From Candidatus Wolframiiraptor gerlachensis (lineage in GTDB: Archaea; Thermoproteota; Nitrososphaeria_A; Caldarchaeales; Wolframiiraptoraceae): a stretch of DNA of 46,995 nucleotides. Below the pieces are notes generated by a model. It did no database searches, was not told the DNA's origin, and saw only the letters and a list, made by a program, of their open reading frames with translations. This document shows, one piece after another, positions 1 through 46,995 of this stretch; position 1 is the stretch's first letter, and each line of letters opens with the position of its first letter. The stretch covers positions 1 through 46,995 of the forward strand of contig JAJPCT020000003.1 of NCBI GenBank assembly GCA_021323375.2, in the 5' to 3' direction. The position numbers were made by a program, and so were the translations under genes.

Positions 1-30
1 AAAAAATATTTTTGGGAAGGATGTAATGGC

Positions 31-290
31 TTACGAAATGAGAACGCTATACGGATGTATTTTTCCACTAGCGATGTGCAGGGATACTTCAACGGTTAAT
101 CCCGCAATGCTTACTCCTCCTTGTGGTGGTCCAACAGTAATGATTATCTCAATATCTTGACTGGGAGCAGTTCCGCCTGCCCTCTATGTACTTGACAGTT
201 AATAACACTACTAATGCCAAGATATAGCATAATCAGTTCTACGGGCATTATTACCAGGTCCAATTATGCATGCAGGGACATCATTTATCA
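31..290 (-). pseudogene. Truncated pilin paralog (C-terminal half only)
   Basis: Manual translation of 31-183 gives ...GLTVEVSLHIASGKIHPYSVLIS*, matching the pilin C-terminus GITVEVTLHSASGKIYPASVLLP*. An upstream piece LINDVP near 290 matches IYINGQP. Internal stop present; no signal peptide. Confidence 0.75.
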
Positions 291-468
291 GCGCCTTAAG
301 GGCAAGTGGCTCCTCAGCACCTATGAGAACCCACTCTACGACAGGGAGCTGAAGGCTACAGAAAAGCTCGAGGTCGAGGCGGTGAAATGGAGCGGGTATG
401 ACAGAAGCTCCGAAGAGAGGAGAAGGCCGGAGCCCCAGATACTGCGGCCGTCAAATCCAGCCAGCTGA
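290..468 (+). pseudogene. C-terminal remnant of a Dam-like (D12 class) DNA adenine methyltransferase
   Basis: LKGKWLLSTYENPLYDRELK...RRPEPQIL..SN resembles the KGKWLLS.Y.NP.Y...EIL..NY tail of Dam-family MTases; no DPPY or SAM-binding part is present. Confidence 0.5.
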
Positions 469-471
469 TGC

Positions 472-530
472 TTGACAGCTTCCCCCGATCCCCTCCCCGG
501 CCCTGAAGGGGCGAGGCTTTCGGCTGTAAA
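472..530 (-). mobile_element. IS200/IS605-type end hairpin / mini-element remnant
   Basis: Minus strand reads TTTAC-AGCCG-AAAG-CCTCGCCCCTTCAGGGCCGGGG...GTCAA: TTAC target, AAAG guide, imperfect GC hairpin and terminal TCAA. Confidence 0.55.
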
Positions 531-573
531 AGAACCGCAGGAAAAAGAGGGGAAGGGTTTGGGAGGGCCCGCT

Positions 574-1062
574 TCACGGCAGCAGCACTGAGGCCGGGTA
601 GATCTTGCCGGACGCGCTGTGGAGCGTGACCTCCACGGTTATCCCTGGGCTCGGCGCCCCCACTGTCAGCTGGAACTGGGCGACCTCGCCGGGATTGCAG
701 GTCACCTGCAGGTTTCCTATGGCTTCGGATGCAATCGTGCACGTCCCGCCCACCACGTCGAGCGCATTGACAGCGAAACCCGCGGGCGGGTTAGCTATCG
801 GCTGGCCGTTGATGTAGATGTTGTCGATTGTCGCCGACGCGGTTCCGGTGTTCTTGGCCGTTATGAAGATGTTGTACTGGTTCGGCGCGCCAGCTACGGG
901 AACTGCGTAGATATTCGTTACCTCGAATTTTTCGTACTTCGTGAATATTCCAACCAGCCCTGTCGCCCAGAATGCTACGGCGATGGCGATGACGATGGCG
1001 ATGGCGACAAGGATTACCGTTGCGACAACAGGGCTTATACCAGACCTATTCCTCAACATCAA
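574..1062 (-). CDS. Archaeal type IV pilin (class III signal peptide)
   Basis: RNRSG|ISPVVATVILVAIAIVIAIAVAFW prepilin motif followed by a beta-rich domain (KNTGT..ID.IYING). Confidence 0.93.
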   Translation of the reverse strand: MMLRNRSGISPVVATVILVAIAIVIAIAVAFWATGLVGIFTKYEKFEVTNIYAVPVAGAPNQYNIFITAKNTGTASATIDNIYINGQPIANPPAGFAVNALDVVGGTCTIASEAIGNLQVTCNPGEVAQFQLTVGAPSPGITVEVTLHSASGKIYPASVLLP

Positions 1063-1137
1063 CAGATATAAAGGTAATACCTTGATAAAAGAGTTTCTCC
1101 CCCATCATCAGAATGTCTAAAAAGTCTGGTAATCTCC

Positions 1138-2904
1138 TTAGCCGTATTGTGTTGGCAGGGTTATGAGCTGGACGCTCATGGTCCCGGCTATCCAGACGGC
1201 CAGAAGCGTTATCACGGACATTATTATCGCGTGCTTGAACCCTCCCGCCAGGGTCCCGTCGGCGATCTTCCCGGCCACGAGGCCGCTTATAACAGCCACA
1301 AGCACAACAGGTGGAAGGAACATGTGGACGAACTCTGATATCGAGATATAGATCCTCGCGATCTGGAGCAGCCCCTTCATGAAGACGACGAGGATAACCA
1401 CGACCGCGACGAGCATGACGGCCGTCATGTATGGTATGAGCATGAGGGGCCTCAGAGTAGCCCTCTTCTGCCTCTCCATCTCCTCCAAATCCTCCATGAA
1501 TGTGGTCAGCGTATCAAGGGTCTCAGGAGCGCCTCCGCCAACATCAATCGAGTCTATCAGGATAAACATGCCGGCCCTCGCAAGCCATCCATGAACCCTC
1601 CTCTCAAAATCCCTGTAAATAGCTCTGAGGGAGTTCCCCCAGCCAATCTGCCTACTCATGAGCTTGAGATGCTTCGTGAACCCGCCATAATCCCTATCCG
1701 AGAGAGTCCTGATACACTTCTCGGGGCTCATCCCAGTCTTCCGGGTCTCGGTCAAGTCCCTTAGAAAACGCGTCAAGCCCTGGAGAACGGACATGTTCTC
1801 CTTGCCATACTTCTCCCAGGCAACAGCGCCCGGCAGAAACAGGACTATAAAGCCGAGGCAGAGGCCGATAGTCGCCTCATAGCCCATATCAAGGCCCATA
1901 AGCCTCCTAAGCTGGACAATCAGATCTGACGTCAGGCTAAAGGGCGGAATATACCTGAGCGGCTCAGCATAGAACGGCACCACGAAGAGGACCATGAATA
2001 TCATCCCTGCCGGCATCCCGGCGAGAAAAGCCTTGAAAGGCCTCTTATCCGTGAACGGATACTTCGGCTGAGAGATGTCGGCGAGATAGATGAACATCCC
2101 AGCCATAAGGGGCATGATGAGATAGGCGAAGATCACGAACTGCTCGGCCGGAAACGTGAAATACTCGCTCGGAAGAGCCCTAGAGACTATATAGATGATA
2201 TAGAGGACAAGGGAGATCATCATGACGGTCGCCGCATAGGACTCCATAAGCATGCCAAGCCTCTCGCCAACAATCCTCATGTTCGCAGTCCTACTCTGAA
2301 AGATCACCTCAGTCTTCCTGATCAGGAAGTGGACCACATCACCACCGCTCCTCAGCGTCGAGACATAGCCCATCAGCAGATCCCTATACTCCTTAGACGG
2401 AATGTTCCTCGCCATGTCCTCTATAGCGGAGACCGGGTCCTCGCCGGTCGCCTCAACCCTCAGCTCCGCAACCCTCGCAATCTTGGCCAAATTCGGCATA
2501 AGCTCGCTCTTAGAAAGCCTCTTCAAGCTCGTGTAGGGCGGGACGCCGCCAGTCGCCATGACAGCGAGATAAGTCGCCGCATAAGGAACCTCGCTCTCAA
2601 AAACCGAGGCAATCGAGGAGGCCTGAACATAGGGATAGAAGACCCCCATCAACAAGACCAGCAGCGGCACAGCCATAACAATAAGCGAGAACAGGCTCCG
2701 AGTAACCAGATACAGGATAAAGGCCAGGGGCACGCAAGCCAGGGCAGCTATGACCGTGATCCCGGCGACAGTCGCCGCATAAGCCTCCGGATGAACCCTC
2801 ATCACGGCGGCCTCAAGCTTCGAGGAGATCCCCGGGAAGATCCTGAGAAGAAGGGATCCCAGACCTCTAAAACTAGCATAGAAGAAGCCATACATGTTAT
2901 CCAT
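1138..2904 (-). CDS. Type II secretion system F-domain membrane platform protein (TadC/FlaJ/AapF-like, two F domains)
   Basis: 588 aa, multi-TM, with two T2SSF repeats (YLAVMATGGVPP...LRSGGD; FLRDLTE..KTGMS...IDVGG) and GLVAGKI motif. Confidence 0.93.
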   Translation of the reverse strand: MDNMYGFFYASFRGLGSLLLRIFPGISSKLEAAVMRVHPEAYAATVAGITVIAALACVPLAFILYLVTRSLFSLIVMAVPLLVLLMGVFYPYVQASSIASVFESEVPYAATYLAVMATGGVPPYTSLKRLSKSELMPNLAKIARVAELRVEATGEDPVSAIEDMARNIPSKEYRDLLMGYVSTLRSGGDVVHFLIRKTEVIFQSRTANMRIVGERLGMLMESYAATVMMISLVLYIIYIVSRALPSEYFTFPAEQFVIFAYLIMPLMAGMFIYLADISQPKYPFTDKRPFKAFLAGMPAGMIFMVLFVVPFYAEPLRYIPPFSLTSDLIVQLRRLMGLDMGYEATIGLCLGFIVLFLPGAVAWEKYGKENMSVLQGLTRFLRDLTETRKTGMSPEKCIRTLSDRDYGGFTKHLKLMSRQIGWGNSLRAIYRDFERRVHGWLARAGMFILIDSIDVGGGAPETLDTLTTFMEDLEEMERQKRATLRPLMLIPYMTAVMLVAVVVILVVFMKGLLQIARIYISISEFVHMFLPPVVLVAVISGLVAGKIADGTLAGGFKHAIIMSVITLLAVWIAGTMSVQLITLPTQYG

Positions 2905-2936
2905 GAAGCCCAGGTCTCAAGCCACCCCCAGCAAGC

Positions 2937-3305
2937 CTATTCCGAGAGATAGGCCTCGAGAAGGAGCTCCACGTAGCCGAGATTCGGGTTTTGCCTCGTC
3001 AAGCAGACCATATAGTATCCCTTATACTGCCTGATTAGGATGAATCTCCCATTATCAAGCTGTATATTGAACCTCTTATAACCCTTGGCGCCCATGAGCT
3101 CTATCACGGCGGATATGGCGCCGCAGACAGCCGCAGCAGCCGCGGCAATATACTCCGAGTTGAAGTTCGGGTTATCGCTCTCATGAGCTATTGGCATACC
3201 ATCCTCGGAAACAGCCTCAACAGCGTCAATCCAGCCCCGGCTGTTCATCTTGATCGCGCGGACAAGCCCGGCCAGCAGCCTCTCCTCAGCGCTCGTGATC
3301 ATCAC
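2937..3305 (-). CDS. Roadblock/LC7 (MglB-like) protein, paralog A1
   Basis: VSEDGMPIA...YIAAAAA...NPNLGYV Roadblock pattern, 122 aa. Confidence 0.85.
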   Translation of the reverse strand: MMITSAEERLLAGLVRAIKMNSRGWIDAVEAVSEDGMPIAHESDNPNFNSEYIAAAAAAVCGAISAVIELMGAKGYKRFNIQLDNGRFILIRQYKGYYMVCLTRQNPNLGYVELLLEAYLSE

Positions 3306-3976
3306 TTAAACCTCCCCAAGCTCTCCGACAAATATGCCCTTAGGAGATCCCTAACCTCCTCAACGCCGAACTCGGATCCACCGCCAACCGTGAGCGCATA
3401 CACCTCGGACTCGCCAATCCTCCCAACGAGGAAGAGCATTACCCTCTCTTCGCCCTCTGAGACCATGTAGCTGAACCCGGGGTTAAGCCTCCGGACAAGG
3501 GAGATGAAGTCGGCGACGGAGGCTGCAACCCTATCATCCTCACCAACATTATACGAGTCAATCGGTATCCCAGATTGATTGAGAAGTATCACAGACTTCA
3601 AGCCCAACATGGATGCAACCTCCTCTAGCGAGGCAAACCCAAACTCCTCACCCGCCTCAGCGGGCTTAATCTCGAGGCTCTCAAGCGGCCTCGGCGGAGG
3701 CGGCGCGGGCTTAACCTCGGCCTTGGCAGCAGGCTTAGTAGCTACACTAGGCCTAGGCGCAGCGGGCTTGGAAACAGCCGGCCTAGAAGATGTTGGTGGA
3801 GGGGCTGGAGGAGCCGCTACACTAGGAGCTACAGGCCGCGGAGGGCCTACCATCTTACGAGCCGCAGACCTGACAAGAAGAAGTGAGGCAACGGAGAGCG
3901 CGATCGAGACAACGGCTAAAATTACTATTAGGAGGATGAGGAATGATAACTCGCTAATGAAGGGTAAGCCATCCAT
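3302..3976 (-). CDS. Membrane-anchored protein with Pro/Ala-rich linker and C-terminal Roadblock-like domain
   Basis: N-terminal TM helix, PAPPP linker, then VILLNQSGIPIDSY...RVAASVADF. Confidence 0.7.
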   Translation of the reverse strand: MDGLPFISELSFLILLIVILAVVSIALSVASLLLVRSAARKMVGPPRPVAPSVAAPPAPPPTSSRPAVSKPAAPRPSVATKPAAKAEVKPAPPPPRPLESLEIKPAEAGEEFGFASLEEVASMLGLKSVILLNQSGIPIDSYNVGEDDRVAASVADFISLVRRLNPGFSYMVSEGEERVMLFLVGRIGESEVYALTVGGGSEFGVEEVRDLLRAYLSESLGRFK

Positions 3977-4085
3977 CTCCAGCTAGTAAATAAACGGTAT
4001 TAAGCCGCTTATAATCCTTCTCTCACCGGCCTCCCGCCGGATCGAAACATATATCTCCTCTGCACGAGGATATAGGTGGCGAGGA

Positions 4086-7000
4086 ATGGGCTTGGCGAAG
4101 AAGGGGAAGTCCGAGGAGCCGCCGAACCCCTGGAAGGGCATAGAGGTGAAGCCCATCCCAGAGGACTATGAGGTGCTGGATCGGTATGCTATCAGGGAGG
4201 GGCTGGCTGAGGTTGTGATCGCAACACCCCCTGGCGAGACCCCCGAGCCAACATACTTCGCAGTAGAGGTTCAGCTCACGCCACAGGAGGCCCTAGCGCT
4301 GGAAAAGCTGAAGGATATACTCTCGAAGGAGCTGGAGCCGCCTAAGCCCGGCGAGGAGGAGGATGCTAAGAGAATCCTCCTAGAGACGGCCGACAAGCTC
4401 CTGAAAAAATATGAGCGGGCCCTTGGGAGATTTGACGAGGAGTCGAGGCAGAAGCTATTCTACTATCTCGAGAGGGATATGACAGGATTCGGCCCCCTCA
4501 ACATAATAATGGAGGATTATAGGATCGAGGACGTCTCATGCGATGGCGTAAACATCCCGATATATGTCTGGCACAGGGACTATGAGAGCATCCCAACAAA
4601 CATAATGTTCACGGATCGAGATGCTCTCGACGACTACATAATCCAGCTAGCCCACAAATCCGAGAAACACATATCATCAGCATTCCCGATACTCGACGCG
4701 ATGATCTATGGCAAGCATAGGCTCGCCGCGACATTCAGGGAGGAGATCTCGCCACGCGGAAGCACATTCACTATAAGAAAATTCAGGGAGAAGCCTTTCA
4801 GCATAACAGAGCTGCTACAGTCTGGACTCCTCAGCCCGGAGATGGCCGCATATTTCTGGCTATTGATAGAGCATAAGGCGAACATACTCGTGGCTGGCGC
4901 GACTGGGAGCGGAAAGACTACGATCCTAAACGCGCTGATGTGCTTCGTAAAGCCTAGAATGAAGATCGTAACATGCGAGGAGACAGCCGAGCTAAACATA
5001 CCAACAGAAAACTGGGTAAGATTCGTGACACGAGAAAGCTATGGGCTCGGAGCACAGAAAATAGGGGAAATCACCTTATATGATCTGGTCAAGACAAGCC
5101 TCAGATACAGGCCAGACTACCTCATAGTCGGAGAGGTAAGAGGAGAGGAGGCATTCGTCCTATTCCAGGCCATAGCTAGCGTTTCTTGGGACACGCCGAT
5201 ATTGATAAGAGATGTTCAAGGTGGGGGGCCGAGACTCGTCAGAATTGGGGAATTCGTGGACCAATTTTATGAACCATCAGAGGAAAGGGTGCCGAAATTT
5301 ATTAATGGATTCGAGGTGATGACTCTTAGCAAGAGTGGGGAGGTTTGTTGGAAACCAATCCGCTATGTCCTAAGACACAGGACAAACAAGATCTACAAGA
5401 TAAGGTATGTTGGTGGAGAGGTTAGGGCCACAGGGTCACATAGCGTCTTCGTGCTGGATGAGGACTCGCTAACGATAAGAATGAAAAGAGTCAGCGAGCT
5501 AAAGCGTGGGGACATTCTCGTAAGCTTCCTAAAGAGACGCGAGGAGGATTCTTCGAACCCGAGGTTGGATCTAATAGAAATCTTAGGAGATCGACGTAAG
5601 GATTTCGTTGACGGCCTCCCACCGAACATTAAAGCTCTAGTAGGCAGAAACCCCGTGAGCCTGGCAACATACCTAGAGATTGAGAGATCCCGCGATACTA
5701 GGGAGAATCTGAGGATAAGGCGATGGCATACCGGGAACTGGGTTCCAGCAGTCCTAGAGGTTGACGAGGACTTGGCATTTGTTATGGGCGTTTACCTGGC
5801 TGATGGTTGCGTAAAGGAGCATAAGGGTAAGAGCCTTTGCTTCAGCTTAGGACCAAGGAGAAGAGATGTCGAGGAGAAGGTAATCAAGATATTTTGGGAG
5901 AAATTCAAGCTTAAGCCGATAATAGACGATAAGGGTAGCTATCATATAGTAACCTTTAACTCGACTATACTCGCGGAGCTCTTCAAGAAGCTTATGGGAG
6001 GAAAGTTGGAAGAGAAGCATGTGCCGAGCTTTCTATGGCGCGCGCCTAAGAGGATAATTAAGGCATTCCTGAGCGGGTATGCGGCGGGTTCGCGTAGAAA
6101 GGTGAGGAATAGAAAGGATGGGTGCTATGTCATTAAGAAAGCTATGCTCGCGTGCGAGATCTCTTGGCTCGCGCGGATGACAGGCTTGAACTCTTATATC
6201 ATTAGGGAGGGTCACGGGCATTATGGCTCATATAATGTCTTAGGGCTTAAGGATGAGGTAAAGCCGCCGAGCGCGAATCTAGTGCCCCTTAAGCCGATCA
6301 TCAGCCTATACAAGAGTTTAAATCCATCCAACATGCCTTGGAATTTCACACACGTATTTAATGGCAAAAGGAGGTTCATTAGCAGAGAGAAAGCCCGGGT
6401 AGTCTTAAACTGGATTCTGCAAAAAAGAAGACGCGAGCCAGAGGATAAGGATCATGAAATCTTGGCAAGGCTGAATCTGCTACTCCAGAGCGATATAGCT
6501 TTGGCTCCGGTGCTTGAAGTGATTGAGGAAAGCTATGATGGATACGTTTATGACATTTCTGTTCCTGAGACCGAGGCATTTTATGGCGGATCAACACCGG
6601 TCCTCCTTCACAACACGGGTCACGGCGGCCTCTCAACTATTCATGCTGAGAATATAGAGTCTGTGATGAAGAGACTTGTAAGTCCTCCGATGAATATTCC
6701 GCCTAGCCATATTCCGCTCTTGGATGCTGTGGCGCTTGTTGATAGGGTTCGCCTGCCTAGGCCGATTGATGGGAGGACCTATGCTAGGAGGATTAGGTAT
6801 GTGTGGGAGGTTGTTGATTATGGGAAGTACGTGACGATCGCTGAGTGGAATCCAGCGACTGATCAGTTCGTGACGAATTTCACAGACAGCATCGTTTTGG
6901 ATAAGATAGCCGTTAAAACCGCAAAGACAAAAGAGGAGATATTAGCTGAGATTGATAGGAGGGCAAGAATACTCAAAAACATGTTGGAAAGGGGTATGCT

Positions 7001-7364
7001 CGAGATAAGCGATGTAGCTAAGGAGGTGTATGCATACTATTCTAATCCTGAGCAGGTGCTGAGGAAATATGGGATAGCCGTGGAGGAGATCCAGGTCCCG
7101 GTGGGATCTTCTAGGGGGGGTGCCGGTAGCTTTGGGGCCGAGTCCTATAGGGCGGCGAGGGCTTTGGCGGAGGAGGATGGCGAGGCTGCGATCGCCGAGA
7201 AAGTGCTCAGCCTCCTCAGGCAGCATGGTGGAGTATATCCGCTGTGGAGGATCTTTGTCGAGACCCCGGCCCCGAAGATCATGGTCTTCAAGGCTCTGAA
7301 GAGGCTGAGGGAGAGCGGGAAAATAGAGATGTCGAGATCAATGGTGGTTCTGAGGGGAGGCTAA
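4086..7364 (+). CDS. Type II/IV secretion (VirB11/AapE/FlaI-like) pilus assembly ATPase, intein-containing
   Basis: Walker A GATGSGKTT, LRYRPDYLIVGEVRGEEA and TGHGGLSTIHA His box, interrupted by an intein; C-terminal wHTH-like extension. Confidence 0.95.
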   Translation: MGLAKKGKSEEPPNPWKGIEVKPIPEDYEVLDRYAIREGLAEVVIATPPGETPEPTYFAVEVQLTPQEALALEKLKDILSKELEPPKPGEEEDAKRILLETADKLLKKYERALGRFDEESRQKLFYYLERDMTGFGPLNIIMEDYRIEDVSCDGVNIPIYVWHRDYESIPTNIMFTDRDALDDYIIQLAHKSEKHISSAFPILDAMIYGKHRLAATFREEISPRGSTFTIRKFREKPFSITELLQSGLLSPEMAAYFWLLIEHKANILVAGATGSGKTTILNALMCFVKPRMKIVTCEETAELNIPTENWVRFVTRESYGLGAQKIGEITLYDLVKTSLRYRPDYLIVGEVRGEEAFVLFQAIASVSWDTPILIRDVQGGGPRLVRIGEFVDQFYEPSEERVPKFINGFEVMTLSKSGEVCWKPIRYVLRHRTNKIYKIRYVGGEVRATGSHSVFVLDEDSLTIRMKRVSELKRGDILVSFLKRREEDSSNPRLDLIEILGDRRKDFVDGLPPNIKALVGRNPVSLATYLEIERSRDTRENLRIRRWHTGNWVPAVLEVDEDLAFVMGVYLADGCVKEHKGKSLCFSLGPRRRDVEEKVIKIFWEKFKLKPIIDDKGSYHIVTFNSTILAELFKKLMGGKLEEKHVPSFLWRAPKRIIKAFLSGYAAGSRRKVRNRKDGCYVIKKAMLACEISWLARMTGLNSYIIREGHGHYGSYNVLGLKDEVKPPSANLVPLKPIISLYKSLNPSNMPWNFTHVFNGKRRFISREKARVVLNWILQKRRREPEDKDHEILARLNLLLQSDIALAPVLEVIEESYDGYVYDISVPETEAFYGGSTPVLLHNTGHGGLSTIHAENIESVMKRLVSPPMNIPPSHIPLLDAVALVDRVRLPRPIDGRTYARRIRYVWEVVDYGKYVTIAEWNPATDQFVTNFTDSIVLDKIAVKTAKTKEEILAEIDRRARILKNMLERGMLEISDVAKEVYAYYSNPEQVLRKYGIAVEEIQVPVGSSRGGAGSFGAESYRAARALAEEDGEAAIAEKVLSLLRQHGGVYPLWRIFVETPAPKIMVFKALKRLRESGKIEMSRSMVVLRGG
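5178..6614 (+). mobile_element. Intein (479 aa) with LAGLIDADG homing endonuclease domain
   Basis: FQAIA|SVSWDTPI...ATGSHS...GVYLADG...YVYDISV...LLHN|TGH; removing it restores FQAIATGHGG. Confidence 0.95.
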
Positions 7365-7387
7365 GGCTGAGAGCCCGCAGCCCTCCC

Positions 7388-7894
7388 CTACTCGATCATT
7401 TCCAGCAAGGTCTTCAACAGATTGACCGCGCTCTCCCTGTTGAGGGCGATAGTCGGTATTATCGGGATCTCCGGGGGAGCCTTAAGGGAGTATCGCATTA
7501 CCTTCTCGGGGATCATGTTCCCCCCGTCAGCCTTATTCGCGGCGATAACATGGGGCACGCCGGGAAAATTCCTCCTAAAGTAGTCGTATACGAATGCGGC
7601 GTCCAGAAGGCTTCTTGGATCTTGAGAATCGACCATGAGTATGTATCCATCCATCCCCTTGGCCAGAACCCGCCACATGAAGAAGAACCTCCGCTGTCCA
7701 GGAGTCCCAAAGATCCTAACACGCTGGCCATCAATCTCTAGGATCCCGAAGTCTAGAGCCACGGTCGTGGTCTGCTTGACTGTCTCTACGAGAAGCCTCC
7801 TATCAGACTCCAGTATCTTCCCGCATAGCGTCTTTATGAGGGTGGTCTTCCCCGCGTTGAAGGGCCCTGTAACAACGATCTTGTAGGTCTTCAT
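7388..7894 (-). CDS. Small GTPase, MglA/CvnD (ATP_bind_1-like) type
   Basis: G1 GPFNAGKTT, TTVALDFG, GTPGQRRF, G4 NKAD. Confidence 0.92.
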   Translation of the reverse strand: MKTYKIVVTGPFNAGKTTLIKTLCGKILESDRRLLVETVKQTTTVALDFGILEIDGQRVRIFGTPGQRRFFFMWRVLAKGMDGYILMVDSQDPRSLLDAAFVYDYFRRNFPGVPHVIAANKADGGNMIPEKVMRYSLKAPPEIPIIPTIALNRESAVNLLKTLLEMIE

Positions 7895-8247
7895 CTCGAG
7901 AGATATGCCTCGAATACTAGGTTTATGAAGCCGAGGTTTGGGTTGGGCTTAGTCACAGCGACGACATAATAGTCCCTATACCTTCTGATGAGGAGATGGC
8001 GCTTCTCCCCGAGCTTCACGTCCACGGCATCAAATCCCCTCGAGTTGATGAGCTCGAGAACGGCGTCCGTCGCCCCAGCTATCGATGATGTGGCGGCCGC
8101 GACATATTCCGGGTCGATATCAATATTAGCGCTATATGCTAGTGGCGCGCCATCTTGTGAAACTATGATTATCGCGTCCACCCATCCCCTACAACTAATC
8201 ATGATGTCCTCGATCAGGGAATTGAGCTCCGAGCGGATAGACTCCAC
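7891..8247 (-). CDS. Roadblock/LC7 (MglB-like) protein, paralog A2
   Basis: VSQDGAPLA...YVAAA...NPNLGFI; clear paralog of 2937-3305; its stop overlaps the GTPase start. Confidence 0.87.
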   Translation of the reverse strand: MESIRSELNSLIEDIMISCRGWVDAIIIVSQDGAPLAYSANIDIDPEYVAAATSSIAGATDAVLELINSRGFDAVDVKLGEKRHLLIRRYRDYYVVAVTKPNPNLGFINLVFEAYLSR

Positions 8248-8253
8248 GTCACC

Positions 8254-8784
8254 TCACCTCCTCCTGCCAATAATGCTCTCAACATATTCTTGTAGTATTT
8301 CTCGGGCATATTTCGTATCCGTCACCAGCTTAGGGCCGCCTATCACGAGGCTGTAGAGGGTCACATCGCCCACCCTCTTCAACTCCATTATAAAGCTTAT
8401 AATGCTGTTCCCGAATATAAGGACTCTCGTTGGAAATCCCAGGCTTTTTAGAACGTTTACTAGCTCCGCAAAGGAGGCGGCTGCCCTAGCCCCATGCTCC
8501 TCGGCTATGTTGTAGGTTTCAACGACGAGTCCCTGATCATCGAAGATCATAAGAGCCTCGGCTCTAAGGAGTACTGCTACCTCAGCCAAAGTATTAACGC
8601 GTCTGGCAGGCAACTCTCTAACCTCCAGTACCTCTACGAGGTTTTCTTGACTGGGCTCCATCAGTAGCGCTTCAGATCCTAGCCCGGCCATTTTTTTAGA
8701 ACCTTTAATGGTTAGGATTAGAGCCGCGATCGCTACTGCTAATGATATAATAGCAAGGGCTATCACAAGCAGGTAAGAATCCAT
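8254..8784 (-). CDS. Membrane-anchored Roadblock-like protein
   Basis: Likely start MDSYLLV at 8784; N-terminal TM; MIFDDQGLVVETY...RAAASFAE is paralogous to 3302-3976. Confidence 0.68.
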   Translation of the reverse strand: MDSYLLVIALAIISLAVAIAALILTIKGSKKMAGLGSEALLMEPSQENLVEVLEVRELPARRVNTLAEVAVLLRAEALMIFDDQGLVVETYNIAEEHGARAAASFAELVNVLKSLGFPTRVLIFGNSIISFIMELKRVGDVTLYSLVIGGPKLVTDTKYAREILQEYVESIIGRRR

Positions 8785-8886
8785 CTCCTGACCAAACTTA
8801 GTGTGACAGCTCGCCCAGATATATTCACTTCTTGGGGATCTCATAAGAAGAAAGCTTAATAGCCTTGTCCATTTCTTAACTGTAGA

Positions 8887-9666
8887 ATGACTTATAGGGT
8901 CCAGTTCTTCATAGCTGATGATGAACTTTCGAAGAAAATGTTAAAAGTGATAGATCAAGTGACAAAACTTCTGACAGAGAGGTTCGGCCCTAGAATGACA
9001 TCGTCTTCGAAGGATTTCATAGCCTACGTCCTCACAAATAATACCGTGTCACTTAGCCTCGAGCAGGGGGCGAGCGATACCATTCAGCTGGATATATACT
9101 TCGTGTTGGAGACATATCGGGAGGAGCTTAAGGCAAGGTTTAAAGTGGCGGACTTTCCAGCGGCCATACTAGATGACCGTACTTATATTGCAGAAAAGGC
9201 GCTCGAAATAGCCTCCAAGCTATATAGCCTGCTAAAGACATCTCGTGGAATCAATGATGACGAGCTATTAGCTGGGCTTAAGAAGCTCAGCATCCAAGAA
9301 CCTGTAGCGGAGAGCAAGATAGTTGCTGAAAGATCTTTAAGATCTGCTCTCTCGATCCTGCAAAAAGGAGTGGAGCCGGCAATTAGAGTCGCTAGTAAGG
9401 TTGCCTCGGGTATAATTAGAACAGCTCAGCTATCCACGTCCTCCCCTTTAGGGGGAACGGAAGTAGAAGTTGCTGTAAGTGCTCGACCCAAGTCGGAGCC
9501 AGCTCCTAAAGGCTCGCCAACAGATGGGATCCTCTTCGAGCGTAACGTGATAAGGGCAGGCATATCAGAGTGCTTAGCCAAGCTTGAGAGGCTTCGGGAG
9601 GAGGGCAAAATTGACGAAAATGCTTACAGGAAGATGAAAGCTGTTTACGATGCTTTCTTAAGTTAA
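8887..9666 (+). CDS. Hypothetical protein: thioredoxin-like (no CxxC) N-domain and SHOCT-like C-terminus
   Basis: N-domain shared with 11764-12609; C-terminus LAKLERLREEGKIDENAYRKMKA. Confidence 0.6.
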   Translation: MTYRVQFFIADDELSKKMLKVIDQVTKLLTERFGPRMTSSSKDFIAYVLTNNTVSLSLEQGASDTIQLDIYFVLETYREELKARFKVADFPAAILDDRTYIAEKALEIASKLYSLLKTSRGINDDELLAGLKKLSIQEPVAESKIVAERSLRSALSILQKGVEPAIRVASKVASGIIRTAQLSTSSPLGGTEVEVAVSARPKSEPAPKGSPTDGILFERNVIRAGISECLAKLERLREEGKIDENAYRKMKAVYDAFLS

Positions 9667-9733
9667 TCCATATTCTTGGGAAACATATATATCCAGCTTT
9701 ATCTATTAATACCTCTCTGGCAGGAGTAGGTGG

Positions 9734-10117
9734 GTGATTGAAGTAATGGCATCTAGGTTCGAGTTAATGCGTGAGGTACTGACCCAGCTCTCTCATGGAA
9801 ATCCAGACATATTGGGGTCGGCTATAGTCAGCGAGGATGGGCTTGTCATAGCAAGTGCCCTACCCGAGGGATACGATGATCAGAGGGTCTCAGCGGTTAC
9901 TGCGGCCCTCAGTAGCATAGCTAATCGCGCGGCTCGGCAGATAGCCCTCGGAGAGGTACAGAGAATGATGATATTCGCCGAGAAGGGCGGCGCCATCCTA
10001 TGCTCCGGCAAAAAGGCCTCGCTCGTGGTCCTTACGAAGCCCAACGCCAAGATAGGCCTCGTGCTAATGGATGTGATGGAGGCGGTTGACAAGCTCAAGG
10101 ATGTGTTGGGCTTCTAG
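9734..10117 (+). CDS. Roadblock/LC7 (MglB-like) protein
   Basis: Canonical SAIVSEDGLVIASALP...RVSAVTAAL...AKIGLVL. Confidence 0.92.
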   Translation: MIEVMASRFELMREVLTQLSHGNPDILGSAIVSEDGLVIASALPEGYDDQRVSAVTAALSSIANRAARQIALGEVQRMMIFAEKGGAILCSGKKASLVVLTKPNAKIGLVLMDVMEAVDKLKDVLGF

Positions 10118-11577
10118 CCTTTCCCGGCAGCTATCACGGCCTCGGCCCTACTCTCTCTTACAAGCTTTCCTCTCAGGCATCCTGGATCAGGGGCCAAGTA
10201 ATCCCCATAGTAGGCGTATGCCCTAGCCCTACATCCTCCGCAAACATATCTGTACTCGCAGCTTCCACATGGCTCCTTTAGGAGATCCTTGTCCTTGAGA
10301 TCGTTTATCACCTTGCTGTTCTCCCATATATCCCTCAGCCTCTCACTTCTCAGGCTTCCAACTGGGATTGGTAGGAAGACGCATGGCGTGACCGTGCCAT
10401 CGGGCTGTATTGCCATGTATATTCTGCCCGCACCACATCCACCTACAAACTCCGCAACTGCCCTCAACGTGGAGCTGTGGGGCATCGTGAAATGTGTTGG
10501 AAGGACATCCTCACCACTACTCATCTGCCAAGATACGCGGGCCAGCTGCGGGGCCGTTGAGACTACCTGTATTCTGGACCTAGTCGCCTCACGATAGATA
10601 TTCCTAAGCACATCCTCCCTCTCCTCCGGGGTTAAGTCCAACTCAACCGCTTCTTTTCCCCTACCTGTTGGGATGAAGTTAAAGAACACGACCCTATTCA
10701 CCCCAAGCTCCTCGCCCAGCCTAACCATATCCTCGATCCCATTCTTGTTGAGCTTGGTGACCGTGGCGGCGATCCCAACCGAGACCCTGCCCCCACCATA
10801 CTTGACTACATTCCTGATCCCTTTAACAGCCAGCTCCCAGGCGCCCTTAATCCCCCTAAACATATCATGCTCCTCGGGCTTCGTGGAGTCGAGGCTGACT
10901 TCAACATATCTCAACCCGGCCTCTATCGCGCGCCTAGTGAACTCCTCATCCGCAAACCTTATTCCATTGGTCGCGACAGCCATGTAGATTCCCCTTCTCG
11001 CACCCTCCTCAACCACGCGGAGGAAATCTGGATGAATCGTAGGCTCACCGCCGCTGAGGGCCACGAGCGGTATCCCCATCTCATCCACCTGCCTAATCAC
11101 CTCAAGCCTCTCCTCAGAAGTAAGCTCGCCCGGCCCGGGAATAGGCCCCGCATTCTGATAACAATGAATACACTTGAGATTACATGCATTGGTGAAGTTC
11201 CATACTACGAGGAATGGCGCCGCCAGCTTCTGCGGCACAGTCACGCCATAGCTCAGCAGGCTTCTAAGAACAAGCTCAATCCCCCTCCTAATCGCGGGAT
11301 CACTTATTCCCTGCTCGAACTCCTCACGCCTTATATGCATAAACTTCAACGCCGCCCCGAAAAGCAGCTTACAGAGATAATAGTCCAGCATGCAGCTGAA
11401 GCTAATATTCCCCTCATCCTTATCCCTCCGCGCAAGCATGCTCAAAACATGCTCAAGCCTCGTTCTCGCGCCGCTGGGATCGGGCTCCAGAAACCTCCTA
11501 AGGATAGCTCTCGAGATCCTACTCCCAAAAATCGTCCTAGCAACCTTGATACTATCAGCTTCGAGCGACAAGCCCAC
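10114..11577 (-). CDS. Radical SAM/SPASM domain protein
   Basis: CNLKCIHC, SGGEP, GCGAG...PC...CGSC...CGGCRARA...DPGC. Confidence 0.92.
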   Translation of the reverse strand: MGLSLEADSIKVARTIFGSRISRAILRRFLEPDPSGARTRLEHVLSMLARRDKDEGNISFSCMLDYYLCKLLFGAALKFMHIRREEFEQGISDPAIRRGIELVLRSLLSYGVTVPQKLAAPFLVVWNFTNACNLKCIHCYQNAGPIPGPGELTSEERLEVIRQVDEMGIPLVALSGGEPTIHPDFLRVVEEGARRGIYMAVATNGIRFADEEFTRRAIEAGLRYVEVSLDSTKPEEHDMFRGIKGAWELAVKGIRNVVKYGGGRVSVGIAATVTKLNKNGIEDMVRLGEELGVNRVVFFNFIPTGRGKEAVELDLTPEEREDVLRNIYREATRSRIQVVSTAPQLARVSWQMSSGEDVLPTHFTMPHSSTLRAVAEFVGGCGAGRIYMAIQPDGTVTPCVFLPIPVGSLRSERLRDIWENSKVINDLKDKDLLKEPCGSCEYRYVCGGCRARAYAYYGDYLAPDPGCLRGKLVRESRAEAVIAAGKG

Positions 11578-11763
11578 TTGCCGGGAGTTAGGAGATTATT
11601 ACTAGGGAATAAATTTTCACCTACCCATTAGAGGATGATTCCTGAATAGGTGAAAGCCCGATCATCGAGGGCTATGAGCTTCGCTATCCGAGGTGAACCA
11701 ATTGAGTAGAATTCATAATACTTAGGGCTGAAAAAGCCTAAATAGGATAAACAATCCTATAGC

Positions 11764-12609
11764 TTGGGCCAGTACGACATGCCCTATATGTTATCATTTT
11801 TCATAGCTGAGGATGAGCTCTCGGATAAGATAGCCTCAATATTAAATGATCTTATCGGAAAGGTGAAGGGCTCCGCCAAGATAAGGTACTCAGAGTCCCT
11901 TGGGATGTCGATGACAAGTGTTAGGATAGGCCTGAAATCGGCCCTCGGAAGAGAGGATACTCTAGAGCTCAGGATACATTCGATGTTGGGGAAATATGTT
12001 GATTCCTTAAAGCTTAGGTATGGGTTGCCGGGGATCCCGGCGGTAAAGCTGGGCGAAGCTGTTCGCTGGGGACCGGAAGCGGTTGAGATAACCTCGAAAA
12101 TATATTCGCTATTGGCGGGGGGGGGAGGCGCATCAACGGCTGAGCAATTATTCTACAGCATCGCGAACTACATGCAAGGGCCGCGCGAGATTAGAGAAAT
12201 GCCGGAGGAGCAGGCTGCCCTAGGAGCCGATATAACGCTACAGATGAATAAAATCCAAGAAATCGTGGAATCTCTCAGAAGGGATAACCCGGATATAGCT
12301 GGCTGTGTTATCTTGAATGAGAAAGGGGGGGTTATAGCGCACAGCATCCCGCCCGAGATTGATGAAGAGAGGGTTTCTATGGTGTTTGCCACCCTTCGAA
12401 GCGCGGCCGAGAAGACGGCCCAGCATATGGCGCTTGAGAAGATGAGGCAGTTTGTGATCTTCGCGGAGGGGGGAGGAGCCCTCCTCCAGAGGCATGGCGA
12501 CCTCTTCCTGCTCGTATTCATGAAGCCCGACGCGAAGCTTGGAGCGGTGCTCATGGAGCTTGGATACGCTATTGAGAGGCTCGAGCAGGTCACCAAGGCA
12601 AAGTCCTAG
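11764..12609 (+). CDS. Fusion of thioredoxin-like domain and C-terminal Roadblock/LC7 domain
   Basis: C-terminal half NPDIAGCVILNEKGGVIAHSIP...AKLGAVLM is similar to 9734-10117; N-terminal half is similar to 8887-9666. Confidence 0.8.
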   Translation: MGQYDMPYMLSFFIAEDELSDKIASILNDLIGKVKGSAKIRYSESLGMSMTSVRIGLKSALGREDTLELRIHSMLGKYVDSLKLRYGLPGIPAVKLGEAVRWGPEAVEITSKIYSLLAGGGGASTAEQLFYSIANYMQGPREIREMPEEQAALGADITLQMNKIQEIVESLRRDNPDIAGCVILNEKGGVIAHSIPPEIDEERVSMVFATLRSAAEKTAQHMALEKMRQFVIFAEGGGALLQRHGDLFLLVFMKPDAKLGAVLMELGYAIERLEQVTKAKS

Positions 12610-12615
12610 CACGAT

Positions 12616-13623
12616 ATGATGGTGAAGGCGTCGCTTTACAAGAAAACCGGGGAAGATGCCGTATGCCTAGTATGTGAGAGGACCTGCAGGATAAGCCCCA
12701 ACCTCTACGGCGTGTGCGGAAATTATCGAAACGTTGGTGGAGAGCTTTTTCACGCCGGATACGGGATCCTAAGCGCCATCGAGAGCAGGCCGATTGAGAT
12801 CAAGCCCTTCTTCCATTACTGGCCAAATAGCACGGCCCTAACATTCTCCGGCTATGGATGCAACTTCTACTGCCCATGGTGCCAGAACAGCCACATAAGC
12901 TTCTCAAAGCCGCCGATAGGGGCAAAGCCGACCCCTCCCGAAACCCTCGTAGAAATGGCCCTGAGAAATCGGGATGAGGGGCTCTGCGCGAGCTTCAACG
13001 AGCCCGCAACACTCTTCGACTATCTCCTAGACGTTTTCGAGCTCGGCTCAAAGAGGGGGCTCTACGGCACCCTGGTGACAAATGGATACTTCACTGAACG
13101 CGCCATAGAGATGCTCATAGGGGCAGGCGCAGACGGATTCAGCATAGACATCAAGGGATGCCCATCCGCCAGAGGCGCCCTAACAACAATAGACCACCTC
13201 AAAGTCTTCAGAAACGCCCGGAAAATCCTAGACCTAGGAGGACATGTGGAGATGGTATACCTTGTAGTAACAGGATACAACGACTCAAGAGAATGCGCTG
13301 AATGGATCCTCGAAAAACACCTAGAATACTTGGGCCCGGAAACGCCAATACACATAAACAGATACTACCCGGCAAACTACTGGAAAGAGCCCCCAACACC
13401 CCTCAGCAAACTCCTAGAATTCAGAGAAATAGCCCTGAAAATGGGAATAGAATACGTCTACATCGGAAACGTGGGTTACCCCGATCTCGAGGACACAAAA
13501 TGCCCAAAATGCGGAAAGACCCTGATAAGACGGCGCAGTTATAGGGTTACATATTATAAACTTGATGGAGAAAGTTGCCCAAGATGTGGGTATGGAATAA
13601 AACTTCGGGGAGAGATTTCGTAA
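12616..13623 (+). CDS. amrS: AmmeMemoRadiSam-type radical SAM enzyme (PFL-activating-like)
   Basis: CLVCERTC, PIEIKPFFHYWP, CNFYCPWCQN, NEP, C-terminal CPKCG/CPRCG. Confidence 0.85.
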   Translation: MMVKASLYKKTGEDAVCLVCERTCRISPNLYGVCGNYRNVGGELFHAGYGILSAIESRPIEIKPFFHYWPNSTALTFSGYGCNFYCPWCQNSHISFSKPPIGAKPTPPETLVEMALRNRDEGLCASFNEPATLFDYLLDVFELGSKRGLYGTLVTNGYFTERAIEMLIGAGADGFSIDIKGCPSARGALTTIDHLKVFRNARKILDLGGHVEMVYLVVTGYNDSRECAEWILEKHLEYLGPETPIHINRYYPANYWKEPPTPLSKLLEFREIALKMGIEYVYIGNVGYPDLEDTKCPKCGKTLIRRRSYRVTYYKLDGESCPRCGYGIKLRGEIS

Positions 13624-13629
13624 GTGGGC

Positions 13630-14864
13630 GAAATTTATCACAGCGAATATAATAGGTCTTATTCTTATTCTTATACGTGTTTCTACTATTTCAGCGGTCA
13701 TTAATTTCTCTCATTATGTAACTTTTATTATCTTGCTCCGGAACTTATTTATATAAGTATTCCTGATTCATCACCTCTTCCGTTGCAATAGCTCCTTCTG
13801 GAACAGGAGATTGTTATGCTTTTAGTACCTGTGTTTCTCTCAGCCCAAATAGAGGCAAAGTACGACAGTTTTTCTCTCTCCTGGATCGATTAAAAATTAT
13901 AATATACTCGCATTCACTATCAAATTGTGGTAGATTTTGAGGGGTTATTAAAACATTAATGGAGGTGATGGTGACTGTTTCATTGGCTCCTTTTGGAAGC
14001 TGGACGTCTACAAAAACAAAAAAGTAACTGTTCTCGCTTACCTTCTTAGGAGCAACTATCTTCACATCAAGAGGTACTGAAATTATTGATCCGCGGTTTA
14101 ATACGAATATTACTGCTGTCTTGTCGGGCACCTCTACTATCTGGGGGTTTCCTTCAGGTATCTGGACGAGTTTACCGTTCTCATATAATGCGACGCTATA
14201 GTTTCCCGGGAATATTCCAAATGCTACGGTTACGTTCTCGTTACTGGCTGTTGCCTTATGAGTAAACTTTTCGGGTGATACCTTTCCATTCCCGAGGGGC
14301 GTAACATAGACCTCATACAGCTTTCCTCTCTTCATGTTAATTATGCTGACGGTCAATGTGTATGGGAATACTATGTCAACCAGCCCACCTTCCTTTAAGT
14401 AAACCTTATTTGAGGAGAATATCCTACCCTCTCCGTTACGGCGAGAAATTGCACGATGCCTGTAAATCCATTGACACAGGCTTGGACATTGAGAGTGCCA
14501 TTTCCACCCGGGGTAAACTTAGAAGTTCTCCATTCAAACATGGTTCCGCTGCAGGTATGGATTTCTGCCTGACCACATCTATAGCCCAGATCCTAACAAT
14601 CCTAACACTTACAGGCCCATCATTCGATAGCATCAGCGTTAGCTCTTTCGTTAATACATCTTGCGATACTCCAACTGTTAGTGACTCAGACATCCTATCG
14701 GTATCAAAGATCCTCCGTGAATTTGACTCATTTAGAAAAAGTGCGTAGGAATTCTGCATTAGTATAACTAGCGGCACTATTATCATGAAGAATATCGCTA
14801 GAACTATTGCTCCTCCAGCAACCGCCGAGATACCTCTCCTCCGACCAACATTTCTCCTATACAT
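13630..14864 (-). pseudogene. Frameshifted large pilin-like/adhesin gene (class III signal peptide)
   Basis: RRG|ISAVAGG prepilin start. One-base corrections near 14511 and 14428 give SLPPGGNG...VTERGRIFSS and join ORF 14436-14864 to ORF 13814-14356; further indels near 13890 and 13850. AT-rich; 3' end approximate. Confidence 0.72.
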
Positions 14865-15336
14865 TTTGCCTCACCACGATCATCCATTGAGCATTCTCCA
14901 ACGGGTTATTTGGATTGTATATTGTTAAGGCAATAGCGCGTATCTCGATGACATAGGGCTTCTCGCCGTCAAGCTGACACTTTGATCCCATTTCTAGAGG
15001 ATAAGCGGTATTCATGGACGCGCTAACTCTAGCTATCTCTTGATAACTTATTGGCGGTGGAGAAGCAGATCGCGGGTAAATCGTGCATGAAAGTATTACA
15101 AGATCCACTTTCCCCGGATTTGACACCCAGACAATCCCCCTCTCCCAATCGATAAACTCCACCACAAGCATGCTTCTTTGCTGGGCTATCGCCTTATTCG
15201 TCTCCGCCACAATACCCACTGCTGAAACTCCAGCCCACCCACTAATAACCCCCCAAAGGAACAATCCTAAAAATACGGTCACCGCTGTCATGATAGCCGC
15301 TGAAACAACATAGCTAACGCCCTCTCCCTTTTTCAT
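14857..15336 (-). CDS. Minor pilin-like protein (class III signal peptide)
   Basis: KKGEG|VSYVVSAAIMTAVTVFLGLFLW; VWVSNPG pilin motif. Confidence 0.8.
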   Translation of the reverse strand: MKKGEGVSYVVSAAIMTAVTVFLGLFLWGVISGWAGVSAVGIVAETNKAIAQQRSMLVVEFIDWERGIVWVSNPGKVDLVILSCTIYPRSASPPPISYQEIARVSASMNTAYPLEMGSKCQLDGEKPYVIEIRAIALTIYNPNNPLENAQWMIVVRQNV

Positions 15337-15472
15337 TCGCTTAAAAGGGAATCTAGCCGGTAATTAAGCCTTCAGGATCATAATACTCGACATATGGATC
15401 TTAGCTAGAGTATATCGCGACTTAGCTCCATAGGTTTATTTGCTGGCTAGGGTGGTTTCAGGTTGATCGCCG

Positions 15473-17053
15473 ATGCCCGAGGTGAAGTTTGAGCAGATCT
15501 CGCCGGCAGACTTCTTCTACAGGAACAGGGATATCGCCGGATTCAGCAGTCCAGCCAGATCCCTATACATGAGCATCAGAGAAATTGTAGAAAATTCGTT
15601 GGATGCGGCTGAGGTTGGGAGGATTCCTCCGAATATTATCGTGGAGCTCTCTTGTGAGGGGAATTCTGATGAGGGCGTGGATATCTATAGGCTGAGGGTT
15701 GAGGATAATGGGATTGGCGTCGCGCCCGAGCATATTCCACGGGCTTTCGCCACGGTCTTCTATGGCAGCAAATATGGGTATAAGCAGAGTAGGGGGACCT
15801 TCGGGCTCGGCGGGACAATGGCCCTGCTCTATGGCCAGATAACGACGAATAGGCCGGCTACTGTGATCTCGAGCACTGGTGGGAAGGAGATCCACAAGTT
15901 CGTTCTCATGATAGATATTGTGAAGAATGAGCCAAAGGTCCTCGAGCATGAGGTGATAAGGAACGAGAAGAAATGGCGTGGGACGATAGTCGAGTTCTAT
16001 CTCGAGGCGGATTATTCGACAAGCAAGGCAAAGATAATACAGTATTTCACTCACACGGCTATGGCAAACCCATACGCGACGATAATGTTCATCGATCCGA
16101 AGGGTAGGCTATACTACTACCCGAGAGTAACGACCGAGGTTCCGGAGCCGCCTAAGGAGGCCCTCCCACACCCAGTTGGTGTTGATGTCGAGACTATGTC
16201 AAGGCTTCTCGCCACCTCCAAGGATAGAACTATGCTGAGCTTTCTCATGAACAACTTTCAAAGGGTTGGTGAAAAGACGGCGAGGGAGGTGTTGCAGCTC
16301 GCAGGGATCCCGGAGGATAGGAGCCCGCGCAAGCTGAGCCATGACGAGGTTACAAGGCTTGTGGATGCGATTAAACGGTATGGCAAGTTTAGGGCTCCGG
16401 ATCCATCGAGCCTCAGCCCTATCGGTAGGAAGCTCCTTGAGGTCGGTATACGCAATATGTTGAACCCGGAGTTCCTGTATGTCGTACAGCGGCCGCCCTC
16501 ATCCTACTCCGGATACCCGTTTGTCGTTGAGGTTGGGCTGGCATACGGGGGAGGGGTGCCGGTCTCGGATACGGTCCAGCTTTACAGGTTCGCGAACAAG
16601 ATCCCGCTCCTCTATGATGAGAGGGCCGACGTTTCTTGGAAGGTTGTGAGTGAGCGGATAGACTGGTCCACCTATAAAGTTAGGTTCCCCGCGCCAATCG
16701 CCGTCGTGACTCATATATGCTCGCCCAAGATACCTTACAAGACTGTTGGAAAAGAGGCGATCGCTGATAGGCCTGAGATCGAGAGGGAGCTTGTCGCGGC
16801 GTTGAGGGAGGCTGCTAGGGAGCTAAGGCTTTATCTCAGCAAGGTGGAGAAGCGCGAGATCGCGAGAAAGAAGCTGGACATATACGCCAGATACCTGCCG
16901 CTAATCGCGAAATATTCTGCGGAGCTCGCCGACAGAGAGAAGCCACCCAAAATAGACAAGCTCCTCAAATCGCTCGGGATAGATGAGAAGATGGTTGAGG
17001 AGGCCAAGAGGAAGGCGATGGAGAGGCTTCAGGAGCTCTACGCAACAGGATAG
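15473..17053 (+). CDS. top6B: DNA topoisomerase VI subunit B
   Basis: DFFYRNRDIAGF, EIVENSLDA, EDNGIG, QSRGTFGLG, RFANKIPL. Confidence 0.98.
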   Translation: MPEVKFEQISPADFFYRNRDIAGFSSPARSLYMSIREIVENSLDAAEVGRIPPNIIVELSCEGNSDEGVDIYRLRVEDNGIGVAPEHIPRAFATVFYGSKYGYKQSRGTFGLGGTMALLYGQITTNRPATVISSTGGKEIHKFVLMIDIVKNEPKVLEHEVIRNEKKWRGTIVEFYLEADYSTSKAKIIQYFTHTAMANPYATIMFIDPKGRLYYYPRVTTEVPEPPKEALPHPVGVDVETMSRLLATSKDRTMLSFLMNNFQRVGEKTAREVLQLAGIPEDRSPRKLSHDEVTRLVDAIKRYGKFRAPDPSSLSPIGRKLLEVGIRNMLNPEFLYVVQRPPSSYSGYPFVVEVGLAYGGGVPVSDTVQLYRFANKIPLLYDERADVSWKVVSERIDWSTYKVRFPAPIAVVTHICSPKIPYKTVGKEAIADRPEIERELVAALREAARELRLYLSKVEKREIARKKLDIYARYLPLIAKYSAELADREKPPKIDKLLKSLGIDEKMVEEAKRKAMERLQELYATG

Positions 17054-17150
17054 AATCGCCTCGGGCCGGCCTCGTTTCCAGGCATCGCGGAATCATCTTA
17101 ATAAGCGGCTCGAGGAAGCTTACGTTATCACTCGATGTGGGGTGTCTTAG

Positions 17151-18353
17151 GTGAGGGTGGCTCTTGCTTATAGTGGCGGGCTGGATACAACTGTTCTCTG
17201 CCGATGGCTCAAGGAGAATTATGGGGCGGAGGTGATAACTGTTACAGTTGATGTGGGCCAGCCGACTGATTTTAAGGTGATTGAGGAGAGGGCTTACGCG
17301 GCCGGCGCCTCGAAGCACTATCACGTGGATGCGAGGGACAGGTTTGTCGAGGAGTTCGTGGCACGCGACATATTGTTTAACGGGCTTTATGAGGGTGAGT
17401 ACCCGCTCTCGACGGCGCTCAGCAGGTATCCGATCGCGGAGGAGGTCGCGAAGATAGCCATCAGGGAGGGATGCGATGCCGTGGCCCATGGCTGCACGGG
17501 TAAGGGGAATGATCAGCTTCGGATGGATGCCTCGCTCTCATACTTCCTCCCTGAGGACGTGAAGATACTGGCGCCGGTCAGGGAGCAGAACTGGAGCAGG
17601 GACTGGGAGATTGATTACGCCCTCAAACGCGGCCTGCCGATAGAGGTTAAGGAGAGCAGGTTCAGCATAGATGAGAATATTTGGGGTAGGTCTGTTGAGG
17701 GCGCGGAGCTTGAGGATCCATGGACCGGGCCGCCATGGGAGGCCTTCAAGTGGGTTAGGCCTCCGAGTGAGTGGCCGGATAAGTCCGACGAGATCGTGAT
17801 AAGGTTCGAGTCAGGGCTACCCGTGGCCTTGGATGGTAAGAGGATGAGCTTGAGGGAGATAATCGGCGAGCTTAACGTGAGGCTCGGGAGATATGGCTAT
17901 GGCCTGATAGACCATATCGAGGATAGGGTGATAGGATTGAAGAGCAGGGAGGTTTATGAGGCACCAGCAGCCCTCGCCATAATCAAGTGTCATCAAGATC
18001 TCGAGAAGATGGTTCTACCCGCTAGATGCCTGAGATTTAAGGCCCTTGTCGATAGGGAGTGGACTGATCTGGTTTATGCCGGCTTATGGTATCACCCGCT
18101 CCGCGAGGCATTAGACGAGTTCGTTGATGAGCTGGAGAGGAATGTAAGCGGCGAGGTTAAGTTGACCCTCGAGAAGGGGTCTGCGAGGATCTCTGGGAGG
18201 CGGGCTGATAAAAGCCTCTACGTGAAGGGCCTCATAACATACTCGGCTGAGAGCATCTTCGACCAGCGATATAGCGAGGGTTTCTCAAGAATCTGGAGCC
18301 TCGAGGTAAAGCTCCAGAAGTTCATGCGAGGTGCTGGGCGCGGGGGGAGATAG
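17151..18353 (+). CDS. argG: Argininosuccinate synthase
   Basis: LAYSGGLDT, HGCTGKGNDQ, SIDENIWG, KSREVYE. Confidence 0.98.
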   Translation: MRVALAYSGGLDTTVLCRWLKENYGAEVITVTVDVGQPTDFKVIEERAYAAGASKHYHVDARDRFVEEFVARDILFNGLYEGEYPLSTALSRYPIAEEVAKIAIREGCDAVAHGCTGKGNDQLRMDASLSYFLPEDVKILAPVREQNWSRDWEIDYALKRGLPIEVKESRFSIDENIWGRSVEGAELEDPWTGPPWEAFKWVRPPSEWPDKSDEIVIRFESGLPVALDGKRMSLREIIGELNVRLGRYGYGLIDHIEDRVIGLKSREVYEAPAALAIIKCHQDLEKMVLPARCLRFKALVDREWTDLVYAGLWYHPLREALDEFVDELERNVSGEVKLTLEKGSARISGRRADKSLYVKGLITYSAESIFDQRYSEGFSRIWSLEVKLQKFMRGAGRGGR

Positions 18354-18363
18354 GTTCCCTGTT

Positions 18364-19431
18364 TTAAGCTTCTCTAATGCCGGCAAGCTCGCGGAGTGTG
18401 GCGGACAACATCTCCGCCGCCTTAATTATTTCTCGAACCGGTATCGCCTCATAGCTTGTGTGGGCGAGCCTAGAGTCTCCAGGGCCGAATGCGGCTATGC
18501 TGCTGGTTAGCTTCACGAGGATATTCATGTCGCTTGTCCCGGTCTTTTTGACGATCCTCGGCTTCAAGCCAGCCCTAATACATCCGCGGATAAGTGCTCT
18601 AACCACCGGCGCATTCAAGCTAGTCTCAACGGGCTGCGTGACATCTATTATCCGGAGTTCTACCCCATGCTTCTCCGCGAGCTCACGTAGATCCCTTAAG
18701 AGCCGTTCATGTGTATAGGTGCTTGGAAATCTCAGGTTTAGGTGTGCCCTCGCCTCTTCCGGGAGTTTGCTTGGCCAGTCGCCGGAGGATAGCATGGTGA
18801 TCGCTGAAGTGACCTGTTCATAGCCTATCCCCCTAAATCTTGACCTGAACTCGTTTAGGAAGTCAAGCATCTTATCGAGGGCTGATTCGCCGATGTATGG
18901 TGCGGAGCTATGTCCTCCTCTCGCCGATGAGCGGGCCTCCACGGTTATGCTACCCCTATACGCGATAGCTATCCCGAGGCCGGTTGGCTCGCCGACAAGT
19001 ACATGATTTGCCCTGAGCCCAGCCTTGACGAGGTGCCTAGCCCCAGCGCCGTCGAGCTCCTCCCTGACAAGGCCCGCGACCACGACCCTTAGATCCCTGA
19101 CATGCCTCATCGCCATGCTCGCGCCAAGTATGTAGGATAAGAATGGCCCCTTAGCATCCACGGCACCCCTCCCCCTGACGAGCTCGCCATCGTATGAGAC
19201 ATTAAGCCTGCCTGGAATCGTGTCGAGGTGGCCGGCCAAGATCACAGTCTCACCGCTGCCATATGATGCGAGGAAGTTCCCGACGCCATCAACTCTGCAA
19301 TCCTCGAAGCCTAGGCCGCCGCAAATATCCCTCAGGATTCCATGAAGCTTGTATTCGCTGCCCGGTGGAGTATATGCCTCGAGAAGCCTGACAAGCATCA
19401 TCGCGACCTCATCCTTATCAAGGCTCTTCAC
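18364..19431 (-). CDS. lysK: [LysW]-lysine/[LysW]-ornithine hydrolase (M20)
   Basis: GHLDT, GRGAVDAKG, REE, KKTGTSDMN, AH; located in the lysXJK cluster. Confidence 0.93.
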   Translation of the reverse strand: MKSLDKDEVAMMLVRLLEAYTPPGSEYKLHGILRDICGGLGFEDCRVDGVGNFLASYGSGETVILAGHLDTIPGRLNVSYDGELVRGRGAVDAKGPFLSYILGASMAMRHVRDLRVVVAGLVREELDGAGARHLVKAGLRANHVLVGEPTGLGIAIAYRGSITVEARSSARGGHSSAPYIGESALDKMLDFLNEFRSRFRGIGYEQVTSAITMLSSGDWPSKLPEEARAHLNLRFPSTYTHERLLRDLRELAEKHGVELRIIDVTQPVETSLNAPVVRALIRGCIRAGLKPRIVKKTGTSDMNILVKLTSSIAAFGPGDSRLAHTSYEAIPVREIIKAAEMLSATLRELAGIREA

Positions 19432-19451
19432 GTGCTTATCGCCTCCATAAA

Positions 19452-20630
19452 CTACGTGGTCTTCCTCGAGGCCAATGTTTTCAGGGACTCGTTGAGCTTC
19501 TTCCCAAGCTCCTCTATGTCTTGTCTAGTGATCATATAGGGTGGTAGGAGTCTGAGTACCGTTAATCCCGCTCTGAGGGCGAGGACGCCCCTTGACTGAA
19601 GCTCTTGAATACATGGCGTTGGACTCCACCTGAGCTCGAGGCCCCTCATTAGCCCGAGACCCCTCACGCCCCTAACGCTCTCAGGGTTCTCGGATGCAAC
19701 CCTCTCCAGCATCCTGCCCATGAGCTCGCCAGCCTCAGCCGCCTTCTCGACAACATGGTCTTCGAGCAGTGCCTTTATCCCGCCCTTAAGAGCTGCTAGG
19801 GCCAGGGGGTTTCCGCCATAAGTTGATCCATGCGCACCAGCCTCGATCTTCGCGCCAATCTCCTCCCTCGCGGCGACCATGCTCACGGGGAATCCACCGC
19901 CCATGCTCTTCCCTGCCACGAGGATGTCAGGCTCGATGCCAGCCCGCTGATATGCCCAGAGAACCCCAGTCCTGCCGAAGCCCGACTGAATCTCATCAAC
20001 GATCATAAATGCTCCAGTCCTATCACATCTCTCTCTTATCACCTTGAGAAATTCCGGCTTTGCGGCTGAGAGCCCGCCCTCGCCCTGAACAGGCTCAACG
20101 ATCACGGCCGCCACCCTATCATCCACAGCGCGCTCAACCGCCCCGACATCGTTATAAGGCAGGAACTCAACCTCCCATGGAAATGGGTCATAGTCCTTCC
20201 TGTAGCTCGGGTTCCAAGTCATGGCGAGAGCGCCCATAGTCCTGCCATGAAAAGCATTGATGAATGAGATGAACTTCTTCCTCCCCGTAATCCTCCTAGC
20301 AAGCTTGAGGGATAGCTCGACAGCTTCGCTACCGGAGTTCAACAGATAAAAATATGTGAGATGCTTTGGGAGAATCATCTCGAGAAGCTTGGTAACCTCA
20401 TCCTTAACCTCGGAGTCGAAGACCGGTGATAGGACCATTATCCTCTCGAGCTGATTCCTTATCTCCTCTACTACTATTGGATTCCTGTGCCCGAGGAAGG
20501 CAACACCATGGCTCGTGTGGCAGTCGAGATACCTCCTACCATCAACATCCCAAAGATACTGCCCTTCACCTCTCACGATCCTAAGATTCCTCGGAGCATA
20601 GAAGCCCATGAGCTTAAGCACTTCGCACAC
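19452..20630 (-). CDS. lysJ: [LysW]-aminoadipate/glutamate semialdehyde aminotransferase
   Basis: NSGSEAVE, FHGRT, EPVQGEGG, DEIQSGFGRTG, AGKSMGGG, HGSTYGGNP. Confidence 0.93.
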   Translation of the reverse strand: MCEVLKLMGFYAPRNLRIVRGEGQYLWDVDGRRYLDCHTSHGVAFLGHRNPIVVEEIRNQLERIMVLSPVFDSEVKDEVTKLLEMILPKHLTYFYLLNSGSEAVELSLKLARRITGRKKFISFINAFHGRTMGALAMTWNPSYRKDYDPFPWEVEFLPYNDVGAVERAVDDRVAAVIVEPVQGEGGLSAAKPEFLKVIRERCDRTGAFMIVDEIQSGFGRTGVLWAYQRAGIEPDILVAGKSMGGGFPVSMVAAREEIGAKIEAGAHGSTYGGNPLALAALKGGIKALLEDHVVEKAAEAGELMGRMLERVASENPESVRGVRGLGLMRGLELRWSPTPCIQELQSRGVLALRAGLTVLRLLPPYMITRQDIEELGKKLNESLKTLASRKTT

Positions 20631-20685
20631 CTCCCTTGAGGCGGCTCAACACCTGCTTATTATCTTATTACAATTTACCACAACA

Positions 20686-21528
20686 TCATCTCCTAAGTCT
20701 CTCGACAGTCTTCTCGACGATTATCCGGGATATGTCTAGGCCCGTGACGGCGGCCACGTTCTTGTATTGTGGTATCCCGTTGACCTCGAGCACCATGGAT
20801 CTCTCCCCCTCTTCCACGAGGTCTACGCCGAGGACTCCTCCGCCCATTATGTCGCCAGCTTTTCTCACGAGTTCCACCTGCTCCTCGGATAGCTCGGCCT
20901 TGACAGCGCGGCCACCGAGCGCGGTATTAGTCTTCCAGCGATCGCTCACTCTATAGATCGCGGCGGGAACATCGCCCCAGATATAGCAAGCCCTAATATC
21001 CCTACCAGGCTTATTTACGAACCTCTGTAGATAATGGACCTTGAAGTGGGGGCTCTGCATATGCTCTCTAAACTCAATGACCTCCTCGAGGCTCTCCCTA
21101 TCCAGCGCCCTCGCAATCATCCTGCCCCAGCTCCCGTATATCGGCTTGACCACGACGGGGTATCCAAGCTTCTCCGCCGCCTCAATGCATGCCTCCCTGC
21201 TAAAGGCTATCACGGTCTCCGGGACGGGCAAGCCGCCCCTCACGAGCCTAGCCGTCGTGAGAAGCTTATCCTCGCATGCATAAATCACATCGGACGAGTT
21301 GATGACCGGGATCCCCCAACTCTCCAAGACGATCGTTGAGGCTAAGGCGCGGTAAAAGCTGACACATCTCTGGAAAGCAGCATCAAGGTTGAGACCCCTC
21401 GGCCCATCAAGCCAGAAAGCCCTCCTAGTAACCTGCAGCGGCACAGCCTCGTGTCCAAGTTCTCTTATGGCCCTCACGATGTCCTTCTCCTCCCACCTAA
21501 TCACGTCATAGACTACCCCTATCCTCAA
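20686..21528 (-). CDS. lysX: Alpha-aminoadipate-LysW ligase (ATP-grasp)
   Basis: KPIYGSWGR and AIYR...WKTNTA, the LysX-type signature. Confidence 0.9.
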   Translation of the reverse strand: MRIGVVYDVIRWEEKDIVRAIRELGHEAVPLQVTRRAFWLDGPRGLNLDAAFQRCVSFYRALASTIVLESWGIPVINSSDVIYACEDKLLTTARLVRGGLPVPETVIAFSREACIEAAEKLGYPVVVKPIYGSWGRMIARALDRESLEEVIEFREHMQSPHFKVHYLQRFVNKPGRDIRACYIWGDVPAAIYRVSDRWKTNTALGGRAVKAELSEEQVELVRKAGDIMGGGVLGVDLVEEGERSMVLEVNGIPQYKNVAAVTGLDISRIIVEKTVERLRR

Positions 21529-21537
21529 CGCGGATCG

Positions 21538-21654
21538 CTCCCCTTCCCAGTCTTCCCACTCTTCGCTGAACCAACTATTATGAATAACCTCCCCCGAGAA
21601 TCGAACTTACACGTATGGAAATCGTGAAGGGCATGTGGCCTGCGGCCCCAACAC
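21538..21654 (-). pseudogene. lysW: Decayed lysW remnant
   Basis: Single frame TCPSRFPYV*VRFSGEVIH...SEEWEDWEGE echoes CP..-VEV-GE..H-EE..EDWGE of LysW; lies directly upstream of lysX. Confidence 0.55.
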
Positions 21655-21714
21655 TTAAGCTTTTAAGCTTTAATTCTCTGCTATTTCCTCAAGAGATTAG
21701 CGGGGGCCGGCTGA

Positions 21715-22074
21715 TTGTTCTCCCAAAGGTTTCTCAGGATATGGTTTGCGGGCGAGCTTGATGAAAGGGCTGTTGAGCATCTGAGGAGGAAGCTTGCCGG
21801 GGTCTTGGCCCGCCGAGAGCGAAGAATACTCCTCAGATTCTACTTGGATGAGGGCTCCCACGAATCCTACTATGATGCATTGCGAAACATTCTTTTAAGC
21901 AATGTCTCGCTAAGTATAGTGGTTGAGGAGAGGCCAGCCTCCGAGCTTGAGAGGGATCTCGAGAATCTTGAGAAGGCCTCCGGTGAGGGGATTTTGCTCG
22001 TGCTTGGTAGGGGTGCTCCTAAGCCCTCACGGAGCGTCGGCCTAGTGGTTGAGGAGGTGGGGGAAGATGCCTGA
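21715..22074 (+). CDS. Hypothetical protein
   Basis: 119-aa ORF whose end overlaps the start of the next gene, operon-style. Confidence 0.6.
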   Translation: MFSQRFLRIWFAGELDERAVEHLRRKLAGVLARRERRILLRFYLDEGSHESYYDALRNILLSNVSLSIVVEERPASELERDLENLEKASGEGILLVLGRGAPKPSRSVGLVVEEVGEDA

Positions 22075-23623
22075 GAATAAGCTCGACATTATCTTGACGA
22101 CGGATCGGAGCATGATGACGACACATCATGGAAAGGAGTTTCTGGGCTTTATGGCGACCGGGCCCGCCATCGGGATGCCTGAGAGGCTCTGGATGTGGAT
22201 AGCATGCCCCAAGATGAGGACGGACTCCGCGGGGAGGCCATGGCAGGCCCCATATGCGCTTAGGAAGCTTGAAGCCCTTCTCCAAGACAAGGGGTATAAT
22301 GCGGCGGTAATAGATCCGGATCACGTAAACAGGTATCTCGCGGACGCCAGGATACTCATGCTCAGCCATCACGACTACTTCGCATTATGCCCACCAAGCA
22401 GCGAATGGTGGGTGGTCACGAAGAAGGAGCCCGTGAATTCCAAGAGCTTCCGGAGCTTCATGGATGGCCTGAACCTCGCCGAGGCGAAGAGGCGGGGCCT
22501 CAAGATAATTGTTGGAGGGCCGGCGGCGTGGCAGTGGCTCTATAAGCCGGACCTGATCAAGAGATGGGGCATAGACACGATAGTCGATGGTGAAGGCGAG
22601 CGAGTGGTCATAGACTTGGTCGAGAAGGTATATGCAGGAGAGCCGCTGCCCAGATATGTGTTCGTCGGTCCAAGTGATGTCCCCTCAATAGAAGAGATTC
22701 CACCGATAAAGCGGCCGAGCATCAACGGGCTCGTAGAGATCATGCGCGGGTGCCCAAGGGGGTGCAAGTTTTGCTCCGTAACACTTAGGCCCCTCCGTCA
22801 CATCCCCCTCGATAGAATCGAGAAGGAGATGCTCGTGAACGTGGAGGGCGGCGTGGAGTCGGGGATACTCCACTCAGAGGATGTCCTCCTCTATGGCGCG
22901 ATGGGTCTTAAGCTGAATCCAGACGCGCTGATAAAGCTCCACCAGCTGGCGAGAAAATACTGGAAGTCCATCGCGTGGAGCCATGCAAGCCTAGCAGCAG
23001 TAAAGAACGCTGAAGAGGAATATCATCTCATATCCAAGATAATGGAGATCGTTAGGAGCGGAGGGCAGGATTATCTGGGGGTTGAGGTGGGCATCGAGAC
23101 AGGGTCCGTGAGACTCGTGAGGAAGATTATGCCCGCGAAGTCGGCCCCTTACCCGCCTGAAATGTGGCCCGAGATAGTCGAGGATGCCTTCGCGATAATG
23201 CATGAGAACAACATAGTCCCCGCGGCGACACTGATACTTGGTCTACCGGAGGAGACACCGGATGATGTGATGAAGACCGCCGAGCTTATTGATAGGCTCA
23301 GGCCATATAGATCCCTTATAGTGCCCATGTTCTTCGTCCCGATGGGCATCCTGAAGAACAAGGACTGGTTCACTGATGTCAAAGTGACGGACGAGCACAT
23401 AGAGGTGATGAGGAGATGTCTATGGCACAGCATACATTGGGCTGAGAAGATCTTAAACGAATTCTACCTCAAGAATCCAAAATACTTTCCATTAAGATGG
23501 ATGCTACAGCTGTTCCTGAAGTATGCCACATACAAGGGCAGATTGATTGAGAGAAAGCTTGGATTGACGCCGCTGGGCCGCCGTGAAAAGCATGGGCAAG
23601 AGATGCTTACAGTAGTCCAATAG
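22067..23623 (+). CDS. B12-binding-type radical SAM protein
   Basis: APYALRKLEA, IVGGP, DGEGE, MRGCPRGCKFC, GIETGS; likely ATG start at 22067. Confidence 0.9.
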   Translation: MPENKLDIILTTDRSMMTTHHGKEFLGFMATGPAIGMPERLWMWIACPKMRTDSAGRPWQAPYALRKLEALLQDKGYNAAVIDPDHVNRYLADARILMLSHHDYFALCPPSSEWWVVTKKEPVNSKSFRSFMDGLNLAEAKRRGLKIIVGGPAAWQWLYKPDLIKRWGIDTIVDGEGERVVIDLVEKVYAGEPLPRYVFVGPSDVPSIEEIPPIKRPSINGLVEIMRGCPRGCKFCSVTLRPLRHIPLDRIEKEMLVNVEGGVESGILHSEDVLLYGAMGLKLNPDALIKLHQLARKYWKSIAWSHASLAAVKNAEEEYHLISKIMEIVRSGGQDYLGVEVGIETGSVRLVRKIMPAKSAPYPPEMWPEIVEDAFAIMHENNIVPAATLILGLPEETPDDVMKTAELIDRLRPYRSLIVPMFFVPMGILKNKDWFTDVKVTDEHIEVMRRCLWHSIHWAEKILNEFYLKNPKYFPLRWMLQLFLKYATYKGRLIERKLGLTPLGRREKHGQEMLTVVQ

Positions 23624-23640
23624 CTCCTTCGATGAATGTC

Positions 23641-24582
23641 TCATATTATTGATGCGAATGTCACTGCTTGGAAGAGTAGCTGCGATGTGAAGAAGATTAT
23701 GAGCGCGGCTAGGGCCGCGGTCGCGCCGTCAAGCCGCCTGCCATATGCTATGAGGCCTGTGAGAAGAGGTATTGTCAAGATTTGCGATACTGTTGATAGC
23801 GTGCCGGTTATCATGTGGTATTGCGCGGTCTTCTCAATAGGGATTATGTTTAGGTTGAAGAGCTTATTCGCGGTTAGCACCGCGGGGTAAAGCATAAGTG
23901 GCAGCTGGGCCACCGCTAAAGCTCCCACAAACTTTAGCTCATCCCAGGCTGATTGCCATGCTACGCCCCTAATCCTCGCTGCAAGGCTCTCCTCGCCCCT
24001 CCTAAACAGCGCGCCCGAGAATATTATTGATAAAATCGTTGAGGAGATGTAGAGTAGTCCAATGTTCAGCAGATACTGGCTGGCTATTCTAAATACGTTA
24101 GGTTCAACGCTATAGAAGTGGAGTATGAGTGGTGCCTGCCTCGTGTAGATGAGGAGGGCAATGGAGAGGATCGCGCTGAGGGCTGGCAGGATCATGAAAA
24201 CCGTCTTCTGTTCGTAGAGCGGCGTGTAGAGCCATAGCGGGAAAAAGAGGCTCTTAAATATCGAGATCACCCCGCTCCGCTGATTCGGCTCCATTAGATC
24301 GGCCGCGGTGATAGTCCCCTTCTCCTTTAAGGCCTTATACACCTTCAAGCCCTCCTCGGTCAACATGTAGTTCTTGTCACTGTCCTGGGTCACGAACCTC
24401 CTAAGTTGTCTCAAGTTATAATAGAGTGATCCTGTGCTGATCTTGAGGGAGTCCCTGAGGGCGGTTGCGCTGATCTTCCCAGCATCACCTATGGCCAAGA
24501 TGATCCTTCTTCTTGTCTTGTATCTGAGAAGCCAGACAAGCTCGTCTTCACTAGGCTCTCTAAGGACTGCGACCAGCATCAA
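23641..24582 (-). CDS. ArsR-like winged-helix protein with C-terminal multi-TM domain
   Basis: TRRRIIL...STGSLYYNLRQL...YMLTEEG followed by hydrophobic helices. Confidence 0.8.
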   Translation of the reverse strand: MMLVAVLREPSEDELVWLLRYKTRRRIILAIGDAGKISATALRDSLKISTGSLYYNLRQLRRFVTQDSDKNYMLTEEGLKVYKALKEKGTITAADLMEPNQRSGVISIFKSLFFPLWLYTPLYEQKTVFMILPALSAILSIALLIYTRQAPLILHFYSVEPNVFRIASQYLLNIGLLYISSTILSIIFSGALFRRGEESLAARIRGVAWQSAWDELKFVGALAVAQLPLMLYPAVLTANKLFNLNIIPIEKTAQYHMITGTLSTVSQILTIPLLTGLIAYGRRLDGATAALAALIIFFTSQLLFQAVTFASII

Positions 24583-24841
24583 TCCTCCCTCTTTACTCCC
24601 GAGAATGGAAGATAAAAAGGATAAGGGAAGGGGAAGATAAAAGCCCTGCGTTCTGCTTCTTCAGCCGGGATGGGCACCATGTCGAGGAAAACATCTACCT
24701 CATAAACTCGTTAGACAGGATCTGTGTGGCAAGAGTAAAAGTGGAGATGCGTTATTCTAGAGACCGCAAAGAGGGGATATAAAGCCCTAACCCATTTACG
24801 TGGATAGATCAGCTTAAATAAGAATAAATCCGAGATAAGGC

Positions 24842-25438
24842 TTGGAGCTGAATCGGAATAATATGAGCTGGACTGAGGACGCGGTATCATTTCGCGCGGC
24901 GATCAGGCGTAGTGGGAGCGGTCTCATGATAACCATCCCCGTTGAACTGAGCCAGAGATTTCTCCTCAAGGAGGGGCAGGAGCTCCTGATCTACGGGCTC
25001 TCGAGAAGCGGCCCGGACCTTGAGGGCGCTCTCCAAGTATACTTGGGCTATTTCGTCGTTCATGAGAAGGCTCCAGCCCTAATAATGAGGATTGACGTTG
25101 GTGATAAGTCATTGAGGCGATTACAGGAGGTTGTTGATGAGGTTTGTAGAAAGCATTTCCCATCTAGGACGGGCTTGAGGATGCTGAGCGAGTCTCAGGT
25201 CGAGATAGAGCTCGTCTTCGGCGCCATAACGCCGACAGCGATCCGGAGATTGAGGGAGATGAGTGAGGTGGAGGCCGCGGCCTCCGAGTTCGAGTTCACC
25301 CTCTCATCCGCCGGATTCAAGGTTCTTGAGAAAAGGATTGAGGAGAAGATAGTCGAGTGGAGGGTCATAGATCCCGCGAAGCTCTCGAAGGCGCCATACA
25401 AGGTTTTAGAGGCAATTAGGTGGCGATGGGAGCTATAG
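24842..25438 (+). CDS. Hypothetical protein with AbrB/SpoVT-like N-terminus
   Basis: IRRSGSGLMITIPVEL...LKEGQEL. Confidence 0.6.
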   Translation: MELNRNNMSWTEDAVSFRAAIRRSGSGLMITIPVELSQRFLLKEGQELLIYGLSRSGPDLEGALQVYLGYFVVHEKAPALIMRIDVGDKSLRRLQEVVDEVCRKHFPSRTGLRMLSESQVEIELVFGAITPTAIRRLREMSEVEAAASEFEFTLSSAGFKVLEKRIEEKIVEWRVIDPAKLSKAPYKVLEAIRWRWEL

Positions 25439-26751
25439 GATCGGGAGATGAAGCTGGATTGAGACTCTATGCCGACCTACATCTGCATAGCAGGTATTCT
25501 GGAGGAACATCTCAGCGGATGAATGTGCCGGAGCTCGTGGCTTTTGCGAGGTTCAAGGGGTTAAATATCCTCGGCACCGGCGATGCCCTCCACCCAGCAT
25601 GGCTAAAAGAGCTTAAGAGAGATCTAGAGCCCGATCCAGGCGGCCTCTATAGGCCCAAGACCGGCCAAGACATTTACTTCATACCTCAGGTTGAGGTCGC
25701 CACGATCCATCAGTATGAGGGCAAGTCTAGGAGGATCCATCATGTGATTCTCATGCCAAGCCTCGAAGTCGCTGAGCAGCTCTCAGAGATGCTCGGGCGA
25801 TTCGGCGACGTATCATCTGATGGGAGGCCAGTCTTGAGCATGCATCCAGCGGAGCTTGTCGAGATCACCATGAGCCTCGACTCGAGGAATATCATCTTCC
25901 CAGCGCACGTGTGGACTCCATGGTGGTCAATATTCGGCGCGAGGAGCGGTGTTGACAGGATTGAGGAGTGCTATGAGGATCAGGTGAAGCATGTCCACGC
26001 GATTGAGACTGGGCTGAGTAGTGATCCGCCGATGAATTGGAGGGTTAGCTGGCTCCACCGCTACACGATCCTCAGCTTCTCCGATTCTCACAGCCCATAT
26101 CCATATAGGCTTGGGAGGGAGGCGGTTGTCTTCGAGCTGGATACGCTTACATACAGGAGCATTTACGAGGCGATCGTCGAGAAGGCTGGGAAGAATAGGG
26201 TTGAGCTCACAATCGAGGTCCCACCAGCCTACGGGAAATATCACTGGTCAGGTCATAGGAAATGCGGCATCGGCCCGCTTCCACCGGAGGAGGCTAGGAG
26301 AATGGGCTACAAGTGCCCTGTCTGCGGGAAAACCCTGACAAAAGGTGTTGATGATAGGGTTGAGGAGCTCGCCGATAGGCCACAAGGATATAGGCCCGAG
26401 AACGCCCAAGAATTCGTCTATCTGCTGCCTCTACAGGAGCTGATAGCGATTGCGATAGGGCTTGAGCCTGAGTCAGAAGCGGTCCTAAACTCTAGGAAGG
26501 TCTGGAGCATCTATGAACAGCTCGTAAACGCCTTTGGAAGCGAGTTTACAGTCCTGCTTGAAGCAAGCTTGGATGAGGTTGCGAGGATCTCGGGCGCCGA
26601 GGTCGCTAGGATAATCGCAAGAGTTAGAGAGGGCAGGATAAAGCTGATACCCGGCTACGACGGCGTCTACGGCAAAATAGTTCTGGAGGAGGAGCGGGAT
26701 GCCTGGGAGATAGGCGCTAAGCGCTTCACAAGGCTCGAGGACTATCTCTAA
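25420..26751 (+). CDS. endoQ: Endonuclease Q family protein (PHP domain plus Zn finger)
   Basis: ADLHLHSRYS, GTGD, HHVI, PAHVWTPW, ETGLSSD, SDSHS, GKYH...C...CPVCG, PGYDGVYG. Confidence 0.9.
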   Translation: MAMGAIGSGDEAGLRLYADLHLHSRYSGGTSQRMNVPELVAFARFKGLNILGTGDALHPAWLKELKRDLEPDPGGLYRPKTGQDIYFIPQVEVATIHQYEGKSRRIHHVILMPSLEVAEQLSEMLGRFGDVSSDGRPVLSMHPAELVEITMSLDSRNIIFPAHVWTPWWSIFGARSGVDRIEECYEDQVKHVHAIETGLSSDPPMNWRVSWLHRYTILSFSDSHSPYPYRLGREAVVFELDTLTYRSIYEAIVEKAGKNRVELTIEVPPAYGKYHWSGHRKCGIGPLPPEEARRMGYKCPVCGKTLTKGVDDRVEELADRPQGYRPENAQEFVYLLPLQELIAIAIGLEPESEAVLNSRKVWSIYEQLVNAFGSEFTVLLEASLDEVARISGAEVARIIARVREGRIKLIPGYDGVYGKIVLEEERDAWEIGAKRFTRLEDYL

Positions 26752-26831
26752 AGATAGGGCTCGAGGATGAAGCTTATAAGCTGCTGGCACACCTCATGAG
26801 ATCAAACTCTGGAGGGGCCGAGGTATGGTAG

Positions 26832-28451
26832 GTGGTCGACAAATCTACTTCTAGGGATCTTCCACGCGAGGTCGAGATTCTTGACGCGACTCTAAGAGAG
26901 GGTCAGCAGTGTAGAGGCGTCAACTTCACTCTAGATGCTAGGATCAGGATTGCTAGGAAGCTGGATGAACTCGGGGTCCACTTCATCGAGGCTGGATGGC
27001 CTGCCGCTAGCCCAAAGGATAGGGAGGTCTTCAGGAAGCTCTCTGAGATCGGGTTAAGGAATGCTAGAGTTGCGGCCTTCACCATGACGAGAAGGAAAGA
27101 TGTGCCAGCGGACAAGGATCCCAGCCTAAACGAGATACTCGAATGCGGCGTCGACGTCGCGGTCATCGTCGGTAAGAGCTGGAGCCTTCACGTAAGAGAG
27201 GTTCTTAAGACAACGCTGGAGGACAACCTCGATATAGTTTCCGACAGCATCCAGTATCTCAGGGATCATGGCCTAGAGGTGATATTTGATGCCGAGCACT
27301 TCTTCGACGGCTATAAGGAGGATCCCGAATATGCGTTAAGTGTTCTTAGGGCGGCTGAGGAGGCTGGCGCGAGGACACTGGTTCTAGCGGACACAAATGG
27401 TGGATGCCTCCCGCATGAAGTCGCGGAAATAGTAGCCGAAGTGAGAGAAAGGGTTAGAAGACCCATTGGTATCCACGCGCACAATGACTCGGGCAATGCG
27501 GTGGCTAACACGATCATGGCCGTCATATCAGGAGCAACACACGTCCAGACAACCGTGAACGGCATCGGGGAGAGGACGGGGAACGCGGACCTATGCCAAG
27601 TCATACCAAACCTCGAGCTAAAGCTCAGGATCAGAACGGTGAAATCGGGACTCGAGGGCCTTAAGAAGCTCACAAGCCTCTCAAACATGGTCTATGAGCT
27701 CTCAGGGCTTCCAAGAAACAGATATCAGCCATATGTCGGCGAATACGCCTTCGCGCATAAGGCTGGAATACACATAGACGCGATAATGAAGAATAGGAGG
27801 GCGTATGAGCATATAGATCCGGAGCTTGTTGGAAATAGAAGGCTTCTAACAGTCTCGGATCTCAGCGGCAAATCAGCCCTTATAGCCAGCTTAAGCGAGC
27901 TCCTCGGAATAGAGCTGGATAAGAGATCAGAAGAGCTATCAACGATCCTCGAAGAGGTTAAACAGCTTGGGCTAAGGGAGGTTAGCCTAGATGATGCCAC
28001 CGGGACGATCTCCCTAATCTTCCTAAAGTACTTCGGGAGATATGCGCCAAAGTTTGAGATCCTTGAATGGGTCTCGCTTGCGGGGGGAGGAAGGGATGGG
28101 CCGAAGGCTTATGGTCTCGTCAAGGTAAAGGTCGGCGACAAGATCATGGTTGAGGGTGGCGAGGGAGTCGGCCCAGTCCACGCAATAGACGTGGCCCTCA
28201 GAAAGGCCCTAGAGCAGGAATATCCGGAGCTTAGGAAGGTTAAATTAGTAGATTACCGGGTAATCTTGCCGGAGGCCGAGAGAGATACAGCATCCCTCGT
28301 AAGAGTCTTCATAAAATTCACGAATGGTTTCGAGACTTGGACCACCACGGCCACCTCAACGAACATCATCGAAGCCAGCTTTGACGCCCTAATACAGGGA
28401 CTAGACTATTACCTCCAGATGAAGGACCTGAAACTTGGAAAAGTTAAGTAA
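26832..28451 (+). CDS. cimA: Citramalate synthase (IPMS family)
   Basis: DATLREGQQ, DAEHFFDGY, HAHND, AFAHKAGIH, GVGPVHA regulatory domain. Confidence 0.85.
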   Translation: MVDKSTSRDLPREVEILDATLREGQQCRGVNFTLDARIRIARKLDELGVHFIEAGWPAASPKDREVFRKLSEIGLRNARVAAFTMTRRKDVPADKDPSLNEILECGVDVAVIVGKSWSLHVREVLKTTLEDNLDIVSDSIQYLRDHGLEVIFDAEHFFDGYKEDPEYALSVLRAAEEAGARTLVLADTNGGCLPHEVAEIVAEVRERVRRPIGIHAHNDSGNAVANTIMAVISGATHVQTTVNGIGERTGNADLCQVIPNLELKLRIRTVKSGLEGLKKLTSLSNMVYELSGLPRNRYQPYVGEYAFAHKAGIHIDAIMKNRRAYEHIDPELVGNRRLLTVSDLSGKSALIASLSELLGIELDKRSEELSTILEEVKQLGLREVSLDDATGTISLIFLKYFGRYAPKFEILEWVSLAGGGRDGPKAYGLVKVKVGDKIMVEGGEGVGPVHAIDVALRKALEQEYPELRKVKLVDYRVILPEAERDTASLVRVFIKFTNGFETWTTTATSTNIIEASFDALIQGLDYYLQMKDLKLGKVK

Positions 28452-28482
28452 AACCCTTATTCCATCGAGGCGCGGATAAGAC

Positions 28483-28842
28483 ATGTCTAGAGAGTCTCAT
28501 AACTATAAGATAATCCACTACACGGAGATCCCGGCATCAGAGGTGAGGGAGGCTGGTGCATCAGGTGCCAAGATACGGTGGCTGATATCCAGGGACGACG
28601 GCGCGCCGAACTTCTCCATGAGATTGTTCGAGATAGAGCCGGGTGGAAGAACACCACTGCACAGCCACCCATGGGAACACGAGATCTTCATCTTGGAGGG
28701 AACATGCAGGGCTATCATTGGGGAGAGCGAGCACTTAATCGGCCCGGGATACGCGATATACGTTCCACCAGGTATAAAGCATAGTTTCATTAATGCGGGT
28801 GAAGAATTGCTTAGGATTCTCTGCCTAATACCTCATAAATAG
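28483..28842 (+). CDS. Cupin domain protein
   Basis: PLHSHPWEHEIFILEG...PPGIKH. Confidence 0.9.
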   Translation: MSRESHNYKIIHYTEIPASEVREAGASGAKIRWLISRDDGAPNFSMRLFEIEPGGRTPLHSHPWEHEIFILEGTCRAIIGESEHLIGPGYAIYVPPGIKHSFINAGEELLRILCLIPHK

Positions 28843-28852
28843 ATGAGCCGTG

Positions 28853-29800
28853 TTATTCAGCAACCTCGCTCAAGAAGATCGAGGAGGCCTCTTTCATATT
28901 CCTCAAAATATCTTTAACTATGTCCAGAGGTGTTCCTCTAAATCCGCAATCAGGGTGAAGGTATGCGACGTTTTCAATGCCCACCTTATCGGAAATGATA
29001 CTTAATCTTCTTAGGGGCTCTCTCGACAGGCTCAACCTCGGTATTTGAGATGAATCCTGCTCCCAGCTTTTTCCATGCTCCTCAAAAACCTCCCGAGAGC
29101 ATCTGAAGATTCCTTTCCTCCCTCCTGCCGCTGAAGGCTAGGCTTAAAACATCCATCTGAAGCTTTAATAGCATATCATATATAAGTCATATATAAGTTT
29201 GGGATATCGCTTAAAGAACCGCATACATGTAGAATTACCTCTTTCTCGGACTTTATGCCCCCGAAGAATTCGTCAAGAATACGGCCAGCGATTCCGGGTG
29301 GAAGAAATCTGCCAGGAGCCCCGGCTCATCCACCTGGATATAGCATCCTATCTTCACAGCCTTCTCGATCAAAGGATTAAGGACGTATGCTAGGTCAAGG
29401 TAAAGCCTCTCATCAAGAATGCTACTATAGGGGCCGAGGCCCCCCATACCATATGTAAAGCCCAAGGTAATAGGTCCCGTTACAGTAACTTTAACCTCCA
29501 CACCCCTCACCCCGAGACTCTCCAAGTACTCAAGCACTTTCCTGCAATCGCTTATCTTTGGGAAATTATCCAAATCTTCTACAGGCTTTATTTTGCCTAT
29601 TATCGCGGGCCTCCCAAATCGCCTCCCAAGGCCCGGAATCTGCTCAAAATAGTCTATAATGTTTCCTCGCTGCTCCCCATCTGTTACAACCTGTATACCA
29701 TACTTGAGTTGAAGATCAACAGCCATTTTATAGCGCCATCAAGACCTAGTTCAGCTATTCTGCTGGGAAAGCTGCCTATCACAGTCCTCTTCGGAGGCAT
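28853..29800 (-). pseudogene. Frameshifted cobalamin-independent methionine synthase (MetE C-domain type)
   Basis: TVIGSFP, VTDGEQRG, VTGPITL, IQVDEPG, LHVCG and HPDCGFR occur in different frames; at least 4 indels. Confidence 0.85.
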
Positions 29801-29895
29801 GTTGCACCCAAAGCAGTTTTATGCCCCGATAAAAAACAGTTCTCCAAGCCTCAATGCTCAAAATCGACTTACATATTTGAGATTGAGTTGATGTA

Positions 29896-29970
29896 TGGGC
29901 CCGCCGGGATTTGAACCCGGGACCTCCGGCTCCGAAGGCCGACGCCCTATCCAAGCTAGGCCACGGGCCC
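29896..29970 (-). tRNA. tRNA-Arg (anticodon TCG), no intron, CCA not encoded
   Basis: GGGCCCG acceptor stem, D-loop, TCGGC-CTTCGGA-GCCGG anticodon arm, GGTTCAAATCC T-loop. Confidence 0.96.
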
Positions 29971-30079
29971 AAAAAAGCAGTGAGACGCTCCTCTATTGAC
30001 TTTTTCTTGAGCCTAGGAGTAAGTCTTGACAATTTCTTGGGTATAACTTCAAGAGAATTTGAGAATGTAGTTTTATTTT

Positions 30080-30847
30080 ATGCCTGATTCATCTTTTCCT
30101 TCTGAGCTAATGAGTAGGGCATTTAGAAAGTCCAATAACATGGCGATTAGCCTCTCGACGGATGCTGGGTCGGTTATAGTCGATGTTCTTAAGGTTCTTA
30201 AGCTAAAGTATGATTATAAGGCTCTATCCAAGATTACGGGATTCCCGATCTCGACGCTCACTCGATATATTACTGGGAAAACGGCTCCTAGGGGATCTAA
30301 GGCTGAGAGGCTCCTAAGAAACACCCTGAACAATATTAATCTCCCTGCTTTTATCGCGGAGTATTCTGGTTTCGATGGCGGACGCCTAGACTTGGCGAAG
30401 ATCATGTTAAACCCGAATCTCGTGAAAATTATTGGAGCATATGTTCTTGAAGAGTTCGCTGGTATGAAGATAACATCGATAATGCCATTGGATATTCTGA
30501 GTCTCCCCCTGGCCAGCTATCTCTCGATAACAACCTCGAGGCCTCTTCACCTAGTATCTCCTCTCCCCATCTCATCTCCAGATCATTTAATGCCCTTAAT
30601 TTTCTCGGATGATGGCGGCGATGCTAGGGCCTACTGGCTCCTCCTTAGGAAGAACTGTAATAGGGAGAGCATCCTGTTCCTGAGTAGTAGGACTCCTGAG
30701 CCATGCTTCTTCAACAAGCTTGTCGAGAGGCTTATGGATGAGAAGATGGAGATAGGCGGGCTTTTCATGGTTGCTGCGAGAGAGGAGTTGTTGGGGGAGC
30801 TTAGGGTCCCGCCCGGGGTTAAGAGATCCTACCTGCTAGTGATATAA
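30080..30847 (+). CDS. HTH plus degenerate phosphoribosyltransferase-fold regulator (PurR-like)
   Basis: YKALSKITGFPISTLTRYITGKTAP HTH; PRT-like C-domain lacks VDD. Confidence 0.7.
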   Translation: MPDSSFPSELMSRAFRKSNNMAISLSTDAGSVIVDVLKVLKLKYDYKALSKITGFPISTLTRYITGKTAPRGSKAERLLRNTLNNINLPAFIAEYSGFDGGRLDLAKIMLNPNLVKIIGAYVLEEFAGMKITSIMPLDILSLPLASYLSITTSRPLHLVSPLPISSPDHLMPLIFSDDGGDARAYWLLLRKNCNRESILFLSSRTPEPCFFNKLVERLMDEKMEIGGLFMVAAREELLGELRVPPGVKRSYLLVI

Positions 30848-30851
30848 GCCT

Positions 30852-31178
30852 CTAGGCGTATTCTCTCCAAGTATGGCCGCATTTCCTGCATCGGAAGAAT
30901 TGGGTCATCGGCTCATCCGCGGACCTAGTCTGGATAGACCAGTAGTAGGCTTCTCTCGCCCCGCAGTTGGGGCAGACCACCTCACTCGTGACCGGTAGAA
31001 CCTTCTCCTCCTCTTCCTTCTCAAGCACCATCACGGCGGCGCCAGTCTTCTTCCTCACCTTCGTATAGACTATTCCTCCTTGGATCGATTTCTCGTACCC
31101 GCATTTCGGGCAGACCCAAGCGGGCTTACTCGTCCTCCTCAGGACCATTATCTTGCCGCATTTTGGGCAGAGCTCCAC
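30852..31178 (-). CDS. tfs: Transcription factor S
   Basis: CPKCG..CPKCG; CPNCG...QTRSADEPMTQFFRCRKCGHTWREY. A GTG start after GGAGGTG is more likely than 31250. Confidence 0.95.
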   Translation of the reverse strand: MELCPKCGKIMVLRRTSKPAWVCPKCGYEKSIQGGIVYTKVRKKTGAAVMVLEKEEEEKVLPVTSEVVCPNCGAREAYYWSIQTRSADEPMTQFFRCRKCGHTWREYA

Positions 31179-31236
31179 GCCCTCTGCACCTCCCATGCGG
31201 TCGAGTTCTCCTCTAATTAAGTTTCCCTCCACCTCC

Positions 31237-31512
31237 CTAGAGCCTCTCAAACTCCCTTCTAAGCTCGGCTGAGATCTCTTTTAGCTCTTGGATCGCCTTT
31301 TTAACGGCGTCGACCGCCTTCAGCTTTCCCGCACCGGTCTTAACCCTGAGAATTATTTTCTTGGTCAGCGGGTGTTCCATCACTGCGCCGGAATACTCCA
31401 CCCCATCAATTTTTTGCAAGATCTCGCTTAGGGAGTCGAGCACGCCTATATCCTCCTCAAGCACCTCAAGCTCCAAGTAATCATCCCTATACGTGAGGAT
31501 TCTGAGTTTCAG
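31237..31512 (-). CDS. rpoL: RNA polymerase subunit L (Rpo11)
   Basis: LKLRILT...LELEV...GVEYSG..MEHPL...LRVKT; conserved csl4-rpoL-tfs order; probable CTG start. Confidence 0.88.
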   Translation of the reverse strand: MKLRILTYRDDYLELEVLEEDIGVLDSLSEILQKIDGVEYSGAVMEHPLTKKIILRVKTGAGKLKAVDAVKKAIQELKEISAELRREFERL

Positions 31513-32099
31513 CTCGGCATCACCTCTAACACCGAGGCTATTCGCTCCATATTCCCATAGAATGGGACGATTTTACGTTTATGTCTCTCCCCGCACTTGG
31601 GGCAGACTAGCCCTATTTTCGCCTTGTTCAAAATGCTCGAGCACTTGTCGCATATGCCGAGAACGACTCCGAGGTTCGGCTTCCAGATCGAGACACCTAT
31701 TATCCCCATGAACTGGGTTATCACTTGGGCTATGATTATGTCTCCAACCCCAACCACGTCCTTCATATCCTCCTTCATCCCTTTTCTCGGGATGATCACA
31801 GCGGTTTTCGGGTGTTTGAGGGCGCGGCCGCCGGCGGACAATATCGTCACGATGGCTATCTTGTCTTGGATGCTCCTCACTTGGGCTATAACCTGGTCGC
31901 CGACCTTGATTGATTGAGCAGGCTTAATGGGCTTTACATTAACAATCCGCTTGGACTTATCATAGGAGGCGACGCCTAGCACCTTTGCGACAACTCTCCC
32001 CCGGCTGTCTAAACTGGTATTATCGCCAGGGCTAAACTCCTCTTGGATGCAAAGGGGCTCCCCGGGGGTCACTACTTCGCCATCTTTAACGAAGACCAT
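31509..32099 (-). CDS. csl4: Exosome complex RNA-binding protein Csl4
   Basis: VTPGEPL..EEF.PG, S1 domain, LGVV..CDKC...CPKCG..RKI. Confidence 0.93.
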   Translation of the reverse strand: MVFVKDGEVVTPGEPLCIQEEFSPGDNTSLDSRGRVVAKVLGVASYDKSKRIVNVKPIKPAQSIKVGDQVIAQVRSIQDKIAIVTILSAGGRALKHPKTAVIIPRKGMKEDMKDVVGVGDIIIAQVITQFMGIIGVSIWKPNLGVVLGICDKCSSILNKAKIGLVCPKCGERHKRKIVPFYGNMERIASVLEVMPS

Positions 32100-33123
32100 G
32101 ATACTCCACCTCCATCATGAGATATCTCGGGCTCCTGACCACCTCCCCCCACCTAACTCTCCCAAGCATTATGAGGGCTTCTGCGGGGAGTAGGAGCGGC
32201 AGCTTGATGCGCTCCTGATCCTCTATTGAGAGCCTTGGACACGCAGTATTGATGAAGGCCTCGAGCCCGCTATCTCTCAGCATTTCAATATCTACATCAT
32301 CCATTATAAGTATCTCCGCCCTCTTATCAGCCCCATCCAAGAGCTTCTTAAGCTTCATGGCGCATTGCATCCTAAGCTGCCCCGGCTTGACGCTCACGAT
32401 AATTCCCATCCTCCTAGCCTTTCGAGCCCTCTCAATATACCCGTATCTCGATCTCAAAAGTCTCTCTACCTCGGCGTTTAGACCGTCCAAGACTCCCAGC
32501 TCCGGGTCTAGGTAGTAGACGGGTTTCTCGGTCTGGAGGCCGAGGCCAAGGCCGTGAAACCTGCTACCGATGATGAGGTAACTTTCGACCTTGCTCGAGA
32601 GCTGTAGGAGGGGCCGGTAGGCGCAGCCTAGGACCTGGCCTTCGTATTTGAGGGGACGGGTGGGGGGCCCCGTGAGCGTGATCACGCCATGTCTTTCTAG
32701 GAGTAGCTTGACTTGGTCGAGGTGGTCGAGCCATTGGATCGTCGCGCCCAGCCCGATCCTCTCATACCCCTCTAGCGCGCTTATGCCCCTCTCAAGGGTC
32801 CTTAGAAGCGGCTCGGGATCACCCCTCCTACACTCAAGATATAGCGTTGGCATGGGGTCCTCGTCCAAGAATCTAGCATGGCCCAAGTGTATTATTCCAT
32901 CGGCGCCCACCGCCCGAGCATGTGCTACTGCTAGGTCGCATCCGCCCCAGCATCCACCTCCGTGAAGCAAAGCTTCTTCAAGGCTTGATGAAAGCTCTTC
33001 AATGAGCTTGCTGGCGATATTGCGAAGCCCGGGCGGAGCCTGTACGAGAACCCTTTTGACGCGGTTCTCCCTTATCCAGTCCCTGGCCAGCTCCAACTCC
33101 ACTTTATAGCCGCTAATCAGCAT
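32086..33123 (-). CDS. dph2: Diphthamide biosynthesis enzyme Dph2
   Basis: QAPPGL, CWGGCD, HLGH, GQVLGC, KPGQ, TACPR. Confidence 0.93.
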   Translation of the reverse strand: MLISGYKVELELARDWIRENRVKRVLVQAPPGLRNIASKLIEELSSSLEEALLHGGGCWGGCDLAVAHARAVGADGIIHLGHARFLDEDPMPTLYLECRRGDPEPLLRTLERGISALEGYERIGLGATIQWLDHLDQVKLLLERHGVITLTGPPTRPLKYEGQVLGCAYRPLLQLSSKVESYLIIGSRFHGLGLGLQTEKPVYYLDPELGVLDGLNAEVERLLRSRYGYIERARKARRMGIIVSVKPGQLRMQCAMKLKKLLDGADKRAEILIMDDVDIEMLRDSGLEAFINTACPRLSIEDQERIKLPLLLPAEALIMLGRVRWGEVVRSPRYLMMEVEYHGLR

Positions 33124-33211
33124 TCATATACATCTTGGAGCCAACTACCTAACATACATATCTACTGGGATTGAAGGCGGAGCCATGGTGAAGGCGGTAG
33201 AATGAAGGCGA

Positions 33212-33336
33212 GCTGAGAGAGGGGTGGGATAAAACTGATACCGAGCTACAACGGAGTCTATGGCAGAATAACTCTAGAGGAAGAGCGGGGCACCGGGGAG
33301 ATAGGCGCTAAACGCCTCATAAGGCTCGAGGACTAC
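33212..33336 (+). repeat. Diverged duplicate of the endoQ 3' end (approx. 26625-26745)
   Basis: IKLIPSYNGVYGRITLEEERGTGEIGAKRLIRLEDY vs EndoQ IKLIPGYDGVYGKIVLEEERDAWEIGAKRFTRLEDY. Confidence 0.88.
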
Positions 33337-33410
33337 CGGAAATACTCTTCTTTGGACTTCTATTTACACCTTACATCCTTAAGAGGATAAAAATAGAGGT
33401 GTGGAGGTGG

Positions 33411-33538
33411 GCTGGCCGACGAGCCATCGTAGCTAGGGGTTGGCGGGATTCAATATCTAGCCACCACGGAGGATCCTCCGTGGCGGGAATGCTGATTGTG
33501 CCACCAACCCCTCATAGCTTTTACTGCCGCCGGCCAGC
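33411..33538 (-). ncRNA. Putative structured guide-like RNA downstream of the RuvC-Nop gene
   Basis: Three nested stems whose single mismatches are all G-U pairs on the minus strand; two 9-nt segments in the repeated frame UGGUGGC-N9-AWUCCCGCCA; pyrimidine/T-rich tract follows. Confidence 0.65.
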
Positions 33539-34393
33539 ATGTGTTGTCTCTGCTGCCACGCCTTCTTCAAGATCTTCAGTATTTTCAGTTGCAACCTATA
33601 AATCTTCTTCTTAGGCGACAGGCCCTCTAGGTCTTTTAGAAGCTCTGCGCCAGCTCCATATCTTTTCTTTTTATTGATAAATATTTGTTGCGAGCCTTGA
33701 AAGATGTGCACGTAGTCTATGATTATAGCTTTTGCTCCTGCATGGTATTAGGCCCAGCAGGCCATATAGTCTGCTAAGCTTTCGGTTCAACGGCAACCTC
33801 ACCACAAGTATCGCGACCTCAACGCTATCCTTAACACTCATCATATCACATGCCCGTCTGTATATCGCCGTGTAATCCTCATCCTTCATAACCTCCTCGA
33901 TTATTTTACGTCCATAATGTTCTTGTATAGAGCAGATCTCTTTACCATATTTTTTGAAGGGGGTCTGTGGGTAAGTGTTTGCCATTGTCGTATGAGCTTC
34001 TTCCATCCCGCATATCTCTCATACATGTTAATGAGCTGTAGTAGCCTCAACTCCCTGAGCGTTAGCGGCCTGAAATGGTTTCTTGGAATAGTGCTCAAAA
34101 GCTTTGCATCAGCCTCATCAGACTTCTCAACCCCATTCTCCTCCCTCAACCTCTTAAGCAACCTAAGGTTCTTCAATGAAAATATCTTGACGTTCCTCTC
34201 AATCAGCTCCATCAACTCCCCCATAGATTTGCGGGAACAACGCGTCAATGTATATCTCGCCGGCATCCTCCAGCTCGGTTAATCTTTTCACCCTGAATAC
34301 CTTGTCCCCGTCGAAGACTACATGCGTATTATGCTTCCCCCGCTTCTTCCTGTCGGCTGGAATCGCTACATCAACATAGTAAACCCTAGCCAT
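33520..34393 (-). pseudogene. IS110/TasR-like RuvC (DEDD-type) + coiled-coil + Nop-like protein, frameshifted (about 290 aa reconstructed)
   Basis: YYVDVA...EIYIDA...KSDEADAKLL, then LYGLLGLIP..YNHRLRAHL; four ORF pieces joined by indels near 34220, 33970 and 33678. Confidence 0.7.
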
Positions 34394-34411
34394 CCACATC
34401 ACCTCCCTCCA

Positions 34412-34729
34412 TCAACATCCCATGATGTCGAGGACATCCTGCTCACCCCACCAGCTAACAGCTTGATCGAGCACCTCGTATATCTCATGCTTCAGCCTCT
34501 CCATCAACATATTACCAAGAAACTTGGCGTAAAACTGGCAGAACTCAAGGACATTATTCCTGATCTTCGCGTAATCAGCCAACTTGACCCTAAAATCTAT
34601 CTCCGGGTTGGCTAAGAGGTCAAGGAAAGAGTCAATGCAGTCGAGCATATACTTGAATTCTTGGGCGGCGCCCGGGCCGAGCTCCGCGAACGCATCAGAA
34701 TATCTCTGCTCTATATCCCTCGCCGCCAT
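34412..34729 (-). CDS. Small acidic helical hypothetical protein, upstream partner of the RuvC-Nop gene
   Basis: Intact 105-aa ORF from ATG 34729; GGAGGGAGGTG RBS links it to the next gene. Confidence 0.65.
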   Translation of the reverse strand: MAARDIEQRYSDAFAELGPGAAQEFKYMLDCIDSFLDLLANPEIDFRVKLADYAKIRNNVLEFCQFYAKFLGNMLMERLKHEIYEVLDQAVSWWGEQDVLDIMGC

Positions 34730-34864
34730 CCGTGTAGAAACAGATCCTCTACTGAAAAACATTTGGCCTTGTGGAGAGGCTTTAAAGGCCGCCCTTTGTA
34801 TCATGCTGGGAGAGCCGGGGGTGGAGTGTCTTATTCGGGTGGCGGGCGCGGGTGCCGTGGAAGT

Positions 34865-35413
34865 ATGAGCGGCATCAGGTATAGGATAATTCGGAGGCGG
34901 GTGAAGTATCCTCGGCTTGAGATCTGGGGTAATGAGATCTGGATTATCGTGCCGGGTAATGTGGATCCATGGAGGGTGGTGAGGCAGAATAGGGAGTGGC
35001 TTATTAGGCAGATAGAGATCGCGAGGAGGGCGGCTGAGCTCTCAGGGAAAATCGAGCTCGTGCCGAGAACTAGGAGGAAGTTCAGATCTTTGATTGAGAG
35101 GGTTGTGCAAGAGTATGCTGAGGAGCTGGGGGTCGAGGTGAACAGGATATTCGTGAGGAGAGTTAAGTCCGCGTGGGGGAGCTGTAGCGGGAGAGGAAAC
35201 ATCACGATAAATGCTGCGGCTCAGTGGCTTCCCGAGAGGCTGGTGAGATACATCGCCTATCATGAGGTCTGCCATCTCAGGAGATGGAGGCACGATAGGG
35301 AGTTTGAAAGGCTCGTGAGGGAGAAGTTTCCCGACCACGAGGATCTGGATCTCCAGCTCCAAGCATACTGGATCAAGCTGAGAGAGCAGGATAAGGCGTG
35401 CAGCAAATCCTAG
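34865..35413 (+). CDS. YgjP/DUF45 (SprT-like, M48) metallopeptidase-fold protein
   Basis: SAWGSCS, YIAYHEVCH, HDREF. Confidence 0.88.
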   Translation: MSGIRYRIIRRRVKYPRLEIWGNEIWIIVPGNVDPWRVVRQNREWLIRQIEIARRAAELSGKIELVPRTRRKFRSLIERVVQEYAEELGVEVNRIFVRRVKSAWGSCSGRGNITINAAAQWLPERLVRYIAYHEVCHLRRWRHDREFERLVREKFPDHEDLDLQLQAYWIKLREQDKACSKS

Positions 35414-35610
35414 AGCTCCTTGACCCGTTTTCTCCCATGTCTAGTATTCTTCATGTTTCTTGCTTGAATTAGGTTGCGGTTCATCTTCATTCTTGATTTG
35501 CCGACAGGGTAGCCCATCCCCACTACATCCCAATCACGCGGAAGATAACCTTTCCGCCCTCCTCGGTGATATAGCTATATTCCGGCCTCGGACTAGAAGC
35601 TCTCGACGCG

Positions 35611-36429
35611 ATGCATAAGCTCGGCTTCCCAATATGGTATGGGTATGGCTTGGAGATCAGCCGGATAGTCGAAGAGGCTCGTGAGACGGGTTTTGACTAT
35701 ATCGAGGTTAGCATTGATCATCCGTGGCCGCGGGGCGGCGAGCCGAGCCTAGCTGGTGTTGTCAGGGTGATTAGGGGCTCCGGCCTATCCATCGGCTTCC
35801 ATGCTCCTTGGAGAGATCTCAGGCTCTCCTCCCCGTTTGAGGAGGTTCGGGAGGCCTCGATCAGGGTCTTCGAGAGGATAGCATCAGATCTCTCGGCCCA
35901 TGAATGTGATTATCTCGTCGCCCATCTCTCAACGGATCAGGCAGTTGATAGGATTAATGAGATCCGGGATGAGGTTGTAAAAGCGGCGGTAAAGTCTGTT
36001 GAAACGCTGACCGGGATATGTAGAGACCTCGGCCTCATACTCCTAGTGGAGAATGTCCGCGAGGACTTGGAGATGTTTGAGAGGGTCGCGTCGAGGGCTG
36101 ATGGGGTCTGCCTCGACATCGGCCACGTGATAATCTCCACGCACAAGAGGCATGGGAGGGAAAGCGTTGACGCGGAGCTCGAGAGATGGATGAGATCGCT
36201 GAAGGATAGGATCATGGCGATACATTACAGCGGCGTCAGGTTTGATGGAAAATACGCGCGTGATCACCAACTGACCAATAGCTCAGACAAGTATCTGCGT
36301 CTTCTAAAGAATCATCTCGGAGAACTAAGGCCACGCTATATCCTCTTCGAGGTCTTTGAGGGCTTGAACGAGGAGCATGCATGGCCGAGACAGCTCGCAG
36401 ACGCCCTCCACTTCCTCAGAAGCCCATAG
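35611..36429 (+). CDS. Sugar phosphate isomerase/epimerase (AP endonuclease 2 TIM barrel) family
   Basis: GFDYIE, HAPW, LVEN, CLDIGH, DH, FE. Confidence 0.85.
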   Translation: MHKLGFPIWYGYGLEISRIVEEARETGFDYIEVSIDHPWPRGGEPSLAGVVRVIRGSGLSIGFHAPWRDLRLSSPFEEVREASIRVFERIASDLSAHECDYLVAHLSTDQAVDRINEIRDEVVKAAVKSVETLTGICRDLGLILLVENVREDLEMFERVASRADGVCLDIGHVIISTHKRHGRESVDAELERWMRSLKDRIMAIHYSGVRFDGKYARDHQLTNSSDKYLRLLKNHLGELRPRYILFEVFEGLNEEHAWPRQLADALHFLRSP

Positions 36430-36475
36430 AAGGTTTCAATCATTTAAATCTCCTGCAAGAGTGATTACCCCCCAG

Positions 36476-37126
36476 ATGTCGAGCAGAAGCGAGGTCCTTG
36501 AAGAGTTTTTCATATCGCTTCAGGAGGCCATGTGGAGAATTCTTTCGAGAAGCTGGGAGAGTGTTGAGCTCAGGGATCTTAGGAGGATTGCGGCGGCTGA
36601 TGTCGCGTATAGAGGTGATCTGGCGCTAGCGGTCGCGATATGCTGGGATCTGGAGAGGGGGGAGCCTGTGGAGGAGAAGTGGCTGGCATGTGAGGCCCTA
36701 TATCCCTATGTCCCAGGTCTCCTCTTCCTCAGAGAGGCGCCGCCGATGCTGAGGGCAGTCAAGCTGCTGGAACATGAGTGGAGTCTCCTCCTCGTTAATG
36801 GGCATGGACTTCTTCATCCGCGGAGAATGGGTCTCGCGGTGATCTTGGGCCTCGTCCTCGGCAAGCCGGCACTAGGTGTCGCCAAGTCGCTACTAGTCGG
36901 TGTTGAGGGCCCTGGGGAAGATTGGGGGCCGGTCGAGGTCTCGGGCGAGATCCTAGGCTACTGGTTCAAGACTAGAAGTGGTGGAAAGTTTTACGTGAGC
37001 CCGGGCTATCTGCTGACCGTGGATCAGGTCCCCGAGCTGGTCAGAATCCTCGGATCAAGGTATCCTGAGCCGCTTGCTTATGCTGATAAGCTCTCGAAAA
37101 GGCTTGCTAGGAGCCTGTCTCCGTGA
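36476..37126 (+). CDS. nfi: Endonuclease V
   Basis: AADVAY, PYVPGLLFLRE, HPRRMGLA, GVAKS, YVSPG, PEPL. Confidence 0.92.
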   Translation: MSSRSEVLEEFFISLQEAMWRILSRSWESVELRDLRRIAAADVAYRGDLALAVAICWDLERGEPVEEKWLACEALYPYVPGLLFLREAPPMLRAVKLLEHEWSLLLVNGHGLLHPRRMGLAVILGLVLGKPALGVAKSLLVGVEGPGEDWGPVEVSGEILGYWFKTRSGGKFYVSPGYLLTVDQVPELVRILGSRYPEPLAYADKLSKRLARSLSP

Positions 37127-37673
37127 TCCTGCTATGCTCCCCTCTTTTTTGCGCCGCGATCGCACTCGCCTCCTCCAAGATCTTCCGGGCCTCATCGCTC
37201 AGCTTGGTCTCAGCGATCGTGGACCCGTGGAAGGTCCCGACCTCAACCGAGAGATCCTCCATCATGTTCACGAGCCTGTCAAGCTCATCGGATGCGGTTG
37301 GCGCGATGCCGCGAATCTCTTGGCTCGCCGCTGCCAACACGTCCTTCAGCGGAAGGACGACCCTGCCAGCATCCTGCAGATCCTTGACAGCCTCGATCCT
37401 GTATAGCACGCCTTCGAGGAGCAGGTTTGCATGGACAAGCCTTCTAAGGGCCTTCCTCAGCTCGGCGAGCTCCTCCGCATATATCGCCGCCCTCTCGCGA
37501 TCCCTCTCCATGTGGGCCCTGACAACCTGCTCGAAGAGCTCCCTCTCCCTCGCCTCGATATCCCTAACCCTTCTCGATAACCTGGCCCTGATGATGCTGA
37601 CGGAGTCAATTATCTCGTTTGGTTTAATCTCCCTCTTCTCGGCCTTCCTCCGCCTCCAGAATGCCAGCCGCAT
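37107..37673 (-). CDS. ESCRT-III/Snf7 family CdvB-like protein
   Basis: ERELFEQVV...ERAAIYAEELAELRK...LEGV..RIEAV...EARKILEEA. Confidence 0.9.
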   Translation of the reverse strand: MRLAFWRRRKAEKREIKPNEIIDSVSIIRARLSRRVRDIEARERELFEQVVRAHMERDRERAAIYAEELAELRKALRRLVHANLLLEGVLYRIEAVKDLQDAGRVVLPLKDVLAAASQEIRGIAPTASDELDRLVNMMEDLSVEVGTFHGSTIAETKLSDEARKILEEASAIAAQKRGEHSRITETGS

Positions 37674-37817
37674 CCCTTCAACCCACGCCCAAGCCGCCTA
37701 GAAATAACTTCCCAGCCCAGGCTCAACAGGATATGACCTCTACTATCTCTTCGAGAATACTTGCGGAACATCGGCTACGCCAGTTTTTAAGGTGGCTGGG
37801 GGAAGATCGGATGGGCC

Positions 37818-38339
37818 TTGCTTGAGAAGCTGGCTCAGATACTGTTATTCATCCTCCCAGCATACTGTGCGAATGGAGCCCCGGTTGTCGGCGTGAGGCT
37901 GATAGGTCGCTCAACGCCGCTGGATCGAGGTGCCAGAGTCTGGGATGGGCGGAGGATATTAGGGGATGGGAAGACCCTCGAAGGTCTATTGATGGGCGTG
38001 GCGATGGGCACGATAGCCGGGCTTATAATCCATTCTTTCATCCCGGGTATCTATAGGAGTTCGCTCGAGCCCTTCATGCTGAGTGTAGGCGCCATGGCCG
38101 GGGATATATTCGGGTCATTTGTCAAGCGGAGGCTTGGGCTTGAGAGAGGGCGCCCAGCGCCAGGTCTCGACCAGCTCGGCTTCCTCGCCTTCGCCCTCCT
38201 CTTCTCCATATTTACCTTCGGCCCGCCAAGGTGGCTCGATGCCCTGACACTAATTCTACTTGTGGCGGTGACGGCGATTTTGCATATCGGAACAAACTAC
38301 TTGGCATACTTGCTGAAATTGAAAGCAGAACCCTATTGA
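37818..38339 (+). CDS. carS: CDP-archaeol synthase
   Basis: PAYCANGAP, DGRRILGDGKT, GDIFGSFVKRR, LDQL. Confidence 0.95.
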   Translation: MLEKLAQILLFILPAYCANGAPVVGVRLIGRSTPLDRGARVWDGRRILGDGKTLEGLLMGVAMGTIAGLIIHSFIPGIYRSSLEPFMLSVGAMAGDIFGSFVKRRLGLERGRPAPGLDQLGFLAFALLFSIFTFGPPRWLDALTLILLVAVTAILHIGTNYLAYLLKLKAEPY

Positions 38340-38563
38340 CTAGGCCCCCCTCCCAAGAATAGCAACATGAAGAAGATTACGAATATCACGGCATACATGA
38401 TCAGCATAATGTTCCTCATCCGCCTTTGCCTCGCCTCAATCCTCGCCTGAACCTGCATACACTTCTCCGAACATATCTCCTTGTCCGGTGGGATTGCTCT
38501 GCCACAAATCCGACAATGCCTATGATCCACGATCCTAGCCTTCTTCTCCTTCTTCTCGCTCAA
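38333..38563 (-). CDS. DUF2116 Zn-ribbon membrane protein
   Basis: HRHCRICGRAIPPDKEICSEKC followed by a C-terminal TM. Confidence 0.88.
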   Translation of the reverse strand: MSEKKEKKARIVDHRHCRICGRAIPPDKEICSEKCMQVQARIEARQRRMRNIMLIMYAVIFVIFFMLLFLGGGPSQ

Positions 38564-38645
38564 CGGTGGATCCCTCTCAGGGCAGTATTTAAACCGCTAT
38601 CGAGCAAGTCTAGCCTTAAATGCCGCCGGATGAAATGTTTGAAGG

Positions 38646-39866
38646 TTGAGCAGGGAAAGTTTCGAAAACCTAGTCGCTCTCACAATTCCCGTCGCGGCTC
38701 TCCACCTCCTGCTCAACCTCAGCGGCTGGCTATGGTATACTCTCCTAGGCAAGTATCTCATAGTGGATCTCAGCTTCTCCGGGAACGAGCTCGGTCTCGT
38801 GATGATGCTCTATAATCTGTCGTTCGCGGTCTCAGCCCTCCCGGCTGGGATCCTATCCGATGTAATCATGTCTAGGAGGGTGCTGCTCATGGGCGCTGTG
38901 GCATGCGCTATCGGGATACTGCTCATGGCCTTCTCAAGGGATGTGGTTATGATGTCTGCCGCCTGCCTGATAATAGGCTTTGGAGACGCCTTCACGCTGA
39001 CCGCTATAACCGTGCACACAGTCAAGAGCGGCGGTATTAGGCACCTAGCAACGCTCTATGGATTCGTGCTATGGGCTGGAACCTTGGGCGAGCTCCTAGG
39101 ATCATTCATGAGCGGCTATGTGAAGGAGTACTTGGGAAGCCAGACCCTTTTCATCTTAAGCTCGATAATGTCGCTGGCCCCACTGCCCATGCTCCCGCTG
39201 ATAAGGGAGAGGCCTCAAGAGAGGCGCGCCGCGGGATCCATATCGCTAGCCTCCCTCGCCGAGCCCATCAAGCTCCTAGGTTTCCACGATATCCTCAGAC
39301 TGTTGACACTAGGTCTAATCTTCCACACAGTGGGCTATTGCATGTTCTTTCCATTCATCTCTGTTCACGCGAGCTTTGCTGGCCTAGCTGATAGAGAGAT
39401 TGGGATGATAAACTCGGCAATATTGCTCTCAACATTCCTGATAACACTGCCGTGTGGAATCCTAGCGGATAGGATTGGGAGCAGGCCCATGCTGCTGGCC
39501 CACGTCCTTCTATCATCGTTTTCATGGATGCTGTACGGATTGAGCGGCGACCTCACATCAGTCTTCTTGGCGGCGGCCTTCCTAGGAGCTGTCAACGCTA
39601 TGGATTATCCTGCTAGGCGGCGCCTGCTCATAGAAGCCTCTGGGGAGGAGGCTGTTGGGATGCTGATAGGTGCTCTCGACTTCTTCATAAGTCTCGCCTC
39701 GATACCGGGGCCGATGATCGGCGGCATCCTCTACGAGCTGACTGGCATCAGCAGCGTCTTCCTGATAGCATCCCTGATAAACCTGGCCAGCATACCATTC
39801 CTCCTGAGAATCCGTGTTCATGAAATCTCGATGGAGGAGTTTCGGCGGGAAGCCTCCCGGCAATAA
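38646..39866 (+). CDS. MFS transporter
   Basis: About 12 TMs; GILSDVIMSRR and GILADRIGSR motif A repeats. Confidence 0.92.
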   Translation: MSRESFENLVALTIPVAALHLLLNLSGWLWYTLLGKYLIVDLSFSGNELGLVMMLYNLSFAVSALPAGILSDVIMSRRVLLMGAVACAIGILLMAFSRDVVMMSAACLIIGFGDAFTLTAITVHTVKSGGIRHLATLYGFVLWAGTLGELLGSFMSGYVKEYLGSQTLFILSSIMSLAPLPMLPLIRERPQERRAAGSISLASLAEPIKLLGFHDILRLLTLGLIFHTVGYCMFFPFISVHASFAGLADREIGMINSAILLSTFLITLPCGILADRIGSRPMLLAHVLLSSFSWMLYGLSGDLTSVFLAAAFLGAVNAMDYPARRRLLIEASGEEAVGMLIGALDFFISLASIPGPMIGGILYELTGISSVFLIASLINLASIPFLLRIRVHEISMEEFRREASRQ

Positions 39867-39873
39867 AGATGCT

Positions 39874-40383
39874 CTAAACCGATTTTATCAGGTGCTTGGA
39901 GTCCATGACAAGCCTCCAGATCTTGTCATCCACGTGATGAATGTTCTCGGCTATCTTGCCTCTTTCCATGGCGCAGCACTCCTCAAGGCTCTTAAGAGCC
40001 CGCGAGATGGCTATCGGCCTCAGGTTCTTCTCATCCCTGACTACGAGCAGGTCGCCCTCGACAAATGATCCTTGAAAACTTCTCACGCCTGGCCTCATGA
40101 CATCGGCACCCTTCGCTATATGGGGGACAGCGCCCATATCGACCACCAGCGCTGGAAGTCTCTCGAGAAGCCCCCGATTATACTCCTCGTGAAGCGTTGG
40201 GAAGATTATCTCCCCAACCTCCGCCAAGACATAGGTCCCAACCACGTATATTTTGAAATTCTCGCCAGCGATCTGGAGCACATTCTTAATCTTCTCGCCA
40301 GCGATCCCCGAGGCCCAGCCAAGCTTCCTAATCCTCTCCAAGAGCCTAGCCGAGTCCCGCTTACTGAGATACCCAACCCTCAT
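39874..40383 (-). CDS. PUA-domain RNA-binding protein (DUF1947/MCT-1-like)
   Basis: FPTL, VVDMGAVPHIAKGADVMRPGV, NIHHVDD. Confidence 0.9.
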   Translation of the reverse strand: MRVGYLSKRDSARLLERIRKLGWASGIAGEKIKNVLQIAGENFKIYVVGTYVLAEVGEIIFPTLHEEYNRGLLERLPALVVDMGAVPHIAKGADVMRPGVRSFQGSFVEGDLLVVRDEKNLRPIAISRALKSLEECCAMERGKIAENIHHVDDKIWRLVMDSKHLIKSV

Positions 40384-40952
40384 CTCGCCAGCATCCCCTT
40401 AATTACCTGATAAGCCTCATCTAGGCTCCTTATCCTCCTAACAAACTCGCTCTCACAGGATATATTCCTATTCCAGGGACGGTCATAGAGGAGGAGAATC
40501 CTTGTTCTCAGCATACAACCATCCACGAGGAGGGGCGAGTCATCTATGAAGACGTCGTAGTCGAGTCTCGCCTTCATACCGCTGCTCCTGATCCAGACTA
40601 TGTCATCAAACGATATTCCATGGGCCTCGAGCCATAAGAGCGTATATTTCTCGACATCCCGCGGCCGGGCCGTCACGATATCCACCCTTCCTAGAGTCCT
40701 GAGCCTCGCGACCTTCTCGGATAGATTAGGCTCAGTCGGTGGCAGATCCCTCCACATCCTCCAAGCCATCCTCATAAGCTCCATAAACTCCTCACTAGTA
40801 ATCCCGAGCCCTCTCCAGAAATTCCATTCAATCACATCCTCGTAATCCAGCCTCTGGCCTGACTTCTTGCTCCAAAGCCTGATCCAGAGCCTTATTGTAT
40901 CGGCCAAGACACCGTCAACATCCAGCGAGATCCGGAGCAAGACCCTCGACAT
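40380..40952 (-). CDS. HAD-family 5'(3')-nucleotidase-like protein
   Basis: LDVDGVLAD, IVTAR, FIDDSP, PWN. Confidence 0.87.
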   Translation of the reverse strand: MSRVLLRISLDVDGVLADTIRLWIRLWSKKSGQRLDYEDVIEWNFWRGLGITSEEFMELMRMAWRMWRDLPPTEPNLSEKVARLRTLGRVDIVTARPRDVEKYTLLWLEAHGISFDDIVWIRSSGMKARLDYDVFIDDSPLLVDGCMLRTRILLLYDRPWNRNISCESEFVRRIRSLDEAYQVIKGMLAR

Positions 40953-41071
40953 GCGGGGGCAGCACCCTCATCATAAAAATCTAAAGTGATGATGGGGACG
41001 CCGGTCTCCCCGTCGTGTAAGTTAATAAGGTGGCTCTCGTTGCTTGGCAGGCTGGAGGGGCGAGCCCCAGC

Positions 41072-41383
41072 ATGCCGACAAACGTCCGGATAAAATTGAC
41101 AAGCACGGATCTCGAGAAGATCGAGAGGGTATGCTCTGAGATAAAGGAGATAGCGTTGAGGACTGGGACAAAGATAAGCGGCCCCATACCGCTTCCTAGG
41201 AGGAGGCTCGTCCTACCCGTCCGGAAGTCCCCATGCGGTGAGGGATCAAAGACTTGGAGAAAACATGAGCTCAGGATACATAGAAGGCTGATAGGCCTTG
41301 AGATAACGGATCAAAGAGTCATGAGGGAGATAATGAGGATCCAGATACCCGAGGATGTAAGCATAGAGATGCAGATACGTTAA
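41072..41383 (+). CDS. rpsJ: 30S ribosomal protein S10
   Basis: RIKLTS, GPIPLP, RKSPCGEG, IHRRLI; ATG at 41072. Confidence 0.96.
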   Translation: MPTNVRIKLTSTDLEKIERVCSEIKEIALRTGTKISGPIPLPRRRLVLPVRKSPCGEGSKTWRKHELRIHRRLIGLEITDQRVMREIMRIQIPEDVSIEMQIR

Positions 41384-41525
41384 GGTCGAGCACATGAATC
41401 TGGATCTACATGATGTTCTAGGACTTTTACGAGAAAACAGGAGGCATTATCCTATCTCGGTGCTGTGGCCGGATAAGCATGAAGAAATAAATTTGCTGTT
41501 GGTGAAGGTTTGCCGAGGCTGAGGA

Positions 41526-41702
41526 TTACTCTCCCCAATCCTCGGAGATCTCCTCTGCCTGCCTAAGCCTCATCTCACCATTCTCATCTATCTCGAGCTC
41601 GAGCTGAGATCCGCATTCATCATGCTCGAAGAATTCTCCTGGTAAGGCGTCGTCGGGGACCTCCACGTCTCCTCCGCAGATAGGACACTTAAGGACGGGC
41701 AT
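41526..41702 (-). CDS. lysW: Amino-group carrier protein LysW (58 aa; absent from ORF track)
   Basis: MPVLKCPICGGDVEVPDDALPGEFFEHDECG...EEISEDWGE*. Confidence 0.96.
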   Translation of the reverse strand: MPVLKCPICGGDVEVPDDALPGEFFEHDECGSQLELEIDENGEMRLRQAEEISEDWGE

Positions 41703-41763
41703 TCTCCCAACACCCTGACAGCTCCTAGGCTGAGTGAGCAGAATATTAAGTTATTCCCGCAGC

Positions 41764-42564
41764 TTAACCCCTGATTCTCGTCCCGATCTCGCGCTCCAAG
41801 GCTTCCAGCGGGTCATTGGTTAGCCCAGTCGAGATTATCGCCTCTCCCACGCCGGATCTTACGGCCTCGCAGCACATCATGATCTTCCTATTCATGCCTG
41901 TGCCGATCTTTGGCTGCAGCTTTTCAGCCTCATCCACACTGATCGAACCTAGGACGTCGCCATCAACAATTACTCCCTCAACATCCGTCAATATGAGCAG
42001 TCTCTCGGCCTTGATCCCCATCGAGATCCTTGCCGCCGCTTGATCCGCATCAACATTCAACAGCTCATATTCTGTTCCAAGGGCTATTGGTGCGACGACG
42101 AGGACCTCGAAGCTGTTGAGGAGTTTCTCCGCGACATTGGCATTCACCTCGATTATCCTCCCCGTGTATCCTCCTGGGATCGCTCTCGCCCTTCCCCGCT
42201 CATCCACTATCACGATCTTCTTCTTCCTCTCGGCTTTCAGGAAGCCGCCGTCGGCGCCAGATATCCCGACAGCGCTCGCGCCATAGCGCTGGAGCCTCGA
42301 GACTATCTCCTTATTCAGCTTCCCGGCCATAACCATGACGAAGACCTCGAGCTCAGCCTCATCCGTATACCTGCTCCTAATCCCCTGCGGCGAGACGACG
42401 AACTTGGGCTCGATGCCCATCCTCCTTTCATATTCTGAGACTAGGTCTCCGCCACCATGCACGAAGATTATTCTCATGCCCTCCGAGACCCTCTTGGCTA
42501 TGCTCTTGGCGATGTTGTCGAGGTTCTGCGCGAGAGCCCTCCCGCCAGCCTTAACCACGATCAT
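41764..42564 (-). CDS. lysZ: [LysW]-aminoadipate/glutamate kinase
   Basis: VVKAGG, VHGGG, SRYTD, GGYTG, LNVDAD. Confidence 0.94.
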   Translation of the reverse strand: MIVVKAGGRALAQNLDNIAKSIAKRVSEGMRIIFVHGGGDLVSEYERRMGIEPKFVVSPQGIRSRYTDEAELEVFVMVMAGKLNKEIVSRLQRYGASAVGISGADGGFLKAERKKKIVIVDERGRARAIPGGYTGRIIEVNANVAEKLLNSFEVLVVAPIALGTEYELLNVDADQAAARISMGIKAERLLILTDVEGVIVDGDVLGSISVDEAEKLQPKIGTGMNRKIMMCCEAVRSGVGEAIISTGLTNDPLEALEREIGTRIRG

Positions 42565-42577
42565 GCTCCAGCACCAA

Positions 42578-43630
42578 TTAAGCCGGCTTAAGAGGCGGGA
42601 TCATCAACGCCTCCCTCTCATCAAAGCCCATCATTATGTTGAATGCTTGGACTGCTTGGCCAGCCGCGCCCTTCATCAGGTTGTCTATCGCGGCCATGAA
42701 CGCCGCTCTACCCACCCTCCCATCATAAGCGAACCCGACATCAGCGAAGTTGCTCCCGATAACATACTTTGGATCGGGGTAGCCGACAGGCGGCCCCCTA
42801 ATTATCCTGATAAACGGCTCCTTGCCATAGCATGAGGCATATGCCTTGACGATCCTAACCTCGTCGACGCCGCTGTTGAGCCATGTATGGGATGTGGCGA
42901 GGGCGCCCCTGATCGAGCTAACAGCATGTGGGACGAATGCTATCCTCAGCTCCCTGCCAGCGATTTTCGAGAGCTCCTGCTCTACCTCGGCCACATGCCT
43001 ATGGCCTGAGGCCTCATAGGGCCTGATAACATTCTCCCTCTCCGGGTGATGTGTCCCGGGGGTCGGGTTTCTGCCGGCCTCGCTACTCCCAACCTTCATG
43101 TCAACCGCTATATGGTCGAGGTCTATCAGCCTCTCCTTGATCGCTGGTATGAGGGAGAGGATTGCAGCGGTCGAGTTGCATCCAGGTGAGGCGACAAGCC
43201 TCGCCCTAGCTATCTCCTCCCTATGAAGCTCCGGCATCCCATAGACAGCCTTCTCGAGAAGATCCGGCTGAGGATGCTCAAATCCATACCACCTCATATA
43301 GTCCTCCGGGCTCTTCAGCCTATAATCCGGCCCGAGATCCACTACCCTGAGCCCAGACTCAAGGAGCTTCGGCACATAGTTCACCGAGACCCCCGCCGGC
43401 AGGCTCAGAAAGACCACATCAGCTTCCATTATCTTGTCGAGATTCACCTCTATGAACCTCATGTTACCATAGAATCCCCTGAGATGCGGGTGGACGTGGG
43501 TGATGGGTTTCCCAGCATACTCCCTTGATGTCGCAGCAATCACCTCAACCTCCTTATGGAGCGCGAGGATCCTGAGAAGCTCGCCGCCTGTATAGCCGCT
43601 CGCGCCTATAATCGAGACCCTAACCACCAT
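42578..43630 (-). CDS. lysY: [LysW]-aminoadipate/glutamate phosphate reductase
   Basis: GASGYTGGE, SPGCNST, HRHVAE, DNLMKGAAGQA. Confidence 0.94.
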   Translation of the reverse strand: MVVRVSIIGASGYTGGELLRILALHKEVEVIAATSREYAGKPITHVHPHLRGFYGNMRFIEVNLDKIMEADVVFLSLPAGVSVNYVPKLLESGLRVVDLGPDYRLKSPEDYMRWYGFEHPQPDLLEKAVYGMPELHREEIARARLVASPGCNSTAAILSLIPAIKERLIDLDHIAVDMKVGSSEAGRNPTPGTHHPERENVIRPYEASGHRHVAEVEQELSKIAGRELRIAFVPHAVSSIRGALATSHTWLNSGVDEVRIVKAYASCYGKEPFIRIIRGPPVGYPDPKYVIGSNFADVGFAYDGRVGRAAFMAAIDNLMKGAAGQAVQAFNIMMGFDEREALMIPPLKPA

Positions 43631-43688
43631 GGCGAGAACACCCTAGCTGGAGGACATCTGCTCGACATCTGCTCACTTATTAAAGGAT

Positions 43689-44564
43689 TCACCTCCTGAG
43701 AATCCCCTTAACATGCTCAACAATCTTTCTCGGAACATTTATCTTCGTGGCCTCCATGAATCCCTTAAACTCGGGGACACCGTTAACCTCGTTGACGAGG
43801 TATCTTCCATCCTCCTTGAAGACGTCTACGGCGATGAACTCGCCGCCGATCACTGATGAGACTTTCAGCGCAAGTTCCCGAAGCTCTTCATCCAGCTCTG
43901 CAACCTCCACGACGCCTCCCCTAGCCACGTTGCTCCTCCAATCTCCATTAGCCGCGGATCTCCAGATCGCTCCCAAAACCTCCTCACCCAAGACGAGGAC
44001 TCTAAGATCCCTGCCACCATCAATATACCGCTGGATTAGATGGGTTTTCAAAGCTTGGCTCTGATAAAGCTCCCTATGCTCGATGACGCTCTTAAATGAT
44101 TGCGAGTCTCTCACAAGCGTGACCAGCCTGCCCCAGCTCCCGATCGGCGGCTTATCGATCACTGGGAACTTGACCATCTTCTCAGCCCTCTCAGCGGCCT
44201 CACCATTAAGCGCGATCATAGTCTCGGGGAAGGGTATCCCGGCCTTCCAAAACCTGCTGAGAGTCAGGATCTTGTCGCCGGCGATGATTATGGCCTCCGC
44301 GGAGTTTATCGTCCTAGCTCCAGAGGATTCTCGTATTGCGGCGCAATAGGCGGCTCGCTGCATCGAGACAGCCCTAATCAAGGCGATCTCAGCCGGCCTC
44401 TCCCCCCAAGCAAGAGGCGTATACTTAGCATTTGTAAGCTTGAATCTCAATCCAGATCTCCCCAACTCTTCCAGTAAAAGCTTCTCCTCGAGCCGCGGGA
44501 CATCAACTATGAGCTCGACGTCAGCCATCATCCCAAAGACTCCAAAACGTCCACCTACTATCAA
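43689..44564 (-). CDS. argX: Glutamate-LysW ligase (LysX paralog, ArgX type)
   Basis: KPPIGSWGR, WRSNVA (ArgX-type rather than TNTA), NEVNGVPEF; true start probably MMADV near 44531. Confidence 0.82.
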   Translation of the reverse strand: MIVGGRFGVFGMMADVELIVDVPRLEEKLLLEELGRSGLRFKLTNAKYTPLAWGERPAEIALIRAVSMQRAAYCAAIRESSGARTINSAEAIIIAGDKILTLSRFWKAGIPFPETMIALNGEAAERAEKMVKFPVIDKPPIGSWGRLVTLVRDSQSFKSVIEHRELYQSQALKTHLIQRYIDGGRDLRVLVLGEEVLGAIWRSAANGDWRSNVARGGVVEVAELDEELRELALKVSSVIGGEFIAVDVFKEDGRYLVNEVNGVPEFKGFMEATKINVPRKIVEHVKGILRR

Positions 44565-44703
44565 TTATAAAACCTTTCTCATAGGCGGCCAAAAACAAAA
44601 GAATCTTTAGTAAAACAGTGGCTATGCTTAAGATTTTTCATGAGTTTTCCGGCGAAAATAGCTATAACCAGCCAAATCTTACTTGAGGTGGAGTGACTAA
44701 GGG

Positions 44704-44988
44704 TTGCCGGTGAAGAGGAAGAACCGGGGGAGGAAGAAGGGTGATAAGGGCTCCGAGGGGATGGTTCAATGCGATAACTGCGGCGCTCTAGTGCCGAGGA
44801 GCAAGATAACCCGGGTTACTCGCAGGGTCTCGCCCGTGAGCGGGGACCTAGCCAGAGAGCTCAAGAAGCAGGGAGCCTACATCGCCGAGAGCGTGGTCAC
44901 GAAGAACTTTTGCATCTCCTGCGCGATACACTACGGCATACTGAAGGTTAGGGCTAGAGAGGAGAGGAAGAAGCCGGTCACAATCTAA
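44704..44988 (+). CDS. rps26e: 30S ribosomal protein S26e
   Basis: KRKNRGRKKG..VQCDNCG..VPRSK...CISCAIH. Confidence 0.95.
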   Translation: MPVKRKNRGRKKGDKGSEGMVQCDNCGALVPRSKITRVTRRVSPVSGDLARELKKQGAYIAESVVTKNFCISCAIHYGILKVRAREERKKPVTI

Positions 44989-45040
44989 AACGGCCTAAGA
45001 GGAAGCTTATCTACCGGAAGATCGAGATAGACCTCAGGGC

Positions 45041-46297
45041 ATGGAAAGCAAGTTTTACGTTCTTGTCGCCATAGCCCTCTCACTCTCCATCTTATCATTA
45101 GTCGGCGCTGTATTGTTTTATCAGCTCACGATCTATCAGTCCGAGATGGGTCGGCAAATCTCCGCTATCGAGGCGAAGATCACGGGCCTCGAGGAGGAGC
45201 TGGCCAGGATTCGGGCGGATCTAAGGATGCTGAGGGCGAATCTATCCCAGCAGGTTCAGCAAGTCGTAATAATCCAACAGAATATCACGTCGCCAGAGGT
45301 AGTCTATGAGAAGGTGAAGGAATCCGTGGTAATGATCAAGGCAAGGGTGGTGATCGAGACAGTGTTTGGGCGGAGATACGCATCCAGCCAAGGCTCCGGC
45401 TTCGTCTACGACGCGGCGGGCTACATAGTCACAAACTATCATGTTGTGGAGGATGCGATCGAGGTTGAGGTCTTCTTCCCCGATAAGAGCGTCTATGAGG
45501 CAGTGATAATCGGGTCGGACCCATATGCTGATCTCGCTGTCTTGAAGATAGATCCCGTCGAGAAGGTGCTTTATCCGCTTGAGCTGGCGAACTCATCCCT
45601 CCTCCGTGTTGGCCAGCCCGTGATAGCTATTGGAAATCCCTATGGCTTTGAGGCGACCTTGACAACGGGTGTCGTGAGCCAGCTCGGGAGATGCATCGTC
45701 TCGCCGGGCATGAGATTCGTCCCCAACGTGATACAGTTCGATGCCGCGGTGAATCCCGGGAGCAGCGGCGGCCCACTTCTAGACTACTCGGGCAGGGTGA
45801 TAGGCGTCACGACGGCGATATATGCCCAGACTGGCGAGTTCTCAGGCATAGGATTCGCTATCCCATCAAACATAGTAGTGAGGGTTGTTGAATCGCTGAT
45901 AAAGACTGGGAAGTATCAGCATCCATGGATGGGGATAGATGGTGTTGACGTGAACATGGAGATTGCTAGGCTGATGGGTCTGCCAGAGGCGCGGGGATTT
46001 CTCATAACAGGCGTTGCGAAGAATAGCCCTGCGGAGAGGGCTGGGCTGAGACCCGGCACAAGCACTGCCACGATCTCCGAAGGGAGTGTATGCGGCTTCA
46101 CAATATACTCCAACGAGAGGATATACGTCGGCGGAGACGTGATCCTAGCCGTTGATGGGATCAAGATCTTCGGGATCGCGGACCTACTAGCATATCTTGA
46201 AGAGCATAAGAAGCCGGGAGACCAGATAACCTTGACAATTTACAGGAATGGCCAGCTTGTGAACACCTCCCTAACTCTTGGAGCCTTCCCACCATAA
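45041..46297 (+). CDS. Membrane-anchored HtrA/DegP-like serine protease with PDZ domain
   Basis: TM plus coiled coil, TNYHVV, DLAVLK, NPGSSGGPL, PDZ. Confidence 0.94.
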   Translation: MESKFYVLVAIALSLSILSLVGAVLFYQLTIYQSEMGRQISAIEAKITGLEEELARIRADLRMLRANLSQQVQQVVIIQQNITSPEVVYEKVKESVVMIKARVVIETVFGRRYASSQGSGFVYDAAGYIVTNYHVVEDAIEVEVFFPDKSVYEAVIIGSDPYADLAVLKIDPVEKVLYPLELANSSLLRVGQPVIAIGNPYGFEATLTTGVVSQLGRCIVSPGMRFVPNVIQFDAAVNPGSSGGPLLDYSGRVIGVTTAIYAQTGEFSGIGFAIPSNIVVRVVESLIKTGKYQHPWMGIDGVDVNMEIARLMGLPEARGFLITGVAKNSPAERAGLRPGTSTATISEGSVCGFTIYSNERIYVGGDVILAVDGIKIFGIADLLAYLEEHKKPGDQITLTIYRNGQLVNTSLTLGAFPP

Positions 46298-46305
46298 GCT
46301 ACTCG

Positions 46306-46995
46306 CTACTCAAAGTAAACTATCTCAACATCTAGGTCCTCGAGGATCGCACCGGCAGACCTTATTCCATAGTACCTGCATGAGAAGACTGTTAGCAGCC
46401 TATTGTTGAAGAGATAGCCGTAGCCCTTGTCCTGCGGCTCATGCCCCCGGACCATCAGCTCGATGCCATTACGCGCCATGAATCTCTCAAATGCGAGTCT
46501 CCCGAAGAGCATGGCCCCACCCCCCCTCCAGCTTGGAGCAAACTCATCAATATCCTCGCATGGATCATTCCAGAGGAGCTGGAGGGCTCTAGGATCCTCC
46601 GGGTCCAGCTCGCCTTTCGGCAGATCCCTTATCTCATAGACGCTGTCCATGTTATCCGGCACGCCACCGTGAACGCATAGCACCTTGCCGCCTATGAGGG
46701 CGGCATACGGCATCTGGGAGAATAGCCTCGCGAACTCCTGATAGAAATCGGGACCATAGGCGGCGGCCACGACGCTGAAAAAACCATACCATCTATTCAT
46801 CATACGCGACTCATGATTTCCCCTCAACATGATAAGCCCCCTACCCCAGCTAAGCTTATGCTCCAAGAGTGTTATGATGTTCTCGAGCTGCCTCGGCCCA
46901 CGATCAACATAATCTCCCAGAAAGATTAAACTGAGGTTATTCCTCTCAGCATACCTTATCGCGCTCAGACTGGTATCTAGATCACCATGAGTATC
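46306..46995 (-). CDS. Ser/Thr protein phosphatase (PPP metallophosphoesterase), 5' end outside window
   Basis: DTHGD, LGDYVDRG, LRGNHE, VHGG, WNDP, RGHE. Confidence 0.93.
   Translation of the reverse strand, partial: DTHGDLDTSLSAIRYAERNNLSLIFLGDYVDRGPRQLENIITLLEHKLSWGRGLIMLRGNHESRMMNRWYGFFSVVAAAYGPDFYQEFARLFSQMPYAALIGGKVLCVHGGVPDNMDSVYEIRDLPKGELDPEDPRALQLLWNDPCEDIDEFAPSWRGGGAMLFGRLAFERFMARNGIELMVRGHEPQDKGYGYLFNNRLLTVFSCRYYGIRSAGAILEDLDVEIVYFE

Follow-up and report, generated by a model that had tools for sequence, protein, structure and literature searches.

A small GTPase and Roadblock-domain proteins encoded within Caldarchaeales type IV pilus operons as a candidate pilus switch

Introduction

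The bacterial MglA/MglB system controls type IV pili, and in Myxococcus these pili are reported to be activated by MglA-GTP through SgmX (PMC7668184). Group 1 MglA proteins carry the motif TVPGQ and an intrinsic arginine finger, and those of groups 2–5 carry GTPGQ, lacking the Asp, together with a Thr-Thr pair in G2 (Wuichet and Sogaard-Andersen 2014, PMC4316618). The same study reports an Asp-Gly pair for the MglB proteins coupled to group 2–5 MglA, and its account of the archaeal Group 4 GTPases of MglA type reports no conserved neighbours. Archaeal type IV pili can be retracted and can power twitching even though no PilT-type ATPase is present (PMC11178785). Roadblock/LC7 genes (arCOG02603) have been noted in archaeal type IV pilus loci by Makarova, Koonin and Albers (2016, PMC4858521), and the sole GTPase mentioned in that account is of the FtsZ family.

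Here we describe a locus in a window of 46,995 nucleotides (the whole stretch of DNA that was analysed) from Candidatus Wolframiiraptor gerlachensis, contig JAJPCT020000003.1. An original prediction, made from the sequence alone, had proposed a GTPase and Roadblock switch acting on a type IV pilus, and had stated that no experimental description of such a system in TACK archaea was known. Our literature searches agree with that statement, the Roadblock/LC7 genes of pilus loci having been noted as above.

Results

Pilus genes and GTPase/Roadblock genes were found interleaved at 574–12609 of the window by ORF listing and by Pfam and NCBIfam scans, as had been predicted for the pilin, platform and ATPase genes. 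The host assembly is 1.28 Mb long and 89% complete. A whole-genome search placed all four of its Robl_LC7 matches and its only small GTPase match inside the pilus locus, and found no further Roadblock or GTPase copy outside it in the 89% complete assembly. Because all of these matches fall there, we concluded that their grouping at the locus is not due to chance.

The T2SSE ATPase, T2SSF platform and class III pilin together identify the locus as an archaeal type IV pilus system. The pilin gene (574–1062, minus strand), which encodes 162 aa with a class III signal peptide, matched the archaellin/type IV pilin N-terminal domain TIGR02537 at 29.6 bits versus a cut-off of 20; its NCBIfam match to UpsA was weak, and the Pfam scan gave no match. 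Orthologues of this pilin adjoin the platform gene across the order. The polytopic platform protein (1138–2904, minus strand; 588 aa) matched T2SSF (PF00482) in two stretches (E = 1e-23) and is UpsF/BasF/ArlJ-like, with NCBIfam scores of 98, 83 and 56 bits, respectively, each under its cut-off. The FlaI/BasE-like pilus assembly ATPase (4086–7364, plus strand; 1092 aa, with a C-terminal extension) matched T2SSE at E = 2.3e-28 and has orthologues across the order. No ATPase column tracked the presence of the GTPase. An intein-free orthologue (L032:4480-6318) reached 358 bits with the FlaI model, whose cut-off is 550, and 229 bits with BasE.

We considered an archaellum as the identity of the system and rejected it on the FlaI score given above and on an ArlJ score of 56 bits versus a cut-off of 550. 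The Pfam scan, which covered 17 locus proteins, showed no KaiC-like or Arl accessory families among them.

Several features had not been part of the original prediction: an intein in the ATPase, a paralogue of the fusion's N-terminal domain without a Roadblock (described below), two radical SAM genes (10114–11577 and 12616–13623), and three pilin-like genes. The intein (5178–6614, plus strand; Intein_splicing, E = 1.1e-14) spans 479 residues, 365–843 of the ATPase, has the boundaries ...FQAIA/S...HN/TGHGG..., and contains LAGLIDADG-type motifs at residues 571 and 666. Its removal leaves ~613 aa, and the extein pieces align to residues 3–362 and 361–607 of the intein-free orthologue. The three pilin-like or minor-pilin genes (13814–15336, minus strand; 180, 142 and 159 aa) lie past 12609, where the predicted locus had ended, and were recognised by homology to minor pilins of 380–580 aa encoded after the ATPase operon of relatives. 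Two of the ORFs, those of 142 and 180 aa, align in two different frames to a single 412-aa L032 protein.

The small GTPase (7388–7894, minus strand; 168 aa) matched TIGR00231 (small_GTP) at 46 bits versus a cut-off of 42.5, with further matches to ATP_bind_1, Arf and Ras, and MglA chains were among its best profile matches (3t12, E = 5.3e-21). Alignment showed the motifs GPFNAGKT (G1), TT (G2), GTPGQ (G3) and NKAD (G4); G3 lacks the Asp, and G2 (TTV) lacks an arginine finger. Across 22 GTPase sequences, the GPFNAGKT and NKAD motifs kept their Gly, Lys, Asn and Asp without exception, and P65 and G66 were invariant or nearly so in alignment A1. Judged by these motifs, the protein bears the marks of the MglA groups 2–5/CvnD type. 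The predicted MglA/CvnD-type assignment was thus supported by the G3 GTPGQ, the G2 TT and the coupled Roadblock gene, RoblB, which shares 4 nt with that of the GTPase; a Roadblock-type ORF stood beside the GTPase in most of 60 loci. The GTPase is 96% identical to its counterpart in Candidatus Wolframiiraptor (Caldarchaeales, Thermoproteota), and its closest bacterial relatives, at 40–46% identity, are from Actinomycetota. Archaeal and bacterial sequences were not cleanly separated in a GTPase tree built only from archaeal loci and 11 bacterial relatives.

Four proteins belong to the Roadblock/LC7 family (Robl_LC7, PF03259; curated cut-off 23 bits), with scores of 27.1–47.7 bits. Three are soluble: RoblA (2937–3305, minus strand; 122 aa, 35.1 bits), whose gene precedes that of the platform by 32 nt; RoblB (7891–8247, minus strand; 118 aa, 27.1 bits); and RoblC (9734–10117, plus strand; 127 aa, 47.7 bits), a second type that clusters apart from RoblA and RoblB. 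The Asp-Gly pair in Roadblock alignment A3 reads VSEDG in RoblA and VSQDG in RoblB. The fourth is a fusion of an N-terminal domain, here called Ndom, to a RoblC-type Roadblock (11764–12609, plus strand; 281 aa), with Robl_LC7 matched over residues 166–251 at 34.6 bits.

Two further proteins probably carry Roadblock-like domains behind a membrane anchor. TMRoblA (3302–3976, minus strand; 224 aa) appears to consist of an N-terminal transmembrane helix, a Pro-rich linker and a C-terminal Roadblock-like domain, which matched Robl_LC7 at E = 0.028 and 14.6 bits, under the cut-off; its gene overlaps that of RoblA by 4 nt. TMRoblB (8254–8844, minus strand; 196 aa as listed, although translation may in fact begin with Met at residue 21) belongs to the same family, A2, and had no Pfam match of its own; among its 18 database relatives, all those with a source name are annotated 'hypothetical'. 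Each protein has one strongly hydrophobic N-terminal segment of 19 residues (residues 12–30 in TMRoblA, 25–43 in TMRoblB; mean Kyte-Doolittle 3.2). Comparison of family A2 with A3 in hhalign gave a probability of 84.6% (E = 6.8e-6, 99 columns), Robl_LC7 was matched at E ≤ 0.1 by 5/15 family members, and dynein roadblock chains matched the family weakly (E = 0.027–0.077). The prediction had counted six Roadblock proteins; since the two membrane-anchored ones rest on weaker evidence than the four above the cut-off, we count four as firm and two as probable.

The AF2 model of the fusion had a mean pLDDT of 89.6. Foldseek matched its C-terminal domain to the Asgard Roadblock3 9jue (E = 3.4e-9) and to MglB 6hjm (E = 4.9e-8), with target TM-scores of 0.85–0.89 against Asgard Roadblock and MglB. 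The Ndom paralogue without a Roadblock is an orphan, Ndom259 (8887–9666, plus strand; 259 aa), modelled as an N-domain (residues 1–136), a disordered linker and a C-terminal helical hairpin, with pLDDT > 90 at residues 1–130 and < 50 at 143–217. A search of 1.84 billion proteins found just 37 representatives related to it at E ≤ 0.001. VIA compared the Ndom domain with thioredoxin-fold chains (GST N-domains, thioredoxins, KaiB/SasA-N) at Z 5.3–6.3, below the value of 8 at which matches turn specific, and rmsd 2.2–3.3 Å over 70–84 residues; Foldseek gave no match at E ≤ 0.001, the best thioredoxin-fold rows having E = 0.02–0.06. The predicted thioredoxin-like–Roadblock fusion thus stood in its Roadblock half, and the thioredoxin-like label is weakly supported. 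A redox-active thioredoxin was rejected because the domain contains no cysteine, and a CxxC is needed. The Ndom gene directly follows the ATPase gene in genera g3, g4 and g5, and RoblC follows Ndom in g1, g3, g4 and g5.

We surveyed gene neighbourhoods in relatives for the triplet of TMRobl, Robl and GTPase genes. In the Wolframiiraptor family (f1), pilus genes were adjacent in 15/15 GTPase loci, with the ATPase or platform included in 14/15, and two further f1 loci reached via the ATPase had the same pilus-module arrangement. In genus g3, for example, a TMRobl–Robl–GTPase–platform–pilin operon is divergent from an ATPase–Ndom–RoblC–minor pilins operon. In L035, L055, L060 and L104, the stop and start of the GTPase and platform genes touch or overlap (0–4 nt, by listed ORF ends). 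Within f1 the linkage persisted across at least three gene orders and one duplication; in the window's own genus the TMRobl-Robl pair is duplicated and radical SAM genes are inserted. Linked arrangements were also present in families f38 and f48 and in one genus of f28. L041, from an unrelated family, has the triplet within a pilus cluster encoded on a single strand, with the genes in another order, and L085 and L049 have it near the orthologous pilus ATPase. Mapped on the GTPase tree, linkage requires 6 changes, 5 of them forced by starred branches. Linkage is nevertheless not general. Only 17/60 fetched loci had the ATPase or platform within ~10 kb of the GTPase, and in the sister family f3 no pilus genes were near it (0/15). 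Conserved linkage held for f1 and recurred in three other families, and failed for f3 and for the loci overall. Families f2 and f4 possess the pilus ATPase and gave no GTPase match among the genomes searched (0/17 and 0/3, respectively), so this pilus can exist without the module.

Discussion

We lean, with moderate confidence, towards reading the module as a regulatory GTP switch acting on the pilus; the genomic wiring favours the predicted GTPase-based switch in f1 and the three other linked families, and the limited spread of the linkage counts against it, as do the pilus systems of f2 and f4 in which no GTPase was matched, the g2 loci described below, which keep the Roadblock pair alone, and the absence of any ATPase column that follows the GTPase. 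A nucleotide-switch module would be built into two divergent operons of the Caldarchaeales type IV pilus, such that in f1 it would share transcripts with the platform and pilin genes on one side and with those of the ATPase and minor pilins on the other. An anchored Roadblock-like protein and a soluble Roadblock probably pair to form a membrane-tethered platform, which would bind the MglA-type GTPase and control its GTP hydrolysis, the Roadblocks playing a GAP-like role. The GTP/GDP state of the GTPase, read by this platform, would gate pilus assembly or activity, either on and off or by cell site. The second Roadblock type, RoblC, and the orphan Ndom, one paralogue of which is fused to RoblC, would also belong to the module. 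The module predates its pilus link, because it also exists as a stand-alone operon elsewhere in Thermoproteota.

That free-standing operon also suits an explanation that we consider unlikely, in which a general-purpose Thermoproteota membrane signalling or polarity module with some other target landed once between the ATPase and platform genes of f1 and was inherited. In f3 the full triplet was present in 13/15 loci, surrounded by housekeeping genes (glucose dehydrogenase, tRNA-splicing endonuclease, a PhoU-like protein); the orthologous f3 pilus loci carried a Roadblock or GTPase gene in 0/7 cases, and in genome G098 the triplet and the pilus locus lay ~620 kb apart. The f25 loci and most f28 loci were likewise unlinked to pilus genes, and because the f1 loci cluster in a single clade of the GTPase tree, they may stem from one evolutionary event. 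A single landing of an undedicated module fits poorly, however, with stop and start codons that overlap or abut those of the platform gene, with a link that survived rearrangement and duplication in f1 and recurs in f38, in f48 and in a genus of f28, with the position of Ndom directly behind the ATPase in three genera, and with a genome holding no other Roadblock or GTPase copy.

The Roadblock proteins might instead be structural. ArlX is a monotopic scaffold of crenarchaeal archaella, and TMRobl and soluble Robl could play an ArlX-like role as fixed pilus parts on the cytoplasmic face, with the GTPase an optional accessory; we regard this, too, as improbable. In its favour is genus g2 of f1, in which TMRobl-Robl lies between the ATPase and platform genes in 3/3 loci and a GTPase was found in 0/7 genomes (93–99% complete), so that the Roadblock pair can function in the absence of the switch. 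The window's second TMRobl-Robl pair, directly upstream of the platform gene, has no GTPase of its own either, and 1/15 TMRobl members gave a weak ArlX Pfam match (E = 0.0048). Yet orthologous pilus loci of f2, f3 and f4 contained Roadblock genes in 0/12 cases, indicating that this pilus type can do without a scaffold of that kind; the f3 triplet stays together far from its pilus locus; and the Roadblock proteins keep the Asp-Gly pair of MglB coupled to group 2–5 MglA (PMC4316618). A bolder version of the switch, which we hold to be quite unlikely, would make the module the missing control element of a PilT-less pilus, the GTPase state, set by the membrane-tethered Roadblock platform, acting via Ndom as a thioredoxin/KaiB-like adaptor to switch the single pilus ATPase between extension and retraction or to set its site. 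On that version, a surface machine of TACK archaea would already be under the control of a Ras-like GTPase and a membrane scaffold of several Roadblocks, in the manner of Ragulator-Rag and MglA-MglB.

The operons of this locus unite a candidate GTPase switch, likely Roadblock regulators, a membrane tether, a candidate adaptor and the pilus motor, and the locus bears on the question of how one ATPase is controlled without PilT. It also points to a specific candidate target of a GTPGQ-type GTPase in archaea. Natural comparison sets are the families in which the module lies elsewhere (f3), in which the Roadblock pair occurs without the GTPase (genus g2), and in which the module is absent (f2, f4).

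Among the closest described systems is MglA/MglB(/MglC) of Myxococcus xanthus and Thermus thermophilus, which has in common with the archaeal module a Ras-superfamily GTPase without the G3 aspartate and an adjoining Roadblock gene; the predicted Roadblock of the fusion superposes on MglB (6hjm, as above; 1j3w, E = 6.6e-8). Unlike the group 1 proteins with their TVPGQ and arginine finger, the archaeal GTPase has GTPGQ and TT (PMC4316618). The locus encodes up to six Roadblock-type proteins, including two anchored by a transmembrane segment; the module genes lie within the pilus operons themselves; and the host is an archaeon without a PilT-type ATPase. Pfam scans of the locus revealed no RomR, RomX, SgmX or Frz-like genes. 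The passage on Roadblock/LC7 genes in archaeal pilus loci (PMC4858521) differs from our description in naming no small GTPase, membrane-anchored form or adaptor domain.

Actinobacterial conservons (CvnA-D) resemble the module in that their phylum holds the closest bacterial GTPases, in the GTPGQ common to both, and in the coupling of a CvnB-like Roadblock gene, whereas the neighbours of the archaeal module are pilus genes. An actual conservon was rejected, there being no CvnA histidine kinase and no CvnC-like gene among the 17 Pfam-scanned locus proteins.

In the eukaryotic Ragulator-Rag and EGO complexes, several Roadblock-fold subunits are membrane-tethered and hold GTPases, as the archaeal proteins would if the proposed contacts exist; Foldseek also listed LAMTOR and Rag C-terminal domains for the fusion model (E ~1e-6). 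The archaeal GTPase differs in being a 168-aa single-domain protein to which no Roadblock is fused, and its tether would be a transmembrane helix rather than a lipidated subunit. The likeness is one of architecture only, and in that respect the locus would represent another membrane-anchored multi-Roadblock/GTPase assembly, here from a prokaryote.

Results

We listed the open reading frames (ORFs) of the window and scanned them against Pfam and NCBIfam. On the minus strand, a pilin whose signal peptide is of class III (574-1062; TIGR02537, 29.6 bits, cut-off 20) is followed by a T2SSF platform protein (1138-2904; E 1e-23), the soluble Roadblock protein RoblA (2937-3305), and TMRoblA, a membrane-anchored Roadblock-like protein (3302-3976). 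Divergent from TMRoblA is the T2SSE ATPase (4086-7364, +), which is convergent with a small GTPase (7388-7894, -); RoblB (7891-8247, -) and TMRoblB (8254-8844, -) come next. Ndom259, an orphan protein of 259 aa (8887-9666, +), is divergent from TMRoblB and precedes RoblC (9734-10117, +). Beyond these are a radical SAM/SPASM gene (10114-11577, -), an Ndom-Roadblock fusion (11764-12609, +), a second radical SAM gene (12616-13623, +), and three pilin-like genes (13814-15336, -). The ORF ends of TMRoblA/RoblA and of RoblB/GTPase overlap by 4 nt, and 32 nt separate RoblA from the platform gene.

The original prediction was of a type IV pilus locus wired to an MglA/CvnD-type GTPase and six Roadblock-domain proteins. 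In the Pfam scan of the window ORFs, four proteins exceeded the Roadblock cut-off and are firm; the two membrane-anchored members gave weaker matches and are probable. TMRoblA and TMRoblB have a hydrophobic N-terminal segment, a sub-threshold Pfam match occurred in 5 of 15 members of their family, and comparison of the family with the Roadblock alignment gave a profile-profile probability of 84.6%. We concluded that the finding is real, with more structure than was first noticed.

An alignment of 22 archaeal relatives showed the GTPase motifs to be G1 GxxxxGKT, G2 Thr-Thr, G3 GTPGQ, and G4 NKxD. According to passages of PMC4316618, GTPGQ and a threonine replacing the group 1 intrinsic arginine finger are common to MglA groups 2-5 (the CvnD proteins of actinobacteria and an archaeal Group 4 among them), and MglB proteins coupled to these groups retain an Asp-Gly pair. 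The label ‘MglA/CvnD-type’ is therefore sound at the level of motif (GTPGQ, Thr-Thr). The Asp-Gly pair is found in RoblA (VSEDG), RoblB (VSQDG), and RoblC (VSEDG). The closest bacterial relatives found for the GTPase were Actinomycetota proteins (40-46% identity), and the protein is 96% identical to that of Candidatus Wolframiiraptor allenii, which assigns the window to the same genus within Caldarchaeales (Thermoproteota). It had no close solved structure; MglA, Rab, Arf, and Arl chains all matched at E ~1e-20. More distant relatives (35-43% identity, E 1e-20 to 7e-26) occurred in 395-443-aa open frames in several families (G053:C49, G306:C3, G318:C5, G085:C7, G357:C19, G399:C11), pointing to a multi-domain fusion version of this type of GTPase.

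We searched 401 genomes sampled across the phylum (E <= 1e-10) and found the GTPase in 63: 15 of 24 in the window’s own family (f1), 15 of 15 in the sister family (f3), 10 of 12 in f25, 12 of 12 in f28, and 0 of 17 in f2. Sixty GTPase loci were fetched with up to 10 kb on each side and annotated with profiles built from the window proteins and first-round matches. Throughout f1, pilus genes lay beside the module, which consists of a TMRobl-Robl-GTPase triplet, RoblC, and Ndom (15/15 loci); an ATPase or platform gene was included in 14, and the fifteenth locus is an 8.8-kb contig with pilins only. In genus g3 the genes form a divergent pair of operons, [TMRobl>Robl>GTPase>platform>pilin] and [ATPase>Ndom>RoblC>three minor pilins], and the gene orders of g4 and g5 are similar. 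In g4 and one g1 genome the GTPase stop meets or overlaps the platform start; in L103, a g5 locus, the spacing is 15 nt. In the window’s genus, an extra TMRobl-Robl pair precedes the platform gene and radical SAM genes are inserted.

The predicted linkage thus held in every f1 locus, whereas none of the 15 f3 loci had pilus genes within reach, and an ATPase or platform gene was present in the fetched stretch of only 17 of the 60 loci from all families. The triplet was kept in 13 of the 15 f3 loci, beside genes for a glucose/sorbosone dehydrogenase, a double zinc ribbon protein, a tRNA-splicing endonuclease, and a PhoU-like protein. We concluded that the GTPase-pilus link is lineage-restricted, not general. 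In nine f3 loci (L036, L037, L039, L061-L064, L066, L067) a gene for a double zinc ribbon protein of 105-130 aa immediately preceded TMRobl, in the same orientation; double zinc ribbon proteins (arCOG06883) are mentioned for T4P loci of Thaumarchaea in a passage of PMC4858521.

Orthologues of the pilus ATPase were found in all four families of the order, with full-length identity mostly 53-60% and a few at 43-50%. We fetched 18 ATPase-orthologue loci and two paralogue loci. Roadblock or GTPase genes were absent from the ATPase/platform/pilin/minor-pilin cluster in f3 (0/7 loci), f2 (0/3), and f4 (0/2); therefore, the pilus is older than the link and functions in the absence of the module. In genome G098 the pilus ATPase and the GTPase are ~620 kb apart on one contig. 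Whole-genome searches placed all four Robl_LC7 matches of the window’s own assembly inside the locus and likewise detected none outside the modules of G303, G345, and G018; the two matches of G145 are a pair ~16 kb from its GTPase.

Outside the family, an f38 locus (L041) has one same-strand cluster of platform, five genes encoding hydrophobic or pilin-like N termini, TMRobl, Robl, GTPase, and a 567-aa pilin, with the ATPase divergent from it. In one f28 genus (L085), RoblC and a second GTPase with a canonical G3 border the ATPase, platform, and pilin genes, and the GTPGQ-type GTPase and a RoblA-type gene lie 2-3 kb farther on. In f48 (L049) the GTPase adjoins a minor-pilin-like ORF, and the ATPase is 1.8 kb away. 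Two f25 loci (L044, L078) were not counted as linkage; the automatic rule had scored a ‘pilin-like’ ORF ~7.5 kb from the GTPase. A quick maximum-likelihood tree built from 78 GTPases requires six changes of the linked state, five of them forced by well-supported branches, in a count that includes the two f25 rows not regarded as truly linked.

In two f28 genera, a further Ras-like GTPase, whose G3 is canonical and contains Asp, adjoins the RoblC-type gene (L085:5046-8938, L048:9150-13252, L086, L084). A methyltransferase-domain gene and a 262-aa gene follow as spacers, and then the GTPGQ-type GTPase and the RoblA-type gene, forming a block of two GTPases and two Roadblocks. The same two spacer genes stand between the GTPGQ-type GTPase and the ATPase in L049.

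Ndom259 is a paralogue of the N-terminal half of the fusion. AlphaFold2 gave confident models: that of the fusion had a mean pLDDT of 89.6, and its C-terminal domain matched the Roadblock fold (9jue, E 3.4e-9; MglB 6hjm, E 4.9e-8); in the Ndom259 model, residues 1-130 exceeded pLDDT 90, with a disordered linker and then a helical hairpin after them. The N-domain gave no Foldseek match in the PDB at E <= 0.001 and no usable match in the ESM Atlas. In a wide structural search (VIA-wide), thioredoxin-fold chains (GST N-domains, thioredoxins, KaiB, SasA-N) recurred among its alignments at Z 5.3-6.3, below the tool’s specific level. The domain has no cysteine, and the description ‘Trx-like’ is fair for the predicted topology and for nothing beyond it. 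For the C-terminal hairpin of Ndom259 (residues 210-259), the matches were generic helical hairpins; a likeness to the SHOCT motif had no Pfam support and was set aside. The family is tiny, with 13 proteins in a word-indexed search and 37 representatives among 1.84 billion at E <= 0.001. One protein fuses Ndom to a Roadblock domain, which argues that Ndom and RoblC act together.

The ATPase contains a full-size, 479-residue intein with two LAGLIDADG-type motifs (5178-6614, +; ATPase residues 365-843), located between ...FQAIA and TGHGG... and so interrupting the pilus ATPase directly ahead of the TGHGG motif. Among relatives, this site is filled in G267, G207, G261, and G399 and empty in G273, G291, and G243; paralogous ATPases of the sister family have 830-1100-aa open frames, with the alignment broken at the same residue. 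Among 21 aligned orthologues, no ATPase column tracked, in either direction, whether a genome has the GTPase, and one column was altered in genus g2 only. The window’s assembly has a second, smaller T2SSE ATPase (C23:40071-41060; L110:8801-10620) in a 445-aa open frame of 35% identity. A pilin-like ORF precedes it, and no Roadblock or GTPase genes were detected within 10 kb. We also jointly folded the GTPase, Ndom, and the intein-free ATPase of relative G166, entering every protein as an alignment and the ATPase as partner; the score was 0.15 against a mark of 0.32, from a tool calibrated on single-chain pairs and with controls not run, and it speaks neither for nor against binding.

Two of the pilin-like ORFs, of 142 aa and 180 aa (13814-14864, -), align to the N-terminal and middle parts of one 412-aa minor pilin of L032 and sit in two different reading frames; a frameshift, division of the gene, or an assembly error may explain this. 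A similar minor-pilin split was seen in L053. The third minor pilin (159 aa) is far shorter than its 375-580-aa homologues. The radical SAM genes resemble an AhbD/NirJ-like SPASM enzyme (10114-11577, -) and an AmmeMemoRadiSam-like enzyme (12616-13623, +), both below the NCBIfam cut-offs, and the pair, or at least the SPASM gene, adjoins the locus in g1, g4, and g5 too. AapX of Sulfolobus offers an analogy for radical SAM genes that belong to a pilus system. PMC4858521 mentions neither AapX nor radical SAM. No pilus link was established, and we left both genes out of the system.

Discussion

We infer the module’s function in pilus control solely from genomic context, and consider it somewhat probable that membrane-tethered Roadblock proteins and the GTPase control the pilus of the same operons. 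By analogy with MglA-MglB and Roadblock dimers, TMRobl and a soluble Roadblock would pair as a dimer tethered to the membrane, bind the GTPase, and govern which nucleotide state it is in. The Roadblock domain of TMRobl would face the cytoplasm, as suggested by basic residues directly after the TM segment. On the same analogy, RoblC with Ndom may serve as a second regulator or adaptor, and the output would be assembly, activity, or placement of the pilus. An archaellum reading was rejected: the FlaI model gave 358 bits for an intein-free ATPase orthologue (L032) and the ArlJ model 56 bits for the platform, each against a cut-off of 550, and the scanned locus genes included no KaiC-like or Arl accessory family.

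A general membrane GTPase module could merely be adjacent to pilus genes, which we judge unlikely. The triplet exists independently of the pilus too; by a rough estimate rather than a computed control, the chance of a random gene lying <8 kb from a pilus gene is ~5% (1.5-Mb genome, two to four such loci), and because of this low expectation, recurrence in three families besides f1 looks like more than chance, although the relatedness of the genomes keeps this from being a formal test. It is similarly improbable, in our view, that the proteins form a structural scaffold in which the GTPase is optional. In f1 genus g2, TMRobl and Robl lie between ATPase and platform in 3/3 loci that lack GTPase, Ndom, and RoblC, and no GTPase was found in the seven g2 genomes (93-99% complete); the Roadblock pair can outlive the GTPase within f1. 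Same-operon control of the pilus by the tethered module is the reading we prefer.

Full-text literature searches found no description of a GTPase/Roadblock module in an archaeal pilus locus. According to a passage of PMC4858521, ‘a variety of T4P loci’ contain Roadblock/LC7 proteins assigned to arCOG02603, and the passages obtained from it mention no small GTPase. Passages of PMC4316618 report no conserved neighbours for archaeal Group 4 mglA, which in the 2014 genome set came almost only from methanogens and one korarchaeote. Structures of Asgard Roadblocks and GTPases have been described, and the small GTPase genes of MK-D1 are generally not operonic with Roadblock genes (passages of PMC10933270); the words pili, pilus, TACK, and transmembrane do not occur in that paper. 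The main text of the genus description (PMC9246946) does not mention pili, pilus, motility, GTPase, or roadblock. Pili of S. acidocaldarius retract without a PilT homologue (passage of PMC11178785). In Myxococcus, MglA-GTP activates type IV pili through SgmX (passage of PMC7668184), and MglB/RomY is a Roadblock GAP complex (passage of PMC9481161). GTPase-Roadblock control of type IV pili is thus known; the candidate system described here would be archaeal, placed within the pilus operons, membrane-tethered, and equipped with an orphan adaptor domain.
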